Source: Candidatus Faecisoma merdavium (GTDB lineage: Bacteria > Bacillota_I > Bacilli_A > RF39 > UBA660). Taken from it: 55,012 nucleotides of DNA. The translations under genes and the position numbers were made by a program. Shown here piece after piece: positions 1 through 55,012 of this stretch. Position 1 is the first letter of the stretch; each line of letters begins with the position of its first letter. Under the pieces are notes generated by a model. It did not search any database, was not told where the DNA came from, and saw only the letters and a program-made list of their open reading frames with translations. The stretch covers positions 1 through 55,012 of the forward strand of contig DVJX01000056.1 in the NCBI GenBank assembly GCA_018716405.1, given 5' to 3'.

Positions 1-454
1 AGAAGTTAAAAAAATATATAAAGATGCTACTCACTATTGTTATGCCTATATCTTGGATAATTTTGAAAAAGCAAGTGATGATGGTGAGCCATCTGGTACA
101 GCTGGCCTTCCTATTTTAAATGTTTTGAAAAAAGAAAATTTAAATCATGTATTATGTATTGTTATAAGATATTTTGGTGGTATTAAATTAGGTGCTGGTG
201 GACTAATAAGAGCTTATTCTAATGCTACTAAAGAAAGTATTATCACAAAAAAATATAATAAAGGCTACTTAATTAAAGTAGATATAACTTATAACAATAT
301 TAAACAAATTGAATATCAATTAAATAATAGCATTATAATTGAAAAAAATTTCAATGAAAATCCTTATTATGTTGTTAAAATAACTAAAGAAGAATTAAAT
401 AAATTAAAAATAAAATATAATATAATTAAAGAAATATATGTGGAGGAATTATGA
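1..454 (+). CDS. YigZ/IMPACT-family protein, 5' partial (frame is open from the window edge)
   Basis: Translation contains GEPSGTAGLPIL...RYFGGIKLGAGGLIRAY, typical of UPF0029/YigZ. The listed TTG at 53 is internal, because the frame continues upstream to nt 1. The stop overlaps the next start (ATGA). Confidence 0.8.
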   Translation, partial: EVKKIYKDATHYCYAYILDNFEKASDDGEPSGTAGLPILNVLKKENLNHVLCIVIRYFGGIKLGAGGLIRAYSNATKESIITKKYNKGYLIKVDITYNNIKQIEYQLNNSIIIEKNFNENPYYVVKITKEELNKLKIKYNIIKEIYVEEL

Positions 455-1632
455 AATATTTAATAATTTTTTTATTTTTATTAATACCAATTAATATCAA
501 TGCTTTAGAAATAAATTCTAGCCATGCAATTTTATATAACATGAATGAAAATACTGTTTTATTTGAAAAAGAGGCAGATACTAGAACTTATATAGCTAGT
601 TTAACTAAAATAATGACTACCATAGTAGCAATCGAAAATATTGATGACATAAATGAATATGTTACTATTCCTTATGAAGCTTTAGAAGGATTAATTGAAG
701 CTAATGCATCTGTTGCAGGATTTAAATTAGGTCAAATTGTAACATATAAAGATCTATTATATGGAATTCTACTTCCATCAGGAGCTGATGCAGCAAAAAC
801 CGTAGCCTATTATATAGCAGGAAGTGAAGAGAAATTTGTTGATTTAATGAATGAAAAAGCTGAAAATTTAGGATTAACTAATACCCATTTTGCTAACACA
901 TCAGGATTAGATACTGATAATCATTATTCAACAGTAAGAGATATAAGTATTATTTTAAAATATGCATTACAAAATGAAACATTTAAAGAAATATATACAA
1001 CTAATACATATACTACAAGTGATAATTCATTGACTTTTAAAAGTGTTTATTCTAATTATTTAAATAGATATGATTTAGAAAATAAATATATTTATGGTTC
1101 AAAAACAGGTTATACTACCCTTGCAGGTTATTGCTTGTCAACAATAGCAAATTATGATGGTGTAGAATATATGTTGATAACAACTAATGCTGATGGAACA
1201 AGCAATTATCCCCTACATATTATGGATGCTAATATGATATATGACTATTTCATAAATAACTACCATTATTTAAATATCATAAATAAAGATGATTTGCTAA
1301 TAACATTAGACACAAAAAATAGTAAAGAAGATAAATTAGAAATAAAATCTAATGAAACAATTTCTAAATATTTAAACAAAAATATTACCAATAAAGATTT
1401 ATCATTTGAATATAATGGATTAAATGAAATAGACTATTTTACTAAAAAAGGACAAATAGGTACTTTAAATATTAAATTAAATAATGAAACATTAGAAATA
1501 ATTCCAATAATGTATAATGGTGGATTAACATTTTCTTTTATTAGTTTATATCTTGATAATCTTATCATATCATTACCGATTACACTTCTTATATTAGTAT
1601 TAATATTAAAATTAAGACCTAAAAAATCTTAA
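451..1632 (+). CDS. Serine-type D-Ala-D-Ala carboxypeptidase (peptidase S11, PBP5-like) with a C-terminal membrane anchor
   Basis: N-terminal signal peptide, SxxK motif (SLTK), KTG motif (GSKTGYT) and a hydrophobic C-terminus. Confidence 0.8.
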   Translation: MKYLIIFLFLLIPININALEINSSHAILYNMNENTVLFEKEADTRTYIASLTKIMTTIVAIENIDDINEYVTIPYEALEGLIEANASVAGFKLGQIVTYKDLLYGILLPSGADAAKTVAYYIAGSEEKFVDLMNEKAENLGLTNTHFANTSGLDTDNHYSTVRDISIILKYALQNETFKEIYTTNTYTTSDNSLTFKSVYSNYLNRYDLENKYIYGSKTGYTTLAGYCLSTIANYDGVEYMLITTNADGTSNYPLHIMDANMIYDYFINNYHYLNIINKDDLLITLDTKNSKEDKLEIKSNETISKYLNKNITNKDLSFEYNGLNEIDYFTKKGQIGTLNIKLNNETLEIIPIMYNGGLTFSFISLYLDNLIISLPITLLILVLILKLRPKKS

Positions 1633-1652
1633 TTTTTTATAATTTAAATTAA

Positions 1653-1675
1653 CAAAAAAAGTGCTTATTAAGCAC
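1653..1675 (-). terminator. Rho-independent terminator after tsf
   Basis: Hairpin GTGCTT-att-AAGCAC at 1661-1675 overlaps the tsf stop. It is followed on the minus strand by a 7-nt U-run (A-run 1654-1660 on plus). Confidence 0.5.
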
Positions 1676-2540
1676 CCATTTGTTTTGCAACTTCGCTAGC
1701 GAAATCTTCTTCTTTCTTTTCCATTCCTTCGCCAACTTCAAATCTAACCATATTATCAATAGTACCACCATTATTTTTAACATAAGTTAAAACATTAATA
1801 CTATCATCTTTAACGAAAGATTGTTCTTCTAAACATGATTCTTGATAGAATTTTAACAATCTACCTTCAACCATTTTTTCAGCTATATTAGCAGGTTTAC
1901 CTTCGTTCATAGCTTGTTCTTTTAATATTTCTCTTTCTTTGTCAACTACTTCTTTAGCTAATTCATCTCTTCTTACAACTGTAGGTCTCATAGCTGCAGC
2001 ATGCATAGCAACATCTTTAGCTACTTCTTCACTAGTATTAGATAAAGTTACTAATACAGCAATTTTACCTCCCATATGTAAATAAGATCCAAATACTTGA
2101 TTATCATTTTTAGTTAATTTAGTAAATCTTCTAAAAGATAGTTTTTCACCAATTTTAGCAGTCTTATTAACAATTAAATCTTCGATAGTTTCACCATCTA
2201 CATTTAATTTTAAAACATCTTCATTAGTTTCAACATCATTATTAATAATAGCTTTTAAAATTGTATCTACTAATGATTTAAATTCTTCATTTTTAGCAAC
2301 AAAGTCTGTTTCTGAATTAACTTCAACGATAACAGCTTTATTACCATCTATTAAAGTAGCAGCTAAACCTTCAGCAGCAATTCTATCTGCTTTTTTAGCG
2401 GCTTTACTAATTCCTTTTTCTCTTAACCAGTTGATAGCTTCATCTATAGAGCCATTTGTGGCTTCTAAGGCTTTTTTACAATCAAGCATACCAGCACCAG
2501 TTGCTTCTCTTAATTCTTTTACTAAACTAGCACTTATCAT
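1668..2540 (-). CDS. tsf: Translation elongation factor Ts
   Basis: N-terminal UBA-like motif ISASLVKELREATGAGMLDCKKAL, the usual length, and the conserved position downstream of rpsB. Confidence 0.95.
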   Translation of the reverse strand: MISASLVKELREATGAGMLDCKKALEATNGSIDEAINWLREKGISKAAKKADRIAAEGLAATLIDGNKAVIVEVNSETDFVAKNEEFKSLVDTILKAIINNDVETNEDVLKLNVDGETIEDLIVNKTAKIGEKLSFRRFTKLTKNDNQVFGSYLHMGGKIAVLVTLSNTSEEVAKDVAMHAAAMRPTVVRRDELAKEVVDKEREILKEQAMNEGKPANIAEKMVEGRLLKFYQESCLEEQSFVKDDSINVLTYVKNNGGTIDNMVRFEVGEGMEKKEEDFASEVAKQMGA

Positions 2541-2552
2541 TATTATCTCTCC

Positions 2553-3545
2553 TTATTTCAAAGCTTCTAATAATTCAGCTTTTTTCATAGTTGAATAACC
2601 TTTAACTTCTTTTTCTTTTGCTAAATCTCTTAATTCAGCTACAGTCATAGAATTTAAATCAACTGTTTCTTCAACTTCTTTTTCAGCTTTTAATTCTTTT
2701 TCTACTTTTACTTCTTCTTTTTTGAAATCTTTTTTAAATGATTTTTTAAATGGCTTGTTTTCTTTTCTTGGTCTTTCATCTCTTTTTTTAACAGTCTCTA
2801 AAGCTTTTTGCATTACTTCATTAGCATTTTCTTCTTTTTTATCATTAGCATAGTTGATTATTTCTCCACCATTTGCTTCGATAACAGCATTAGCCATAAC
2901 ACTTGTAATTAATTTTACAGCTCTTATTGCATCATCATTAGCAGGTATTACATAATCAACCATATCAGGATCACAATTAGTATCAACAATTCCAAATACT
3001 GGAATATTTAATTTTCTTGCTTCTCTTATAGCAATTTCTTCTTTAGAAGGGTCTACAATGTATAAAGCTTGAGGTAATTTAGTCATTTCTCTAATACCAC
3101 ATAATAAGTTATCTAATTTAGCATATTCTTTCTTTAATCCGATAACTTCTTTTTTAGGTAATAAATCAAATGTTCCGTCAGCTTCCATTTTTTCAATTTC
3201 TTCTAATCTTCTAATTCTTCTTCTAATTGTTTTGAAATTAGTTAAAGTTCCACCTAACCATCTTTCAGTTACATAATAAGAATTTGATCTAATTGCTTCT
3301 TCTTTAATAGCTTCTTGAGCTTGTTTTCTAGTACCTACAAATAAAACTTTTCCACCATTTGCTACGATTTCCTTTAAAGCTACATAAGCTTCATCAATTT
3401 TTTTAGCTGTTTTTTGTAAATCGATAATATAGATTTCATCTCTAGAAGTATAGATGTATTCCTTCATTTTAGGATTCCATCTTTTTGTTTGATGTCCGAA
3501 GTGAACACCAGCTTCAAGTAAATAACTCATTGACACAACTGCCAT
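2553..3545 (-). CDS. rpsB: 30S ribosomal protein S2 with a ~100-aa C-terminal extension
   Basis: S2 core ([19 protein letters not shown]...). The 330 aa length exceeds the usual ~240-260. The tail is K/E-rich and ends in a Rho_N/SAP-like motif [31 protein letters not shown]. Confidence 0.95.
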
Positions 3546-3774
3546 TTTTAATTCCTCCTTTTGTTATTACTTCGAGATATTTCAAAATTACACCACTTAT
3601 AAAAGCACTAGGCATAAAAATCCATATCTGTGTATATTTACATTTTCTATAATAGCAATCCCCGAATGTAGACGGTTTAAAAAAGCCATTAATATTATAT
3701 CATAAAGTTTTTAAAAATAAACATATTTTTTTAAATTTATTAATATAATTTTAATAGATTATGGAGGAATTATA

Positions 3775-4263
3775 ATGATAAATAAAAAAAGTATATGGTT
3801 TTTAACTTTATTTAGTCTTATTTTAGTATTAAGTGTTTATTATATTACTATGCCAAGTGAATTACTAATTAGTACAAACGGAAATTATACGGAAGAAGAA
3901 CCTACTACTAATATAACTGAAAGTACTGTTTTAGTGGCATTAAGATTAGAAGCTGAAGAGGAATTATTAAAAGAGATGGAAAATCTACAATTAATATTAA
4001 ATGGGGATGGAACAATTGAAGAAAAAAATGAAGCTTTTGATAAAATGAAACAACTAAATAAAAACAAAGGTGAAGAAGAAAAATTAGAAAACAAAATTAA
4101 AGAAGTACACAATTTAGAAAGCTTTGTTAAAATTAAAAATAATCAAATTGAAATTACTGTTAAAAAAGATGAATTTGATTCTTCCTTAGCAAACAATATT
4201 ATGAGAACAATTCAAGAATTATATGAAGAAGAAAAATATATAACAGTTAAATTTGTAAAATAG
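3775..4263 (+). CDS. SpoIIIAH-like membrane protein
   Basis: The N-terminal TM KSIWFLTLFSLILVLSVYYI closely resembles the Bacillus SpoIIIAH N-terminus as I recall it. The rest is coiled/charged, with a C-terminal ITVK motif. No other spoIIIA genes are adjacent. Confidence 0.55.
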   Translation: MINKKSIWFLTLFSLILVLSVYYITMPSELLISTNGNYTEEEPTTNITESTVLVALRLEAEEELLKEMENLQLILNGDGTIEEKNEAFDKMKQLNKNKGEEEKLENKIKEVHNLESFVKIKNNQIEITVKKDEFDSSLANNIMRTIQELYEEEKYITVKFVK

Positions 4264-4343
4264 GCTTTTTCTCTCACTTATTTTTTTAAGGTACATAGAA
4301 TAATATGAAGAACTATAAACCACCTTAAGGAAGTGAGGAAAAT

Positions 4344-4550
4344 ATGTCTAAAAGTGTTCTAACAAAAAGGGAAAAACAAGTTTTTGATTTATTAATATTA
4401 AACAATACAACACACCAAATAGCTACCAAATTAAAAATAAGCGAAAAAACTGTTAGAAATCACATTTCTAATGTTATGCAAAAACTTGGTGTCAAAGGGC
4501 GTGCCGGTGCAGTTATAGAACTTTTAAAATTAAAGGAAATTTCATTGTAA
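4344..4550 (+). CDS. gerE: GerE-type LuxR-family HTH transcription regulator
   Basis: 68 aa. LTKREKQVFDLL...ISEKTVRNHISNVMQKLGVKGRAGAVIELL is near-collinear with Bacillus GerE. Confidence 0.8.
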   Translation: MSKSVLTKREKQVFDLLILNNTTHQIATKLKISEKTVRNHISNVMQKLGVKGRAGAVIELLKLKEISL

Positions 4551-4597
4551 AAAGGTATATAAAACCTTTTTTTTCATACTATTTATTAGGTGATTGT

Positions 4598-5548
4598 ATG
4601 CTAAAGAAAAAAATGATTAGAAAAATCATTGTTTCCACTTCTGCTCTATTTGCTTTATTTTTGATTTATATGATACCAAATGAGAAATTAGATATCAAAC
4701 AAAATTTAGAATACGTTAATTTAGAAGTTGTAACAAATACAATTTATTTATTAGATGATGATAATTATTTAGGAAAAACTGATGTCGTTGTTAATAGTAC
4801 GTCAATTGAAGATAAAGTAAAAGAACTAGTTGAAGTGCTAATTAGTGGTGGTGAGGGTGAAAATAAAATTCCTAGTGGTTTTAAATCAATATTACCAAGT
4901 GAAACTAAAATTTTAAGTGTTAAATATGAAAATAATTTAATTAAAATAGATTTTTCAAAAGATTTACTAAATATAAATAAAGATTTGGAAGAAAAAATGA
5001 TTGAAGCTTTAATTTATACAATAACTTCTATTGAGGATGTTGAAAAAGTAATAATATATGTTGAAGGAAATGTATTAAGTAAATTGCCTCAAACGAATAT
5101 AACATTACCCAGCACATTGGATAGAAATTTTGGAATTAACAAGACATATGATTTTACTTCTACTAAAGATTTAAATCAAGTCACAATATATTATTTAAAC
5201 AAACATAATGACAATTATTATTATGTTCCTGTAACCAAATATTTAAATGACAATAGAGATAAGATAAAAATCATTATTGATGAACTAACAAGTACAAATA
5301 CCTATAATACTAATTTGTTAAGTTATTTAAATAGCAATACTGAAATATTAGCAATAGAAGAACAACCAGATATTTTAGAACTTACTTTCAATTCTTATAT
5401 ATTTTCTGATGTTGATAATAAAGATATTTTAGAAGAAGTCGTTTATACAATTTGTTTATCAGTTAAAGATAATTATGATGTAGATGAAGTTGTCATTAAA
5501 AGTGAGGATGAAGAAATATTAAAGACAGTTTTAAAAGAAATAAAATAA
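4598..5548 (+). CDS. gerM: GerMN-domain (germination protein M-like) protein
   Basis: N-terminal TM/signal sequence followed by two GerMN-like repeats (IKIDFSKDLL..., ILELTFNSYI...). Located next to gerE. Confidence 0.65.
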   Translation: MLKKKMIRKIIVSTSALFALFLIYMIPNEKLDIKQNLEYVNLEVVTNTIYLLDDDNYLGKTDVVVNSTSIEDKVKELVEVLISGGEGENKIPSGFKSILPSETKILSVKYENNLIKIDFSKDLLNINKDLEEKMIEALIYTITSIEDVEKVIIYVEGNVLSKLPQTNITLPSTLDRNFGINKTYDFTSTKDLNQVTIYYLNKHNDNYYYVPVTKYLNDNRDKIKIIIDELTSTNTYNTNLLSYLNSNTEILAIEEQPDILELTFNSYIFSDVDNKDILEEVVYTICLSVKDNYDVDEVVIKSEDEEILKTVLKEIK

Positions 5549-5560
5549 CTCAAATTCGAG

Positions 5561-5770
5561 TTATTTTTCGTCTATATTTTTCTTTACTTCTATTTCTTTA
5601 GCATCAATCATTCCTTCAACAAATTCATATGCTATATTAGCAACAGCAATTACCGATAAAGCAATTAATTTAATTATTTCGTTATTATTATTGCTAAATA
5701 ATGTAGCTATAGCAATAATATTTGTTAATAAAGTAATTAAAAATTTTCTAGATTTCATTTTTTCTATCAT
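5561..5770 (-). CDS. Small two-TM membrane protein, unknown function
   Basis: 69 aa with two hydrophobic segments and a charged C-terminus. No family recognised. Confidence 0.4.
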   Translation of the reverse strand: MIEKMKSRKFLITLLTNIIAIATLFSNNNNEIIKLIALSVIAVANIAYEFVEGMIDAKEIEVKKNIDEK

Positions 5771-5829
5771 CTTGTAACCTCCTAAAGTATTTTATGTAAT
5801 CTCATAAAAATCAAATTGTATTATAATAC

Positions 5830-5853
5830 AAAAAAACTCGATTAATATCGAGT
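5830..5853 (-). terminator. Terminator after tRNA-Arg
   Basis: Hairpin ACTCGAT-taat-ATCGAGT at 5836-5853, followed on the minus strand by a U-run. Confidence 0.5.
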
Positions 5854-5864
5854 CATAATCTTAA

Positions 5865-5941
5865 TGGTGTCCCAGAAGGGATTCGAACCCCTGACCGCTG
5901 CCTTAGAAGGGCATTGCTCTATCCAACTGAGCTACTGAGAC
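5865..5941 (-). tRNA. tRNA-Arg (anticodon UCU)
   Basis: The reverse complement folds by hand into a cloverleaf. Acceptor GUCUCAG/CUGGGAC, anticodon loop CU-UCU-AA, T-loop GGTTCGAATCC, encoded CCA. Length 77 nt. Confidence 0.95.
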
Positions 5942-5954
5942 AAGCAACGATTTA

Positions 5955-5983
5955 ATTATACAATATATTTTTTATATTTTCAA
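5955..5983 (-). promoter_or_regulatory. Sigma-A-type promoter for tRNA-Arg
   Basis: On the minus strand: TTGAAA, a 17-nt spacer, then TATAAT, about 14 nt upstream of the mature tRNA 5' end. Confidence 0.55.
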
Positions 5984-6042
5984 GTACTTTTGTTTATTTT
6001 TTTATAAATAATTGATATAATTAATTAAAGAAAGGTGATATT

Positions 6043-6894
6043 TTGAAAAAAATTAAAAAAGCGGTAATTCCTGTAGCTGGTATGGGAACAAGATTTTTAC
6101 CAGTAACTAAATCTGTTGCAAAAGAAATGCTTCCAATCATTGACAAGCCAACAATTCAATACATTGTTGAAGAATGTGTCAATAGCGGAATCGAAGAAAT
6201 ATTATTTATAACAAGTCCATACAAAAGAAATGTTGAAGATCATTTTGATCAAAGTTTTGAGTTAGAAACAAGACTAGAAAAAAACAATAAACTAAAGGAA
6301 CTACAAATAGTTAAAAACATATCAAAAATGTGTAAAATATATTATACAAGACAAGGAGAACCATTAGGTAGTGGTCATGCTATTAGATTAGCTAAATCAT
6401 TTATTGGCGATGAACCATTTGCTGTTTTATATGGTGATGATTTAATGAAATATGAAACACCAGTTTTAAAACAATTAATTGATATTTATGAAAAAAATAA
6501 TTGTAATGTAATTGGTGTCCAAGAAGTTGATAAAAACTTAGTTTATAAATATGGAATAATTGAATTTGAAGATGGCGATAAAATTAAGAGTATTGTTGAA
6601 AAACCCAGTATTGAAGAAGCCCCAAGTAATTTTGCTGGTTTAGGAAGATATATAGTTAAACCAGAAATATTTGATGAACTTGAAAAATTAGATAAAGGAA
6701 AAGGAAATGAATACCAATTTACTGATGGTATGTTAAACTTAATGAAAAAACAAGATTTTTATGCTTGTAAATTTAAAGGAACATATTTTGATATTGGTAA
6801 TCAATTAGGTTATTTAAAAGCAAATATTGCTTTTGCTCTAGAAAGAGAAGATTTAAAAGATGAATTAAAACAATATTTAAAGGAGATCATTTGA
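6043..6894 (+). CDS. galU: UTP--glucose-1-phosphate uridylyltransferase
   Basis: KAVIPVAGMGTRFLPVTK nucleotidyltransferase motif and typical length. TTG start with an upstream AAAGGTGA. Confidence 0.9.
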   Translation: MKKIKKAVIPVAGMGTRFLPVTKSVAKEMLPIIDKPTIQYIVEECVNSGIEEILFITSPYKRNVEDHFDQSFELETRLEKNNKLKELQIVKNISKMCKIYYTRQGEPLGSGHAIRLAKSFIGDEPFAVLYGDDLMKYETPVLKQLIDIYEKNNCNVIGVQEVDKNLVYKYGIIEFEDGDKIKSIVEKPSIEEAPSNFAGLGRYIVKPEIFDELEKLDKGKGNEYQFTDGMLNLMKKQDFYACKFKGTYFDIGNQLGYLKANIAFALEREDLKDELKQYLKEII

Positions 6895-6901
6895 TCTCCT
6901 T
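6880..6901. terminator. Shared hairpin at the convergent ends of galU and thrS
   Basis: AAGGAGAT-catttg-ATCTCCTT spans both stop codons. A T-run follows on the plus strand. Confidence 0.5.
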
Positions 6902-8632
6902 TTTAATTAAATTAATAAATTCATCAATTGAAACACTAATAGTTTCATTGCTACCATGTTTTCTATAACTGATAGTATTATTGTCAACTTCTTTTTGACC
7001 TAAAATTAAAGTATATGGATATTTTTTAACAACACTTTCTCTCATCCTATATCCAACTTTTTCTTCTCTATCATCTAAATTAACTCTAAAATCATTTTCT
7101 AATAATAAGTCATATATTTTTTTAGAATATTCTAAATGATACTCATTATTAACTGGTATTACATTTATTTGAACTGGGGCTAACCAAGTTGGAAAACATC
7201 CTTTTGTTTCTTCCATAATAAATGCTGTAAATCTATCAAATGTACCAAATATAGCTCTATGAATAACTACAGGAACTTGTTTTTCTCCTTTATTGTCAAT
7301 ATAAGATAAATCAAATCTTCGAGGTAATAAAAAGTCTAATTGGCATGTTGACAAAGTTACTTCAGGACCTACTGCTGGTTTTACTTCAACATCTAATTTA
7401 GGACCATAAAAAGCAGCTTCTCCTATTGCTTCAAAATAAGGTATATTTAATTCATTTAATACTTCCCTTAATTTATTTTCAGCATTATTCCACATTTCAT
7501 CATCATCAAAATATTTTTCTTTATCTTCCTTATCTCTTAATGATAATCTAAATTTGTAATCTTTGATACCAAAATCTTTATAAACTTCCAAAATCAAATT
7601 TACAACTTGTTTAAATTCTTGCTTTATTTGTTCTGGTGTTACAAATAGATGGGCATCATTTTGACACATGCATCTTACTCTTTCTAATCCCTTTACAGCA
7701 CCAGATGCTTCATATCTAAAATCAGTTGCAAATTCACCTATTCTAATAGGCAAATCACGATATGAATGTAACTTATTTTTATATACTAACATATGATGTG
7801 GACAATTCATTGGCCTTAAAACAAATTCTTCATCGTCTACTTTCATCATTGGAAACATATTTTCTTTATAATGATCCCAATGTCCACTTGTTTTATATAA
7901 ATCAACTGTACCTACACAAGGAGTGTATACATGATTGTAACCTAATTTTCTTTCTTTAGCATAAATGTAATTTTCTAATTGTTTTCTAACAACTGCACCA
8001 TTAGGTAACCAAAGTGGCATACCAGCTCCAACCAAATCATGATTCATATAAATCTCTTGTTCTTTACCTATTTTTCTGTGATCTCTTTGTTTGGATTCTT
8101 CAATATAATTTAAATATTCAGTTAAATCTTCTTCATTATCAAAACAAACGCCATATATTCTTTGTAACATTTTGTTTTTAGAATCACCTTTAAAATAAGC
8201 TCCACTAACTTTAAGTAATTTAAAATATTTTAATTGTTTAACTGATTCAACATGTGGTCCACGACAAAGATCAGTAAAATCACCTTGTGTATAGCAAGAG
8301 ATAATTGTATTATCATCCATATTATTAATTAAATCTATTTTGTATGGATCATTTTTAAACTTTTCTAAAGCTTCTTCTCTACTTAACTCTTCACGATATA
8401 TTCTTTTTCCATCTTTAGAAATCTTTTTCATTTCTTTTTCAATTTTTTCTAAATCACTGTCTTTAATAACATCTTCACCTAAATCAATATCATAATAAAA
8501 ACCTTCTTCTATTACTGGTCCTACCCAAAATAAAGCTTTTGGATATAAATGTTTTACTGCTTGCGCTAAAAGATGAGCACAACTATGATTCATTACATTT
8601 AATTTTTCATTTTCTTTAATATTTCTTAACAT
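6887..8632 (-). CDS. thrS: Threonine--tRNA ligase lacking the N-terminal TGS domain
   Basis: Begins directly in the editing/second-additional domain (HSCAHLLAQAVKHLYP...GPVIEEGFYYD). Class II core motifs are present. Strong SD AGGAGG lies 8 nt before the ATG. 581 aa versus the usual ~640. Confidence 0.95.
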   Translation of the reverse strand: MLRNIKENEKLNVMNHSCAHLLAQAVKHLYPKALFWVGPVIEEGFYYDIDLGEDVIKDSDLEKIEKEMKKISKDGKRIYREELSREEALEKFKNDPYKIDLINNMDDNTIISCYTQGDFTDLCRGPHVESVKQLKYFKLLKVSGAYFKGDSKNKMLQRIYGVCFDNEEDLTEYLNYIEESKQRDHRKIGKEQEIYMNHDLVGAGMPLWLPNGAVVRKQLENYIYAKERKLGYNHVYTPCVGTVDLYKTSGHWDHYKENMFPMMKVDDEEFVLRPMNCPHHMLVYKNKLHSYRDLPIRIGEFATDFRYEASGAVKGLERVRCMCQNDAHLFVTPEQIKQEFKQVVNLILEVYKDFGIKDYKFRLSLRDKEDKEKYFDDDEMWNNAENKLREVLNELNIPYFEAIGEAAFYGPKLDVEVKPAVGPEVTLSTCQLDFLLPRRFDLSYIDNKGEKQVPVVIHRAIFGTFDRFTAFIMEETKGCFPTWLAPVQINVIPVNNEYHLEYSKKIYDLLLENDFRVNLDDREEKVGYRMRESVVKKYPYTLILGQKEVDNNTISYRKHGSNETISVSIDEFINLIKKEIK

Positions 8633-9101
8633 AACTTTTTCCTCCTAATTGTTCAACTTTTGATTTTTTATTTACTTCTTCTAATAAACGAATTGTATCT
8701 TCTATTACTTTTTTTTCAAACAATAATAATTGAATTTTGCTCCACAACGAAATTAATTTACTTAATTGATCGATTCTTTCCTTTTTTAATTCTTTAATTT
8801 GTTCATTAATACTATCTAAATTTTGAATTCTTTTTAATTCTTTTGGATTTATATATGGTGCTACATTATTATAACAATCTATAACCAAAATTATTTTATT
8901 GGTTAGTATTAATTCGATATTACTAGAAGCAAATTCATAAGAAACAGATAAAACATAAGGATTATCAAATCTTTTTAAATCCTTATGAGTTAAACGACGA
9001 CATTTTAATATAACTCCATCGTTTAAATAATTTGTGATGAAATCTTCCATTTTTATAGTATGTCTATTTCTATCAAGCTTTTCCAAATTATTTTTACCCA
9101 T
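8616..9101 (-). CDS. Hypothetical 161-aa protein, first gene behind the T-box leader
   Basis: SD GGGGGAGAAG precedes the ATG. The C-terminal half looks coiled-coil. The ORF overlaps the thrS start by 17 nt. No similarity to the TGS domain is visible. Confidence 0.5.
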   Translation of the reverse strand: MGKNNLEKLDRNRHTIKMEDFITNYLNDGVILKCRRLTHKDLKRFDNPYVLSVSYEFASSNIELILTNKIILVIDCYNNVAPYINPKELKRIQNLDSINEQIKELKKERIDQLSKLISLWSKIQLLLFEKKVIEDTIRLLEEVNKKSKVEQLGGKSYVKKY

Positions 9102-9117
9102 AAACTTCTCCCCCCAA

Positions 9118-9280
9118 AATAAAAAACACTCCTAACATAAAGGAGTGTCATAAACACGGTACCATCCTATTTTGGTCTTAATTAAAATAACGGCTTCAAC
9201 CGGAAATCTCTTTCGAGTTCTACTTATAGGTAGTAACTTTTAAGTATTTTTATTGGTCTTTCATCATCACCAACTCGCTT
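9118..9280 (-). promoter_or_regulatory. T-box leader (Thr specifier candidate) with terminator
   Basis: The minus strand carries the T-box core GGAUGGUACCGUG, then the terminator ACACUCCU-uuauguu-AGGAGUGU plus U6. Upstream are GAUGAUGA (K-turn-like), an AGAGA motif and an ACUACC stretch (Thr codons ACU/ACC). Confidence 0.75.
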
Positions 9281-9351
9281 TAAAAAATATTTTTAAAAGT
9301 CATGTCCTAATCAACGTATTTAAATATATTTTAACATTTTTCTTTTATTTG

Positions 9352-10569
9352 TCAATAAGTTTTAACATTTAAATTATATAAATTATTAATTTTGTCTTCT
9401 TTATCTTTTGGTACAGTTATTGTATTTTTATCGCCATCAGATATGAATCTATTATTTTTTAATATGTCAAAATTCATTTCAATATCAAACTCTTTACCAT
9501 TGTTATCATAAGCACGAATTCTTTTCAAAAAAGTTTTATCAAAATTTTTATTAAATGGTGAATAATTCGCTTCCCAACCTACTCTTAAAGTAGCAATTGT
9601 ATTATATTCTTTATCATTATAAACACCTTTTAAAATAGAACTAAAGTTTTCATGCGTTTTATCATATGGTGAACCAAAAGGAAGCGCTACTATGTTAACA
9701 TATTTACCAGGAATATATTTATCTAATAAATTATACATACTGCCTACTTCTTGAATAGATTTATCTTTTGAAACAGATGTAAAATCAACATGTGAATAAG
9801 TATGATTACCTATATCATAACCATTATTTACTAACCAATTTAATATTTTTTCATTATATTCACTTTGGTTAAATAAACCACCATTTATAAAAAATGTTGC
9901 CGTAACATTATAATCAGGGTATTTTTGTTTAAATGACTCTAACACGCCAACAGCACAATTAGGATCAATTATTATATTACCATCACTATCTAGCCCTGTA
10001 ACTTTTAAATTATTAGATAATCCATCATCAAAAGTAATTATTATAGGACTTAATCCAGCTTCTACATCAATTATTCCATTAACATAATCTTCTAATCTAA
10101 TCATTCGATATCCAGAATTATAGTAAAATTCTAAATCATCTATAAAGGCTTGTGTAGTTCTTTGATAACCATCTTTATCAACATTACCACCAGTATACTC
10201 ATTATCAGTAACATTATGAATACCATGATACATCATAATAGGTACATTACCAGATTCATCAACTTTTAATTCTTCATAATTGATACCTTTGGAAATATAA
10301 ATAATTAAATTATCATTTTCATTTATTTTACTATTAACTTCAATACTTTGTTTAAATATCTTATCTTTTTCATAGGAATTACTTACTTCTTTAAATTCTA
10401 AATTTAAATTATACTTATCAGCAAAAATAATAGCTTCTTCTTTAGTCTTTCCAGTTAAATCAATCATTAAATTTAAAGAATCAGTTTTAGAAATCAAAAA
10501 ATATATTGCTGTAAAAATTATAATAACCAACACTATCAATACTATTAAAATTTTATTTATTTTTTTCAT
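9352..10569 (-). CDS. Membrane-anchored PASTA-domain / NodB-type polysaccharide deacetylase
   Basis: Start moved to MKKINKILIV (ATG 10569, SD GGTGGTAAG). A TM segment is followed by a PASTA-like segment (LTGKTKEEA...IIYISKG), then NodB motifs TFDDG and GNHTYSH. Confidence 0.8.
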   Translation of the reverse strand: MKKINKILIVLIVLVIIIFTAIYFLISKTDSLNLMIDLTGKTKEEAIIFADKYNLNLEFKEVSNSYEKDKIFKQSIEVNSKINENDNLIIYISKGINYEELKVDESGNVPIMMYHGIHNVTDNEYTGGNVDKDGYQRTTQAFIDDLEFYYNSGYRMIRLEDYVNGIIDVEAGLSPIIITFDDGLSNNLKVTGLDSDGNIIIDPNCAVGVLESFKQKYPDYNVTATFFINGGLFNQSEYNEKILNWLVNNGYDIGNHTYSHVDFTSVSKDKSIQEVGSMYNLLDKYIPGKYVNIVALPFGSPYDKTHENFSSILKGVYNDKEYNTIATLRVGWEANYSPFNKNFDKTFLKRIRAYDNNGKEFDIEMNFDILKNNRFISDGDKNTITVPKDKEDKINNLYNLNVKTY

Positions 10570-10640
10570 CTTACCACCTATATATATTATACACCCAAAC
10601 AATTATTTTATAAAGACATAAAATAGTATAGGTGATAAAA

Positions 10641-10811
10641 ATGTTTAGAAGATGGAATCATGGTACTTGGTGTCTTTTATTAATTAGTTTAATAATAATA
10701 TTTTGTTGGCAAGTATTTATAACTTTTTTCTTAATTACAAGATTTAATTTGTTTTTATTATTTTTACTATGGATTTTTATACTATATGTTTTGTTCCATA
10801 TAATATGGTGA
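10641..10811 (+). CDS. Possible 56-aa two-TM peptide (below the ORF-track cutoff)
   Basis: AGGTGA lies 6 nt before the ATG. Translation MFRRWNHGTWCLLLISLIIIFCWQVFITFFLITRFNLFLLFLLWIFILYVLFHIIW. Its 3' end overlaps the convergent ysxE-like gene by 30 nt. Confidence 0.25.
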   Translation: MFRRWNHGTWCLLLISLIIIFCWQVFITFFLITRFNLFLLFLLWIFILYVLFHIIW

Positions 10812-11672
10812 AATTAATTTTTCTGTTTTATACATAATATCCATTTGGTTGCTTATTTCTTTAGTTAATTCATAAGTAGACTTATTAAATTCTAATTTAA
10901 TTGGTAAAGCTATTAAAATAAATAATAATATTCTTTCTTCTTTTTTTAATGGATAATTTTTTTCATAATTTTTTAATATTTCACTAAAATCATAATCTAA
11001 TGCATGTCTTTTATATAGAATATATAAATCAAATATAGGAATCCCTATTTTAGATTTATCCCAACTTATTAAATATGAATTATCATTTTTAATAAAATGG
11101 CTTAAATCCAAATTATTATGCAATACAACTACTCTTTGCTTTGTTTTATCTTTTATAAGATTATACCAATTTTCTATTTCATTTTTACAAAAATTCAAAG
11201 AAATAAATATACGTGAAATATTTCTAGCCAACAAATACTCACTTGGACTCATATAAACATGACTTTCTATTATTGTTATCATTTCATTATAATAATCTTC
11301 TAAATATTCTATATTATTTTTTATATCTTCATATATTTGTTTATAATCTTCATAATCAATTTCTTTGAAATGTGTAGTTTTACTATGCAATAAACTAATT
11401 AGATTTATTAAATCCAACATTTTTTGTTCATTTGGATAATCTATTTCTTCAATATATTCACTTATTTCATATTCTTCATCTAAATCATTAATTATCTTAG
11501 GATAATAGTTGAAATTACGTGATTTTAAATAGTTAAATATTTTTTTATTGTAGTTATTTTTTTTTATTACAAAACGCCCAATCTCTGTATCAACAATGGT
11601 TGCCTTACCATTTTTAACATAGCGATTGGGCTTTAATTTGTATTTTTTTAATATTTCATTAATTTGTTTCAT
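10782..11672 (-). CDS. ysxE: CotS/YsxE-family kinase-fold spore-coat protein
   Basis: Phosphotransferase-like layout (GRFVIKK... VVLHNNLDLSHFIKN... ISWDKS). It lies immediately downstream of, and overlaps, a SpoVID-like gene, as in Bacillus spoVID-ysxE. Confidence 0.6.
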   Translation of the reverse strand: MKQINEILKKYKLKPNRYVKNGKATIVDTEIGRFVIKKNNYNKKIFNYLKSRNFNYYPKIINDLDEEYEISEYIEEIDYPNEQKMLDLINLISLLHSKTTHFKEIDYEDYKQIYEDIKNNIEYLEDYYNEMITIIESHVYMSPSEYLLARNISRIFISLNFCKNEIENWYNLIKDKTKQRVVVLHNNLDLSHFIKNDNSYLISWDKSKIGIPIFDLYILYKRHALDYDFSEILKNYEKNYPLKKEERILLFILIALPIKLEFNKSTYELTKEISNQMDIMYKTEKLISPYYMEQNI

Positions 11673-12258
11673 ATAAAGAAGGAATAATTAATTTATCGCC
11701 TATTTTTATATCACTAATATCATTATATTGTTCTAAGAGTTCTTTGGTTATATTGTATTTTAAAATAATACTCTCTATATTATCATTTTCTTTTACTATA
11801 CAAACTTTATATGTTGAATAAGTTTCACTTGAATCATCAAAATTATCAAATATATTCTTAACATCATTAGTATCAACTCGTGGCATATCTTCTTCTTTAA
11901 AAACTTTTTCTATTTTTTCCTCTTCATATTTAAATGGTGGTAAGACTTCTTCTAAATTATCTAAACCTATTTCAATTGAAACTATTAATTTATTATCATT
12001 TATTTCATAATAAAAATCATCAATATCAATAGTTATGTTATCTAATTTATATCTATCACTCATTTCGATATTAACTGGAATATTATATTTAAAATCTAAT
12101 GTATTTTCATCATTTGTAGAATAACTACCACTTATCACTAAATTACCCTTAATAGTTCTATCTTCTAAGTTTAATTCATGATCTAAAGCAATACTAACTA
12201 TTTCTGAAATATTATTTTTAAAAGTTAGATCTTTTTTCAATGGCACTGTTTTTTTCAT
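11659..12258 (-). CDS. spoVID: SpoVID-like protein with a C-terminal LysM domain
   Basis: C-terminal LysM (YKVCIVKENDNIESIILKYNITKELLEQYNDISDIKIGDKLIIP). The N-terminal region resembles the SpoVID N-domain. Synteny with ysxE supports the call. Confidence 0.55.
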   Translation of the reverse strand: MKKTVPLKKDLTFKNNISEIVSIALDHELNLEDRTIKGNLVISGSYSTNDENTLDFKYNIPVNIEMSDRYKLDNITIDIDDFYYEINDNKLIVSIEIGLDNLEEVLPPFKYEEEKIEKVFKEEDMPRVDTNDVKNIFDNFDDSSETYSTYKVCIVKENDNIESIILKYNITKELLEQYNDISDIKIGDKLIIPSLYETN

Positions 12259-12302
12259 ATAATCACCCTAATAAATTATATGAATAATTAATCAAAATAT
12301 AC

Positions 12303-12327
12303 AAAAAAATGAAACTAATTTGTTTCA
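12303..12327 (-). terminator. Terminator overlapping the der stop codon
   Basis: TGAAAC-aaauua-GUUUCA hairpin followed by U7 on the minus strand. Confidence 0.45.
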
Positions 12328-13628
12328 CCTTTATTTTTAAATTGTAACTTTATTGGTGTTCCTTCAAAATCAAATGATTCTCTTATTTTATTTTCTAAAT
12401 ATCTTTCATATGAAAAATGAACTAAACCTTTACTATTTACTTGAATATTAAATGTTGGTGGTTTACTAGAAACTTGATTTGTAAAATAGATTTTTAATCT
12501 TTTTCCTTTATAAGAAGGCGGTAAATTAAGATTATATGCATCAATAATACAATCGTTAATCAAATTGGTAGCTATCTTTTTATTACTATTTTCATATACT
12601 TTAATTATTTCAGGCATTAATGTATGAATTCTCTTCTTAGTTAAAGCTGACAAATAAACAATCGGTGCATATGTCATAAATTGGAATTGATTTCTTATTT
12701 CTTTAGTAAATTGTTTCATTCTTTCATCTTTGCTTTCAACAGTATCCCATTTATTTACAACAATAACTATAGGTTTTCCTGCTTCAATTGCATATCCAGC
12801 AATATGTTTATCGTGTTCTATAATACCACTTTCAGCATCAATTACTAATACACACACATCTGATCTATCAATAGCTTTTAAACTTCTTAACAAGCTATAT
12901 TTTTCAACGGTTTCATATATTTTACCTTTTTTTCTCATACCAGCTGTATCGATTACAACAAATTTTTCGTTATGATATGTAAATGGGGTATCAATAGCAT
13001 CACGGGTTGTCCCAGCCACATTACTAACTATAACTCTTTCTTCATTTAAAAGTGCATTAACTAAACTACTTTTTCCTACATTTGGTCTTCCTATAACACT
13101 AAATTTAATAACATCGTTATCTTCTTCTTCATATTCTTTAAAATCTTTTGTTATTTCAATTAGTAATTCATAAATTCCTTCATTTTGTTCTGAACTTATA
13201 TTTACATAATTATCAAAACCCAATTCATAAAAATCATAAATATTATTTTTTGCTAATTTACTATCTATTTTATTTATCGCAACAATTATTTTTTTTCTTG
13301 ATTTTAATAGCATATCTTTAACAACTAAATCATTTTGAGTAATTCCTTCCTTAGCATCAACTACGAAAACAATAACATCTGCTTCATTAATTGCTATTTC
13401 AGCTTGCAGTTTGATTTCATTATTAAATTCTGCACTACTCATATCAATACCACCAGTATCAATCAAATGAAAAGAATATTCATTAAATTTTACATCACCA
13501 TATATTCTATCTCTTGTAATACCAGGAATATCTTCAATTATTGCTATTTTATTTCCAACTAATCTATTAAATAATGTACTTTTTCCTACATTTGGTCTTC
13601 CTACCAATGCAACAACTGGTTTTTTCAT
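12315..13628 (-). CDS. der: Ribosome-biogenesis GTPase Der (EngA)
   Basis: Two tandem GTPase domains (GRPNVGKST twice; DTGG/DTAG; NKxD twice) and a KH-like C-terminus. Confidence 0.95.
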   Translation of the reverse strand: MKKPVVALVGRPNVGKSTLFNRLVGNKIAIIEDIPGITRDRIYGDVKFNEYSFHLIDTGGIDMSSAEFNNEIKLQAEIAINEADVIVFVVDAKEGITQNDLVVKDMLLKSRKKIIVAINKIDSKLAKNNIYDFYELGFDNYVNISSEQNEGIYELLIEITKDFKEYEEEDNDVIKFSVIGRPNVGKSSLVNALLNEERVIVSNVAGTTRDAIDTPFTYHNEKFVVIDTAGMRKKGKIYETVEKYSLLRSLKAIDRSDVCVLVIDAESGIIEHDKHIAGYAIEAGKPIVIVVNKWDTVESKDERMKQFTKEIRNQFQFMTYAPIVYLSALTKKRIHTLMPEIIKVYENSNKKIATNLINDCIIDAYNLNLPPSYKGKRLKIYFTNQVSSKPPTFNIQVNSKGLVHFSYERYLENKIRESFDFEGTPIKLQFKNKGETN

Positions 13629-14077
13629 AAATTCACCTTCTTACCACAAAATAATATTTTTTTTATATCATTACCATATATAATTTTACAAAATTCTAAA
13701 ATACTATCCAAACTTTTTTTATCATCTATTTTTAAATATAATTTATTATCATATATTATAGTTTCATTCATAATTTTTTTATTAAAATATTCATAATCTA
13801 ATTCATATAAAAATTGTTCTTTCTTCAATTTTATTTCCATATCAACTTGATTAAAATAATCATAGCAATCAAAATTATCCTCTACTATTTCAATTATACT
13901 TCCATAAATTTTATCTATATGGACAACTATAGTATAATAACCATTCAACTTTATATTATATTTATTTTTTATTTTTATAAGCAATTCTTCAAAATACTTA
14001 TATAGATCAATTTTTTCATAATCTATTTTTTTATTACAATAAATTATTATTTTGTCATCAACAACACTTAATTTCAA
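13625..14077 (-). CDS. Hypothetical 150-aa protein, overlaps the der start by 4 nt
   Basis: Coding-like ORF whose stop overlaps the der start, suggesting translational coupling. No recognised motif. Confidence 0.5.
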   Translation of the reverse strand: MKLSVVDDKIIIYCNKKIDYEKIDLYKYFEELLIKIKNKYNIKLNGYYTIVVHIDKIYGSIIEIVEDNFDCYDYFNQVDMEIKLKKEQFLYELDYEYFNKKIMNETIIYDNKLYLKIDDKKSLDSILEFCKIIYGNDIKKILFCGKKVNL

Positions 14078-14118
14078 TTAAATCACCTAATTTATTGTAT
14101 GAAATTACATAAAGAATG

Positions 14119-14700
14119 CTAAAATGTTCTCTCTATTTTTTGATATATTTCATCTTTACCTATTTTTGTAACATTACTAAACATAACGAATTCATCGCCT
14201 ACAACTAAATCCAAATCTTCTAATATAACATTTCTTTGTTGTTGTTGCTTAGTAATAGGAATTTTATCTACTTTAGTAGCTACAATAGTTACAGGCAATT
14301 TATAATACTTCAAAAAATTATACATCATAATATCATCATTAGATAATTTGTGTCTAAAATCTATCAACATAAAAACTTGCTTCAAATTTTTTCTGCTAGT
14401 TAAATAATCTTCCATCATTAAACCAAACTTTTTTTGTTTCTTTTTATTAACTTGTGCATATCCATATCCTGGGGCGTCAACTAAATAAAACATATCATTT
14501 ACCAAATAAAAATTTATTGTTTGTGTCTTACCAGGAGTTGCAGAAGTTCTTGCATAGTTTTTTCTATTTATTAAAGTATTAATAAAACTACTTTTACCTA
14601 CATTAGATCTACCAACCAATAAAAATTCTGATTTATTATCTGTTGGATATTGACTACGTCTCACTGCACTTATAACTAAATTTACTGAACTTATTTTCAT
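14119..14700 (-). CDS. engB: Ribosome-biogenesis GTPase EngB/YsxC
   Basis: GRSNVGKSS P-loop, DAPGYG and TKVDK motifs, typical ~195 aa length. Confidence 0.9.
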   Translation of the reverse strand: MKISSVNLVISAVRRSQYPTDNKSEFLLVGRSNVGKSSFINTLINRKNYARTSATPGKTQTINFYLVNDMFYLVDAPGYGYAQVNKKKQKKFGLMMEDYLTSRKNLKQVFMLIDFRHKLSNDDIMMYNFLKYYKLPVTIVATKVDKIPITKQQQQRNVILEDLDLVVGDEFVMFSNVTKIGKDEIYQKIERTF

Positions 14701-14740
14701 TACAATTCACCCCTTTAGCTATTTAATTATAGCATTACCT

Positions 14741-14768
14741 AAAAAAAAAGTCAAAGTTATCTTGACTT
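14741..14768 (-). terminator. Rho-independent terminator
   Basis: AAGUCAA-gauaacu-UUGACUU followed by U9 on the minus strand. Confidence 0.5.
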
Positions 14769-14969
14769 AGAATTAATATTAATATAATCCATTCCATAAA
14801 ATACATCGTGTGAAACAAATTTACCACTTCTTGAATCAAAGGCAAAAAGATAAGAAGTTATCTCTTCAACTAATTTAAAAATACCTTCTAATTTTTCTTT
14901 TCAATAAGTAGTAAAATATTGAGTTGTAAAAATTAGTATTTCTAAAGTAAAAACATCTGTATCATTCAT
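14757..14969 (-). pseudogene. 70-codon ORF interrupted by one in-frame TGA
   Basis: MNDTDVFTLEILIFTTQYFTTY-TGA-KEKLEGIFKLVEEITSYLFAFDSRSGKFVSHDVFYGMDYININSKSR. It lies directly downstream of the HExxH gene and ends inside the terminator stem. Confidence 0.3.
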
Positions 14970-14989
14970 ATTTACCAAATTAAATAGTT

Positions 14990-16033
14990 TTAAACTTGCA
15001 TACCAGTTTTATAATCAGATTTATTATCCACATATTCATCAAGTGCTTGTAATGTTTTTTTAAAAAAATCACCATCATTTATATCAATACCTATACTTAG
15101 ACAGATATCATAAACAGTTTTATTATCATATTCGTTAATGTGATTATTTAAATGAATAATGTCTTCAAGTCTAGAATATTTAAAAGCATAAATAGCTAAA
15201 ATTGTTCCTAATATATATCGATAGTTTTGAGTTATAAATTCTTCACTTAATATACGCCCAATTAAATTAGGATTTTCTTTAATTTTTTCTTTATTATTTT
15301 GCTCTATTAAAGATAAAATTTCACACAAACTAAAACATTCATTTTCAAATTCTTCTTTTTTTATATTTAAGATAAATTGTTGCAATAAAGAAACTGTATC
15401 ATTGTTTAAATTACCAAATTTTATGAAAGCTAATAAAGGTATTTCATATTGAAAAAAGATAGTAGAATGTCTCTCGACACTTTTAATTCTAGAAAAATAA
15501 TCTATTTCTTCTTTGTTTATTCCTTTTTTTAGAAGATAATCAATTGCATAGATTTCAAAATAAATTGATAAAAATTCTGTAAAATAGTGACGATTTATTG
15601 TATTTTTTTTCCCATTTGTATAATGAATAAACTCATGAATTAATACTATTACGTCGTTATAATTAAATTCTCTATTAATATTTATGATTTGTTTTACTTG
15701 ATTTCTCCTATGCATACTTATACACACCGAATCTTCGTAATCATTTTCAAAACTAAAATCTAACTCCCCACTTTTAATTAAATTATCAAAGCTTTCTAAA
15801 TAACTTTTATCTATACTGCTTATAATTTCTCTAGCAAGAAAAAAAACATCTAAAAATGTCAACTTATTTTGTTTTGTTTCATTTTCTAAATAATAAGTCC
15901 CTATGTGTTTAAAAAATTCGTCATTTAATATAGAAATATTATGAATATTTTCTAATAGAAATAAATTTTCTTTTTCTAAATATTTACAAATTTCATTTAA
16001 ATAATAATTTAGTTTATCATAAATTTCTTGCAT
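14990..16033 (-). CDS. Hypothetical protein with an HExxH motif (putative zinc metallopeptidase)
   Basis: VLIHEFIHYTNG contains HEFIH. 347 aa, no signal peptide. It abuts the 3' end of ssrA. Confidence 0.5.
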   Translation of the reverse strand: MQEIYDKLNYYLNEICKYLEKENLFLLENIHNISILNDEFFKHIGTYYLENETKQNKLTFLDVFFLAREIISSIDKSYLESFDNLIKSGELDFSFENDYEDSVCISMHRRNQVKQIININREFNYNDVIVLIHEFIHYTNGKKNTINRHYFTEFLSIYFEIYAIDYLLKKGINKEEIDYFSRIKSVERHSTIFFQYEIPLLAFIKFGNLNNDTVSLLQQFILNIKKEEFENECFSLCEILSLIEQNNKEKIKENPNLIGRILSEEFITQNYRYILGTILAIYAFKYSRLEDIIHLNNHINEYDNKTVYDICLSIGIDINDGDFFKKTLQALDEYVDNKSDYKTGMQV

Positions 16034-16091
16034 TTTTTTCTCCTTTTTATATTAAAAATAGTCCCATGATTTTAGGACTTTGTTAACATAT

Positions 16092-16434
16092 TGGTGGAGT
16101 CGAGGGGAATCGCACCCCTGTCCGAAAATATAAAGTTTAAAGTTCTACAAGTTTAGATAATTTGTTAATGTCCTAAATAATAATAAACTATCAAAATTTT
16201 ATTTAGTAATTTCTATATTAATTCATTAATAATCCTAGAAAAAAACTATTAATATAACTCACTAATCGAGCCTCTTTTATATTTCGTGAGTAAAAATATA
16301 AAGAAGCAGCCTTCTAATCTATTAAGCGAAAGCTAATTGATTTCTGTTTCCAGTTATTTTTAAATTTGAATGTATCGTATATCTTACGACTTGCCCTTTA
16401 AAAATTATTATTCCCGTCGAAACTAAGCGACCCC
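16092..16434 (-). ncRNA. ssrA: tmRNA (SsrA)
   Basis: 5' GGGGUCGCUUAGUUUCGACGGG and 3' GGACAGGGGUGCGAUUCCCCUCGACUCCACCA form a tRNA-like domain. An internal reading frame reads ...GGA AAC AGA AAU CAA UUA GCU UUC GCU UAA (tag ending GNRNQLAFA). Adjacent to smpB. Confidence 0.9.
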
Positions 16435-16445
16435 AAGTGATATAA

Positions 16446-16474
16446 ATTATATCACATTTTTTCTTATAAATCAA
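16446..16474 (-). promoter_or_regulatory. Promoter for ssrA
   Basis: TTGATT, 17-nt spacer, TATAAT with an upstream TG (TGATATAAT), just after the smpB stop and ~12 nt before the tmRNA 5' end. Confidence 0.5.
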
Positions 16475-16475
16475 T

Positions 16476-16913
16476 CTAATAATTCTTTAAATCTTTAGCC
16501 AATTGTCTTTCTATATCTTTTTTCTTTATAGATTCTCTTTTATCATAATTTTTCTTACCTTTAGCTAAACCTATTAGCAATTTTGCTTTGCTACCCTTAA
16601 AATATAGTTTAATTGGAACTAAAGTAAATCCATCTATTTCTATTTTATCTCTTAACTTTAATATTTCTTTTTTATGCATTAGTAATTTTCTTGTTCTAGT
16701 TTCTTCATGATTAAATCTATTTCCTTGTTCATATTGACTAATATGCATATTAAGAATAAATATTTCATTATTCTTAATAATTGCATAACTGTCTTTTAAA
16801 TTACATTTTCCTAATCTTATTGATTTAATTTCTGTTCCAGTTAAAACAATACCTGTTTCAAATGTGTCAATTATTTCATAATCAAAATTAACTTTCCTGT
16901 TTTGTATCTCCAT
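16476..16913 (-). CDS. smpB: SsrA-binding protein
   Basis: NRKVNFDYEI...GTEIKS...LLMHKKEI motifs, 145 aa. Confidence 0.95.
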   Translation of the reverse strand: MEIQNRKVNFDYEIIDTFETGIVLTGTEIKSIRLGKCNLKDSYAIIKNNEIFILNMHISQYEQGNRFNHEETRTRKLLMHKKEILKLRDKIEIDGFTLVPIKLYFKGSKAKLLIGLAKGKKNYDKRESIKKKDIERQLAKDLKNY

Positions 16914-18996
16914 CTCTTACCACCTCGAAGTCAATTGTTCTTTTTTCTTTATCCGCAGCTACGACTCTTACTTTAACACTATCTCCTAATCTAAATCCTC
17001 GTTTATCTTTATTACCTCTTACTGTAAATGTAGTTTCATCGTAAGTATAATAATCCCCTTTAATACTATCTAATCTAACTAATCCTTCAATTAAATTAGG
17101 AAGTTCTACAAACATTCCAAAAGGCATAACTGAACTGATAATTCCTTCATATTCTTCACCAATATGATCCATCATATATTCTGCTTTTTTCATATCATCA
17201 ACTGCTCGTTCACATTCAATACTTCTTCTTTCCATACCAGATGTATGTTCGGCTACAAAAGGTAACTCCCTTTCATAAAAGTTAATTGTTTCATTATTTA
17301 TATTATTATCAAATATATAAGTATGTAGTAATCTATGCACTGTTGTATCTGGATATCTTCTAATAGGAGACGTAAAGTGAGTATAACATTTACTAGCGAT
17401 ACCAAAATGTCCTATATTATTTGTATCATATATAGCTTTTTGCATACTTCTTAAAAGTAAAGCTGATAGTAAATGAAATTCTTTTTTATCTTTTAATTGA
17501 CCCAATATATTTTGCATAGTTTTGGGAGTTAATTTATGTAAATCTTCTTTTACTTTATAACCTAAAATATTTAAAAATCTCATAAAATTATTAATTTTTT
17601 CTTCATTAGGTTCACCATGAATACGATAGATAAAAGGTAATTCCATATAATAAATGTGAGTAGCTACTGTTTCGTTGGCAGCTATCATAAAGTCTTCAAT
17701 TAATTTTTCTCCTTCTCCTCGATATCTTAAAGTGACATCAATGGCTTTTCCTTTATCATCAACTATTATTTTAGATTCATCAATATCAAAATCTATATAA
17801 CCTCTATTTTCTTTATTTTTACGTAAGATATGAGCAAGTTCTAACATCAATCTTAATTTATCTTCATATTCTTCGTATCCTTCTGGTACTATATTTTCTT
17901 CTAATATTTTATTAACATTTTTATATGTCATTTGTTTTCTAGATCTAATAACAGTTTGTAAAATATCATAATCTACAACATTACCATTTTTATCTATTTG
18001 CATAATACAAGATAAAGCTAGTCTATCAACATTAGGATTTAATGAACAAATACCATTAGATAATTTATGAGGTAACATTGGTATTACTCTATCAGCTAAA
18101 TAAACACTAGTTCCTCGATCAAATGCTTCACTATCTAATGCTGTATTAGGTCTAACATAATAACTTACATCAGCAATATGAACTCCTAATTTATAATTAT
18201 CCCCAATTTTCTCAATTGATATTGCATCATCAATATCTTTAGTATCATCGCCATCGATAGTAAATATCATTTCATCTCTTAAATCAGTTCTTCCAATTAA
18301 ATCTTTTTCTAATACTTCATCAGGTAAATTATCTACTTCTTTCATTACCTCATCACTAAAAGTATCAGGAATACCCATTTCATTAGTAATAGATAGTATA
18401 TCTACACCTGGATCATTCTTGTGACCTAATATTTTAATAACTTCACCTTTATAATTATTATCTTTTAATTTATTAGTTATTTTTACTAATACTTTATGAC
18501 CAGGCATAGCACCCATAGTTTTATCTAATTTAATAGTTATTTTTACTCTTTCATCATCTAAATCTACATAAGGAACATTTTTATTAAAATATACTTCTCC
18601 TACCATTTGTTTAAATTTACGATCAACTATTTTAACTATTCTACCTTCTAAATCAATACCTTTTGGTGAAGTGATTTCTACTACTACTCTATCACCATGA
18701 ATTGCCCCGTTCATGTTAGTTGGTGCGACAAAAACATCATCATCGCCATCAATATCAACAAATCCATAACCTTTTTTATTAGCTATCATTGTACCTAATT
18801 TTAAATGACTATTAGTAAATAATAAATAATTATTTTTTTTAGTTCTATATATTTTCAAACTATCTTCCATTTGATTTAATACTTTTAATAGTTGCTTTAG
18901 TTCATCTACACTATTAAAACCTAATCCATCATTAATTTCAGTAACTGATAAAGCTTTGTCACTATTTTTTAATAATTCTATAATTTTTTCTTCCAT
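16888..18996 (-). CDS. rnr: Ribonuclease R
   Basis: Cold-shock-like N-terminal domains, an RNB catalytic domain (DDAISIE, HFTSPIRRYPD) and a C-terminal S1 domain. Confidence 0.95.
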   Translation of the reverse strand: MEEKIIELLKNSDKALSVTEINDGLGFNSVDELKQLLKVLNQMEDSLKIYRTKKNNYLLFTNSHLKLGTMIANKKGYGFVDIDGDDDVFVAPTNMNGAIHGDRVVVEITSPKGIDLEGRIVKIVDRKFKQMVGEVYFNKNVPYVDLDDERVKITIKLDKTMGAMPGHKVLVKITNKLKDNNYKGEVIKILGHKNDPGVDILSITNEMGIPDTFSDEVMKEVDNLPDEVLEKDLIGRTDLRDEMIFTIDGDDTKDIDDAISIEKIGDNYKLGVHIADVSYYVRPNTALDSEAFDRGTSVYLADRVIPMLPHKLSNGICSLNPNVDRLALSCIMQIDKNGNVVDYDILQTVIRSRKQMTYKNVNKILEENIVPEGYEEYEDKLRLMLELAHILRKNKENRGYIDFDIDESKIIVDDKGKAIDVTLRYRGEGEKLIEDFMIAANETVATHIYYMELPFIYRIHGEPNEEKINNFMRFLNILGYKVKEDLHKLTPKTMQNILGQLKDKKEFHLLSALLLRSMQKAIYDTNNIGHFGIASKCYTHFTSPIRRYPDTTVHRLLHTYIFDNNINNETINFYERELPFVAEHTSGMERRSIECERAVDDMKKAEYMMDHIGEEYEGIISSVMPFGMFVELPNLIEGLVRLDSIKGDYYTYDETTFTVRGNKDKRGFRLGDSVKVRVVAADKEKRTIDFEVVRDGDTKQES

Positions 18997-19005
18997 AAAA
19001 TCCTC

Positions 19006-19557
19006 CTAAAAATTATCAATTAAATATCTAATTAATAATTTTTTATTTTTGTATTCAAATATGAAACTTAATATAAATAATACATTGCCAAATAAAGTAA
19101 TAATAATATCTTTCATAGTGTCATATACACCGGTAGCTTTCCTTTGCATGTCACCATTAAAGAGATTATCAACCATAAATTCAAATATCTCCCATAACCC
19201 TGAAGTGGCTAAAGAAAATATAAAAATAAACAAGCATATAAATATTAAATTGTCAAATTTTTTAAATTTTTTTAGTATCAATATCGCTAATAAGCTTGAT
19301 AAAAATCCCCATATAAAATGTGAAAAATTGTCATACCAATAAATAGTTTTATAAAAATGTAATTGACATCCTAAAAATAATGATATAAAACTAAATATTA
19401 GATATAAAAAAGTAATAATAGGTTTTAGTTTTAAAATAAAAGGAATTATAACAACTAAACTAAATAATAATATTGTTATATCTTTATTTATAAATGTAAA
19501 TATAACTGAAATAAAACAAAATACAAAAGAAATTAATATATTTATTTTATTCAACAT
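19006..19557 (-). CDS. Polytopic membrane protein, unknown function
   Basis: About five hydrophobic helices. Overlaps the rmuC end by 11 nt. Confidence 0.5.
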   Translation of the reverse strand: MLNKINILISFVFCFISVIFTFINKDITILLFSLVVIIPFILKLKPIITFLYLIFSFISLFLGCQLHFYKTIYWYDNFSHFIWGFLSSLLAILILKKFKKFDNLIFICLFIFIFSLATSGLWEIFEFMVDNLFNGDMQRKATGVYDTMKDIIITLFGNVLFILSFIFEYKNKKLLIRYLIDNF

Positions 19558-20608
19558 CTATTTTCTCCATTTCTACTTGATTAATTGAATTAAATCGTTT
19601 TGTTATCTTATCAGTAGTAGTATGTATATCTTTAACATCTTTACTTACTGTCTCAATACTTCGATATAATTTATCCCATCTTTCTTTATATCTATTAAAT
19701 TCATTACTTAATAATTTTAATTCATTATGTATTACAGTTGTATATTTGTCTCTTTCCATATTTTTAATTATTACTTGAATTGTAGTTAAGGTACTAATTA
19801 AAGTTGTTGGACTAGTAATCCAAACTCTTTTTTTATAAGCATATTCAATTATATCAGAATGATGGGCGTTAACTTCAGCAAAAATTGCTTCAGCCGGTAA
19901 AAATAAAATTGCTTGATCAGATGTAACATTATCAATTATATATTTACTAGCTATAGCATCAATATGTTTTTTCATATCTATTCTAAATAATTTTTCTGCT
20001 TGCTGTCTAATACTTATTTCATTTTTTCTATCCACCATTATTTGATAATGCTCTAAAGGAAATTTTGAATCTATAGCAATTGTCCCTAATGGAGATGGTG
20101 CAAATAATACACAATCAGCTATTGTATCATTATTGAATTTGTATTGCATTTGATATATTTTATCATTATCACCGAATATATTATACATTATATTTTTTAA
20201 ATTAACTTCACCAAATATTCCCCTTGTTTTTTTATCAGTTAAAATACTTTGTAAAGATATAATATCACTAGATAAATTATCTATTTTCTTTTGTGCTTCA
20301 TCAATTTTAGATAATCTTTCTAAAACATTTGTAAATGTTTTATTTGTTTTTTCAAAATTTTCATCTAATCTTTCATTAACTTTATTGTTAATTAATGTTA
20401 ATTTATTATCTAATTTATCATTTAATTTATCAAAATCATTAGTTAAGTCCCTGCTAAAAGATGATTTAAATTCACTAACTTCTTTTACTACATTTGTTTC
20501 TAACTTTCCTAATCGTTCAGTTATATTTGATTCATTTATATTTTTTGACAAGGATAAAATACAAACCATTAATATTATTATAAGTAAAATAATTATTATA
20601 TATTCCAT
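19547..20608 (-). CDS. rmuC: DNA recombination protein RmuC
   Basis: N-terminal TM, long coiled coil, and a C-terminal RmuC nuclease-like region (CVLFAPSPLGTIAIDSKFP...LFLPAEAIF). Confidence 0.9.
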   Translation of the reverse strand: MEYIIIILLIIILMVCILSLSKNINESNITERLGKLETNVVKEVSEFKSSFSRDLTNDFDKLNDKLDNKLTLINNKVNERLDENFEKTNKTFTNVLERLSKIDEAQKKIDNLSSDIISLQSILTDKKTRGIFGEVNLKNIMYNIFGDNDKIYQMQYKFNNDTIADCVLFAPSPLGTIAIDSKFPLEHYQIMVDRKNEISIRQQAEKLFRIDMKKHIDAIASKYIIDNVTSDQAILFLPAEAIFAEVNAHHSDIIEYAYKKRVWITSPTTLISTLTTIQVIIKNMERDKYTTVIHNELKLLSNEFNRYKERWDKLYRSIETVSKDVKDIHTTTDKITKRFNSINQVEMEKIDVE

Positions 20609-20641
20609 ACAATCACCATTTTAATTATATCATATTTTTAT

Positions 20642-20671
20642 AAAAAAAAAGCCTTATATTAATTATAAGAC
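20642..20671 (-). terminator. Terminator after the rhodanese gene
   Basis: CUUAUA-auuaa-UAUAAG hairpin followed by U9 on the minus strand. Confidence 0.5.
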
Positions 20672-20959
20672 CTATTTTTCTAATAACCATCCTTCATAGC
20701 CTTTAATAACATTATATACTTTATATCCTTTTGTTGCTAAAATATTACAAACTTTTAAACTGTTTTTTCCATATTGACAATATATGTAATATTCTTCATT
20801 TTTATTTAAATATTTTTCTGGATCTTTTAATAATAATATATAAGGTATATTTATTGCTCCATTTATATGGTTATCATTGTATTTTTCAATACTTCTAATG
20901 TCAATAATGTTAATATTGTTTTTACTCAATAATTCTTTTATTGAAACATTTAATACCAT
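20672..20959 (-). CDS. Single-domain rhodanese-like sulfurtransferase
   Basis: 95 aa. Active-site loop YCQYGKNS and typical IIDIRS...HINGAINIP. Confidence 0.85.
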   Translation of the reverse strand: MVLNVSIKELLSKNNINIIDIRSIEKYNDNHINGAINIPYILLLKDPEKYLNKNEEYYIYCQYGKNSLKVCNILATKGYKVYNVIKGYEGWLLEK

Positions 20960-21014
20960 ATAACCACCCTAATACATTATATGTATTAAGGAATAATTAA
21001 TAAAGGGAATTAAA

Positions 21015-23141
21015 CTAGTCTTCGTCGTTGAAGAAGTCATCAAAGAATTGATCATCAGTAACACCATTAATAACTTTACTCTCTTCTTCTTTTAATTCTA
21101 TCTTTGGTTCAATATTTTTTGAAGTATCATTTTTTGTAATAATTTCTTCTGGTTTACTATCTTTAATCTTAACTTCATTATTTTGTTTAATAACTGGTTC
21201 ATTCTTTGGTTGTTGTTTATTCTCTTTTTTGTCTTTTAATTGTTCTTGTTTTTCTTGTTCTTCTAATTCAGCAATCTTAGCATCAATTCTTTTAACTAAA
21301 GAATCTATGTCAAAAGAATCATTTTTTTCTATATTAGAAGATGGTTTTGAATTAAAAGAACCCATAGACATTGATGAATTCATAGGGTTAAACGAATTCA
21401 TCATGTCATTTAGTTTTGACTCTCTTTTTTTATCGACAAAAGATTTTAAATCAAACAACTTAATTTCTTGTTTCTCACGCTGTGGATAAGTTGCTTTGGG
21501 ATAAGATTTTCCCCATCCACCTTCTTTTTGAATTTTCCAATCTGGTACAACTTTTGTCTTAAATGGCATTGATCTAATTCTTAAAACAATAATTGTATTT
21601 TCTGGTAGTCTTTGTAAGTCACTAACAGTTACTAAAGGTGTGCTGGCTGTCTTATCTTTTTCTTTTGATTTTACTTCACCACATAATTTACTAATTTCTT
21701 CAAGTGACGCTAATTCACTACTGATAAGATATACTATATTACCACAGTTACCTTTTATCGTTTCACCATTTTCTTTGCCATATACTTGATATAATTGTGC
21801 AAAGTTTTGAATAATAAATGTAAATCTAATATTTCTGCTTCGTGCAGCTGTAACCATTGTAGTAACATCTTTTAAAGGTGGCATATTAGCAAATTCATCT
21901 AATATGAAATTAGTTTTAAAAGGTAACTTTCCACCAGATTCTTGAGCTACATCAATTAATGTTTCATAACATTGTTTAATAAATATTGTAACTAAAGAAT
22001 GATATGTTTTCTTTTCATCTTGAATAACTAAGAAAACAGCTGTTTTCTTTCTACCAATGTCTTTCAAATCAAAATCACTATGGCTTAACATTTCAGATAA
22101 ATTTTCTCTCGATGAAAATAATTTAATTTTTTGTTTAAAAACAGATAATATACTACTTTTAGTATCACTAGGAGCCATAATAGTTGATGAAACATTAATA
22201 TAGGCTGGACTAGCTTTATCTTTATAATTAAAATATTCTTTTATATAAGTAGTATTTCCTATTTTTTCTTCTCCTACAGTAGTCATCAAATTAATTGTAT
22301 TTAAATTGATTTCTTCTTCTTTTGCATCTTCAAACAAAGCTAAGGCCAACCCTGTAAAATAATCAGCTGAAGTCTTTTCCCAGAACGGGTCTTGACTTTG
22401 GGCCTTATCATCATAAAGAATGTTCATAGCTAAATCATCTAATAACTCATTTGCTTTGTCTTTATTACCACTTTTATACAATTGATAAGGTAATCCTAAT
22501 GGATTCCATGCACTACCTTTTTGAGGATCACGAAAATTAAGTAAAACTATGTTATAACCTTTTTCTCTTAACATTTCAGCATTATTTTCGTATATTTCAC
22601 CCTTAGGGTCGGTAATAATCATTGATTCGCCTTTTTTAGCTAAAATTCTAACCATTGGCTGAACCATAGTTTGTGTTTTACCTGCACCAGTAGAACCTAA
22701 TATAAGATTATGATACTCACCGGAATCAACCCAAATTTCTTTACCATTATTTATTAAAGGAATTCCTGCATACTCACTTGTTTCTTGACCAGGTAAAACC
22801 TTATTAATATTTTTTTCTTTCTTAAATTCTTTTTCAGTTTCCCATCTAGAATATCCTTTTTCTTCTTTAACACCAGTACTGAATCCAATACCTTTTTCTC
22901 TTTCAAAGAAATATGAAGATACACTAGTCATAATAATTATTAAAATAACTATATATCCCACAATAGTAGGAACAATATATTCACCTGAAAATGCTGGAAA
23001 AGGATTAAACCCATGGAATGTTCCTTCATTAGCAAAACTTGAAATATTCAGTACAGCTAATGCAACAAAATAAAGTAATACTATAGCAAAAATAACAAAT
23101 ATAAAATAATCTTTGCCAGAAGCTTTAAATTTCAATTTCAT
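21015..23141 (-). CDS. Type IV coupling protein (VirD4/TraG family)
   Basis: Two N-terminal TMs, Walker A GSTGAGKTQ, Walker B FILDEFANMP. Long low-complexity tail ending DDQFFDDFFNDED. Start moved to MKLKF (SD GAGGTGA). Confidence 0.85.
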   Translation of the reverse strand: MKLKFKASGKDYFIFVIFAIVLLYFVALAVLNISSFANEGTFHGFNPFPAFSGEYIVPTIVGYIVILIIIMTSVSSYFFEREKGIGFSTGVKEEKGYSRWETEKEFKKEKNINKVLPGQETSEYAGIPLINNGKEIWVDSGEYHNLILGSTGAGKTQTMVQPMVRILAKKGESMIITDPKGEIYENNAEMLREKGYNIVLLNFRDPQKGSAWNPLGLPYQLYKSGNKDKANELLDDLAMNILYDDKAQSQDPFWEKTSADYFTGLALALFEDAKEEEINLNTINLMTTVGEEKIGNTTYIKEYFNYKDKASPAYINVSSTIMAPSDTKSSILSVFKQKIKLFSSRENLSEMLSHSDFDLKDIGRKKTAVFLVIQDEKKTYHSLVTIFIKQCYETLIDVAQESGGKLPFKTNFILDEFANMPPLKDVTTMVTAARSRNIRFTFIIQNFAQLYQVYGKENGETIKGNCGNIVYLISSELASLEEISKLCGEVKSKEKDKTASTPLVTVSDLQRLPENTIIVLRIRSMPFKTKVVPDWKIQKEGGWGKSYPKATYPQREKQEIKLFDLKSFVDKKRESKLNDMMNSFNPMNSSMSMGSFNSKPSSNIEKNDSFDIDSLVKRIDAKIAELEEQEKQEQLKDKKENKQQPKNEPVIKQNNEVKIKDSKPEEIITKNDTSKNIEPKIELKEEESKVINGVTDDQFFDDFFNDED

Positions 23142-23180
23142 AAAATTCACCTCGTCATTATAAGTATAACATATTATTAA

Positions 23181-23855
23181 TTAAATTTCATTATTTTTTT
23201 TACTTATAAATATAATTATAGATAACGTAAGCATAATTGTAATAAGTATTCCAAATATAATAGAAATCATTAAAATATTTTCTTTAATATACATCCCAAT
23301 CTTTTCCAAAAGTGTATATTCTTTTACATTTCCAAATTTAATATATATTCTTTTATTAGATGCATTATCGTCATCTATATTCCAAGTATAAACATCATTA
23401 TCTACAACATCAGCATTACTTTCTATTACAACATGATTACTTTTTATGTTGACTTGAACACTATCAACTTTAGAATATTCAAAAACCATACATTTAAAAC
23501 CTTCACTAGTTGATATAATATATTCTCCATTTTGTTCAATAAAACTAAATGCGTCAAAACATGTATTTATATATGTCGCATATCTAAATTGATCAAAATT
23601 ATAATTATAATTATAATTAGCAATGAAATTAGAACCTTTTTCATAAAATTCTGAATTATATAAATTTTGATACTTATTATCAAAATTTGCATAGGCTTTA
23701 AATTTTTTTAATCCATTAATTTGGTTTTCCAATTTTTTATCTAAAGAAATATTAATATTTTCAATTAAACTATCATCTTTAAATTCTAAATCATATTTAA
23801 CTTGACATCCTGATAAAACAAAAATAGTTAAAAGTAAAAGTATTATTTTTTTCAA
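23181..23855 (-). CDS. Lipoprotein with a C-terminal TM anchor (T4SS accessory)
   Basis: Lipobox LSGC after a TTG-start signal peptide MKKIILLLLTIFV. Hydrophobic C-terminus. Overlaps the hydrolase stop. Confidence 0.55.
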   Translation of the reverse strand: MKKIILLLLTIFVLSGCQVKYDLEFKDDSLIENINISLDKKLENQINGLKKFKAYANFDNKYQNLYNSEFYEKGSNFIANYNYNYNFDQFRYATYINTCFDAFSFIEQNGEYIISTSEGFKCMVFEYSKVDSVQVNIKSNHVVIESNADVVDNDVYTWNIDDDNASNKRIYIKFGNVKEYTLLEKIGMYIKENILMISIIFGILITIMLTLSIIIFISKKNNEI

Positions 23856-23856
23856 A

Positions 23857-26175
23857 TCACTCACCCTTACCTAAAACATATACATAACCATTAAATGAAT
23901 ACCTGCTTCCATCAGTATAATTTTTTATACTCTCAAATGTATATGTATTAACACTCATATTAACATAGTCCCAGGTTGCGGTTCCACCAGCACCTTTTGA
24001 ATTCCAGCCCTCTGAAATTGTGATAGTATGATTTTCATAATCAACACTTTCCACTACAGCAACATGACCACATCGTGGATCACAAACATCACTTCCGCCG
24101 CTCCAAGAAACAAAAGCTCCTGGCATAGGTTGGGTGTTATCGGTTGATTTTTGGAAAATGCTTAGATTTTGGTGATCAAACCAACCCTCACCATTTGCGC
24201 TTGTACTAGCTATAGCATTTAAAGCAGTTATTTTTGTTGCGTCATCCATATTTGAATAATAAATCATTTCTAACATTCTACCTCTTGCATACCACACACA
24301 TTGTCCTAAATAAGGATGATCATAATCGTATATTTGTGACATATCAAATTGTTGTCCTGCAATCATAACAATTCCCATATCTTTATATTGTTTTGATCTT
24401 TCAAGTAACTCTGAAAGATTTTGTGGTGGCGCAATAGAAAATGAAAACATTCCACTAACTGTATTCATATTTGCTATTTCTACACCTTCTGAATAGAAGT
24501 ATCCTAAAATTTCTTCATAAGAAGAACCATTATCAGCCATTTCATATGAGGCGACTTGACTCATTCCAAGACCATGACCGCCTCCAATCATGTAATAATA
24601 TTTTTCAGATAAATAAACTCTATGTTTTTCATTGTTTGGTACTTTTGTGTATTCTACATATCTTTTGCCATCTTCTTCACCATACACACAACTAGTATCG
24701 TTATAACAATATGAATCATAAAAAGCAGTTATTAATTCATCATTATAAATTAAAACTAATCCAGCCGTTGCATTAGCTGCTTCAGTCGCATAATCAGCAA
24801 TATCAGGATTAAAAACCTGCTTAGAATCGCTGCTTTCAATAGATGTGCTACAATTATTAGTTTCTTTTAATACCAACGTTCTAGCAGCAATTGCTTGTGC
24901 TTTATATGCCTCAATATTTTGTCCTGCCCAAGCCTCACCTGTAATAACACCTGCAACATAAGTTTCTAAATCATAAGTTCCTATAAGTTTTCCATTAGCG
25001 TCAACAACAGTAACACCTGGACAAGTTGCATATACTTTTCCATATTGTTTTGGAGTTTCTAATTCATCAACAAACGCAGCTCTTGAAAAAATCTCTCTTA
25101 CAGTTTCCTCAACTTTTTTATCAACTTCATCTGAATACTTATTATCATAATAATATTGTCGTATAAAAACATATTTTAAATATTTTTCATAATGTTCTAA
25201 ATCTACTTTATATTTTTCTTCATGATCACTTGGACAACTATATTTAACACCAGAAAAATTTAGTAAACCCAGACTACTACACATATGATTGCCATTAGAA
25301 TCTAAATATTCTTCACCATTTTTATAACAGCATTTACTAATCATATTATTAGCGAGTAATAAAACTTTCTGTTGACTTTTCTTAAAATCTATATAATTAG
25401 ATGAAGCAATATTGTCTAAATTACTATCTTCATCTAAATCATTATCATCTTCCGCATCTGTTGTGAAAGGACTAGAATATGTAAGTGTTGCTGTTATTAA
25501 TGTGGTATTTAAAGAAACACTATATTGATCTTTGTAATATATATCGGCTGCTTCTATAAATTTATAAAAATTATTCTTTTCTTTTTCATCACATTCTGCG
25601 TCAGAACACCATCCTCTAAAGGTTAAAAAATTACCTAATTTTTCACCGAAAGAGGAAATTGCACCGGTTACACTTCCTATAAACTCTTTAATATAAAGTA
25701 AAGGTGATATAATTATAGCAATAATAATTATTAATATTATTACAGTAAAACATCCTGCACATCCAATACCACCTAAACCTGTAAATAAAAGTAATTTTGT
25801 CCCATTTTTAACTTCCTTATCTCCACTACCAGTAACATCATCTTCTTTTTTGTTTTTACCAAAAAAATTAAAAGGAGAACTTTTTTTAGCAACATTATTA
25901 GCACTATCTAAAGCTTTTTGTCCAAGTTTTGTATTAGATAATTTTTCTACTGCTGCTCCACCAGCTGGGCCAAAATATGCATTTGCAGCAGTTTTTGCAC
26001 CTTCTTTTATTAATTTTTTTTGAGCATTATCTTTAACTTGATTAGGATTAAATCCCTTATTTAAGGTATTAGATGGTTTATTTAATTTACTTCCTTGATT
26101 ATCTTGTTTCGCTGAAAAATTCCCATTGCTAGGAATTTTATCTTTTGTATCATTATTCATAACCATCACCACCAA
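23857..26175 (-). CDS. Membrane-anchored peptidoglycan hydrolase: SpoIID/LytB-like domain plus C-terminal CHAP domain
   Basis: Central TM (FTVIILIIIIAIIISPLL). SpoIID-like segment ETYVAGVITGEAWAGQNIEAYKAQAIAARTLVL...GHGLGMSQ. CHAP-like GQCVWYARGR...GHVAVVESV. The exact start among TTG and ATG codons at 26160-26175 is uncertain. Confidence 0.8.
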   Translation of the reverse strand: MVVMVMNNDTKDKIPSNGNFSAKQDNQGSKLNKPSNTLNKGFNPNQVKDNAQKKLIKEGAKTAANAYFGPAGGAAVEKLSNTKLGQKALDSANNVAKKSSPFNFFGKNKKEDDVTGSGDKEVKNGTKLLLFTGLGGIGCAGCFTVIILIIIIAIIISPLLYIKEFIGSVTGAISSFGEKLGNFLTFRGWCSDAECDEKEKNNFYKFIEAADIYYKDQYSVSLNTTLITATLTYSSPFTTDAEDDNDLDEDSNLDNIASSNYIDFKKSQQKVLLLANNMISKCCYKNGEEYLDSNGNHMCSSLGLLNFSGVKYSCPSDHEEKYKVDLEHYEKYLKYVFIRQYYYDNKYSDEVDKKVEETVREIFSRAAFVDELETPKQYGKVYATCPGVTVVDANGKLIGTYDLETYVAGVITGEAWAGQNIEAYKAQAIAARTLVLKETNNCSTSIESSDSKQVFNPDIADYATEAANATAGLVLIYNDELITAFYDSYCYNDTSCVYGEEDGKRYVEYTKVPNNEKHRVYLSEKYYYMIGGGHGLGMSQVASYEMADNGSSYEEILGYFYSEGVEIANMNTVSGMFSFSIAPPQNLSELLERSKQYKDMGIVMIAGQQFDMSQIYDYDHPYLGQCVWYARGRMLEMIYYSNMDDATKITALNAIASTSANGEGWFDHQNLSIFQKSTDNTQPMPGAFVSWSGGSDVCDPRCGHVAVVESVDYENHTITISEGWNSKGAGGTATWDYVNMSVNTYTFESIKNYTDGSRYSFNGYVYVLGKGE

Positions 26176-26180
26176 TTATT

Positions 26181-27965
26181 TTATAATCCGCCGCCACTTC
26201 CAAATGAATCTAGTTCTTGTTCAGTAGCTATAATATTTATTCGCATTCTTCTACTACCACAAACGAATAAAGCTTCACCTTGATTGTATCTTTTTATACT
26301 TTCTTTTTCATTATCATTTAAATCTATTAATTTAGCTAAGTCTTCAACCGCTTGTTTTTTTAATCCCATAACTAAATAATAAGAAGCATTATCAAATATT
26401 GCTTTACCTTGAGTTATAATAGAAGGTTCACTGAAATCGGAAGGCTGTTGAGTTATAATAATTGTTCCAGTATTATATTTTCTTGCTCTTCTTTGAATTT
26501 GCCCTAAGAAATCAGCCCCTAAAACATTATTCCCAGACATTAAAACATGTGCTTCATCAACAGTTAAAACTGTATTAATACTTGTATCTAATGTTAAACT
26601 CCAAGCATATTTTAAAATATTGAAAAATAAAGCGTTTCTAATATTCCTATCACTATTCATTATTTCTCGTATGTTAAAAACTATAAAATTACTTTGAGGT
26701 TGAATTGTTGTATGACCATCAAAATAATATTTCAACTCTTTTACTAATGGCCTTATTTTTAGTTCTAATTTTTCTAAAATATCTTTTTCATGTGTTTTTT
26801 CAGGAATTGATAATAATTTACCTCTGATTGTTGCGTAAACATCTTTAAAAGTAGGATAATCTTTTGACGTTAGTTTAGAAAAATCTGTTGTAAAATCTAT
26901 TCCAAATCTTCTATAAGTGTCTTGAACTATTTCACTAAACATTGTTATAACATCTTCTTCTGTACTAGGATCATAATATTTTATAAAAGCTTTTAATGAT
27001 TGTAAAGTTCTTGTAAGAACTGTATACCCTAAACCTTGTTTTATTTCTTCTTCATCTGCATCCATAATTACTTCAAGTGGATTGACCATACCGAATTCTC
27101 CACCTTTACCCAAATCGATGAAATCTCCTCCATATAATTTAGCCATATCTTCAAATTCACCTTCAGGGTCAATTATTACTAGCTGAATATCGTTTCTTAT
27201 ATGCGTTCTAAGCAATAATTTAGCTGCAGTTGATTTACCGGAACCAGATGTTCCTAATATTATAACATTAGCATTATTTCTATTATGTTCTTTCTTTATT
27301 TGATAGAGAAATTGATTAAACAAAATAACTCCACCTGAAAAATCAACCCCTAATAAACATGATAATCCAGGATCTTTTATACTATCAAAGATAAAAGGAA
27401 ACATAGCAGCAATTGTAGGAGCAGGAATAGGAGTTCCTATTCTATTTTCAATTTCTTGATTTGGATAAATTGGTAAAATAGATTTTAGTACTCTTTCTTG
27501 TTCAAATCTTAAAGGAAAGGCCTTCATTTCCATCGCTTCAATATAACTTTTTACTTGTAATTTTTTTGCAGTTAATTCTTCTTCTGAATTAGCAGTTACC
27601 ATAATATGTAATTGAAAATCATATATTTTAGACTGTGTACTTACCAACTGTGAAATAAAATATTCTAAAGATTCATAATCTTGTCTAATTCTTTCTTGAA
27701 TTGTTTTATCACTTTCTTCTTGATATCTCATTTTCAAGTCTGCTATTTCTTTATTTAACATTCTTTGAATAACACTAAAAGGTAGCGGAATATGTTTAAT
27801 TACTACTTTAACTCCTGACATACTAGTTAAATTAGCCAAATAACCAGGAGAAATAAATTTTGGATAAGAAACAACTGTCAAAATAGTAGCGTATTTATCA
27901 CTTATTATAAAATCACTTGATCTAAACTCCAATCCTTTTGGAGCAATTTGACTTTTTATATCCAT
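26181..27965 (-). CDS. VirB4-type T4SS ATPase (TraE/TcpF/ConE-like), C-terminal ~three quarters
   Basis: Walker A GTSGSGKST, Walker B LTVDEAH. IAPKGLEF...YATILTVVSYP is typical of the VirB4 middle domain. Confidence 0.85.
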   Translation of the reverse strand: MDIKSQIAPKGLEFRSSDFIISDKYATILTVVSYPKFISPGYLANLTSMSGVKVVIKHIPLPFSVIQRMLNKEIADLKMRYQEESDKTIQERIRQDYESLEYFISQLVSTQSKIYDFQLHIMVTANSEEELTAKKLQVKSYIEAMEMKAFPLRFEQERVLKSILPIYPNQEIENRIGTPIPAPTIAAMFPFIFDSIKDPGLSCLLGVDFSGGVILFNQFLYQIKKEHNRNNANVIILGTSGSGKSTAAKLLLRTHIRNDIQLVIIDPEGEFEDMAKLYGGDFIDLGKGGEFGMVNPLEVIMDADEEEIKQGLGYTVLTRTLQSLKAFIKYYDPSTEEDVITMFSEIVQDTYRRFGIDFTTDFSKLTSKDYPTFKDVYATIRGKLLSIPEKTHEKDILEKLELKIRPLVKELKYYFDGHTTIQPQSNFIVFNIREIMNSDRNIRNALFFNILKYAWSLTLDTSINTVLTVDEAHVLMSGNNVLGADFLGQIQRRARKYNTGTIIITQQPSDFSEPSIITQGKAIFDNASYYLVMGLKKQAVEDLAKLIDLNDNEKESIKRYNQGEALFVCGSRRMRINIIATEQELDSFGSGGGL

Positions 27966-28510
27966 TATCCTAACACCGTCCCAAATGTAGTTGTAACACC
28001 ACCATTTAAAAAGTTATCCAAAATCATTCTTAAATCATCATTAGTTGTCTGATAAGCAACCAATCCAGCCCCTGCAAAAGTATTTATTAAATTCCTTATT
28101 CTTTTTTGAATTATATCGTCTTTTTTTTCTCTAAATAATAAGAAATATTCTGTATCAACTACGTTATTATTCATAAACATATTACCCTTATTAATATCTT
28201 CCATTATTAGTTTTCTTTTAGCTGGGTTACTAATATTGTTATATAAAAGTTCCAACTGTGAAAGATATACAGTTATATCAACTGGCCTATCTGCAGCAAT
28301 TATCCAAAATTCATAATCAATAGTGTTATATACAATTCTTAAATTTGAAATAATACTATCCTGTGTTTGTTGATCAAGAATAAAAATGTTTCTTGGCATT
28401 ATTTTAACACCTGTTACTTTTAATCCATTGTCTAATATGATAGACCCATTTTTAATTTCTCTAACTGGAATATCATCATTAGTAAATTTACTTCTCTTTG
28501 CCTTCGCCAT
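27965..28510 (-). CDS. 181-aa protein resembling the N-terminal domain of long Gram-positive VirB4 proteins
   Basis: DIPVREIKNGSIILDNGLKVTGVKIMPRNIFILDQQTQDSIISNLRIVYNTI...RPVDITVYL has the pattern I recall from VirB4 N-termini. Its stop overlaps the VirB4 ATG (TAATG). Confidence 0.5.
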   Translation of the reverse strand: MAKAKRSKFTNDDIPVREIKNGSIILDNGLKVTGVKIMPRNIFILDQQTQDSIISNLRIVYNTIDYEFWIIAADRPVDITVYLSQLELLYNNISNPAKRKLIMEDINKGNMFMNNNVVDTEYFLLFREKKDDIIQKRIRNLINTFAGAGLVAYQTTNDDLRMILDNFLNGGVTTTFGTVLG

Positions 28511-28805
28511 GTGGAAAACACCAACCCTTCCATTTAAACTTTCTTGGATTCATATAAAAACCTATTGCAGAAGCAATTAAAGTTCTCATATTATAATAAT
28601 TTGGAACCGGCATTACTAAAAATCCTGTTATTAATGCTGGCAATAAAGCTATAATAGCGTAAACTATTTCACCTGATGGTAAAAACTTTAAAAGTAATAA
28701 AGTTATAGCTATACCAATGCCAAACATAATCAAGTCAAATTTGGTAAAAAGGCCAAAAATAAGCATTGACTTTTTCGTGTTTGCCGGTATTAAAAAATTA
28801 TCCAT
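28488..28805 (-). CDS. Two-TM PrgI/TcpE/VirB3-like protein
   Basis: 105 aa with two hydrophobic helices. Its position directly upstream of VirB4 matches Gram-positive T4SS operons. Confidence 0.45.
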   Translation of the reverse strand: MDNFLIPANTKKSMLIFGLFTKFDLIMFGIGIAITLLLLKFLPSGEIVYAIIALLPALITGFLVMPVPNYYNMRTLIASAIGFYMNPRKFKWKGWCFPHGEGKEK

Positions 28806-28872
28806 CTAATATCACACCCTTTTTTAATTATTGTTTGTTTTTCTGTTTACATTTTGTTATTTTTTTGTTTTG

Positions 28873-30723
28873 TTATTGTTTTTTTTGTCGTTTAAGCTTT
28901 TTTTTACTTGTGTTTGGATTTCTTACGCCAGGGACAGGATCACCTTTTCCATTTGGACCATGTTTTGGAGTTGTCGATGATTGATTAGATTGAGACATTA
29001 ATTCGGGAGGACCAGATATTGAAGCTCCCCCAGTTTTTTCAAATGCTTCAATAGCATCTTCTATCTTAGCATATTCTGGCATTTGTTTTTTCATTTCATT
29101 GTGTAAACTATTACGATATTCATATTGTCCTTTTGCTTTACCATAATTTTCATTTGCCTTTTTTAGAGATTCATATGCAGTACTTGCTTCAATAGAATCA
29201 GCTCCATAATTAGTAACAGCAGCTTGGTAATCACTTTCTACTTTTTTAACATAATTTTCCCATGCATACATTTTTCCTTTAGCAGCTTTTACATTATTAT
29301 AAGAATCCAAATATGCACCTTCAAATATTAACTCTGGAGCTTGGCCAGAATACTTGCTACCTAATTCTAATTGTTCTTCTAACTTACGCTGCCTATCTAA
29401 CCCTTCATATCGTTGGCGTGCAGTATCTCTTTTTTCTTTAATCTCACGTCTCATTTTTCTATCAGCAGTATCCCATATAGAAGTTTTACCATCACCACCA
29501 GTAAGTGGTATATTCTTCCAATTTCGTTTTACGCCTGCCATAAATCCATTACCATGTATCCAACTATCAGCACCACCAATTGCTAAATTAGCAGCTTTTC
29601 CAGCAATAGGCACTTCACTCATTTTTTTCAATGGATTTAAAGTGAACTTGCCATCCATCTTCATTCCTGTTAGATCCTCAATCAATTTTGGCAATTGTTT
29701 TGCAAACAATAACGCTCCTAAAATAATAAATACTTTTACAAAAGGATTAACTTCTCCCATTTCTTGACCTGTAACAGCATCAACAAAACGTAAGTCTATT
29801 ATCTGAGTAATTACAAAAATTGCAAAATATATAGCCAAAAGTCTTATAAACAAATCCAAATATGTATTTATACAAGTCTTAACCCACTTATCAAAAACAT
29901 CTTTTCCTTTTTTAGGATCTATTCTTGATATAATAGGAACTGGTGCTAACATTTTTAAAAATCCCAATTTGACACTTCTAATGGCAATATCAAAACAAAA
30001 AACAATCAATAACAAAATCATTACTACTCCTGTTATAGTTGAAAATATTGTTGTATATGTCATTACATAATTACCATCAGAATCTCTCATAATTGCAATT
30101 CCTGAATCCAAGTATACACTAATACTACCGGTAAAATGAGCATATTCTAAATTTTTTCTTAAAGATGCTGTATCTTCTATGGAACTAATATTTTCAATAC
30201 ATGAAAAATCAGCATTATTGCCTGTAAAATTATCAGAATCACATTCAGGATATCTATCAACATCAAAATAATAAAACGCCTTAAATGTTTCATATGCCAT
30301 CGTATTACCTGGGTCTGCAACTACCGTTGTATTAACCCCATTAGTTGAAAACAATTTACCAATAATATTATCTTTTAAAATAATACCTTGTAATTCCATA
30401 GCATAAGTAAAAATAAAAGGGGTTAAAATTAATAAAACTAAAGTCATAATAATGTTACTAATCAATTTTCCAAAACCTTTATTCTTGTCTGTGAAAGCAT
30501 CTGGATCAACTATATAAGTTAAAATTGAAAATGATACTTTAAATAACATAAAAACGCCTAACAAAGTATAAATTCTATTTGAAAATAACGTGAAAACATC
30601 TTCACTAAATATTGAAGTTTCTGCTATATTAACCAAAAGATTATATACAGTTGGTATAAACTTATAAACTATAGAGTCTAACCAAAATAATAAAGTTCGA
30701 AAAATCGTTTCCAACCAACCCAT
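28873..30723 (-). CDS. Polytopic membrane protein, candidate VirB6/TcpH/ConG analogue, with a long soluble C-terminal tail
   Basis: At least six hydrophobic helices in the first ~400 aa with an extracytoplasmic Cys-containing loop. The C-terminal ~200 aa are coiled or low-complexity and end KKKLKRQKKQ. Confidence 0.5.
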   Translation of the reverse strand: MGWLETIFRTLLFWLDSIVYKFIPTVYNLLVNIAETSIFSEDVFTLFSNRIYTLLGVFMLFKVSFSILTYIVDPDAFTDKNKGFGKLISNIIMTLVLLILTPFIFTYAMELQGIILKDNIIGKLFSTNGVNTTVVADPGNTMAYETFKAFYYFDVDRYPECDSDNFTGNNADFSCIENISSIEDTASLRKNLEYAHFTGSISVYLDSGIAIMRDSDGNYVMTYTTIFSTITGVVMILLLIVFCFDIAIRSVKLGFLKMLAPVPIISRIDPKKGKDVFDKWVKTCINTYLDLFIRLLAIYFAIFVITQIIDLRFVDAVTGQEMGEVNPFVKVFIILGALLFAKQLPKLIEDLTGMKMDGKFTLNPLKKMSEVPIAGKAANLAIGGADSWIHGNGFMAGVKRNWKNIPLTGGDGKTSIWDTADRKMRREIKEKRDTARQRYEGLDRQRKLEEQLELGSKYSGQAPELIFEGAYLDSYNNVKAAKGKMYAWENYVKKVESDYQAAVTNYGADSIEASTAYESLKKANENYGKAKGQYEYRNSLHNEMKKQMPEYAKIEDAIEAFEKTGGASISGPPELMSQSNQSSTTPKHGPNGKGDPVPGVRNPNTSKKKLKRQKKQ

Positions 30724-30756
30724 AAAAAGTCAACTCCCTTTACTTAACTAATAATA

Positions 30757-30790
30757 ATTATAACATAAAAAAAAAAGATTATAAATAGTT
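30757..30790 (-). promoter_or_regulatory. Candidate promoter of the T4SS operon
   Basis: Extended -10 TGTTATAAT lies ~30 nt upstream of the SD AGGGAG and ATG. The -35 (TTTATA) is weak. Confidence 0.35.
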
Positions 30791-30792
30791 TT

Positions 30793-31824
30793 TTAATCTT
30801 TTTTTAATTGTTGTAAAATAATACCCATTCCTACAAAAATACTTATTACACTTATCAAATTTCCTATGAATGGAATTATTGATAAAACACTTATTATACT
30901 TATTCCTATTAACCCAATTAAATAAATATTGTTATCTTTCTTTATTATGTTTTTCCACACTAAATACCCTATTAAATATGAAGTAAATAAACTAGATAAC
31001 CAAATACAAACTATATAGAAAATTAATAACAAGATTGCTAAAGACGTTCCAAAAACTAGAGTTAATAATAAGATAAAAATAATAGGTATTAAAATAACAG
31101 ATAAAGTCCCAAAACCAAATAAAGAAAAGAAATTTAAAATCGTTAATTTTTCATTTTTATGTTCAATTCGTTTAAATAATTTTGGCGTTATAAATGCAAA
31201 GAATAAAAATATTAATAACAAGCTACCATAATTTGTAATAAATTGCCATACCTTTTCTTGAAAAGTAATATCTTTATACATCTTTTCTGTTACATTAAGT
31301 TCATTAACATTACCTTTATTTTCTATTACAGCATCCTCATTATAAGATAATACACCATCAATATTTCCATTAACTTTAATATCACTAGATTTAATATCTA
31401 CATTTCCATTTATATTACCATTTATGGTAACATTCATAGCATATATTTTAACATCTCTTTTAATTGTCCCATCTATAATAACTTCGCTTCCAACAATAAC
31501 TAAATCACGATCTACAACAACATTACTATCAAACTTTATAACATTACCAATTATAATACCATCATTAGACACATTTCCATTAACATTAATGTTATTACCA
31601 ATTAAAAATAAATAATCACTTATACCATTAAAATTAATATTATTTCCAATCATAGCATCAATACCGTGAACATTATTTTTAGATTCTATATTATTACCTA
31701 TAATAATAGAACTACCATCAACATTTTTTTCTTCTTCAATCGTTTCATTTATATTAAAATTAAGACATGAAGCATTAATAATAGGAAACATAAATAAAAC
31801 TAACATAAAAATTATTTTCTTCAT
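30793..31824 (-). CDS. Secreted bactofilin-like (polymer-forming, beta-helical repeat) domain fused to a ~5-TM C-terminal anchor
   Basis: Signal peptide, then repeated IGNNI.. / V.GN(V/I) motifs over ~170 aa, then a hydrophobic C-terminal half. Confidence 0.6.
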   Translation of the reverse strand: MKKIIFMLVLFMFPIINASCLNFNINETIEEEKNVDGSSIIIGNNIESKNNVHGIDAMIGNNINFNGISDYLFLIGNNINVNGNVSNDGIIIGNVIKFDSNVVVDRDLVIVGSEVIIDGTIKRDVKIYAMNVTINGNINGNVDIKSSDIKVNGNIDGVLSYNEDAVIENKGNVNELNVTEKMYKDITFQEKVWQFITNYGSLLLIFLFFAFITPKLFKRIEHKNEKLTILNFFSLFGFGTLSVILIPIIFILLLTLVFGTSLAILLLIFYIVCIWLSSLFTSYLIGYLVWKNIIKKDNNIYLIGLIGISIISVLSIIPFIGNLISVISIFVGMGIILQQLKKD

Positions 31825-31915
31825 TTTATCACCATTATCATAATATCATTTTATGATAAAAATGTCAAAAAATTATAAATTTTAAAAAAAAATACATAAT
31901 ACTAATGGTGATATT

Positions 31916-32443
31916 ATGGAACTATTAGTATTATGTTTAAAAATTTTTTTTGTAAGAATTTTAGATGTTTCCTTAGGAACATTGAGAACAGTAATTACAG
32001 TAAAAGGCAAAATTCTATATGCAAGTATTGTTGGATTTGTAGAAGTTTTTGTATGGTTTATAATTGTAAAAGAAGCATTAAACACTGATGAAACAAGTTT
32101 ATGGATAGCCATATCTTATTCTTTAGGATTTGCTACAGGAACTTATATAGGTGGAATCTTATCAAAAAAATTTATATCGGGAAATTTAAGCGTTCAAGTA
32201 ATAACAAATAAAGCCTATCCAAAAATGATAGAACAATTAAGAAAAGAAGGATTTGGAGTTACAGTTATTGATGTAGAAGGAAAAGATAATACACTTGAAA
32301 AATACATGCTATTTATTGAAATTAATAATAAAAGTTTTAGTCATTTACATCATATTATAAAACAATGTGATAAAAATGCCTTTATTGTAGTGAATGAAAC
32401 AAAATATGTTCAAAATGGATTTATTGATATCATAAAAAAATAA
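31916..32443 (+). CDS. UPF0316 / DUF2179 family membrane protein
   Basis: The N-terminus LKIFFVRILDVSLGTLRTVITVKGK is typical of the family. C-terminal DUF2179-like alpha/beta domain. Confidence 0.75.
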   Translation: MELLVLCLKIFFVRILDVSLGTLRTVITVKGKILYASIVGFVEVFVWFIIVKEALNTDETSLWIAISYSLGFATGTYIGGILSKKFISGNLSVQVITNKAYPKMIEQLRKEGFGVTVIDVEGKDNTLEKYMLFIEINNKSFSHLHHIIKQCDKNAFIVVNETKYVQNGFIDIIKK

Positions 32444-32531
32444 CCCTGAATTTTTCAGAGTTTTTTTATTGTAACATCATCATTTTTTTAAATTCTTTTT
32501 CTATTTTATTAACGTAATTTTATCAAATTAA

Positions 32532-32870
32532 CTACTCTTCGTGAATTTTTTCTATGATATCTTCTATCTTTTTACCATATTCAATAGACTCATCAAACAC
32601 AAATTCTAATTCAGGTGTATGCCTTATATCAATTCTATCAGCTAATTCTTTTCTTATAAATCCTTTGGCATCATTTAAAGCTTTCATAGTTATTTCTTTT
32701 TTGTTATCATCTAATACTGTCACATATATTTTAGCATAACTTAAATCACTACTTAATTTACAATCAGTAACAGTTACAAACTTTATATCACTATCTTTTA
32801 CTTCATAAGCTAGAATATAACTAATTTCTTTGATTATATTACTAGCAATTCTATCTATTTTTACACTCAT
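32532..32870 (-). CDS. rbfA: Ribosome-binding factor A
   Basis: RIASNIIKEISYIL...VTVTDCKLSSDLSYAKIYV...RHTPELEF, located downstream of infB. Confidence 0.9.
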   Translation of the reverse strand: MSVKIDRIASNIIKEISYILAYEVKDSDIKFVTVTDCKLSSDLSYAKIYVTVLDDNKKEITMKALNDAKGFIRKELADRIDIRHTPELEFVFDESIEYGKKIEDIIEKIHEE

Positions 32871-34948
32871 CTTTTTATTTCCACCATTTCATACGCTTCA
32901 ATAATGTCTTTTTCTCTTATATCATTATAGTTTTCAATAGTGATGCCACATTCTAATCCTTTTTTAACTTCTTTAGCTGAATCTTTTTCTCTTTGAATTG
33001 AATTTATATTACCATCATATATAACAACGCCATCTCTAATTATTCTTGCTTTTGAATCTCTTTTTATAACACCATCAGTAACATAAGAACCAGCAATAGT
33101 ACCAACTTTAGAAAATTTAAATATCTTTCTAACTTCAGCAGTTCCTATAACTTTTTCTTCATAAATAGGTTCTAACATCCCTTTCATAGCTGCTTCCATT
33201 TCTTCTACTGCTTTATAAATAATATTATATAATCTAATTTCAACACCTTGTTCTTTAGCATAATCTTTTAATTTACTATCTGGTCTTACATTAAAGCCTA
33301 TTATTATAGCATTAGATGCTTTAGCTAAAACAATATCACTTTCTTTAATAGCTCCAACACTACTTCTTATAACATTTACTTTAACACCTTCAACATCTAA
33401 TTTTTCTAATGAATTTTTAACAGCTTCACTACTACCGTTAACATCAGCTTTGATAATTACATTTATTTCTTTTTTTCCTTCTTGTATTTTATTAAATAAA
33501 TCTTCTAAAGTAACTGATTTGCTTGGTGTCATATCTTTTTGTTTTGCCATTTCTTGTCTTTTTAAGCCAATATTTCTAGCTTCTTTTTCAGATTCAAAAG
33601 CCATAAATTTATCTCCTGCTTTTGGTACTTCATTAATACCTGTTATTTCAACTGGTTGTGATAATTTAGTTGAAGTTAAGTTTATTCCTTTATCATCTTT
33701 TAATGTTCTTATTTTACCATAAGCATGACCTACAACAACTGGATCACCTAGTCTTAAAGTACCATTTTGAACTAAAACTGTTACAATTGGTCCTAAATGT
33801 TTATCTAGTCTTGATTCAACAACTGTTCCAACTGCATATCTATTAGGATTTGCTTTATATTCATTCATCTCAGCTACCAATAAAATACTATCTAATAATT
33901 CATCAATACCTTGACCTGATTTAGCAGATATTAAATTAACAATTGTATCTCCACCCCAAAACTCAGGCGTTAGGCCATGTTCAGTTAATTGAGTCATTAC
34001 TCTTTCAACATTTGCTTCTGGTTTATCAATTTTATTAATTGCTACAATAATTGGTACATTAGCTGCTTTAGCATGATCAATTACTTCTTCTGTTTGCGGC
34101 ATTACACCATCATCTGCTGCAATAATAATTATTATTATATCAGTAATACTAGCACCTCTTGCACGCATTTCTGTAAATGCTGCATGACCTGGGGTATCAA
34201 TAAATGTAATATAATCATCTTTTACTTTAACTTGATATGCACTAATAGCTTGAGTAATTCCACCTGCTTCACCACTTGCTACATCAGTTTTTCTAATAGC
34301 ATCTAATAAAGTTGTTTTACCATGGTCAACATGTCCCATAATAGTTACAACCACAGGTCTTTTAACTAAATCTTCTTCTTTATCAATAATTTCATATTCT
34401 TCAAAATTAGTAACATCAGCTGTTTCTTCTCTTTTTAATTCTTTATTGTATTCTAGAACTAATATTTCAGCATTTTCAAAACTGATTGCATTATTAATTG
34501 TTGCCATTATTCCTAAAGAAAATAATTTTTTTACTAATTCGCTACTATTGACTCCAATAGCGTTAGCAAGTTCTCCAATAGTCATATTTTCCTTATATAA
34601 AACTACATTGTCACTAGTTGTATTAGTCATTAATTTAGTCTTATTTTTATACATTTCTTTTTTCTTTTGTTGAAAATCTTTTTTAGATGGCTTAATATCT
34701 TGCTTTTTCTTTAATTTTTGTTTTGATACTGAATCATCTATTTTTATATTTTTATTTTCAATAATTTCTTCTACTATTTCATCCATGTCATCATAATTAG
34801 CATTGTCTAATATAACAATATCATCTTCACTTAACAAATCATCTTCATTTGTAACATCTATGTTAAGTTCTTCACATTTTTTTAATATTTCAGCAACGCT
34901 TTTGTTTACATCATTAGCGTATTCTAATACACTCATCATGATAAACAC
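32867..34948 (-). CDS. infB: Translation initiation factor IF-2
   Basis: GTPase motifs GHVDHGKTT, DTPGH and NKID, plus a conserved C-terminal domain. The exact start among several N-terminal Met codons is uncertain. Confidence 0.95.
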   Translation of the reverse strand: MFIMMSVLEYANDVNKSVAEILKKCEELNIDVTNEDDLLSEDDIVILDNANYDDMDEIVEEIIENKNIKIDDSVSKQKLKKKQDIKPSKKDFQQKKKEMYKNKTKLMTNTTSDNVVLYKENMTIGELANAIGVNSSELVKKLFSLGIMATINNAISFENAEILVLEYNKELKREETADVTNFEEYEIIDKEEDLVKRPVVVTIMGHVDHGKTTLLDAIRKTDVASGEAGGITQAISAYQVKVKDDYITFIDTPGHAAFTEMRARGASITDIIIIIIAADDGVMPQTEEVIDHAKAANVPIIVAINKIDKPEANVERVMTQLTEHGLTPEFWGGDTIVNLISAKSGQGIDELLDSILLVAEMNEYKANPNRYAVGTVVESRLDKHLGPIVTVLVQNGTLRLGDPVVVGHAYGKIRTLKDDKGINLTSTKLSQPVEITGINEVPKAGDKFMAFESEKEARNIGLKRQEMAKQKDMTPSKSVTLEDLFNKIQEGKKEINVIIKADVNGSSEAVKNSLEKLDVEGVKVNVIRSSVGAIKESDIVLAKASNAIIIGFNVRPDSKLKDYAKEQGVEIRLYNIIYKAVEEMEAAMKGMLEPIYEEKVIGTAEVRKIFKFSKVGTIAGSYVTDGVIKRDSKARIIRDGVVIYDGNINSIQREKDSAKEVKKGLECGITIENYNDIREKDIIEAYEMVEIKR

Positions 34949-34951
34949 CTC

Positions 34952-35218
34952 CTATATTAAATTTTTTAATTGTTCATAAATTTCTTTCTTAACCTCTATT
35001 TCTAAGATTCTATCTAAAATTTTACTCTTTTTAGCTTTTTCAAAAACTTCTAAATCTTTTTTTAAATAAGCGCCTCTACCATTTGCTTTTCCAGTTAAAT
35101 CAACAATAACTTCTTGATTTGGAGTTCTAACAATTCTTATTAATTCTTGCTTAGGTAACTTTTCTTTAGTCACTATACATGAACGCATTGGTATTTTTTT
35201 AACTTTCACCTTAATCAC
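34952..35218 (-). CDS. ylxR: YlxR-family (DUF448) RNA-binding protein
   Basis: PMRSCIVTKEKLPKQELIRIV...GRGAYL motif, positioned between nusA and infB. Confidence 0.85.
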   Translation of the reverse strand: MIKVKVKKIPMRSCIVTKEKLPKQELIRIVRTPNQEVIVDLTGKANGRGAYLKKDLEVFEKAKKSKILDRILEIEVKKEIYEQLKNLI

Positions 35219-36371
35219 CTACTATATTTATGCCCATCTCTTTAGCTTGTTCAGTTGTTTTTATATCTAGTTTATATTTAGTCAAACGTGACGCTAATTT
35301 TACATTTAATCCTTTTTTGCCTATAGCTAAAGATAAATTATCTTGATCAACTACAACTAATGCTTCTTGTTTCTTTTCATCTGTTACAAAAATATGTAAA
35401 TTTTTAGCTGGAGATAAAGCATTTTCTATAAATTTAGCCTTATCATTTGTATATGCTACAATATCAACTTTTTCTGGGCCTAATTCTTTCAATATATTTG
35501 CAATTCTCATTCCTTTTTCACCTATACATGAACCGATTGGATCAACATTAGGATTTTCTGAATAAACTGCAATTTTAGATCTAACGCCAGCTTCACGGGC
35601 AACGCTATAAACTAAAATAATACCTTCATTTATTTCTGGAATTTCTAATTCAAATAATCTTTTAACAAAACCATAATGATTCCTTGACAATAATATAAGT
35701 GGTCCTTTTCCGGTACTTTCAACTTTCGTTACATAAACTTTAATATTAGAACCCATTTTTATTTTTTCGCCAGGAATAATTTCTGATTTAGGTAGTATTC
35801 CTTGAGTTCTACCTAAATCAATATAATAATTTCTAACATCTTCCATAGCTACTAGACCAGTTACTAATTCATCTTGTTTATCAGCAAATTGTTCCATTAT
35901 AATATTTTTTTCAGCTTCTTTTATTTTTTGAATAACTACTTGTTTCGCAGTAGCGGCTGCAACCCTTCCAAAATCTTTAGGAGTTACTTCTTCCTCAATC
36001 GTTTCACCAACTTCAATATCAGGAACAATTTTTCTAGCTTCTTCTAAAGTTATATGAATTCTTTTATCAAATATGTAAGGTTTTTCTACTTCAATTGTAG
36101 CACCTTCTTCCTCTGATTCTGTATCTTCAACCTCAATCATAATAGGCTCTTTAGCTTCATGTTCTTCATCTAAAACTACGGTTTTAAAAGAATAAACATG
36201 AATATCACCGATTTCTCTATCTATAGCAACTCTAACATTTGTCAAAGATTTGTAATTTTTTTTATAAGCAGATGTTAATGCTAGCTCTAAAGCATCATAA
36301 ATATAATCTTCAGATATTCCCTTTTCTTTAACTAACAAATCCAATGCTTTCTTAAATTCTTTAATGTTCAA
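35211..36371 (-). CDS. nusA: Transcription termination/antitermination factor NusA
   Basis: NusA N-terminal, S1 and two KH domains. Start moved to the TTG (LNIKEFKK), 10 nt after AAAGGA and 2 nt after the rimP stop. The track's longer N-terminus would overlap rimP. Confidence 0.95.
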   Translation of the reverse strand: MNIKEFKKALDLLVKEKGISEDYIYDALELALTSAYKKNYKSLTNVRVAIDREIGDIHVYSFKTVVLDEEHEAKEPIMIEVEDTESEEEGATIEVEKPYIFDKRIHITLEEARKIVPDIEVGETIEEEVTPKDFGRVAAATAKQVVIQKIKEAEKNIIMEQFADKQDELVTGLVAMEDVRNYYIDLGRTQGILPKSEIIPGEKIKMGSNIKVYVTKVESTGKGPLILLSRNHYGFVKRLFELEIPEINEGIILVYSVAREAGVRSKIAVYSENPNVDPIGSCIGEKGMRIANILKELGPEKVDIVAYTNDKAKFIENALSPAKNLHIFVTDEKKQEALVVVDQDNLSLAIGKKGLNVKLASRLTKYKLDIKTTEQAKEMGINIVGD

Positions 36372-36372
36372 A

Positions 36373-36621
36373 TTAATCACATCCTTTCTCTTTTGAACAA
36401 ATATCCACAATATAACTTTCATCAATAAAATCAATTTTATCTAATATTGGTCCCACTAAGTCATTTACATTAACGCAATCATTAATAGTGATAAAACCTT
36501 CTTTATCAATAATTATTCTTAAAAAATTAGTATTATTTTCCTTAACATACTTTACATCATCTAGAATATAACCTAAATCTGTAATTGGTTTTTCAATTAA
36601 TTTTCTAACTTTACTTTCCAT
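36373..36621 (-). CDS. rimP: RimP, N-terminal domain only (82 aa)
   Basis: The layout matches the RimP N-domain as far as the position of the SSPG motif (ICSKEKG here). The C-terminal Sm-like domain is absent and nusA starts immediately. Confidence 0.65.
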   Translation of the reverse strand: MESKVRKLIEKPITDLGYILDDVKYVKENNTNFLRIIIDKEGFITINDCVNVNDLVGPILDKIDFIDESYIVDICSKEKGCD

Positions 36622-36643
36622 AAGACCTCCAACTTATATTAAA

Positions 36644-36664
36644 GAGTGGGATTATGTCCCACTC
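36644..36664 (-). promoter_or_regulatory. Perfect 8-bp hairpin in the rimP-nusA leader (candidate attenuator)
   Basis: GAGUGGGA-cauaa-UCCCACUC followed by UUUAAUAU. It lies between an extended -10 (TGATATAAT near 36677-36685) and the rimP SD. Confidence 0.35.
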
Positions 36665-36749
36665 CTTATGCAATAATATTATATCATAAATTTTAGATTT
36701 TAAAACATTTTTCTAAAAAAGATTTATTATTTTTTGTTTAAATGATATA

Positions 36750-37460
36750 ATGTATTATGGTGAGATAATGAAAAATACAATTTTAAAAAGACAAATTATA
36801 GGTTTATGTGTTGTTGTATCTTATTTTATATATAGCTATTTTCAAACACTTCCATTATCAATATTAGGTATTGATTATTATAAATTAAGCATGACAAATA
36901 AAATTATATATCTAATTTGTACTGAATTAATTTATTTATTAATTTTATTCTTTATTTATCATAAAGAATATATTAGAGATTTTAAAGATTATATTAAAAA
37001 TTTTAAAAATTATATGCTTAAATATATGGAATATTGGGCATTAGCTTTCTCGTTAATGTTAATAAGCAATTATTTTATAGTTAGTTTATTACCAAATTCA
37101 GTAGCAACCAATCAAGAGGCAATTAATAATACTTTAACTCAAGCACCTATTTATATGGTTATATCAGCAGTTTTATTTGCACCATTTTTAGAAGAAACTA
37201 TTTTTAGATTTAGTTTTAGAAGGATTTTTCAAAATGATATATTTTTTATTATTATTTCCGGATTAGTGTTTGGAAGTTTACACGTAGTTGGATCTTTTAA
37301 AAGTTTTATAGATCTTATTTATATAATACCTTATTCAATTCCAGGATGTGTTTTTGCTTATACACTAGTTAAATCTAAAAATATATTTATTCCAATGAGT
37401 TTACATCTTTTTCATAATGGCATTATGATGTTTGTTCAATTAGTTTTATTATTTATTTAA
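36750..37460 (+). CDS. CPBP-family (CAAX/Abi) intramembrane glutamic protease
   Basis: Motifs APFLEETIFRF, FGSLH and HLFHN within a polytopic protein. Confidence 0.8.
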   Translation: MYYGEIMKNTILKRQIIGLCVVVSYFIYSYFQTLPLSILGIDYYKLSMTNKIIYLICTELIYLLILFFIYHKEYIRDFKDYIKNFKNYMLKYMEYWALAFSLMLISNYFIVSLLPNSVATNQEAINNTLTQAPIYMVISAVLFAPFLEETIFRFSFRRIFQNDIFFIIISGLVFGSLHVVGSFKSFIDLIYIIPYSIPGCVFAYTLVKSKNIFIPMSLHLFHNGIMMFVQLVLLFI

Positions 37461-37469
37461 GGAGTTGTA

Positions 37470-38312
37470 ATGAAAAAATTTATTATTATATTAGTTATCA
37501 TTATTTTAATATTAGGTTTAGGATTACTATATTCAAGATTTATTGCGACTAGTGGATTAAAAGTTAAAGAGTATAAAGTAGTAAATAATAAAATAACAGA
37601 TTCTTACCATGGTTTAAAAATAATTCATTTATCTGATATTCATTATAATTCAACTATTAATGAAAAAGAATTAAATAACATTGTGGATAAAGTAAACGAA
37701 ATAAAACCTGATATAGTCGTTTTGACAGGTGATTTAATTGATGAAAGATTATCTTATGACAAAGATATAATTATCAATTGTTTAAGTAAAATAGAAGCTA
37801 AGTTAGGAAAATTTGCCGTAAGTGGTAATCATGATATTCCACTAGATGATTATAATTATATTATTAAAGAAAGTGGTTTTACTAGTTTAGATAATAAATA
37901 CGAGTTAATATATTCTAAAACAAGTGAACCAATCATAATTTCTGGTATCGGATATGGTGATGAAGATATTGGTATAAAAACAGAACAATATGATAAATAT
38001 ATATCCGAATTAAAAGCAGACGATATCAAGCCAATTTATTCAATATTATTAGTTCATGAACCTGATACTGTGGATAATTTAGATTTAAACAAATATGATT
38101 TAGTTTTAGCAGGCCATTCTCATGGTGGGCAAGTAAGAATTCCATTTATTGGAAAATTATATACACCAGAAGGAGCTAAAAAGTATTATGATGAATACTA
38201 TAAAATAAATAATACAGATTTATATATTTCTAGTGGATTGGGAACATCAATGTACAAATTCAGATTATTTAATAGACCATCTTTTAATTTTTATCGAATA
38301 ACAAATAAATAG
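37470..38312 (+). CDS. Membrane-anchored metallophosphoesterase (YkuE-like)
   Basis: N-terminal TM. Calcineurin-like motifs LSDIH, TGDLID, GNHD and GHSHGG. Confidence 0.85.
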   Translation: MKKFIIILVIIILILGLGLLYSRFIATSGLKVKEYKVVNNKITDSYHGLKIIHLSDIHYNSTINEKELNNIVDKVNEIKPDIVVLTGDLIDERLSYDKDIIINCLSKIEAKLGKFAVSGNHDIPLDDYNYIIKESGFTSLDNKYELIYSKTSEPIIISGIGYGDEDIGIKTEQYDKYISELKADDIKPIYSILLVHEPDTVDNLDLNKYDLVLAGHSHGGQVRIPFIGKLYTPEGAKKYYDEYYKINNTDLYISSGLGTSMYKFRLFNRPSFNFYRITNK

Positions 38313-38328
38313 CCTTTAAATTGGCTAT

Positions 38329-39123
38329 TTATTTTATTTGTATTAATTTTTTTACTTTATAAGTAGCAAAATCGCCAATTGGAACACGATAATCACTACC
38401 TATTTCTTTTTCTAATGACTCTAAAAATTTTCTAGAATTTGCAGATTTTTTTACCCATTCATTTACTAATTTTAATTGTTCTTTACTTAATTTTTTTGAC
38501 ATTACTATAGCTAAAAATTTAGCAATAACATAATTCAACATACGTTTATTTTGATCATCTATTTTTAATAAATCTTTTTGATATTTATCCATATCACATA
38601 AATGCATAAAATCAGTCGTGAAAATGTAGCTTCCCCTATTGATATCTGCTGCAAGAACATTTTTTCTTGTCAATTCGTTAAAATCTTCTATTAAATCATG
38701 CATTGAATTAATTAATTCCCCACAACTAAAATCTTCAGGTTCACGATAAATTGGAGAATCTTTCTTCTTTGGATTTGTTACATCATCTAAATATTCCATA
38801 ACATACCCTGTATATACTCCTTCACTATCTAATAAAATATCTATAGGTTTAATAATTCTTTTTAAATCTAACTCATCTAAAAAATAAGTAGCTTTAGAAA
38901 ATGTCATTAAATTTTTTTCTTTTCTTAAACTAATATCATATTTCAATATTTTTAATGCTTTATCATTAAATTTAAATACTATTCCATCATGTCCAGCTCC
39001 AACTCTAGGCAATGCACTAATGTCTGGTATTACTTCTAAAGTACTTCTTAAAACAACTTGTTTATGTTCTACAAACCTTGCCACAATATTTCCCCCATTT
39101 TTGAATTGAAGATATTCTAACAT
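38329..39123 (-). CDS. Protein-kinase-fold protein, unknown specificity
   Basis: G-loop-like GAGHDGIVF, a Lys in ALKILK, a catalytic-loop-like ADINRGSYIF, and DMDKY. No TM or signal peptide. Confidence 0.4.
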   Translation of the reverse strand: MLEYLQFKNGGNIVARFVEHKQVVLRSTLEVIPDISALPRVGAGHDGIVFKFNDKALKILKYDISLRKEKNLMTFSKATYFLDELDLKRIIKPIDILLDSEGVYTGYVMEYLDDVTNPKKKDSPIYREPEDFSCGELINSMHDLIEDFNELTRKNVLAADINRGSYIFTTDFMHLCDMDKYQKDLLKIDDQNKRMLNYVIAKFLAIVMSKKLSKEQLKLVNEWVKKSANSRKFLESLEKEIGSDYRVPIGDFATYKVKKLIQIK

Positions 39124-39127
39124 AAAG

Positions 39128-39859
39128 TTAAGAAAAATGCAAATTAATAATTTTGTTAATTAATAATCCTAATAAAAATGGAATAGTCATTTGACCTACA
39201 ATCATAACTAAACAATAATAATCTTGAAATATATTTTCAAATATTGTAAATAATTGAAATCCTTCACTTATAAACATTAAATTACCATTAAAATTAGTGT
39301 TTATAATATAAGCAAGTAAACAAATGATAAAAACTAATAAAGCATAATATTTTATATCCTTTAATTTTACAGTTACATAATTATATTTAACTATTATTAA
39401 TCCCAAATATATCATAACAGCATGATAAAATAAACTCTGAATACTTATAAAATGAAATAACGGATATATACCTAATGAAGTTCCAGGTGAAATTAAAAAA
39501 GCGATACCAGCAAAAAATCCCCCTGTTGCTAAAAAAACATCACCTATTTTTTTTAGTTTTCCTTTACCAAATCCACTTAAAATTCCAGCATACAATAATA
39601 TACTGCAATAATATAAAGGTACATATGTATTAACATTATTAATATTTCCTATTATAAAATTAAAAATTATTTTTATTATTTCTAATATCCACACTATAAG
39701 AGTCAATATTCTAATAATCCTAGTTATATCTTCTTTTTTATTTATTTTTGTATTCTTAACACTAATAATAATTAAAAATATTATCACTATTATTGATATT
39801 AAATGTTTTAAATTATATAATCCACAAGATGGATATATATCTGGTTTAGCAAAAAACAT
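39128..39859 (-). CDS. Polytopic integral membrane protein (7-8 TM), unknown function
   Basis: The hydrophobicity pattern only. Confidence 0.5.
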   Translation of the reverse strand: MFFAKPDIYPSCGLYNLKHLISIIVIIFLIIISVKNTKINKKEDITRIIRILTLIVWILEIIKIIFNFIIGNINNVNTYVPLYYCSILLYAGILSGFGKGKLKKIGDVFLATGGFFAGIAFLISPGTSLGIYPLFHFISIQSLFYHAVMIYLGLIIVKYNYVTVKLKDIKYYALLVFIICLLAYIINTNFNGNLMFISEGFQLFTIFENIFQDYYCLVMIVGQMTIPFLLGLLINKIINLHFS

Positions 39860-39869
39860 AATTCACTTC

Positions 39870-40364
39870 CTAAACTATAAATAAATATATATTTTCAAGA
39901 TATTTTTCTCTAAATAAATTATTACTAATATATTTTCCACCCATATACTTGTAAAATTCATTCGAAGGATTACCTTCTAAACATCCGACAACAAATTTAT
40001 TTATATTATTTTTTTTCATATCGTTTACAGCAAAATTAAATAATAATTTACCATATCCTTTTTTATGATATTCTTTAAGAACATATAAAGAATAAATTTC
40101 ACCAGCGTTTTCGTATTTATCACTGACATAATCATAATAAATCCAACCAATAATTTTATTATTTAATTTTAAAACATAATAGTTATCGTTATTATCTATC
40201 TTATTTATAATATTTTTAGCAGAATAATCTTCATTTAAATATAAATTTTCTAAAAATTCATTGTCAACAATTCCTTTATAAGTTGTATTCCAAACAACTG
40301 CTATATTATGAGCAAGTTCTTTAGCATCTTCTTTTTTTATTTTTTCTATTATCATAAATATCAA
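39870..40364 (-). CDS. GNAT-family N-acetyltransferase
   Basis: Acetyl-CoA-binding motif KEYHKKGYGKLLF, ~160 aa. Confidence 0.85.
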   Translation of the reverse strand: MIFMIIEKIKKEDAKELAHNIAVVWNTTYKGIVDNEFLENLYLNEDYSAKNIINKIDNNDNYYVLKLNNKIIGWIYYDYVSDKYENAGEIYSLYVLKEYHKKGYGKLLFNFAVNDMKKNNINKFVVGCLEGNPSNEFYKYMGGKYISNNLFREKYLENIYLFIV

Positions 40365-40546
40365 TCCTCATTAAAAATTATAATTATTTAAGATATAGCA
40401 AGCACACACATTCAACGTGTGTCATCTGATTATAACTGCAATGTATAGTTAATGTCGTATGCCTTTTTATAATATATTAACTATGCTACAACAAACTATG
40501 TTCTCTGTATGTTAGTGACAAGTCTTTTCAGTGTAATTATATCACA

Positions 40547-42352
40547 TTACCTTTCTAATTCCAATCTAACTCGAATATTTTCTATTGTTTTTCTTACTCT
40601 ACTTCCATTTTTATCTTTTTCAAAAATATTAAATCTTTGATTACTTATAACATCTAGTATTGTAATATAATTATCTGTATTGTTCAAATTATTATTTTTC
40701 TTAATCATTTCTTTTGTAATATCTTTTTTAGGTGTAAAATTGAATGATTTTTTGCATATAAATCTTATTAAATAAGAATCTTTTTCATCTTTCTCATTAT
40801 ATCCACCAATAATTACATAATCTATTAGTGCATCAAATATTTGTTCATCAAACTTCTCTATATTAAAAATTTTATCACTATTTAACATTTCTTTAAGTTT
40901 AATAATTCCTCTCTCAATTTCATCATCATCTTCTTTTACTAATTGTAGTTGTTCTATTTCTTTATCCATTTTCTCTATTTTATTCAATAATGTTGCTTTT
41001 TTGCTTTTAAATATTTCAGAATCAATAGTACCATCTACCATTAAATCTACCAATTTTGAAATTTTGTTTTCATATTCTATTTTATCTTCTTTTAATTTAT
41101 CTAATTTTTCTTTAGTTGTTCCATTTCTCATTGAATTTTTAACAATGTTAGAAATATTATCAATTATGTTATTTCTATTATTTGCTAATAACTGATAAAT
41201 ATCAATAAAAGCATTTTCTATTATTTCTTCTTTTACAATTTTTCCATCAGGACAATTATACTTTCCATTTTTTGAAGACTCAATACATTGCCAAGCAGCA
41301 ACTTTTTTAGATTGATTTACAAACATTGTCCTTCTGCCCAATGTTTCGCCACAAAATCCACAGCGAAGTCTCGAACTCATTGTATATTTACCTCCAACAT
41401 TTCCCAATCTTCTTCCTGTTGCTCTTGCTCCACACTTTGCTTTTAAAATTTCTTGAACTTTATCAAAATCTTCAACTGAAATAATTGCTTCGTGATGATT
41501 TGATATATAATATTTATCTTCTTCTCCATAATTAACTAATCTCCTGTGAGATATTGGATCTTGAGTAAAGGTTTTTCCTTGAAGTACATCTCCTTTGTAT
41601 TTTTCATTTGTTAATATTCCTCTTACCGTTGTTGCTCCCCATACATCTTTTCCTTTTGGACTTTTTATTCCCATTTTAGTTAATTGTTTTGCAATATAAT
41701 CAGCACCCCTACCATCTAAATACATTCTAAACATCATTTTAACAATATCTGCTTCATTTTCTTTAATTATCATTTTATTATTATCTGAATCATATACATA
41801 GCCGTAACAATTATTAAATCCTATTAATTCTCCACGTTCTTTTTTCATTTTCAACCCTAGTTTAACGTGAGATGAAATAGTTTCGCTTTCTTGTTGGGCT
41901 ACAGAACTTAATATTGTTAATAATAATTCTCCTGACATTTCCAATGTATTAATATTTTCTTCTTCAAAAAAAACTGCAACATTATTTTCTTTTAGTTTTC
42001 TCACATATTTCAAAGTATCTACAGTATTTCTCGCAAATCTGGATATAGATTTAGTAATAATCATATCAAATTTACCATTTATTCCATCGTGAATCATTTT
42101 CATAAAATCGTTTCTTTTATAATCCAAAGTTCCTGAAATTGCTTCATCTGCATACATATCGATATATTGCCATTCATCATTTGAAGATATTTTTTCTTTA
42201 TAATATTTTTTTTGAGACTCATAACTATTTAGTTGTTCTTCATTTCCAGTACTAACTCTTGCATAAGCAGTAACCCTTAATCTTTCAGTTATTAATAAAC
42301 CAGTATTTCTATCTACTCTACCATCTTTCTTTTTAATTATTTTTATATCCAT
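40547..42352 (-). CDS. Large serine recombinase
   Basis: Resolvase catalytic domain (AYARVSTGNEEQLNSYESQ), recombinase domain, zinc-ribbon cysteines (CGFCGETL...WQC...CPDG) and a C-terminal coiled coil. Start set at the second ATG (SD AAGGAA). Confidence 0.9.
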   Translation of the reverse strand: MDIKIIKKKDGRVDRNTGLLITERLRVTAYARVSTGNEEQLNSYESQKKYYKEKISSNDEWQYIDMYADEAISGTLDYKRNDFMKMIHDGINGKFDMIITKSISRFARNTVDTLKYVRKLKENNVAVFFEEENINTLEMSGELLLTILSSVAQQESETISSHVKLGLKMKKERGELIGFNNCYGYVYDSDNNKMIIKENEADIVKMMFRMYLDGRGADYIAKQLTKMGIKSPKGKDVWGATTVRGILTNEKYKGDVLQGKTFTQDPISHRRLVNYGEEDKYYISNHHEAIISVEDFDKVQEILKAKCGARATGRRLGNVGGKYTMSSRLRCGFCGETLGRRTMFVNQSKKVAAWQCIESSKNGKYNCPDGKIVKEEIIENAFIDIYQLLANNRNNIIDNISNIVKNSMRNGTTKEKLDKLKEDKIEYENKISKLVDLMVDGTIDSEIFKSKKATLLNKIEKMDKEIEQLQLVKEDDDEIERGIIKLKEMLNSDKIFNIEKFDEQIFDALIDYVIIGGYNEKDEKDSYLIRFICKKSFNFTPKKDITKEMIKKNNNLNNTDNYITILDVISNQRFNIFEKDKNGSRVRKTIENIRVRLELER

Positions 42353-42401
42353 AAACATTTCCTTTCTTGTTCGAACAATGCCATTTTATAAGAATAATCA
42401 A

Positions 42402-42569
42402 TTAATTACAATTGTGCGATTTATTTAATTGCACAATTGACTTTTTATAAGTTATCTCATCAATTATTTTCTTATTTTTTACAAGATTTAGAATTCGTAA
42501 CTGTTCAAGATAATCAACAAAATCTTTATTAAATGAAGAAGTTTTATTAACAATTATTTTTTTTATCAT
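42402..42569 (-). CDS. 55-aa ORF translationally coupled to the mazF stop (ATGA)
   Basis: MIKKIIVNKTSSFNKDFVDYLEQLRILNLVKNKKIIDEITYKKSIVQLNKSHNCN. Its ATG overlaps the MazF TGA. Below the ORF-track cutoff, and no family recognised. Confidence 0.3.
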   Translation of the reverse strand: MIKKIIVNKTSSFNKDFVDYLEQLRILNLVKNKKIIDEITYKKSIVQLNKSHNCN

Positions 42570-42922
42570 TTTATATCAAAAGTATCCTTTAATGATTTAT
42601 TGACTAAGTTGATTTCTTCTTCATTCAAACTACATAAAAATGATATTAATCTTGTTTTATCTAAAACTCTTACTTGTTCCAATAGAATAAGTGAATCGTG
42701 TGTTATTTTTTCATTTGATTTTATTTCTATATGTGTAGGTAGATAATTTTTCTTTTTTGATTTACTTGTTAAAGGAGCAATTAATACAGTTGGGCTATAT
42801 TTATTACCTAAGTTATTTTGAACAACCACCACTGGTCTTGTACCGTTTTGTTCACTTCCTATAATAGGATCTAAATTAGCATAATAAATATCTCCTTTTT
42901 TTATTACCCTATCTTCGTTCAT
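42566..42922 (-). CDS. mazF: MazF/PemK-family type II toxin endoribonuclease
   Basis: KGDIYYANLDPIIGSEQNGTRPVVVVQNN...VLIAPLTS signature. Start set at MNEDR, overlapping the upstream ORF by 14 nt. Confidence 0.85.
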   Translation of the reverse strand: MNEDRVIKKGDIYYANLDPIIGSEQNGTRPVVVVQNNLGNKYSPTVLIAPLTSKSKKKNYLPTHIEIKSNEKITHDSLILLEQVRVLDKTRLISFLCSLNEEEINLVNKSLKDTFDIK

Positions 42923-43127
42923 TTTTATTAATCTCAACTTTATAAATAGTATGTGGTGTTTCATTATTAATTAGATTTCTAATATCTAAATTGTTATTTT
43001 TTCTTAAATAGTTATCTACTAGCCCTTTAACATCTGCTTTTGCTCTTTCCATACTTGTTTGCGTATGATCCATTGTTATAATATATTCTAATTTTACAGT
43101 TACTCTGTATCTTTTACTTTTCTTCAT
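42909..43127 (-). CDS. 72-aa protein in the antitoxin position (no recognisable MazE/AbrB or RHH signature)
   Basis: Overlaps the mazF start. AGGAGG is present but 13 nt from the ATG. Confidence 0.4.
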   Translation of the reverse strand: MKKSKRYRVTVKLEYIITMDHTQTSMERAKADVKGLVDNYLRKNNNLDIRNLINNETPHTIYKVEINKNERR

Positions 43128-43157
43128 ATTAAAAATTTTTCCTCCTTATATGTAAAA

Positions 43158-43181
43158 GCACGAGATAGTAAAATCTCGTGC
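43158..43181 (-). terminator. Leader hairpin or weak terminator just upstream of the TA operon SD
   Basis: GCACGAGAU-uuuacua-UCUCGUGC followed by UUUU on the minus strand. Confidence 0.35.
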
Positions 43182-43194
43182 TAAATTTATTTTT

Positions 43195-43430
43195 ATTGTT
43201 TAAGTAACTGATATTTTTCCTCGAACCCCTCAGTCTTTGGGAAATCATCAAACGATTAAATTGCTAATTTAATCTCACAGGAATTCCACCTCCCCGAGGA
43301 TCTCTCCGGGCTGCCCCCATTGCTTTAGGCTGTGGCTAGACAGGAGTATCTTTAATACTACTATTAATCTTCGCATATTAGTTGCTAACTAATTTTATAA
43401 CCAAACAATTATCGTCAAGCGTATTTGTTA
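43195..43430 (-). ncRNA. Unclassified GC-rich structured element (candidate ncRNA or cis-regulatory leader); strand tentative
   Basis: A ~130-nt core (about 43218-43352) is far more G+C-rich than anything nearby. It has no ORF and several hand-foldable helices. See the findings. Confidence 0.35.
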
Positions 43431-43500
43431 AAGTGCTTATAATAGTAGGAACGTATTTGATGAATGTATATACAATTGTCAAAGATCTCCTGTTTCCAAC

Positions 43501-43549
43501 AAAAAAGGAAACAGTGAAAGGATGATTTATTACCCTCTCAACTGTTTCC
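43501..43549 (-). terminator. Terminator after the sigma-like gene
   Basis: GGAAACAG...(27 nt)...CUGUUUCC followed by U6 on the minus strand. Confidence 0.55.
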
Positions 43550-43581
43550 TCACTAAAACGTAAAATTTGTAGTCTAATTTG

Positions 43582-44052
43582 TTAATTTTTTAAAATTTCT
43601 TTTAATTTTTTGATTGCAATATCTAAACTGAACTTTACTGCTCTATGTGTACAATGTTCTTCTTTTGCGATTTCTTTCAGTGTTTTTTCATCAAAATAGT
43701 ACTTTTTTATTCTTCTTTTTTGTATTTCAGGAAGTAAATTAATTGCAATCATTAAATTTTCATAAGACGATTTTCTTATAACAGAATCCTCAACACTTAA
43801 AGGTTTGTTCATTATTCTTGTATTTAATTTATTGTCAGTTAGTTCCGAATGTTCTATATGCCTATCATATTCATTAAGTTCTTTTAAATCATCTAGTTCA
43901 AATCTATCCATTGCTTCATATATTTCTTTGCTAACTTGCACTTCATTATTTTTATTATTAATATCTTTAAATATTATAAAGTAAGTATTATTAATTACTT
44001 TTAACATATAAGGATTATCATTACTTTTCCTTCTTTTTGGTCTATTAACCAT
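43582..44052 (-). CDS. Sigma-70 region-4-type HTH regulator typical of Firmicute mobile elements
   Basis: C-terminal LPEIQKRRIKKYYFDEKTLKEIAKEEHCTHRAVKFSLDIAIKKLKEIL. Start set at the ATG 8 nt after GGAGG. Confidence 0.65.
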   Translation of the reverse strand: MVNRPKRRKSNDNPYMLKVINNTYFIIFKDINNKNNEVQVSKEIYEAMDRFELDDLKELNEYDRHIEHSELTDNKLNTRIMNKPLSVEDSVIRKSSYENLMIAINLLPEIQKRRIKKYYFDEKTLKEIAKEEHCTHRAVKFSLDIAIKKLKEILKN

Positions 44053-44132
44053 TCCATTTTCCTCCAATCAATTCGTTTTTTTTGAATTGATTGAAGGTGG
44101 AGATCTACATCTTATAATTATTTTTTTATAAC

Positions 44133-44177
44133 AAAAAAAACCGATTATAAAACTCGATGGTCGAGCCTTATAATCGG
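44133..44177 (-). terminator. Strong Rho-independent terminator
   Basis: CCGAUUAUAA...CUCGA-cca-UCGAG...UUAUAAUCGG followed by U8 on the minus strand. Confidence 0.7.
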
Positions 44178-44695
44178 CGTCAATAAGAACTTCAAAATAT
44201 GAATTTAATGCTTTTTGAGAGCATAAAATAGAATAGAAATTTTGTTTATAATAATAATCTTGAAATTTTCTAAACTTAATATAATACACTCTCATAATGG
44301 CAGTACTCCCCCGAGCAATGCCTCATATAAGAGTTAACGAGTATTTTTTCATTTGTACAATTCGTTTTTTTATTATCTCTTATATAATTAACCAGTAATA
44401 TTATTATCCAATAATAAAAAAGTACTGCCTAATCATTTTTATTATTTTCTATTCTTTTAAATTTATATACCCCTTTTCTCACAATATCACAGATTTGTGG
44501 CATTGCTAAAAAACAATAAAATAATCACTAAAAATTATTTAGTTGCTATAATACCATATTTTTCCTAAAAAAGTTGTCGAAATATGCCGAAAGTATGTTA
44601 TTTTTGCCTAAACGTTTTTTTTTTTGTCTAAAAGCATAAAAAAAGATGTTATATTTCAATATAAACACCTTTCTATAAACTATTTTAGTTAATTA

Positions 44696-46726
44696 TTATT
44701 CAATTCCTAATGCTTTATAAACTGCATCTTCTGGATTGTTATAAAATGATATATTAAATTTGGAAAATAAATCGCTTGGTACATTTGATATATCACTTGC
44801 TGAAGACATAGGAAGCAATATTTTCTTTGCTCCAGAATCAAAACATACTTGGAGAGTATTTGCTAATTCTTCCACTTTACTTATTGTTCCACCAATGCTC
44901 ATACTTCCTAGTATAACTAAACTGCCCTGCATTGGCTTTTTTAAGGCACTACTACACATTGCAACAAAAGATGCAAGAGAAATATCTTTTGAAGCACCTA
45001 CTCCTTGTAAATCTTCTATATGTAATAAATAATCTACATTATCAACTTGAATACTTGCACTTATACTTTTTTTATTTGCTTTGAAATAATTAAATGCTGT
45101 ATTCAATGCTTCTTTTGTTTCTCTATCAGTTCCTATACCAGATGTTGCAAATTTTCCGTGTCCACTTGGTGATTCAACTTCTATTTTAAATGTTCCTATC
45201 ATTCCAGAATTACCCCTACCTATAAAATAAGTATGTCCTGCTTTTAACATTCCCTCTGGAATAAGTTTTCCTCCCCCACTCTCTGGTACAGAAATAAACT
45301 TTTCTTCCATAGTATCTAAATCAATATAAGAAAAATGCACATCATAGAATTCCATACCACCAATTTTCTTTAATTGTTCCTTAACACGTCTTCTTCCAAC
45401 TAAAGCATAAGAAAGTATTTCTTCAAGTTCTTCTTTACTATATTCCCCATCTGGGTATAATAATTTTACAAAACCAGATACTGTCTTTCTTACTGCGATA
45501 ACATCTCTTTGATTTAGATTATTACCTAATTTAAAGTATTTATCAAAAGAATCAGAAAATGTTCTTTTTCTCATTTCTCTAAAATATTCTGATAAGTAAT
45601 CAGTAATAAATCCATATTCATCTGTTATTAATTCTGGTCGCATTTTAGGTATTTCCCATCCAGGTAAATAATAATGCATTCTATCAAAAAATGCTGAATC
45701 GTTTGCCATTTCTTTTGGAAAAGGCTCAAACAAATGAGAAGTTTTTAATAATACTTCAACACTTTGATTAATATTTCCAACAAACACCATTGAGGCATTA
45801 GCATTCTTTTCTTCTTTACCTCTTGCAAATGAGCCAGAAGCCATATAATCTTTCATTATTTGAATTCCGTCTTTGTCTTTGAAAGTTATTCCGGCAACCT
45901 CATCAAATGCCACACAATCCCACATACCAACTAAACCTATTTTCTTTTGTCCCATATTATAGAACAAGTTGGCAACTGTAGTTTGTCCACCAGATACTAA
46001 TATGCTATTAGGAGATATTTCTTTATATATGTGTGATTTTCCTGTTCCTCTTGGACCTAATTCACACAAATTATAATTATTTTCTACTAAAGGTACTGCT
46101 CTTTCTATGAAATGCCATTTTTGTATTTCAGTTAAATGTGATGGCTCTATTCCCATTGAACGGATTAAAACATCTATCCATTCTTGCTTTGTAAAGTGCT
46201 TTCTTCCCTCAAATAGTTGATTTAAGTCCATATTTGGAAGTTGTATAGGATCAAGCCCTGCTACTACAAAAGGCATTCTATGTTTATCTTGGTCATCAAA
46301 ACTATAACTTACTTTTATAATACACCATATACCACCAACTAAAAGTTTTTCATATTTACTAACAATTCCACTATCAATTAAAGCATCTTTTATTCCTAAA
46401 TTAGAAAACTCTGCCTGATATATATCTAATTTCTCATTTAATTTAACTGTTACCTTATCAATGATTGTGTATATTCCTTTTTCTTTTATTTTTGATTTAA
46501 TTTTTTCGGCTTCATCTGGTCTAACAAAGTTATCTGCTAATATCTTTTTTACTGTTTCTACTCCATCTGCAATAGCATTTTCATCATTAGTTGCACAATA
46601 CATTCCAAGTAAATATTCAAGTACATAAACAGGAACATTAGCCCCCTCTTTTATTTTCTTTGTTAAATCTTTTCTTACAACTTTACCTGCAAAGTATTTA
46701 TTTAACTTTTCATTTAATTCTTCCAC
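44696..46726 (-). CDS. brxL: BREX Lon-like protease BrxL
   Basis: The N-terminus LNKYFAGKVVRKDLTKKIKEGANVPVYVLEYLLGMYC is characteristic of BrxL. AAA-like core (GPRGTGKSH) and a C-terminal Lon-protease-like domain. GTG start 7 nt after AGGAGG. Confidence 0.9.
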   Translation of the reverse strand: MEELNEKLNKYFAGKVVRKDLTKKIKEGANVPVYVLEYLLGMYCATNDENAIADGVETVKKILADNFVRPDEAEKIKSKIKEKGIYTIIDKVTVKLNEKLDIYQAEFSNLGIKDALIDSGIVSKYEKLLVGGIWCIIKVSYSFDDQDKHRMPFVVAGLDPIQLPNMDLNQLFEGRKHFTKQEWIDVLIRSMGIEPSHLTEIQKWHFIERAVPLVENNYNLCELGPRGTGKSHIYKEISPNSILVSGGQTTVANLFYNMGQKKIGLVGMWDCVAFDEVAGITFKDKDGIQIMKDYMASGSFARGKEEKNANASMVFVGNINQSVEVLLKTSHLFEPFPKEMANDSAFFDRMHYYLPGWEIPKMRPELITDEYGFITDYLSEYFREMRKRTFSDSFDKYFKLGNNLNQRDVIAVRKTVSGFVKLLYPDGEYSKEELEEILSYALVGRRRVKEQLKKIGGMEFYDVHFSYIDLDTMEEKFISVPESGGGKLIPEGMLKAGHTYFIGRGNSGMIGTFKIEVESPSGHGKFATSGIGTDRETKEALNTAFNYFKANKKSISASIQVDNVDYLLHIEDLQGVGASKDISLASFVAMCSSALKKPMQGSLVILGSMSIGGTISKVEELANTLQVCFDSGAKKILLPMSSASDISNVPSDLFSKFNISFYNNPEDAVYKALGIE

Positions 46727-46737
46727 TATTACACCTC

Positions 46738-49281
46738 CTAGAAATCAAAATTATTTACAATAGCAATATCAATATAGAATTTTATACGAGTAGATTCTAT
46801 TCCCGTTTCTTCATCAATAATTACTAAATAATAAGGTTTATTTCTATCATAAGTAATATTTTTAAACACAAACTTTTCTCTAAAGAATCTATCTTTAACT
46901 TCAGTATTTTCATAATTTGCAATAATTGTACATTCATCAGATATTCTATTTCCATCTTCATCTTCAAAATGTAATAAGTATCTACAAGGTTTATTATTAT
47001 CATCAACATTACTATCTTGTAAAAATTCTAGATAAGTAATAGCATTTGTTATTTTTGTTGATAACCCACTGTAGGTAATTCCGACTTTTTTACTTTGTTC
47101 TGTTGTTCTTGTTGATTTAAAATCAATAACAGGTATTATTATTTCCTGAGGAAGTATTCCACCGTGAACATAATTTATGCCACTACCTTGTCTTGCAAAT
47201 ATAATATTTCCTTTAGGAATATTTACATAGCCACTATCTTTTCTAAACACATAATCTAAATTTATTGATAAAATACCTTCTTCATTAGATAGACTATCTG
47301 AATATGAATATCTTGTTTTTTGTTTTGTAGCATTTACTATCTTACTTGTTTTTTCATAACTTTCTATCTTACCTCTTTTATAGAAGAATCCGTGATCAGC
47401 AGTTATAAAAGCATTTATTCCACTAAATGTCGTATGCAAATCTCTAACTAATTTTTCTAATTCATTTATTGCTTTATCACAGGCAGTAAATATAGTATTT
47501 TCATTATGTTCTCCTACATTATCTATTGTATCGTGATAAATATATACCACTTTTTTACCAGAAAATAGTTTTTTCCATTCTAGTTTTGTCATTTCATATA
47601 AATCATCATATTTCACTGCAATAGAATCTATATTTTCTTTTTGAAGTAATAATTCTCTATCTTTTAAACTCGAAGAAACTTGTCCATCTACTAAAATGTC
47701 ATCACTATCTTTTACTCTTGACAATTCTTTATTAGGTAATAATGAAGCCATTCCTAATTTTGTATATGACGGAACAATTCCTTGCATATATCCAATATCT
47801 GATTTACTTGCAAAGTTTTTCAATTTGCTATTAAGTTCTTTTGCACATTCATATCTAAATGCATCAGATATAATAACAATTATTCTATCTTTTTTATCAT
47901 TAAATGGCTTAATATAATTTTTATAAAAATCTTTCTGCAAAGTCATACGATTAGAATCATATTTTGGCATATTCTCTATCATATCACTCCATTTAATTGA
48001 TAATTCGCTCATAAAATCATTTACATATATATTTTCAATTTTATTTTTTAAATTAATGAATATATCTTTATCTTCAATACTATCATAATAAAAATATATT
48101 TTTCTGTATAAAGTATCTACTTCATAGAAATTATCAGTATAATCTTTTGCAAATCTATCAATATCAACTATTTTTATTGCATTTTCAATACTATTTATTT
48201 TTTCAAAAAATGCTATTGAATTTTTTAACAAGTTATATTCATTTTCTAATTTTTCATACCAGTATTTATTTTCTCTTATATCTATATAATGTTTATATAC
48301 TTCATATTCACCAATACTATTGAATAATTTATCTACTATATACTTGATTATATTTTTATCAATACTTATAAAAGCATCACTCAAACAATAATCTTCAATA
48401 TCCATTCCATTAAGTAAGTCAGTGATTCCAAATTCTGTTTCTATATCCATTGATAGTTTTTCAAAATATTTTCTTGTAGTCTTATCTCTCATCAAATTAT
48501 TTATAAATACATAAACGTTAGTTGTTTTTTTAGTTAGCAAATATTTACTATATCTACTTGCTTTTTTAATATCTTTTAAACTTGTAGCAAAATATGTAAA
48601 TACTAAAGATTTATATACATCAAGTAAATCGTCATAAGAATTTGCATTAGAGCCAAAAGTATCATTAAATAAACTTAATATAAATTCTTCATTACCAAAC
48701 TTGAATAATTCTTCATATTTCTTTTCATCTTCAAAATAATATCTAATTATTTCTTTTAATATATCATCTTCATTTATTGATTTTATATTAAGCATAATTG
48801 CAGTAATAATCAAATCAATATTATCATTGTTTTTTTCTTCAATATCAAAATTTTTAAATTCTGCTTCTCTTTTTTTATTGCCAAAGAACTTGGCGTATTT
48901 ATTTATGATTTTTCTACAATCTTCTGTTAATCCCAAGTTCTTTAATCTCATAGTTGTTGAATCTGGATTAAATAATAAATCACTATTAGAAGTTTCTAAA
49001 TCCAATAAATCATTATCTATACCCTTTTTTCTTTCAAAAGGAAGATAGATAATAATATTTTTATTAAGTTCTTCTTTTTCTATATGATATCTAATCCAAA
49101 AACTATTATTATCGTACTTAATAATTTCTGTATCTTCTAATTCAAGTTCATTTATGAAATCTTCATATTCTTGTTTAGAATCATACCAAAATATTATTTT
49201 TCTTGTTCTTTTTCTTTCAGTATCTCTAGAAAAAGCACCTTTTAAAGTATCTTTTAATAATTCTAATACTTCGTCAAACAT
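46738..49281 (-). CDS. pglZ: BREX alkaline-phosphatase-superfamily protein PglZ
   Basis: PglZ-domain motifs IVIISDAFRYE and ITADHGF, ~850 aa, located between pglX and brxL. Confidence 0.9.
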   Translation of the reverse strand: MFDEVLELLKDTLKGAFSRDTERKRTRKIIFWYDSKQEYEDFINELELEDTEIIKYDNNSFWIRYHIEKEELNKNIIIYLPFERKKGIDNDLLDLETSNSDLLFNPDSTTMRLKNLGLTEDCRKIINKYAKFFGNKKREAEFKNFDIEEKNNDNIDLIITAIMLNIKSINEDDILKEIIRYYFEDEKKYEELFKFGNEEFILSLFNDTFGSNANSYDDLLDVYKSLVFTYFATSLKDIKKASRYSKYLLTKKTTNVYVFINNLMRDKTTRKYFEKLSMDIETEFGITDLLNGMDIEDYCLSDAFISIDKNIIKYIVDKLFNSIGEYEVYKHYIDIRENKYWYEKLENEYNLLKNSIAFFEKINSIENAIKIVDIDRFAKDYTDNFYEVDTLYRKIYFYYDSIEDKDIFINLKNKIENIYVNDFMSELSIKWSDMIENMPKYDSNRMTLQKDFYKNYIKPFNDKKDRIIVIISDAFRYECAKELNSKLKNFASKSDIGYMQGIVPSYTKLGMASLLPNKELSRVKDSDDILVDGQVSSSLKDRELLLQKENIDSIAVKYDDLYEMTKLEWKKLFSGKKVVYIYHDTIDNVGEHNENTIFTACDKAINELEKLVRDLHTTFSGINAFITADHGFFYKRGKIESYEKTSKIVNATKQKTRYSYSDSLSNEEGILSINLDYVFRKDSGYVNIPKGNIIFARQGSGINYVHGGILPQEIIIPVIDFKSTRTTEQSKKVGITYSGLSTKITNAITYLEFLQDSNVDDNNKPCRYLLHFEDEDGNRISDECTIIANYENTEVKDRFFREKFVFKNITYDRNKPYYLVIIDEETGIESTRIKFYIDIAIVNNFDF

Positions 49282-49292
49282 ATTCTATCCTC

Positions 49293-52200
49293 CTATTTTA
49301 TTTTAGCAAGTATATCTTTAAACTTATCGTAATTTACTTTTACTCCATCATCTAAATCAATACTTATTCTTTGATTTGCAATATGTGCTATTTTTTCATC
49401 ATATTCTTTTATTTCCTGTAATTTAGCATTTAAATCTGCTTGTCTTTTTTGTGCTTCTTTTTTATCTGACATAGATAATTCTGATGTAAGTTTATCATTT
49501 ACATCTACTAATAATTTTTCATAAGTCGTCTGCATTCTGTGTAAGTAGTCAAGTCTTACTTTTGGTATTAAGTTTTCATTATACCTATGCATATATACAA
49601 GTGCTTTAAATCCATTCTTTTTACCACTATCAAATAGCCAATATATTGGTCGTTTCTGATATGTTTTTACGTGGTCAGCAAAGAAATCATTTGCAAAGTA
49701 TCTCCTAATAGTATCTTCACTTGTTTCTGTTCCTTTTTTACCTAATGTTTCAGCAATAAAATCTAAATTTTCATTTAATGTTTTTTCTCCATAAACAACA
49801 CTTATAAATGTTTTAAATCTTTCAACTATATCATCACTAAAATACGCTTCATCAGTTATAGGAATAACATTATCGTTATCAACTTCAAATGATAAATCTA
49901 TTTCTTGTCCATTATCATTTAATACTTTATAATTTGCTAAACTAACACCTGCCCAACCACCGTCAGTTTTCTTACATTTTTTATATATTTCATCAAAATC
50001 TCCACCTGCATATATTAATCCCTCTTTATCAAGTGAGTATCTTCCAAACATACAACCAACTGCATAACTGATTAAAGATTTTATTTCTCTTTTTTTATCT
50101 GCTTTTCTAATAGTTATATCTTTGTCATCTACTTCTGGTGTTAATTCATCTTTTAATCCATAAATGTCTATAAATATTTCGTTAAGTTTTTCTTCATTTT
50201 CTTTTAATTTATTAAATTGCTTTTCTGTATATTCTTCCCATCTTCTAAAAGAATCATATATTTTTGATTTCATAGGAATCTCATCAGCAATAAAACAATC
50301 TTCACCAAAATTATTTTTTACTATTTTTAAATGTGTTGGTGCTACTTTAATATTAGTATCGTGCATTCCTGGCATAGAATCTATAAATTCTAATAAAGGA
50401 TGTTTTTTAAAATCCCAACTTGTTTCAAAAGAATCCCATTCCAATTTAGATATTTTAATATTACTTTTAACAATATCTTCTATTTCTTTAGTATTGTTCT
50501 TTGAAATAGGAATAGGAATATTAGCAATTACCCCAGAACTCATATTTAATGTAGGATTTAATACATCAACTATTTTTCTGACAACAACACTATTTAATAA
50601 ACCTGCCAAATAATAATAATACTTATCATTACAAAACAAAGAATGTGCTGCAACGTCAAATATCATACCTTGTGGATAACATCTGACACCAAAATTAGAT
50701 GAACTAATTAAATTCCAGGATATACATTTATAAAAATAATTTACTTCTCCTCTTGCTACATTTGGATTTTTATCTTTTATATATTCTTTTATGTCATATC
50801 CATCATTCCACCAATTTACAACACATAATTCATTACCATACCATTTTCTAAATTCACCACCATTATTATATGGGAACCATCTTTTTTTACTAATTTTTGC
50901 TTCTTCCTTATCTTTAGAGAATCTTTTTATATTATTCTTTGATACTTCATACCAATTTCTAACAAATTTATTATTGTTTGTTGTTGATAATCCTTGTCTT
51001 GGTGATCCTATATCACTTAATTTTTTAAAATCTTTAAATATTTTAAACATATTATCTGATATCCAATATGCTATTTGATAACCTGAAATATTTTCAAATT
51101 TTTTGCAAGATATTCTAAATGTATAATCTAATCTAGTTTTATTTATTGCATTTAAAAACATTTCTTTTTGCTTTTCCATCCCCCCTTTAAAATTAGTTAA
51201 TCTAAAAAATACCCCATCACTATTATCGTTATGGTTATTTAATACAAAAGTACAAATAGGAACAGTAGCCTCATCAAACGATGAATATTCAAATTGTATT
51301 AAAGAATTTATATTTAAATTATCTATAATATTTTTGCGCAATTTTTCATAAGAAGATATAAACATCCAAACAAATGGTGTCATCATTCCCAAATAACTCG
51401 AGTTATTTCCTAAAAGAGAATTTTTTATAATAAAACTTGAAAACAGATCAGTTTTTACATCGTTATATTTTTTTGAAATATATGCTTTTAAATTTTCTCC
51501 CATAACATTGCGATTCATATATGGTGGATTAGTAACCACAATATCATATTTTTGCGCTAAAATTTTTGCAATTATAATAATAGGAATTAGTTTTTCTTTT
51601 AATTCAATTCCAAATATTGTCTCATCATTATTTATATATTCTTCTAAATCTGAATAATCATAATTTTCTAAAATTAAAAGCGAACCTATTTCCTTTGCAT
51701 TTCTAAAATTATCAATTAAATACTTTGCTTGTTCTTTTATATTATTAGTAGTGATATTATCAATAGAAATTTCTGAAATAGTATTGGACTCTTGAATACT
51801 CATTATATTTAAATTTTTTACTATTTCTTTATTAAATATATTCTTGTCGTATTCTCTTGCTTTTAATAGAACAGACAATATAGATAATTGACCTGCTCTA
51901 TCATCTATATCTAATCCATATAAATTGTTTTTTAATATTAATTCAGGAATATCATTTTTATTAAATCCTGATTCCAAATAAATTTGATAAAACACTTCAA
52001 AAGCATATACAAGTATATGACCACTTCCACAGCAAGGATCTATAAATGTTATTTCTGTTGGATTTAATTTATCTTCTTTATTTTCTATATTATCTTTAAT
52101 AAAATATTTCCAATTACTTGTTATAGAAGATGAAGGATATAAGTTATTACTTGGATATAAATTGTCTGATGGATATAAAGCGCCATCTCCATTATGTTCT

Positions 52201-53003
52201 ATCCAATACCTCCCTAATGAATTCTCAACCATATATTTTACAATCCAATCTGGAGTAAATAACTGAGTAGCATAAGGTATTTCGTTTTTCTTATATGCTT
52301 TCTTTGCAGAAATAACTCTATCTTTTTCAGTTTGATTATAATATTGATATAACCATCCTATAATTTCTACTTGATTATAATTCTCTTCGGGTACTTCATT
52401 TATTACTTTTGTAATAAACCCTGTATCGTTTAACAAATTGTCTGGTATAAGAATATCTATATAATCTGTTATTCCATCAAATACTTGTGGTATTGCTCTA
52501 CCTAATTTTTTACAAACTAAAAGCAATACATATTTAAACTTTTCATTGTCATCTTTTAATTCTACATATTTTTCTTTCTTAAAATCTATATCTAAATCTG
52601 GGTTTATTAAATTAGTAAACTTTAATATTTCTGGATCTGGAGTATTATCTTTTGAAGATAATACTCTAATTCCAAGTGAGTGATTGTCTTTTGTTAAAGG
52701 AAGATAATCATTAATTTCCATATAACGAATAGCAATAATTCTATTAAACCAAGTATATGCCGCTTCCTCTATTACTTGTTCTAAAGATAATTCTTTAATT
52801 CTCTTTATTAACAATTCACGCTTTTGATATTCTTCATTTGTTAAACTTAATGAGTGTTTTTCATTAGATAAAACATAAATCTCACCTTTTTGTTCACTAT
52901 TAAATTCTTCATCAACATAAAATGTTTTAATTTTATTTCTAACTTTATCCATCAAATTCTTTCTTGATTCAATAGCAAACTTTTTTAATATCACTTTATC
53001 CAT
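49293..53003 (-). CDS. pglX: BREX N6-adenine DNA methyltransferase PglX
   Basis: ~1240 aa. SAM-binding FIDPCCGSGH and catalytic VVTNPPYM. Start set at MDKVILKK (SD GAGGAGG), overlapping the upstream gene by 8 nt. Confidence 0.9.
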   Translation of the reverse strand: MDKVILKKFAIESRKNLMDKVRNKIKTFYVDEEFNSEQKGEIYVLSNEKHSLSLTNEEYQKRELLIKRIKELSLEQVIEEAAYTWFNRIIAIRYMEINDYLPLTKDNHSLGIRVLSSKDNTPDPEILKFTNLINPDLDIDFKKEKYVELKDDNEKFKYVLLLVCKKLGRAIPQVFDGITDYIDILIPDNLLNDTGFITKVINEVPEENYNQVEIIGWLYQYYNQTEKDRVISAKKAYKKNEIPYATQLFTPDWIVKYMVENSLGRYWIEHNGDGALYPSDNLYPSNNLYPSSSITSNWKYFIKDNIENKEDKLNPTEITFIDPCCGSGHILVYAFEVFYQIYLESGFNKNDIPELILKNNLYGLDIDDRAGQLSILSVLLKAREYDKNIFNKEIVKNLNIMSIQESNTISEISIDNITTNNIKEQAKYLIDNFRNAKEIGSLLILENYDYSDLEEYINNDETIFGIELKEKLIPIIIIAKILAQKYDIVVTNPPYMNRNVMGENLKAYISKKYNDVKTDLFSSFIIKNSLLGNNSSYLGMMTPFVWMFISSYEKLRKNIIDNLNINSLIQFEYSSFDEATVPICTFVLNNHNDNSDGVFFRLTNFKGGMEKQKEMFLNAINKTRLDYTFRISCKKFENISGYQIAYWISDNMFKIFKDFKKLSDIGSPRQGLSTTNNNKFVRNWYEVSKNNIKRFSKDKEEAKISKKRWFPYNNGGEFRKWYGNELCVVNWWNDGYDIKEYIKDKNPNVARGEVNYFYKCISWNLISSSNFGVRCYPQGMIFDVAAHSLFCNDKYYYYLAGLLNSVVVRKIVDVLNPTLNMSSGVIANIPIPISKNNTKEIEDIVKSNIKISKLEWDSFETSWDFKKHPLLEFIDSMPGMHDTNIKVAPTHLKIVKNNFGEDCFIADEIPMKSKIYDSFRRWEEYTEKQFNKLKENEEKLNEIFIDIYGLKDELTPEVDDKDITIRKADKKREIKSLISYAVGCMFGRYSLDKEGLIYAGGDFDEIYKKCKKTDGGWAGVSLANYKVLNDNGQEIDLSFEVDNDNVIPITDEAYFSDDIVERFKTFISVVYGEKTLNENLDFIAETLGKKGTETSEDTIRRYFANDFFADHVKTYQKRPIYWLFDSGKKNGFKALVYMHRYNENLIPKVRLDYLHRMQTTYEKLLVDVNDKLTSELSMSDKKEAQKRQADLNAKLQEIKEYDEKIAHIANQRISIDLDDGVKVNYDKFKDILAKIK
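52131..52188. repeat. Three imperfect 18-bp tandem repeats inside pglX
   Basis: On the coding strand: TTATATCCATCAGACAAT / TTATATCCAAGTAATAAC / TTATATCCTTCA..., encoding ALYPS-DNLYPS-NNLYPS. Confidence 0.7.
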
Positions 53004-55012
53004 TATTATCCTCCTCATTCATCATCATCTTATAATGTTCAATATGTCCAAGTTTGTTAAAAATTTCTTTAAATACTTTTTTATATTTTTGAACCATATC
53101 ATCATCAAAAACAATATTAAATTCTTCATTAATATAATGTGAGTTATCGTTTATACAAGATATAAGTGATTTACACACAATCTTATCTGTACCCTCAAAA
53201 CTATCTATCGCTTTTTCATAATCTTTACTTCCAATAATATTAAAATAATATTCAAGGATTCTTCTCATTGTATTACAACAAGTATTTTTATTTATATTTT
53301 CATCTTTAAGTTCTTCCCATAGTAATTGGTATGTTGTTTCTATCGGATTTTTTTCATATTCTTTAATTGAAGATACTTCATTCTTCTTTGAAAGAACAAA
53401 GTATTTCTCTTTCGTTTCTTTTTTATTATCACGGCTTCCCCTATATACAATCTCTTTATAAAAATACACATTATGCGTTAATATAAAAATCTGTTTTATT
53501 CCATTTTCACTTTCAAAACACTCTGATATAAGTTTTTTTACAAGTGTGCTAACAATAAATAAAGAATTGCTATCAAGGCTTGAAATTGGATCATCTATAA
53601 CGAGTATTTTATCTCTCGTAATTCCAGAAGATTCATTACTTCCACTAATCAAATGATAGAAGTAAAGAAATGATATAAATCTATATTCTCCCTCACTTAA
53701 TGTTTTTCCTACATCCGTACCATCTGGTCTAACAATTTTATATGTACCTTGTATATTTCCCTCAGAGAGTTTAAAACCATCAAAACCAAATGATTTTAAA
53801 ATTTTATTTATTTCAATAAGTGATTCTGTTATACCTGTAATTTTCTTCTCATTTTCTTTTATAATATTTTTTTCTTCAAGTATTTTTCTGTTATTTTCAT
53901 TTAATTTTGTTTTCATAGGATTTAATGCTTTATCACAGTTTTCTGTTTTTACTTTAAATACACTAATCTCTGTTTCTAACTGCGAAACAATGTAATTCCA
54001 TAAATCTTCTACAAACTTATTTTTTTCATCATTAATATTTGATAATTTTTTATTGTTCTCTCTAATATTCATATTTAGATTAATTATTTTTTCATTTATT
54101 TTAGATACTATTTCTTCGGTAAAATTCAACTTTAAAACATTACTTGGAGCATTTATTTTCAACTCAATATTCTTCTTATTAATATTTGTTAAACTCTCCA
54201 ATTTTTCATAGTATAATTTCATATCAAAATCATCTTTGAAGTAACTATTACTAATATTTGCCACTTTATCTAATAATTTATCAGAAACTTCATTATATTG
54301 TGATTGTAATTCTACCAAATTATTGCATTTTTCTTCATATTCTTTATTAAAATATTCTGCTAAATGAGTAATGCTTTCGTTTAATTTTTGTTGGCAAAAC
54401 GGACATCTATTGTCGGATTTTTCAAGATAATTTAATCCTTGTTTTACCCAATCACTATTATTCAACTTGTTTATTAATTCAGAAACTGTTGTTTCGTCAC
54501 TTCCTTTAATAACTTCTTGGAAAATATTATTTTTTTCTATTGTATATAACTCATCAGCATTTACATTTTCTATTTCAGATTTTATTTGTAATTCATTATC
54601 ATATAATAATTTATAATTATTTACCAAATCACTATATTGTTTTAATTTTGTTTTATCAAGAGTTACATTTAAACACTTTAATTTAAACTTATCTTTACTT
54701 GTGCCATACCCTATAAGTGATTTAGAAAATTCATTAAATAATTTTATTTTTATTTTCCAACATTCCTCTTTTAATTCATCATCATATTGTTTCTTTTCAG
54801 ATTCTTTTTTTGTTATGTTTTTTTCTAATCCTTGATTTTCCTTTAATAAACCATCGATTGTATTTTTAGATTTGCTTATTATTTCTAAGGCTTCACCTGA
54901 ATCTTTTCCCAATGTAAATATTCCTTTTAGTTTTGAAGAATCACTAAAAAGTTCATCAACGAATTTTTTATTATATACTACCATTTCAGATTTATCGTTT
55001 TCATTTTTTTCT
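52996..55012 (-). CDS. AAA_13-family ABC/SMC-like ATPase with a PrrC/RloC-like C-terminal region, 5' partial (N-terminus beyond the window)
   Basis: The frame is open to the window edge. Long coiled coil with a CPFC (CxxC) motif. ABC signature LSEGEYRF, Walker B ILVIDDPISSLD and H-loop ILTHN. The C-terminus has MRRILEYYF...NDNSHY (RxxxE...H). Confidence 0.7.
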   Translation of the reverse strand, partial: EKNENDKSEMVVYNKKFVDELFSDSSKLKGIFTLGKDSGEALEIISKSKNTIDGLLKENQGLEKNITKKESEKKQYDDELKEECWKIKIKLFNEFSKSLIGYGTSKDKFKLKCLNVTLDKTKLKQYSDLVNNYKLLYDNELQIKSEIENVNADELYTIEKNNIFQEVIKGSDETTVSELINKLNNSDWVKQGLNYLEKSDNRCPFCQQKLNESITHLAEYFNKEYEEKCNNLVELQSQYNEVSDKLLDKVANISNSYFKDDFDMKLYYEKLESLTNINKKNIELKINAPSNVLKLNFTEEIVSKINEKIINLNMNIRENNKKLSNINDEKNKFVEDLWNYIVSQLETEISVFKVKTENCDKALNPMKTKLNENNRKILEEKNIIKENEKKITGITESLIEINKILKSFGFDGFKLSEGNIQGTYKIVRPDGTDVGKTLSEGEYRFISFLYFYHLISGSNESSGITRDKILVIDDPISSLDSNSLFIVSTLVKKLISECFESENGIKQIFILTHNVYFYKEIVYRGSRDNKKETKEKYFVLSKKNEVSSIKEYEKNPIETTYQLLWEELKDENINKNTCCNTMRRILEYYFNIIGSKDYEKAIDSFEGTDKIVCKSLISCINDNSHYINEEFNIVFDDDMVQKYKKVFKEIFNKLGHIEHYKMMMNEEDNNG

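Follow-up and report, generated by a model that had tools for sequence, protein, structure and literature searches.

Background

What does a gene set of conjugation type do in the chromosome of a gut bacterium, when it sits among core genes and no relaxase, integrase or replication gene lies in it or beside it? The question is posed by a stretch of 55,012 nucleotides (contig DVJX01000056.1 of assembly GCA_018716405.1, hereafter the window) from Candidatus Faecisoma merdavium, a member of the GTDB order RF39 with a genome of ~1.3 Mb (PMC8035907). RF39 is a widespread order; its members are uncultured Bacilli of the gut, auxotrophic and with small, reduced genomes (PMC12306168). The original prediction for the window was of a stand-alone minimal type IV secretion (T4SS) operon of Gram-positive type, being either the one module of a decayed ICE still intact or a chromosomally domesticated system. 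We report here that the cluster encodes the half of a conjugation-type T4SS (monoderm, MPF_FATA-like) that comprises channel, ATPase and coupling protein. This T4SS is vertically inherited and fixed in the chromosome; it belongs to the core of the RF39 lineage and is no mobile element.

A conjugation-type gene set among core genes

Seven co-directional ORFs occupy positions 21015-30723 of the minus strand (Table 1), where the original prediction had placed them, and domain matches agree with the T4SS components it had assigned.

Table 1. Coordinates of the T4SS cluster and its closest neighbours in the window
Feature	Coordinates	Strand	Basis or position
VirB6/TrbL-like polytopic channel protein, 616 aa, long hydrophilic C-terminal tail	28873..30723	-	PF19597 TrbL_4
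PrgI/VirB3-like small membrane protein, 105 aa	28488..28805	-	PF12666 below cutoff, and position
VirB4 N-terminal domain (VirB4N), separate 181-aa protein	27965..28510	-	NF045975
VirB4 ATPase, C-terminal part (VirB4C), 594 aa	26181..27965	-	PDB 4AG5, NF045975
Membrane-anchored peptidoglycan hydrolase, SpoIID + CHAP	23857..26175	-	PF08486, PF05257, TIGR02669
Lipoprotein, 227 aa, C-terminal TM anchor, no assigned fold	23181..23864	-	lipobox
VirD4 coupling protein, 711 aa from GTG	21015..23150	-	PF02534, NF045973
Promoter-like site TTTATA-17-TATAAT with TG	30757..30785	-	in the 69-nt gap before VirB6
Membrane protein, 343 aa, beta-helix-like repeat domain	30793..31824	-	neighbour 5' of VirB6
Single-domain rhodanese	20672..20959	-	PF00581; immediate downstream neighbour of VirD4

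The T4SS class is assigned here from Pfam, NCBIfam and PDB matches together with position. Both the VirB4-family ATPase and the type IV coupling protein (T4CP) of a monoderm conjugation-type system are encoded, as is the accessory set of the class (VirB6/TrbL, VirB3/PrgI and a cell-wall hydrolase), in which PrgI is counted by position and a sub-threshold score. The larger VirB4 product matches PDB 4AG5 (E 4e-54) and positions 295-891 of the NF045975 profile (358 bits), the smaller one matches positions 98-276 of that profile (E 4e-13) and carries a precomputed PF26593 TraC-like assignment, and matches to NF045975 and NF045971 span both gene products. VirB4 had been called apparently split; two genes there are, sharing one base (TAATG), but the split is a family trait and not a lesion, since it occurs in 81/81 loci and also in relaxase-bearing Bacillus plasmids, among them the conjugative plasmid pBMB68, where a 227-aa ORF homologous to VirB4N (E 1.7e-13) precedes VirB4. 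VirD4 matches PF02534 (E 9e-56) and the NCBIfam model NF045973 conju_CD1115 (300 bits against a cutoff of 250), is 708 aa long from the ATG chosen by gene callers, and has a C-terminal motif, DDQFFDDFF, that is conserved in 64/65 species.

The VirB6-like product lies just above the cutoff for TrbL_4 (E 2e-6; 27.9 bits against 27), and its gene is found upstream of PrgI in 77 loci. For the PrgI-like product, 43-82% identical across species, the only match is a sub-threshold one to the PF12666 PrgI model (E 8e-4), and its position is that of the pBMB68 gene annotated as 'PrgI family mobile element protein'. Gene callers start the hydrolase 5 codons later (767 aa), and its slot in other species is filled by M23, NlpC/P60 or glucosaminidase+CHAP domains instead. 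The lipobox of the lipoprotein (G19-C20) is invariant, or nearly so, in 56 homologues; the family shows LPAM_1 matches in 13 members, no other known domain and no PDB match, and a single-sequence AF2 model (pLDDT 44) is unusable, also for the search for a VirB8/TcpC-like scaffold, to which no cluster product has a Pfam, NCBIfam or PDB match.

The flanks consist, as first described, of rhodanese-rmuC-rnr-smpB-ssrA on the VirD4 side and rbfA-infB-nusA on the VirB6 side, except that the 343-aa membrane protein gene and a DUF2179 gene intervene between VirB6 and rbfA. The 343-aa protein is 40% identical to a 371-aa protein that, with DUF2179, precedes the complete operon in one relative locus (L103), and its counterpart is missing from the same position in two others (L101 and L102); it marks the former 5' boundary of the operon and is probably not a part of the T4SS. 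At the other end, the rhodanese gene lies 3' of VirD4 in 51 species loci, and no terminator is predicted in the 55-nt VirD4-rhodanese gap. The operon had been credited with its own extended -10 promoter, and a TGtTATAAT element with a weak -35 is indeed present at 30757-30785. A stronger promoter-like site (TTGACA-17-TATTAT with TG, 31840-31868) lies upstream of the 343-aa gene, and no terminator is predicted between the two. Such matches are, however, at chance level in the AT-rich DNA of the window (97 found against 89 +/- 10.5 expected), and the site before VirB6 is statistically not separable from background. Base composition, which had been described as the same as in the flanks, is close to theirs but differs slightly: GC is 28.7% in the cluster against 25.3% in the whole window, and GC3 is 12-19% in the cluster genes (25% in PrgI, 9% in the lipoprotein gene) against 9-13% in core genes.

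Pfam scans agree that a Gram-positive-type T4SS set lies here among core genes with no relaxase, integrase or Rep gene in or beside it. Of the 52 ORFs in the window that reach 90 aa, 51 were scanned, and neither a relaxase nor a Rep protein was detected; the remaining one (29354-29767, plus strand) is nested antisense within the VirB6 gene. The MobP3 relaxase of pBMB68, used as a tblastn query, had no match in the window or in 102 other fetched loci, and among the operon and flank proteins of relatives no relaxase was seen, the recurrent or odd flank proteins being housekeeping or structural. The sole recombinase in the window, a large serine recombinase (40547-42358) within a BREX/MazF island, is ~10 kb from the cluster and separated from it by rbfA-infB-ylxR-nusA-rimP and five more genes. 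No integrase adjoins the cluster, and the check for flanking direct (att-like) repeats around it, which had been proposed, found none. The marks of a self-transmissible element (a co-encoded MOB relaxase/oriT; an integration/excision module, att repeats and strain-variable presence) are not found here.

Conservation and selection across RF39

Relatives of VirB4 occur in at least 421 species-representative genomes, and the best 80 of these align over their whole length at 78-94% identity. All species genomes inspected (80/80) have the order VirB6-PrgI-VirB4N-VirB4C-...-VirD4-rhodanese-rmuC, so that the synteny comparison once proposed finds the cluster present with its rhodanese-rmuC neighbours throughout. 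The identical VirB4 protein is found in 60 indexed blocks of the assembly collection, and 10/10 conspecific loci shown are fully syntenic; as these were picked by exact VirB4 identity, the within-species pN of 0 for VirB4C holds by construction. All cluster genes, predicted to be intact from the window, are so in the 10 conspecific contigs and the 80 species, and their place in the chromosome does not change. Such lineage-wide chromosomal conservation without a relaxase is the pattern of the Patescibacteria-type T4SS.

Across the seven ORFs, dN/dS (another of the proposed checks) is lowest for VirB4, at ~0.04 (VirB4C 0.036-0.046; VirB4N 0.03-0.06), and highest for the lipoprotein (0.45-0.73), with VirD4 at about 0.10, PrgI at 0.07-0.125, VirB6 at 0.18-0.37 and the hydrolase at 0.29-0.55; the comparison genes rmuC and rnr give 0.035-0.052 and 0.046-0.08. 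In VirB6 an extracytoplasmic loop and the entire C-terminal half are hypervariable even within the species, with lengths of 616-647 aa. Mean pairwise distance is smaller for VirB4C (0.186) than for rmuC (0.268), and the divergences of the two are correlated (Mantel r = 0.725; 0/2000 permutations as high). The whole VirB4 clade forms one cluster at 50% identity, its next relatives being 44%, 41% and then at most 35% identical, and the best plasmid match at most 31%.

A gene order kept in 80/80 genomes, together with a VirB4 dN/dS of 0.04, like that of rmuC, excludes simple decay as well as a recent ICE. The proposal of a last intact module of a decayed ICE is not supported, given intact genes, a conserved position and strong purifying selection. 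Its alternative, a chromosomally domesticated T4SS, is favoured by the shared locus in the conspecific contigs and species genomes, by purifying selection like that on housekeeping neighbours and by the correlation with rmuC.

The other half of the operon

The cluster is not the stand-alone minimal system it was taken for: ancestrally it forms the 3' half of a larger operon, the other half of which is intact at a second locus. In most relatives a single operon of ~25 kb opens with a Tad/Flp-like pilus module and small hairpin proteins, and this is the ancestral arrangement. It runs from a 520-aa polytopic protein through a 216-aa secreted protein, DUF5411, RcpC/CpaB, TadA, TadB, TadC, a small pilin, two pseudopilin-like proteins and a TadZ-like protein to 1-5 two-helix hairpin proteins, and continues with VirB6, PrgI/VirB3, VirB4N, VirB4C, the hydrolase, the lipoprotein and VirD4. 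In Faecisoma the Tad/hairpin half, with one copy of the hairpin protein, lies between pflA and hpf-secA. A rearrangement in Ca. Faecisoma relocated it there, and the window therefore holds only the 3' half, directly behind the former upstream neighbours DUF2179 and the 343-aa protein.

Both TadA and RcpC are found in this half, TadA by a PF00437 match and by its NCBI name, 'Flp pilus assembly complex ATPase component TadA', and RcpC by the precomputed PF16976 assignment of the neighbouring gene. The Tad-B, Tad-C, Tad-Z and pilin labels follow from size, order and sequence features, without significant profile matches; the 300-aa and 260-aa polytopic proteins and the 64-86-aa pilin-like protein have no significant Pfam match. 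The N-terminus of the latter, AAG/EANMTV, is a degenerate version of the Flp pilin motif G/XXXXEY, and a plasmid relative (L096) has canonical G/SPSLEY pilins. The hairpin proteins, none of which is encoded in the window, form arrays of 1-5 upstream of VirB6 in relatives. Against PF18895 T4SS_pilin, 38/61 of them score at E <= 0.1, which is sub-threshold, and 8/61 at E < 0.001, with rival transmembrane families matching at similar levels; an AF2 model (pLDDT 72) is a helix-loop-helix and has no Foldseek match. They are possibly VirB2-like, a weak assignment.

Relation to known systems

The tra region of pBMB68 (NZ_CP010581), a Bacillus cereus-group conjugative plasmid of the pXO2/pAW63 type, has the RF39 order of VirD4 (CD1115 family), a small hairpin ORF, TrbL/VirB6 and PrgI, followed by a separate VirB4 N-domain ORF, a VirB4 of ~600 aa and a cell-wall hydrolase, beyond which lie DUF5411, a SAF/RcpC protein, an AAA ATPase and a T2SS/T4P-family ATPase. 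Unlike the RF39 locus, pBMB68 has a MobP3 relaxase beside VirD4 and is typed as conjugative; its proteins are only 28-33% identical to those of RF39, in which VirD4 comes last, at the 3' end, and has the DDQFFDDFF tail that pBMB68 lacks.

For both VirB4 parts the best NCBIfam model is that of the Mycoplasma ICE family, whose apparatus (Mbov_0397 / CDS17 VirB4, CDS5 VirD4, CDS14 lipoprotein) resembles RF39 in its minimal set of VirB3, VirB4, VirB6, VirD4 and lipoprotein. The equivalog score of NF045975, the Mycoplasma ICE VirB4 model, is not reached (358 bits against 590, with a protein split into 181 + 594 aa), whereas Mycoplasma VirB4 is a single protein of ~890 aa. The Mycoplasma systems, in whose DNA transfer no canonical relaxase and oriT are recognised (PMC12857230), also differ in residing on mobile ICEs with a DDE recombinase and in having neither a hydrolase nor a Tad module. 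The tip locus of pXO16 in B. thuringiensis, likened here by description, combines Gram-positive ATPases and a hydrolase with no identified relaxase/oriT, as in RF39, and moves non-mobilizable plasmids and chromosomal loci (PMC9673590), but it is plasmid-borne and self-transmissible. The type IV-C/minimal VirB1-B4-B6-D4 systems (the S. suis 89K island, C. difficile CTn clusters) share the component set, and the CD1115 family of the RF39 VirD4 is named after a C. difficile protein; those systems are strain-variable islands or conjugative transposons with integrases and relaxases, whereas in RF39 the system is fixed and syntenic and has a pilus module linked to it.

A chromosomal T4SS is also described for Patescibacteria/Saccharibacteria (Quinonero-Coronel et al. 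2025, PMC12102498; reviewed in PMC12857230). Like that of RF39, it has a monoderm MPF_FATA-like set (VirB3, VirB4, VirB6, VirD4, hydrolase), is chromosomal and lineage-wide with no relaxase nearby in a host of reduced genome, includes tandem small pilin-like genes (the VirB2-like label being only suggestive in RF39) and acts together with a type IV-filament pilus, as would that of RF39. RF39 differs in its host, a walled member of the Bacillota with sporulation-type genes, in its pilus module, which is Tad/Flp-like and forms one operon with the T4SS genes, and in its VirB4, which is split over two genes.

Possible functions

The function that we favour, with a confidence somewhat better than even, is that the cluster forms half of a fixed conjugation-type machine for contact-dependent DNA transfer without a co-encoded relaxase. 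As neither a substrate nor an oriT nor a relaxase was identified, we infer DNA transfer from the presence of the T4CP and from ancestry; T4CPs recruit protein effectors too. The Tad-like pilus would bring about contact with a partner cell, the hydrolase would open peptidoglycan, VirB6, VirB3 and the two-part VirB4 would form and power the membrane channel, and VirD4 would recruit the substrate via its invariant acidic-aromatic C-terminal tail. That substrate would most likely be DNA or nucleoprotein encoded away from the machine: either an integrative mobilizable element that has its own relaxase and is served in trans, or chromosomal DNA without a canonical relaxase, for which chromosomal transfer in Mycoplasma (PMC12857230) and pXO16 (PMC9673590) offer precedents. 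One strain has a Mob_Pre relaxase gene in an inserted segment, and this segment is a possible client element of the machine.

Less probable, yet a serious contender, is a Patescibacteria-like co-opted Tad pilus and T4SS that serves a (near-)obligate cell-cell interaction of these auxotrophic gut bacteria and not conjugation; it could attach the cell to another bacterium or to the host and exchange proteins or nutrients with it. For a machine of gene transfer only, evolution this slow in an entire order is unusual, and a lifestyle-critical function, as in Patescibacteria, fits better. In line with this are the order-wide chromosomal location without a relaxase, as in Patescibacteria (PMC12102498; PMC12857230), the reduced genome of the host lineage, a VirB4 that evolves more slowly than neighbouring housekeeping genes, the physically linked pilus module and the hairpin arrays with their many sub-threshold T4SS_pilin matches. 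The VirB6 loop and tail, the hydrolase and the lipoprotein evolve fast and vary within the species, and the hydrolase domains are swapped, which fits an arms race with the envelope of a partner. Against co-option, an epibiont lifestyle of RF39 is without support, the peptidoglycan and sporulation-type genes encoded in the window suggest a free cell cycle, and no effector was identified. By sequence, VirB4 is closest to proteins of conjugative elements, and the T4SS_pilin matches at E < 0.001 are few and rivalled by other transmembrane families. That the core Tad-pilus/T4SS supermachine of RF39 serves an obligate contact-dependent interaction of the Patescibacteria kind, and not conjugation, we hold to be rather unlikely; if true, it would be the first such case in Bacillota. 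On the same reading the machine, with VirB2-like hairpin arrays in an MPF_FATA-like system, could represent a monoderm type ancestral to the Patescibacteria T4SS.

DNA uptake (of the H. pylori ComB or archaeal Ced/Ted type) or release of ssDNA (as by the gonococcal genetic island) is improbable. In its favour, no relaxase is encoded in cis, the pilus module adjoins the T4SS genes in relatives, and Tad pili contribute to transformation in some Actinobacteria; rmuC is a conserved neighbour, which may be mere synteny, and VirB4C has a weak NCBIfam CedD match (E 1.5e-11) that, at 43.7 bits, is far under the cutoff of 600. Against it, ComB-type systems lack VirD4, which here is present and conserved with an invariant tail, and gonococcal DNA secretion requires a relaxase.

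A decayed ICE remnant, or an intact ICE with its relaxase and integrase elsewhere on the same element, is very hard to credit and already largely refuted here: genes of conjugative ancestry, a serine recombinase not far off and slightly raised GC and GC3 would suit it, but the genes are intact and in place across strains and species, the ATPases have a dN/dS of 0.04-0.10, att-like repeats are absent, the recombinase/BREX island is cut off from the cluster by rbfA-infB-nusA-rimP and other core genes, and identity to the VirB4 of mobile elements reaches 31-35% at most.

The T4SS genes of Candidatus Faecisoma merdavium

The window (25% GC, standard genetic code, genes mainly on the minus strand) carries at 21015-30723 seven co-directional minus-strand ORFs, which encode the ATPases, the peptidoglycan hydrolase and the channel-type proteins of a type IV secretion system (T4SS). 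VirB4, VirD4, VirB6 and the hydrolase are the parts whose matches place them in such a system. VirB4 is encoded by two genes, one for the N-terminal domain (VirB4N) and one for the ATPase (VirB4C), joined by a 1-nt TAATG stop/start overlap; PrgI and VirB4N overlap by 23 nt, and the hydrolase and lipoprotein genes by 8 nt. Gene callers start VirD4 at an ATG three codons downstream of a GTG. For the lipoprotein, a single-sequence AlphaFold model was unusable (pLDDT 44) and a family profile search against PDB sequences returned only noise. We infer that the assembled machine would work in the manner of a monoderm conjugative T4SS.

Features of the T4SS cluster, its surroundings and related loci (window coordinates unless a locus is named)
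Feature	Coordinates	Strand	Evidence or remarks
VirD4 coupling protein	21015-23150	-	PF02534, E 9e-56; NCBIfam NF045973 "CD1115 family", 300 bits (cutoff 250)
VirD4 C-terminal peptide	21015-21060		TDDQFFDDFFNDED; same position in L016-L094 (loci of relatives)
Lipoprotein	23181-23864	-	Lipobox; no known domain
SpoIID + CHAP peptidoglycan hydrolase	23857-26175	-	Pfam, TIGR02669
VirB4 ATPase part (VirB4C)	26181-27965	-	PDB 4AG5, E 4e-54; positions 295-891 of NCBIfam VirB4 model
VirB4 N-terminal part (VirB4N), 181 aa	27965-28510	-	Positions 98-276 of the same NCBIfam model
Weak PrgI/VirB3-like protein	28488-28805	-	Pfam, E 8e-4, below cutoff
TrbL_4/VirB6-like polytopic protein	28873-30723	-	Pfam, E 2e-6
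ORF inside VirB6 gene	29354-29767	+	Left out of Pfam scan
Extended -10 motif	30757-30785
Peptidoglycan and sporulation-type genes	451-1632, 3775-5548, 9352-10602, 11659-12258
347-aa ORF	14990-16033		No Pfam match
tmRNA gene (ssrA)	16092-16434
Defence island	40547-54984		Its AAA_13 ATPase gene ends 28 bases short of window edge
Large serine recombinase	40547-42358		Defence island
MazF toxin	42566-42964		Defence island
Sigma-70 region-4 protein	43582-44067		Defence island
BrxL	44696-46726		Defence island, BREX
PglZ	46738-49281		Defence island, BREX
PglX	49293-53018		Defence island, BREX
AAA_13 ATPase	52996-54984		Defence island
Insertion sequence	L008 4112-5845		One conspecific contig; DDE_Tnp_1 transposase, 577 aa
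Flp-type pilin region	L096 18486-26022		Plasmid CP074574.1
Mob_Pre segment	L098 1-2992		One metagenome contig
411-aa VirD4-like gene	L011-L013 3487-4770		Also in L021

The exact 594-aa VirB4 protein bears the NCBI name Candidatus Faecisoma merdavium. Faecisoma corresponds to CAG-878 of GTDB, in family CAG-822 and order RF39, with a type genome of 1.3 Mb and 24.6% GC (PMC8035907). NCBI places the genome under Mycoplasmatota. The window also encodes a D-Ala-D-Ala carboxypeptidase, a SpoIIIAH-like protein, GerM, a PASTA protein with a deacetylase domain and a SpoVID-N protein with LysM. Evidently the bacterium has a cell wall, and it may form spores.

Conservation and selection

An index of the assembly collection lists the exact VirB4 protein in 60 blocks, and the ten conspecific loci displayed have the same gene order with intact genes. 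When one genome was scanned per GTDB species, at least 421 genomes proved to encode a relative; the 80 best matches are 78-94% identical along their full length. Viewed at ±10 kb around each match by tblastn and ORF clustering, all 80 loci retain the order VirB6-PrgI-VirB4N-VirB4C-(hydrolase/lipoprotein slot)-VirD4, followed by rhodanese-rmuC-DUF2238-rnr wherever the contig extends far enough. The structure of the operon is conserved.

Between-species dN/dS ratios (Nei-Gojobori) establish purifying selection on the T4SS genes: 0.036-0.046 for VirB4C, 0.03-0.06 for VirB4N, 0.07-0.125 for PrgI and about 0.10 for VirD4, with 0.035-0.052, 0.046-0.08 and 0.03-0.10 for the neighbours rmuC, rnr and smpB, respectively. 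The envelope-facing proteins evolve faster (VirB6, 0.18-0.37; hydrolase, 0.29-0.55; lipoprotein, 0.45-0.73). Across 43 species VirB4C has diverged less than RmuC (mean pairwise distances 0.186 and 0.268), and the two distance matrices are correlated (Mantel r = 0.725; none of 2000 permutations as high). Taken together, the selection and distance results exclude simple decay, which the original prediction had left as one outcome, and fit long vertical co-inheritance of the T4SS with the chromosome.

Within the species, VirB6, the hydrolase and the lipoprotein are polymorphic while VirB4 is invariant; this invariance is partly by construction, an identical VirB4 having been the criterion for retrieving the loci. 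Among the ten conspecific loci, with identical VirB4, pS is raised to about 0.2 in both VirB6 and the hydrolase. VirB6 (616-647 aa) is hypervariable in one extracytoplasmic loop and in its entire C-terminal half, and the hydrolase varies along its whole length. The pattern is suggestive of allelic exchange, or of diversifying selection, in surface or recognition parts. Between species, the slot from VirB4C to VirD4 exchanges catalytic domains (SpoIID+CHAP, glucosaminidase+CHAP, NlpC/P60, and M23 with or without SpoIID; L014, L023, L033, L044, L049 and other relatives) and is frequently present in duplicate, as hydrolase-lipoprotein pairs that by analogy also recall effector-immunity pairs.

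The last 14 or so residues of VirD4 read [IV][TS]DDQFFDDFFxD[DE] and are invariant in 64 of 65 species, following about 150 residues of hypervariable, K/E-rich linker. The motif is absent from the VirD4 of pBMB68, a conjugative-type Bacillus thuringiensis plasmid, and from every other ORF examined in the loci; judged by sequence, it looks like a candidate docking motif for a conserved partner, and it may bear on how the substrate is selected.

Search for mobile-element functions

The housekeeping flanks are as originally described. Rhodanese, rmuC, DUF2238, rnr, smpB and tmRNA lie on the VirD4 side, and on the VirB6 side a 343-aa membrane protein and DUF2179 (opposite strand) precede rbfA, infB, ylxR, nusA and rimP. 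In one conspecific locus an insertion sequence lies between DUF2179 and the 343-aa gene, with the T4SS genes untouched. A 347-aa ORF adjoins ssrA, a common integration hotspot.

A Pfam scan covering 51 of the 52 window ORFs of at least 90 aa found no relaxase or Rep, and the sole recombinase of the window, a large serine recombinase, lies some ten core or unrelated genes from the cluster. It belongs to a defence island with MazF, a sigma-70 region-4 protein, BREX genes and an AAA_13 ATPase, probably an integrated element without relation to the T4SS; a link between the two was rejected because core genes lie between them. Around the cluster, the search for direct or inverted repeats yielded only AT-rich, low-identity chance pairs, none of them att-like. 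Several proteins were considered as hidden relaxases and rejected: the 520-aa and 216-aa proteins that lead the complete operon of relatives are polytopic or secreted, family f30 is YfhO, a 700-aa ORF of the relative L021 (x700) has an Ig-like domain, a 576-aa protein of the relative L011 has a pilin N-methylation motif, and Tex, TyrRS and acetate kinase account for further ORFs of the flanks. No homologue of the pBMB68 MobP3 relaxase was detected, either in the window or among the other 102 loci retrieved. Within the scope of these searches, no relaxase or integrase gene accompanies the T4SS, in line with the original prediction.

Two further claims of the original prediction stand only in part. 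The base composition of the cluster, said to equal that of the flanks, differs from it, although slightly (28.7% GC against 25.3% for the window, with GC3 slightly above that of core genes). An extended -10 motif is present upstream of VirB6, yet in DNA this rich in AT such motifs are about as common as chance would produce, and a promoter scan is uninformative at the AT content of the window.

With no relaxase, no integration module and a presence that is invariant among strains and species, the cluster does not qualify as a self-transmissible element. We regard it as a core-genome, pilus-linked, relaxase-less T4SS in an order of Bacillota.

A Tad-type module linked to the operon in relatives

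In about 60 of the 80 species loci a conserved block lies directly upstream of VirB6. It comprises an RcpC/CpaB-like protein, a TadA/CpaF ATPase, two polytopic proteins (300 and 260 aa), a pilin-like protein (64-86 aa), two pseudopilin-like proteins (about 145 aa), a TadZ-like protein (about 330 aa), one to five hairpin proteins and often a variable membrane-anchored protein (300-470 aa), several of these Tad components being assigned from gene order and sequence features only. The module is physically linked to the T4SS in these relatives. In loci centred on TadA, the operon reaches further upstream: its first genes encode a polytopic protein of about 520 aa, a secreted protein of about 216 aa and DUF5411, with housekeeping genes beyond.

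Neither the window nor its nearest relative (L016) has the block beside VirB6. An intact counterpart occurs at a second Faecisoma locus, where genes for proteins in the order 529 aa-216 aa-DUF5411-RcpC-TadA-300-260-pilin-147-142-315-118 aa lie between pflB-pflA and hpf-secA; the two loci are assigned to one genome by MAG binning and NCBI names. In L103, one of the TadA-centred loci, DUF2179 (71% identical to that of the window) and a 371-aa protein (40% identical to the 343-aa protein) lie upstream of the complete operon. The 343-aa protein was rejected as a T4SS part because in L103 it is paired with DUF2179 upstream of the whole operon and it is missing from the TadA-centred loci L101 and L102. 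On the simplest reading of these gene orders, the 5' half of the operon would have been translocated in the Faecisoma lineage, leaving VirB6 to VirD4 directly behind the old upstream neighbours. Since the Tad block is kept at the second locus, the cluster makes up just one half of the system, and the 'stand-alone minimal T4SS' of the original prediction was an artefact of viewing a single locus.

The hairpin proteins (about 120 aa) have two hydrophobic helices, a conserved charged loop (KAVMAQKEDEIKK) and C-terminal cysteines. PF18895 (T4SS_pilin) is their commonest Pfam match, in 38 of 61 (best E 4e-5), with all matches below the Pfam cutoff, only eight at E < 0.001 and unrelated transmembrane families scoring similarly. 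In an AlphaFold model (65 homologues, pLDDT 72), a short N-terminal beta-hairpin is followed by a helix-loop-helix hairpin, and Foldseek found no match for this model in the PDB; a family profile gave only noise against PDB sequences. Small two-helix proteins occupy the equivalent position in pBMB68 and the Mycoplasmatota plasmid. A VirB2-like nature of the hairpin proteins is a lead, not a finding.

Relation to known systems

When the library was clustered at 50% identity, the whole RF39 VirB4 clade fell into a single cluster. Two rare clusters come next (44% and 41% identity), and all others, including proteins of Thomasclavelia, Solobacterium and a Mycoplasmatota plasmid, reach at most 35%; the best of 2742 plasmid matches is 31% identical. 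The best model for the window VirB4 is the Mycoplasma-ICE VirB4 family, at 358 bits, below its curated cutoff of 590. The system is unlike ComB because VirD4 is present.

The order in pBMB68, which is typed as conjugative, is MobP3 relaxase-VirD4 (CD1115 family)-small ORF-TrbL-PrgI-227-aa ORF-VirB4 of about 630 aa ('DUF87')-NlpC/P60 hydrolase and, further ORFs on, DUF5411-SAF protein-AAA ATPase-T2SS/T4P-family ATPase. The plasmid differs in having a relaxase. Its 227-aa ORF is homologous to VirB4N of the window (E 1.7e-13), and the two-gene form of VirB4 recurs in 81 of 81 loci. Therefore the split VirB4, which might have been taken for a lesion, and the pilus-type ATPase module are class traits rather than damage, and both emerge as native parts of one monoderm T4SS class. 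The closest plasmid relative, L096 (CP074574.1), comes from a Mycoplasmatota bacterium of a cold seep. Next to the same set of T4SS genes it encodes canonical Flp-type pilins (G/SPSLEY, G/VIFEY) and TadE-like proteins, and PLSDB lists it as non-mobilizable, with no relaxase called.

Possible function

To our knowledge, T4SSs of Gram-positive bacteria are known almost solely as parts of plasmids or ICEs. In the proposed mechanism, the Tad-like filament would mediate contact, the hydrolase would breach the peptidoglycan, VirB6, VirB3 and VirB4 would form the translocon, and VirD4 would pick the substrate. We favour DNA or nucleoprotein as that substrate because the closest relatives are conjugative, the coupling protein is retained, and both pXO16 (PMC9673590) and Mycoplasma chromosomal transfer (PMC12857230) provide precedents for transfer without a recognised relaxase or oriT.

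The main rival to DNA transfer is a non-conjugative role like that in Patescibacteria, where a widespread, chromosomal, MPF_FATA-derived T4SS without a relaxase has VirB2-like arrays and works with type IV pili, and where Saccharibacteria depend on it for epibiotic growth (PMC12102498; PMC12857230). The RF39 T4SS appears to share the defining evolutionary features of that system, and such a role would fit well with a VirB4 that evolves very slowly, with a hydrolase/lipoprotein slot that changes fast and swaps domains, and with RF39 genomes that are small and auxotrophic (PMC12306168). According to a 2025 review, Patescibacteria are the sole exception with a chromosomal, growth-critical, possibly piliated T4SS, and the only monoderms so far known to have VirB2-type subunits and T4SSs linked to growth (PMC12857230). 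RF39, if its T4SS is order-wide, strongly constrained by purifying selection and free of an adjacent relaxase, would be a second, independent case. Our literature search, incomplete in coverage, found no relevant publication on T4SSs in RF39 or RFN20. The lineage is common in human and animal guts, and the system offers a molecular handle on how these uncultured auxotrophs interact with neighbours or swap DNA, which may aid cultivation; the invariant VirD4 tail, the hypervariable VirB6 tail and the hydrolase domain swapping are testable features.

Additional gene associations

In L098, a strain variant of the second locus, a Mob_Pre (MOBV-type) relaxase gene with 424-aa and 153-aa ORFs replaces the scpA/scpB-side sequence beside pflB, about 9 kb upstream of TadA. 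The segment is perhaps an integrative mobilizable element, one that the T4SS might serve in trans. In the Acholeplasma sp. CAG:878 group (L011-L013 and L021), a second, short VirD4-like gene lies upstream of the pseudopilin genes, where the TadA-C block would otherwise be, and adjoins the gene for either the 576-aa N-methylation-motif protein or the 700-aa Ig-like protein.

Follow-up and report, generated by a model that had tools for sequence, protein, structure and literature searches.

A pemK-family RNA with covarying helices beyond its Rfam model, probably a canT-like antiterminator, in a serine-recombinase island of an uncultured RF39 bacterium

An RNA of the known pemK/canT family is encoded on the minus strand of a contig from Candidatus Faecisoma merdavium, where the conserved RNA spans 280 nt (43485-43206, minus strand; Table 1) of the 55,012-nt stretch of DNA analyzed here, hereafter the window. 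This RNA probably acts in cis as a canT-like processive antiterminator of the serine-recombinase island in which it lies. The grounds for this reading in the present analysis are its family membership, an extended covarying architecture, a conserved gene context and the presence of the RNA in metatranscriptomes; antitermination itself is the most likely activity of the window copy by homology with canT of the transposon Tn916. An earlier note, made from the sequence alone, had described a structured, strand-specific and cis-located non-coding RNA forming the leader of a MazF/recombinase operon, and the RF02913 match and covarying helices given below bear this out. Its interval of 43195-43430 is too short at the 5' end. 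Its suggestion of a riboswitch, or of a small RNA controlling the toxin module, has to give way, as experiments on the Tn916 homologue point to processive antitermination and PemK is encoded downstream in a minority of family loci.

The earlier note had left the RNA unclassified and proposed an Rfam scan. In such a scan of the whole window, RF02913 (pemK RNA) was matched over its full length (model positions 1-61 of 61) at 43275-43355 on the minus strand, scoring 62.5 bits against a gathering score of 34.8, with E-values of 6e-9 in the window scan and 6e-11 in a local scan. This match also confirms the minus-strand polarity that the note had favored. All hallmarks of the family are present, namely three adjacent hairpins (P1-P3), the conserved 5' strand (A/U)UAA(U/A)GAUACU and the GGUGAAAUUCC loop (GGUGRAAUUCC in the family), as is the setting in a Firmicutes mobile element upstream of a pemK/mazF gene; P1 of the window differs from the model in its 18-nt insertion. 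P2 is the hairpin CCCGGAG/CUCGGGG that had earlier been drawn by hand. A permissive local scan (E <= 1) gave no family with a meaningful score except pemK and no ligand class, and the put RNA of HK022 and the EAR RNA matched neither there nor in the scan at gathering threshold. Rfam matches in the window number three, the other two being a tmRNA gene (118 bits; 16092-16434) and a tRNA gene (5868-5941), both on the minus strand and unrelated to the RNA. A covariance-model search found a single pemK copy in the 1.3-Mb genome, and the motif occurs in 7 of 61 relatives and, across the class, in 24 of 401 genomes, a patchy distribution of the kind expected for mobile DNA. The pemK motif is among the 224 candidate RNAs of Weinberg et al. 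2017 (PMC5737381), in the main text of which it goes unmentioned. Rfam 15 lists it solely as a family with a structure improved by R-scape, its Rfam function label is 'cis-reg' with nothing further, and a literature search on the motif by name found nothing.

The G+C-rich core stands out as first described, with 54% G+C at 43275-43355 and 45% at 43206-43355 vs 25% in the whole window, and the minus-strand sequence quoted for it is present. The core had also been said to contain no ORF; two short ORFs do overlap the region, a 40-aa TTG ORF (43129-43251, minus strand) and a 47-aa ORF (43382-43525, plus strand), both of which are probably spurious.

Table 1. Features of the RNA and its surroundings in the window, from upstream to downstream on the minus strand.
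Feature	Position	Strand	Basis or remark
Sigma-like gene, 161 aa, sigma-70 region 4 only	43582-44067	-	Upstream of RNA
Terminator-like hairpin GGAAACAG...CUGUUUCC with U-tract, third arm GGAAACAG	43490-43549	-	After sigma-like gene
Conserved 5' motif GAUCUUUGACAAUUG, boxA-like	43473-43487	-	Family alignment
H0 5' strand UCAUCAAAU	43455-43463	-	Pairs with 43253-43245
H0-H1 junction ACGUUC, conserved	43449-43454	-	Anchor AC(A/G/U)UU in 70/71 sequences
H1 5' strand CUACUAUUA	43440-43448	-	Pairs with 43366-43358
Domain inside H1	43367-43439	-	Alignments; helices by eye, partly recovered in minimum-free-energy fold
Helix AACAA/UUGUU	within 43367-43439	-	By eye
Cap CGCUUGACG	43421-43413	-	By eye; stands in for K-turn-like element and hairpin of most relatives
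Hairpin AUUAGUU-AGC-AACUAAU	43393-43377	-	By eye
Conserved GCGAAGA	43374-43368	-	Alignments
H1 3' strand UAAUAGUAG	43358-43366	-	Directly 5' of Rfam core
Rfam pemK core	43275-43355	-	RF02913 covariance-model alignment
5' single strand of pemK core, UUAAAGAUACU	start of 43275-43355	-	RF02913 alignment
P1, with 18-nt loop insertion	43344-43311	-	RF02913 alignment
P2, CCCGGAG/CUCGGGG	43310-43292	-	RF02913 alignment
P3, AGG-UGGAAUU-CCU	43291-43279	-	RF02913 alignment
P4 hairpin GAUUAAAUU-AGC-AAUUUAAUC, 9 bp	43254-43274	-	Covariation; outside Rfam model
H0 3' strand GUUUGAUGA	43245-43253	-	Pairs with 43463-43455
3' domain	43206-43244	-	Alignment and pairing tests
S1 5' strand UUUCCC	43244-43239	-	Weak pairing evidence
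S2 5' strand GACUGA	43235-43230	-	Pairs with UCAGUU
Conserved loop GGGGUUCGAGGAAAAAUA	43229-43212	-	Enclosed by S2
S2 3' strand UCAGUU	43211-43206	-	Pairs with GACUGA
10-bp hairpin	43182-43157	-	Followed by UUU
UACAUA	43154-43149	-	Between RNA hairpin and Shine-Dalgarno
Shine-Dalgarno AAGGAGG of 72-aa ORF	43147-43141	-	
Downstream operon: 72-aa ORF, MazF/PemK toxin, 55-aa ORF, large serine recombinase	40547-43127	-	

Conservation reaches far past the 61 positions of the Rfam model on both sides, the window RNA and its family extending ~130 nt upstream and ~70 nt downstream. This was followed in an alignment that combined 31 loci found by searching whole genomes with 120 loci that a pattern scan picked out in species-representative genomes; helices were parsed from sequence anchors. 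The comparison of homologues that the earlier note had called for yielded four covarying helices outside the model (H0, H1, P4 and S2), seen across 56-70 non-redundant relatives. H0, which encloses ~200 nt, forms at least 7 of 8 pairs in 61 of 70 non-redundant sequences, with 36 distinct 5' strands. H1 does so in 66 of 70, with 54 distinct strands, compared with 17% in a cross-paired control. Both were tested in a fixed register set by the anchors; a search for the longest complementary stretch was too noisy, its controls scoring nearly as high. The 9-bp hairpin of the earlier note is real and corresponds to P4, whose structure is kept across 56 distinct sequences (a stem of at least 5 bp in 95% of them vs 6% when shuffled). 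S2 forms at least five stacked pairs in 90% of 68 unique contexts vs 9% of cross-paired controls, with 30 distinct 5-bp helices. A DNA-level element is most improbable, be it an oriT, a single-strand origin or clustered binding sites for the recombinase or sigma factors. Location in a mobile element near a recombinase and the many inverted repeats would suit such an element, but the covariance-model match is strand-specific, H0 and S2 use G-U pairs, canT function is orientation-specific and RNA is recovered in metatranscriptomes without its flanks.

In most relatives, the domain inside H1 contains a K-turn-like element recognized by eye, CGCC-AUGA-C[hairpin]-GA-GCG, composed of a C-stem (CGC/GCG), a 3-nt bulge, tandem G-A pairs and a variable hairpin (e.g. 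1403-1440 of locus L004, oriented); by eye, the window and its close relatives have a CUUG(A) cap at this place. Five loci (L025, L148, L033, L082 and L085) lack the whole H1 domain, with the pemK core directly following the H0 5' strand, and the RNA is therefore modular.

Pairings within the 3' domain are less uniform. The opening Gs of the conserved loop may pair with UUUCCC (S1) to form an H-type pseudoknot, a proposal drawn from the alignment, in which S1 is mostly invariant CCC/GGG with five compensatory CCU/AGG cases. The earlier note had instead paired UUUCCC with GGGGAG; the downstream GGGG is its more plausible partner, on weak evidence. The long-range helix UCCUCGGG:UUCGAGGA was rejected, as it does not covary: P2 and loop from the same sequence score 5.94 of 7 pairs and cross-paired controls 5.95, UUCGAGGA staying constant while P2 varies. 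UUCGAGGA is part of the conserved loop that is closed by the covarying helix S2. The conserved loop might also pair with the 5' motif (UCUUUGA/UCGAGGA), as all 7 positions pair in 66% of cases and in 33% with the loop shuffled; this helix is G-U-rich and barely covarying, with an uncompensated change in one lineage.

The probable function of the RNA follows from its relationship with canT. Located between orf8 and xis of Tn916, canT is a cis-acting, orientation-specific and processive antiterminator, which, unaided by other Tn916 genes, overcomes heterologous and multiple terminators, is inactive in trans, and has a structure that the authors were unable to interpret (Wirachman & Grossman 2024, PMC11658703). 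Counted from the orf8 stop, it is inactivated by S3 (ATA>TGC, nt 283-285) and by a 162-bp deletion (nt 229-390; PMC11658703). Two family loci in the present alignment belong to Tn916-type elements, in which the motif closely precedes Xis. The published canT coordinates were placed on locus L004, whose canT region is 100% identical to Enterococcus plasmid copies annotated 'excisionase from transposon Tn916', and this mapping reproduces four details of the paper (orf5 of 83 codons, codon 30 GCA, codon 65 TAT (Tyr, S3) and M1I silent in xis). The pemK match of L004 is at 1501-1601; S3 falls on 1501-1503, where the Rfam model begins (its nucleotides 1-3), and the deletion, 1447-1608, takes out the entire pemK motif. 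The S3 triplet is AUA in Tn916 and UUA (43355-43353) in the window. H0 (strands AAUCGAAU/GUUCGAUU in Tn916), H1 and P4 are common to Tn916 canT and the window RNA, which together with the family match shows homology to the mutationally defined canT region. An orphan Rfam motif, coinciding with the mutationally defined core of canT, thereby gains a likely function, and the covariation-supported H0, H1, P4 and S2 offer specific helices for canT mutagenesis. The link between pemK and canT is absent from the literature consulted: neither Rfam nor pemK is mentioned in two Tn916 papers or in the pLS20 conAn paper (PMC8191782), the latter also not mentioning Tn916, and none of the papers found citing RF02913 concerns canT.

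The two RNAs are not identical in architecture. Both have a boxA-like 5' motif and lie on one strand between a sigma-like regulator and recombination genes, whereas Tn916 lacks the 3' domain of S2 and conserved loop and has the K-turn-like element in place of the window's small cap. Tn916 carries orf7 and orf8 (a split sigma factor), Xis and a tyrosine integrase, whereas the window combines one region-4 protein with a MazF module and a serine recombinase. No homologue of orf8/Sig8 is present, and the likeness of the sigma-like protein to full-length Orf7 is weak and confined to region 4 (BLASTP, E = 0.13). The window element also carries BREX genes rather than conjugation genes. Antiterminator activity is known for the Tn916 copy and is attributed to the window copy by homology. 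If the window RNA works likewise, the nascent RNA would fold, remain tethered to its own RNA polymerase and make this polymerase resistant to terminators, possibly with help from host Nus factors recruited via the boxA-like motif. Transcripts begun upstream of the RNA would then pass the downstream hairpin and later stop signals, and read-through would express the 72-aa ORF, MazF, the 55-aa ORF and the recombinase; after excision, transcripts might also read across the joined ends. Against this reading, BREX cargo without conjugation genes leaves the purpose of read-through unclear. Comparable behavior of a cis-acting nascent RNA, which makes RNA polymerase terminator-resistant along a long mobile-element or operon transcript, is found in HK022 put, B. 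subtilis EAR and pLS20 conAn1/conAn2 (PMC8191782), though the analogy is functional only, as no sequence or structure relationship to the window RNA was detected.

Nearly every family member has at its 5' edge a conserved motif, with the consensus (G)UUCUUUGAMAAY; GAUCUUUGACAAU of the window fits 12 of 13 positions of the degenerate consensus K-Y-TCTTTGA-M-AA-Y. In complete genomes of the same class, the 13-mer GTTCTTTGAAAAC precedes 16S rRNA by ~70 nt and recurs in the 16S-23S spacer (L157, L163, L169, L161 and L167). The boxA antitermination signal of rrn operons is located in the leader and in this spacer, and the GTTCTTTGAAAAC element of these operons is presumably a functional boxA. A boxA sequence is thus found where an antiterminator would carry it, at the 5' end, which suggests that Nus factors may be recruited through the motif. 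The boxA pattern was absent in the window's own genome and in close relatives, these being MAGs that probably lack rRNA operons. In relation to rrn and lambda nut antitermination (boxA, NusB/NusE), the window motif is essentially the rrn leader/spacer sequence, whereas rrn leaders have nothing corresponding to the large structured RNA downstream of it. The canT fragment of 452 bp, which is active, starts within the conserved 5' motif, at TTGAAAACTG, and lacks its first five nucleotides (GTTCT), evidence against a need for an intact boxA; Nus dependence at the window RNA is a suggestion from sequence. The earlier note had read promoter elements in this region. Its -35-like boxes are present in sequence, and both lie inside conserved RNA elements (TTGACA in the boxA-like motif, TTGACG in the helix cap); with no acceptable -10 box at the right spacing, a sigma-70 promoter at either was rejected. 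Immediately 5' of the RNA, the third arm GGAAACAG of the terminator-like hairpin is able to re-pair with the middle arm. By eye, this three-arm layout recurs in relatives with differing, covarying arms, which marks it as a conserved part of the entry to the RNA.

The flanking genes are as first described, with the sigma-like gene upstream and the MazF operon downstream; a brxL gene lies further upstream, on the minus strand like the others. The RNA thus has a canT-like position on the same strand between a sigma-type regulator and excision/integration genes. In the family, the upstream ORF is of the Sigma70_r4_2 type in 17 of 29 cases and of the orf8-type HTH_16 in 5. A recombinase is encoded within three ORFs downstream in 19 of 30 loci (15 serine recombinases and 4 tyrosine integrases) and PemK within the same distance in only 6 of 30, so the pemK gene is a frequent passenger, not the defining partner, of this RNA family. 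Between a point shortly after the recombinase stop and one shortly before brxL (40406-44672), the window is 99.8% identical to 109-4376 of locus L069 in another MAG. This 4.27-kb segment contains the serine recombinase, the 55-aa ORF, MazF, the 72-aa ORF, the RNA, the sigma-like gene and a strong terminator. The flanks of L069 are unrelated on both sides, with an HTH regulator, a response regulator and a radical-SAM protein as cargo, and the RNA therefore belongs to a portable integration/regulation module. The left boundary of the module coincides with an inverted repeat, ACACAC...GTGTGT, which adjoins a GNAT gene and marks the left end of the island. A distant-mode search of a plasmid collection with 43130-43600 gave no match. 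As the module travels with BREX genes here, in an uncultured bacterium of the small-genome RF39 lineage, and with other cargo elsewhere, such antiterminator cassettes are not confined to conjugative transposons. The extended architecture and this setting in a BREX-carrying serine-recombinase island of RF39 are modest new information.

Metagenomes of chicken gut, bovine gut, faeces, dust and soil, obtained in several studies, contain the exact sequence of 43100-43600. In two gut metatranscriptomes (X28 and X29), the sole contigs over 41800-44500 were 43209-43528 (320 nt, depth 11) and 43180-43485 (306 nt, depth 21). An RNA-type run (X31) had only 43195-43426 and a fourth run only 43281-43559; other runs covered the whole region evenly, possibly with DNA. 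The contigs carry no strand information, and their pattern fits a discrete, abundant RNA. Contig ends near the downstream hairpin are just as compatible with termination or cleavage of most transcripts at that point, and De Bruijn assembly can break at the borders of conserved sequence.

These ends, at 43180, 43195 and 43209, bear on whether the RNA is an attenuator that senses a ligand or protein, sets a stop at the hairpin at 43182-43157 and so controls the MazF operon. A structured leader followed by a hairpin ~25 nt before the Shine-Dalgarno also has the layout of such a device. It is unlikely here, since no mutually exclusive pairing between RNA and hairpin is conserved, the proposed competitor between P2 and UUCGAGGA failing to covary, and Tn916 canT works on heterologous and multiple terminators without other element genes. 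The earlier note had ended the element in a hairpin and U-run. The 10-bp hairpin is there, but its tail is only UUU before ACAUA; the hairpin is therefore a weak terminator and may not be a real one, and many family members, Tn916 among them, have no hairpin directly downstream. The attenuator, like a toxin-directed RNA or a DNA element, fits the comparative data and the Tn916 genetics less well than antitermination does.

Firmicutes MazF/EndoA enzymes cleave at UACAU (U^ACAU). This sequence lies within 260 nt downstream of the RNA in 56 of 84 non-redundant relatives (in shuffled sequences, 26 on average and 37 at most). Its usual arrangement is hairpin-U(n)-UACAUA-SD, and it is absent from the MazF operon itself (43127-42402; 0 occurrences, 1.3 expected). 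A role of UACAUA in processing is possible on this distribution. The conserved UACAUA between RNA and first gene, the adjoining MazF gene, an upstream 72-aa ORF without an antitoxin family match and the accumulation of a discrete RNA would all be in keeping with an RNA partner of the toxin, be it a trans-acting sRNA, an RNA antitoxin for MazF, or a decoy or substrate cut at UACAU. Such a partner is nevertheless very unlikely, because PemK is rarely encoded downstream in the family, the conserved RNA core is independent of the presence of MazF, canT is inactive in trans, and the 72-aa ORF, conserved beside MazF in relatives, is the likelier antitoxin. Antitermination and cleavage might also be combined, though this is a doubtful extension: the RNA would be a modular device modifying RNA polymerase, with a 5' Nus site, a ~250-nt H0/H1 scaffold, a 3' pseudoknot and a UACAUA severed by MazF. 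The island's or the host's MazF would cut the antiterminator RNA off the elongating polymerase or the mRNA, and toxin activity would feed back on read-through into toxin, recombinase and post-excision cargo. Such severing, if true, would explain pemK as the family's name-giving neighbor.

The 72-aa ORF (42909-43127) has no antitoxin, Pfam or NCBIfam family match and is a candidate for a new family of MazF antitoxins. Its homologues adjoin MazF in loci L028, L017, L006 and L022, lying downstream of the toxin in L022.

Follow-up and report, generated by a model that had tools for sequence, protein, structure and literature searches.

RloC is a long-known anticodon nuclease and BREX is a common defence. 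The reference RloC proteins are those of Geobacillus kaustophilus (GkaRloC) and Acinetobacter baylyi (AciRloC) (Davidov & Kaufmann 2008; Klaiman et al. 2012, 2014). Their published motif is R-X3-E-X36-52-H, in which Ser often precedes His, and mutation of the R/E/H set abolishes the anticodon-nuclease activity of GkaRloC (PMC2610378). Excision of the wobble nucleotide from tRNA, responsive to Zn and to DNA/ATP, also belongs to the definition of RloC (Davidov & Kaufmann 2008). The characterised protein has its own internal silencing switch, and double-strand breaks (DSBs) alone did not activate it in its natural host (PMC3458546). RloC is mobile single-gene cargo, at times found inside restriction-modification (R-M) loci (PMC2610378, PMC3458546). 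The RNase domain of RloC and PrrC has been placed in the HEPN superfamily, an all-alpha bundle with an R-x4-6-H motif (Anantharaman et al. 2013).

That BREX operons can harbour back-up effectors has been suggested before in broad terms (Payne et al. 2024 preprint; PMC11341690). Ocr binds PglX, and for the PARIS system embedded in Salmonella BREX a reserve role against BREX inhibitors of the Ocr type has been suggested; the Salmonella PARIS copy showed no activity in the reported tests (PMC11341690). A 'guilt-by-embedding' screen that covered BREX, DISARM and type I R-M loci put forward PDC-S06 as an untested phage-defence candidate (Payne et al. 2024 preprint).

The window analysed here is positions 1 to 55,012 of contig DVJX01000056.1 of Candidatus Faecisoma merdavium (GCA_018716405.1), numbered on the forward strand. 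Its right-hand end carries the following features.

44696..46726, minus strand: brxL, a Lon-like protease/ATPase gene that closes the operon (Pfam BrxL_N, BrxL_ATPase, Lon_C; PADLOC BrxL).
46738..49281, minus strand: pglZ (Pfam PglZ, E 3.3e-51; PADLOC PglZ, E 1.5e-233).
49293..53003, minus strand: pglX (BREX methyltransferase), 1236 codons from ATGGATAAA (Pfam Eco57I/N6_Mtase/MmeI_Mtase; PADLOC PglX).
52996..53016, minus strand: coupling junction, with the pglX Shine-Dalgarno sequence and the stop/start overlap, read in the sequence.
52996..>55012, minus strand: predicted RloC-like ABC ATPase/anticodon-nuclease gene (ORF and translation, Pfam, PADLOC).
52999..53355, minus strand: all-helical C-terminal domain, predicted anticodon nuclease, residues ~606-724 (motif and AF2).
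53473..53700, minus strand: C-terminal half of the ABC head (LSEGE, DDPISSLD and the H-loop His, read in the sequence).
54394..54405, minus strand: CPFC, candidate zinc hook, C256-P-F-C259 in full-length numbering (sequence, middle of the coiled-coil insert).

The RloC-like reading frame is open from the window edge (55012) to a TAA at 52998-52996. This 3' part of the gene comprises 671 codons (2016 nt with the stop counted in) and encodes residues 54-724 of 724, the 5' end lying beyond the edge. The initial annotation had called for recovery of the missing N-terminus and of brxA, brxB and brxC, and both were obtained from 99%-identical loci. The 53 absent codons, Walker A included, were supplied by a 99%-identical 724-aa protein (P0001), which loci L001-L008 and L089 encode in full. 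A look-up of the exact sequence of the window's pglX returned nothing; genomic context came via P0001 instead.

Pfam assigned the protein to AAA_13 (E 4.9e-141, model positions 57-712 of 713), in agreement with the initial annotation of an AAA_13-type ABC/SMC-like ATPase. The PADLOC PDC-S06 model PDLC04890 matched at E 2.2e-215 (positions 58-726 of 732), as did six more PDC-S06 models. The whole protein also matched the PADLOC PrrC model (E 6.5e-16, positions 142-353 of 372). When only the last 150 or 114 residues were used, that model gave no match, and the whole-protein match is therefore probably attributable to the ATPase part. No NCBIfam model was found for the protein, and the PDB yielded no sequence relatives by single sequence and marginal ones by profile. 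Homologues are named 'wobble nucleotide-excising tRNase' in the JGI and NCBI databases. The gene is under purifying selection, with dN/dS of 0.09-0.35 and a value of 0.09 between BREX-embedded copies of 91% identity.

Walker A (GSNGSGKT) is present in full-length P0001. The remaining motifs named at the outset, namely a CPFC hook-like motif, LSEGE, DDP and an H-loop, can all be read in the window: the ABC signature LSEGE at 53700-53686, the Walker B/D-loop DDPISSLD at 53595-53572 and the H-loop His (within THN) at 53475-53473. Across 87 homologues of 38-92% identity, neither the cysteines of the hook nor the ABC motifs nor the R/E/S-H residues vary. In species-level relatives (33-49% identity, many phyla), motif residues are conserved in 80-81 of 81; the C, P and C of CPFC behave likewise, being invariant in the 87 homologues and kept in 80-81 of 81 distant relatives. 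In the AF2 model (full-length pLDDT 82), a helical insert of ~350 residues has CPFC near its centre, flanked by long helices. The family profile matched the Rad50 zinc-hook structures 1l8d and 6zff weakly (E 0.011 and 0.018, residues 223-305). The best Foldseek matches of the full-length model were the heads of Rad50, Lamassu LmuB, SMC and JetC (E 5e-8 to 1e-4).

The C-terminal domain, predicted by AF2 to consist of helices only, contains MRRILE (R at 53265-53263, E at 53253-53251; R636/R637/E640 spanning 53265-53251) and NDNSH (S677-H678 at 53142-53137). The resulting spacing is R636-x3-E640-x37-S677-H678. Among the species-level relatives R, E and H are each present in 81/81 and S in 80/81, with 37 residues between E and H in 79/81. 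The R-x3-E...H arrangement with RloC-like spacing proposed in the initial annotation stands, and it fits the published range. A further invariant motif, H-Y-x-M-M-M, stands at the end of the domain. A profile of the domain found 1257 representative clusters, and among the 150 matches listed it forms the C-terminal part of proteins of ~720-750 aa. Short matches to this profile turned out to be fragments of PDC-S06 proteins.

Comparison with RloC reveals the same architecture. Both proteins possess an ABC head split by a CxxC-hook coiled coil, a C-terminal R-x3-E-x36-52-(S)H set, a length of about 700-900 aa and the character of mobile single-gene cargo. Walker A, signature, Walker B/D-loop and H-loop are all present, the coiled-coil insert of the ATPase domain carries a CxxC candidate hook (its zinc binding is predicted), and R-x3-E-x37-S-H falls within R-X3-E-X36-52-H. 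On published residue numbers only, K35, C259, D527, R636, E640 and H678 are collinear with GkaRloC K44, C291, D572, R692, E696 and H737, at similar spacing. The window protein differs in size (724 aa against 804 aa for GkaRloC) and in the placing of its gene, which is embedded in a type 1 BREX operon, where it overlaps pglX. We consider it a candidate tRNA nuclease.

PrrC-EcoprrI of E. coli likewise combines an ABC ATPase with a C-terminal Arg/Glu/His nuclease domain, in a gene nested in a methylation-based DNA defence operon (type Ic R-M there, BREX here). However, PrrC has about 400 aa and is without coiled coil or hook, whereas the window protein has 724 aa and a hook insert of ~350 residues. 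PrrC is also always linked to the R-M enzyme that silences it (PMC3458546), whereas linkage is facultative here; the neighbours are brxC and pglX, not type Ic hsdMSR, and most relatives have no link to R-M or BREX. Membership of PDC-S06 is direct by HMM, and the candidate set to which PDC-S06 belongs consists of genes embedded in the three kinds of locus screened. In those parts of the main text and supplements of Payne et al. 2024 that were available, no link between PDC-S06 and RloC appears, 'PDC-S06' itself is absent and mentions of RloC are limited to lists of ABC-ATPase defence systems. PARIS (AriA/AriB, Salmonella D23580 BREX) is likewise an ABC-ATPase, tRNA-cleaving abortive-infection module nested in a type 1 BREX island; it differs in consisting of two proteins, an OLD-type ABC ATPase and a Toprim nuclease, and in having a known trigger (Ocr). 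Rad50, Lamassu LmuB and SMC share the ATPase-head fold with protruding coiled coil, but are without the C-terminal R/E/H domain and act with separate partner nucleases (Mre11, LmuA). A Lamassu identity (LmuB match, E 2.5e-14) was rejected, as no LmuA-like partner was found and the likeness does not extend beyond the ATPase and coiled coil.

The type 1 BREX operon is complete. Upstream of the window part, brxA, brxB and brxC are present in the 99%-identical loci L001, L002 and L089, and the window itself holds pglX, pglZ and brxL, so that the order is brxA-brxB-brxC-RloC-like gene-pglX-pglZ-brxL. The gene preceding pglX is indeed not brxC, which was found directly upstream of it in the near-identical loci, and the placing within a type 1 BREX operon stands on the full brx/pgl set in those loci. 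A gap of 23 nt separates brxC from the RloC-like gene. At 53003-52996 the sequence ATGGATAA joins the pglX ATG to the RloC-like TAA in an overlap of 8 nt, and the pglX Shine-Dalgarno sequence GAGGAGG (53016-53010) lies within the RloC-like frame, 6 nt before the ATG. Both features had been noted in the initial annotation; they are real and are kept in relatives of 65-99% identity. A pglX start at 53018 was discarded as merely an upstream in-frame ATG of the mechanical ORF list: the real start is ATGGATAAA at 53003, as called in L001 and as used by insert-free BREX loci behind their own GGAGG.

The same overlap junction occurs in L001, L089, L095, L090, L093 and L094, and relatives of 65-99% identity keep both the brxC-3'/start and the ATGGATAA junction. 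In L131 the ATGGATAA overlap recurs with a RhuM gene replacing pglX. A 76-aa ORF before RhuM in L138 was considered as an RloC relic and on inspection is not one. No same-strand terminator-like site was found within the operon. Promoter-like sites numbered 66 against 98.8 in shuffled sequence and, being fewer than in shuffled sequence, do not allow an internal promoter to be claimed.

Some BREX operons with BrxC 88-97% identical lack the gene, or have different genes there and at further junctions, and the RloC-like gene is one of several interchangeable cassettes at gene junctions of this BREX lineage. The comparative data show cassette movement by swaps at conserved BREX junctions, with pieces of brxC carried along. 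One 55% relative follows a duplicate of the brxC 3' end and is flanked by pglX and pglZ, and a 54-55% relative has no more than an 82-aa BrxC relic beside it. Solitary copies of 71-75% identity occur in the chromosome between capsule genes and the suf operon; they are nested within the embedded clade and still under purifying selection. Within the closest clade (at least 54% identity), most lineages with known context lie in BREX or beside a BREX relic, and BREX residence is ancestral there. A 40% relative directly after brxL (L014) represents an independent BREX association. A lack of enrichment beside pglX had been named in the initial annotation as counting against its reading; of the species-level relatives, 1/80 adjoins BREX and 5/74 adjoin hsdS. 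A tblastn search of plasmids found only RloC-like genes of ~740 aa, beside resolvases, and no PrrC.

These observations lead us to favour, as the probable explanation, an RloC-family protein acting as an autonomous second layer within a BREX cassette, not as a component that BREX must silence. The gene would be transcribed with BREX, and translation of pglX would be coupled to its termination. By analogy with the G. kaustophilus and A. baylyi proteins, the nuclease would be kept off by its own hook/ATPase switch until an infection signal linked to DNA (its ends or damage to it, together with ATP hydrolysis) set it free. It would then cut tRNA anticodon loops, such that translation stops and the infection is aborted. 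An autonomous layer of this kind would travel and be expressed with BREX. Against this reading stand the missing match between the C-terminal domain and the PrrC model, the lack of a significant PDB match for the domain's own model, the placing of the candidate catalytic His in a low-confidence AF2 loop, and the BREX contexts and conserved junctions of the closest clade. As an embedded BREX cassette the gene is of a known kind, and it may be functionally coupled to BREX.

The initial annotation had preferred a guardian of the PrrC type, in which a BREX complex (for example PglX or BrxC) holds the nuclease inactive and a phage inhibitor such as Ocr frees it. Embedding in the operon, predicted translational coupling to pglX, ancestral residence in the closest clade, junctions kept at 65-99% identity and the relative behind brxL all speak for such an arrangement, as do the binding of PglX by Ocr and the same role proposed for Salmonella PARIS (PMC11341690; Payne et al. 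2024 preprint). Conversely, free copies of 71-75% identity persist under purifying selection inside the embedded clade (an in-trans interaction being possible), another copy survives beside a dead brxC relic, close BREX relatives are without the gene, 79/80 species-level relatives are not beside BREX, and the self-silencing hook and ATPase switch is fully conserved. We therefore regard silencing by BREX as unlikely. From the initial annotation, the RloC-type ATPase, its location in BREX and the overlap with its Shine-Dalgarno sequence stand, whereas dependence on BREX in the manner of PrrC is not supported; a looser role as a second layer behind BREX, of the sort suggested for BREX-embedded cassettes at large, is plausible.

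A further reading, which we hold as tentatively as the PrrC-type guardian, is a BREX-specialised RloC subclade wired to its host operon, sensing loss of PglX or BrxC function (for example through Ocr-like inhibitors) or DNA structures left by BREX. It is hinted at by the ancestral embedding of the clade of at least 54% identity, by the 65-99% conservation of the junctions, by the re-use of ATGGATAA with RhuM and by the brxL-adjacent relative; the conserved junctions and BREX contexts of the closest clade fit some functional tie to BREX.

Less likely still, within the same family, is another target or trigger: the helical domain would be an RNase or other effector acting on something besides tRNA anticodon loops, or the protein would sense a signal other than DNA ends. 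The canonical HEPN R-x4-6-H is absent, the candidate catalytic His being preceded by N/H-D-x-S. A Foldseek search of the PDB with a separate model of the domain gave nothing significant (best E 1.4), and the HEPN toxins 7bxo and 5yep appeared only among weak matches (E 2-4). The domain also has the extra invariant motif H-Y-x-M-M-M, and a different trigger would accord with the failure of DSBs alone to activate RloC in its natural host (PMC3458546). Nevertheless, the residues essential to the GkaRloC nuclease are invariant here at the published spacing.

We give little credence to an integral BREX accessory, whereby an SMC/Rad50-like ATPase would help BREX to recognise or hold phage DNA without any suicide role. 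Structural likeness to Rad50, SMC, LmuB and JetC and predicted co-transcription with BREX would suit it, but the conserved R/E/H-bearing C-terminal domain is absent from Rad50 and SMC, sister operons dispense with the gene and most family members have no BREX nearby. Least credible of all is a decaying passenger, inserted by chance and functionless: cassettes do come and go at these junctions, but the frame and every catalytic and ATPase motif are intact and dN/dS is 0.09 at 91% identity.

Because BREX-embedded back-ups have already been published, this locus adds a specific, testable example and not a new principle. With its RloC-like gene probably co-transcribed and translationally coupled with pglX, this lineage offers a natural system in which to ask whether RloC answers BREX activity or inhibition, and whether embedded cassettes are functionally linked to their host operon or only co-inherited. 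If the BREX-wired reading were true, BREX would have a built-in tRNA-cutting suicide layer, its expression tied stoichiometrically to PglX by the overlap.

The gene directly upstream of pglX occupies the minus strand as an uninterrupted frame of 671 codons (55011..52996) that terminates in TAA at 52998-52996 and is open at the 5′ edge of the window. Upon translation of this frame, all of the motifs listed for it in the initial annotation were found.

Motifs of the RloC-like frame and signals at its junction with pglX
54405-54394, minus strand: CPFC, read in translation
53700-53686, minus strand: LSEGE, read in translation
53595-53572, minus strand: DDPISSLD, read in translation
53475-53473, minus strand: H-loop histidine, read in translation
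53268-53251, minus strand: MRRILE, read in translation
End at 53137, minus strand: NDNSH, read in translation
Within AATGAGGAGGATAATAATGGATAA, minus strand: pglX Shine-Dalgarno GAGGAGG, read in sequence
53003-52996, minus strand: 8-nt overlap ATGGATAA of the RloC-like stop and the pglX ATG, the latter six bases past GAGGAGG

The 8-nt stop/start overlap and the placement of the pglX Shine-Dalgarno sequence inside the upstream frame, both of which had been claimed, are thus borne out at 53003-52996. A mechanical ORF list sets the pglX start at 53018, 15 nt before the ATGGATAAA start; ATGGATAAA is the start called in a near-identical locus, and pglX begins at the same ATGGATAAA in insert-free related BREX operons, with a GGAGG of its own in front.

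The missing N-terminus was recovered from P0001, a 724-residue protein that is 99% identical across the whole window fragment and provides 53 N-terminal residues absent from the window, the Walker A loop among them (residue numbers below refer to this full-length protein). The upstream genes brxA, brxB and brxC were recovered from near-identical contigs. All contigs of sufficient length show the gene order brxA, brxB, brxC, RloC-like gene, pglX, pglZ, brxL, with a gap of 23 nt between brxC and the RloC-like gene and an overlap of 8 nt between the latter and pglX. In the window, pglX, pglZ and brxL follow the RloC-like gene on the same strand. No terminator-like site was found on the coding strand from brxA to pglX in the recovered locus L001, and promoter-like matches in the search of this locus were fewer than in shuffled sequence. 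Given this gene order, the shared strand and the lack of a terminator-like site, the RloC-like gene belongs to a type 1 BREX operon that is complete, and the earlier statement that it forms part of the BREX transcript is very probably right.

Directly downstream of brxL (40547-44295), a 75-aa ORF and a 161-aa protein with a sigma-70 region-4 HTH accompany a toxin gene and a recombinase gene, and an integrated element may carry the BREX island or border it. A conjugation/T4SS-type cluster at 21015-30723 (VirD4/TraG coupling protein, TraG-type P-loop ATPase, TrbL-like protein and CHAP/SpoIID hydrolase) adjoins the housekeeping genes nusA/infB at 32867-36434. The G+C content of the window is 25% throughout.

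Further features of the window
42566-42964: MazF/PemK toxin, downstream of brxL
40547-42358: large serine recombinase, downstream of brxL
16092-16434: tmRNA gene, tag GNRNQLAFA
5865-5941: tRNA-Arg(TCT) gene

The protein matched Pfam AAA_13 from end to end (E 4.9e-141), and its top PADLOC match was the candidate defence system PDC-S06 (E 2.2e-215), with weaker matches to Lamassu LmuB and to PrrC (E 6.5e-16, fragment residues 438-667). The C-terminal domain alone gave no match to the PADLOC PrrC model; therefore, the whole-protein PrrC match rests on the ATPase half. Several homologues of approximately 40% identity carry the name 'wobble nucleotide-excising tRNase' (that is, RloC) from JGI and NCBI. 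In RloC of Geobacillus kaustophilus, mutation of R692, E696 or H737 leads to loss of anticodon-nuclease activity (PMC2610378). Comparison by published residue numbers revealed that K35, C259, D527, R636 and H678 are collinear and similarly spaced with K44, C291, D572, R692 and H737 of that enzyme.

The spacing at the C-terminus is R-x3-E-x37-H (in full, R636-x3-E640-x37-S677-H678), which agrees with the published RloC motif R-X3-E-X36-52-H, where Ser is frequently found in front of the His (PMC2610378). The R-x3-E...H arrangement first read from the window is present as R636/E640/H678 and is invariant across 87 aligned homologues (38-92% identity), as are the Walker A residues, C256/P257/C259, LSEGE, DDP, H566, R637, N674 and S677. 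The same residues are kept in 80 or 81 of the sequences of an 81-sequence set, containing 80 further relatives at 33-49% identity (one per species, from many phyla), and the Glu-to-His spacing is 37 in 79/81. The family also shares a strongly conserved motif at its very C-terminal end, G-H-x-x-H-Y-x-M-M-M (residues 709-717, window 52999-53050); H712 is conserved in 80/81, and Y713, M715 and M716 are invariant in alignment A1. The motif was not encountered in the RloC literature consulted.

The AlphaFold2 model of the full-length protein (mean pLDDT 82) combines an ABC head with a pair of long helical arms that flank CPFC, and its C-terminal domain is helical; the best PDB matches of this model were Rad50, Lamassu LmuB, SMC and JetC. 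The family profile weakly matched two Rad50 zinc-hook structures (E 0.011 and 0.018), exactly over CPFC. Modelled separately, the C-terminal domain was all helical (pLDDT 76) and had no significant structural neighbours, two HEPN toxins appearing only among matches at E 2-4. The HEPN superfamily is the published home of PrrC/RloC nuclease domains (PMC3710099); the canonical HEPN R-x4-6-H is absent from the alignments of 87 and 81 sequences, in which N/H-D-x-S precedes the histidine. Values of dN/dS among copies were 0.09-0.35. We assign the protein to the RloC family with high confidence and predict a nuclease function.

The copies of 99, 91, 70, 68 and 65% identity all reside between brxC and pglX. 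A 55% copy (L131:8628-12178) is instead found between pglX and pglZ, directly behind 348 nt duplicated from the 3′ end of brxC; ATGGATAA, which elsewhere joins the RloC-like gene to pglX, here provides the overlap between the stop of this copy and the start codon of a RhuM-family gene. This arrangement suggests that the cassette moves by recombination, taking brxC sequence along. Upstream of a 54-55% copy (L132:8729-11160) there is only an 82-aa C-terminal BrxC relic, the sole BREX gene at that locus, and downstream an SMC_N/AAA_23 gene; the relic echoes the hsdR relic reported beside G. kaustophilus rloC in 2008. Two lineages (75% and 71% identity) are free-standing, with capsule-synthesis genes on one side and the suf operon on the other. 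The overlap encodes the ...NG* with which embedded copies terminate, and free copies stop earlier; the NG tail occurs in 11/20 homologues of at least 54% identity. In a neighbour-joining tree the free copies nest within the embedded copies; for this clade, residence in BREX appears to be the ancestral condition and free-standing copies the derived one.

The wider family presents a different picture: in 80 species-representative genomes only one relative adjoins a BREX gene, in L014, where it immediately follows brxL. Immediate neighbours of the distant relatives are mixed and include various other defence genes, with HsdS accounting for 5/74 upstream genes, in agreement with the first description of RloC, which found linkage to R-M loci to be rare (PMC2610378). 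Their commonest single neighbour is DUF2130 (9/145; 4 upstream, 5 downstream; loci L009-L088), which may form a two-gene module with the RloC-like gene. Relatives of 49% identity (L009:1392-5639, L133:8001-12248) lie between a YunG-UDG fusion gene on the upstream side and an RNase_T-BRCT gene on the downstream side, and at L001:2217-5138 a further YunG-UDG gene is found upstream of brxA together with a Fic gene. Anantharaman et al. 2013 (PMC3710099) noted that RloC-like genes are linked to Fic/Doc and RhuM.

More than 100 BrxC clusters were found at 82-99% identity, and three loci were examined. With a 97% BrxC (L137), pglX directly follows brxC and two unrelated genes separate brxB from brxC; with a 90% BrxC (L138), other genes fill the brxC/pglX and pglX/pglZ junctions; the 88% locus is canonical. 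None of the three bears a trace of the RloC-like gene. Thus, the BREX gene junctions in this lineage act as slots for alternative cassettes, of which the RloC-like gene is one. Apart from RhuM, these other, uncharacterised junction genes have no Pfam matches on record.

Genes at BREX junctions in related operons
L137:5227-6964: 294-aa and 289-aa genes, brxB/brxC junction
L138:10546-11196: 216-aa gene, brxC/pglX junction
L131:3705-4947: 149-aa and 266-aa genes, brxC/pglX junction
L138:14788-16033: 76-aa gene and RhuM, pglX/pglZ junction

L089 and the window/L001 share BrxC, the RloC-like protein, PglZ and BrxL at 99% identity but PglX at only 61% (L089:7092-10595; window 49293-53003); at L095, PglX is 66% and BrxC 89% identical (L095:12153-15635). 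It appears that pglX alleles are exchanged in operons that are identical in all other respects, which presumably alters target specificity. In one metagenome contig (L006:3756-7291), pglX is split, residues 1-243 and 226-1127 matching separately approximately 100 nt apart, which could reflect duplication, frameshift or an assembly artefact.

The best-supported reading is that the gene is an autonomous abortive-infection module of the RloC type, inherited and expressed together with BREX. This reading builds on the domain architecture, motif conservation, purifying selection, position in the operon and coupling signals observed here, and takes its mechanistic steps from characterised enzymes (PMC2610378, PMC3458546, PMC3874168). 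By analogy with these, dimers would be kept inactive by their own hook/ATPase switch, DNA ends or damage together with ATP hydrolysis would release the nuclease, and the released nuclease would excise the wobble nucleotide of tRNAs, whereupon translation would stop. The initial annotation had proposed a PrrC-like nuclease silenced by BREX and freed by anti-BREX proteins. A functional link between the gene and BREX is possible, since the embedding appears ancestral in the closest clade, the junctions are conserved and an independent relative adjoins brxL. Three observations, however, argue against a required external silencer: free and relic-flanked copies are under purifying selection, sister operons lack the gene, and the internal switch is intact. 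We consider such silencing unlikely, and equally doubt that the nuclease is wired to BREX.

RloC itself has been in the literature since 2008. Payne et al. (bioRxiv 10.1101/2024.01.29.577857) systematically catalogued the genes embedded in BREX; their PDC set, PDC-S06 included, was added to PADLOC, and they discuss embedded ABC-ATPase systems as back-ups under Ocr inhibition of BREX. The 'auxiliary and backup effectors' of BREX loci, HEPN RNases and PARIS included, are described in a survey from 2026 (PMC12839542), and PARIS embedded in Salmonella BREX has been experimentally tested (PMC11341690). RloC in BREX is named in none of these texts. The present locus adds an evident RloC gene that forms a BREX cassette, probably coupled in translation to pglX, together with comparative detail on cassette movement.
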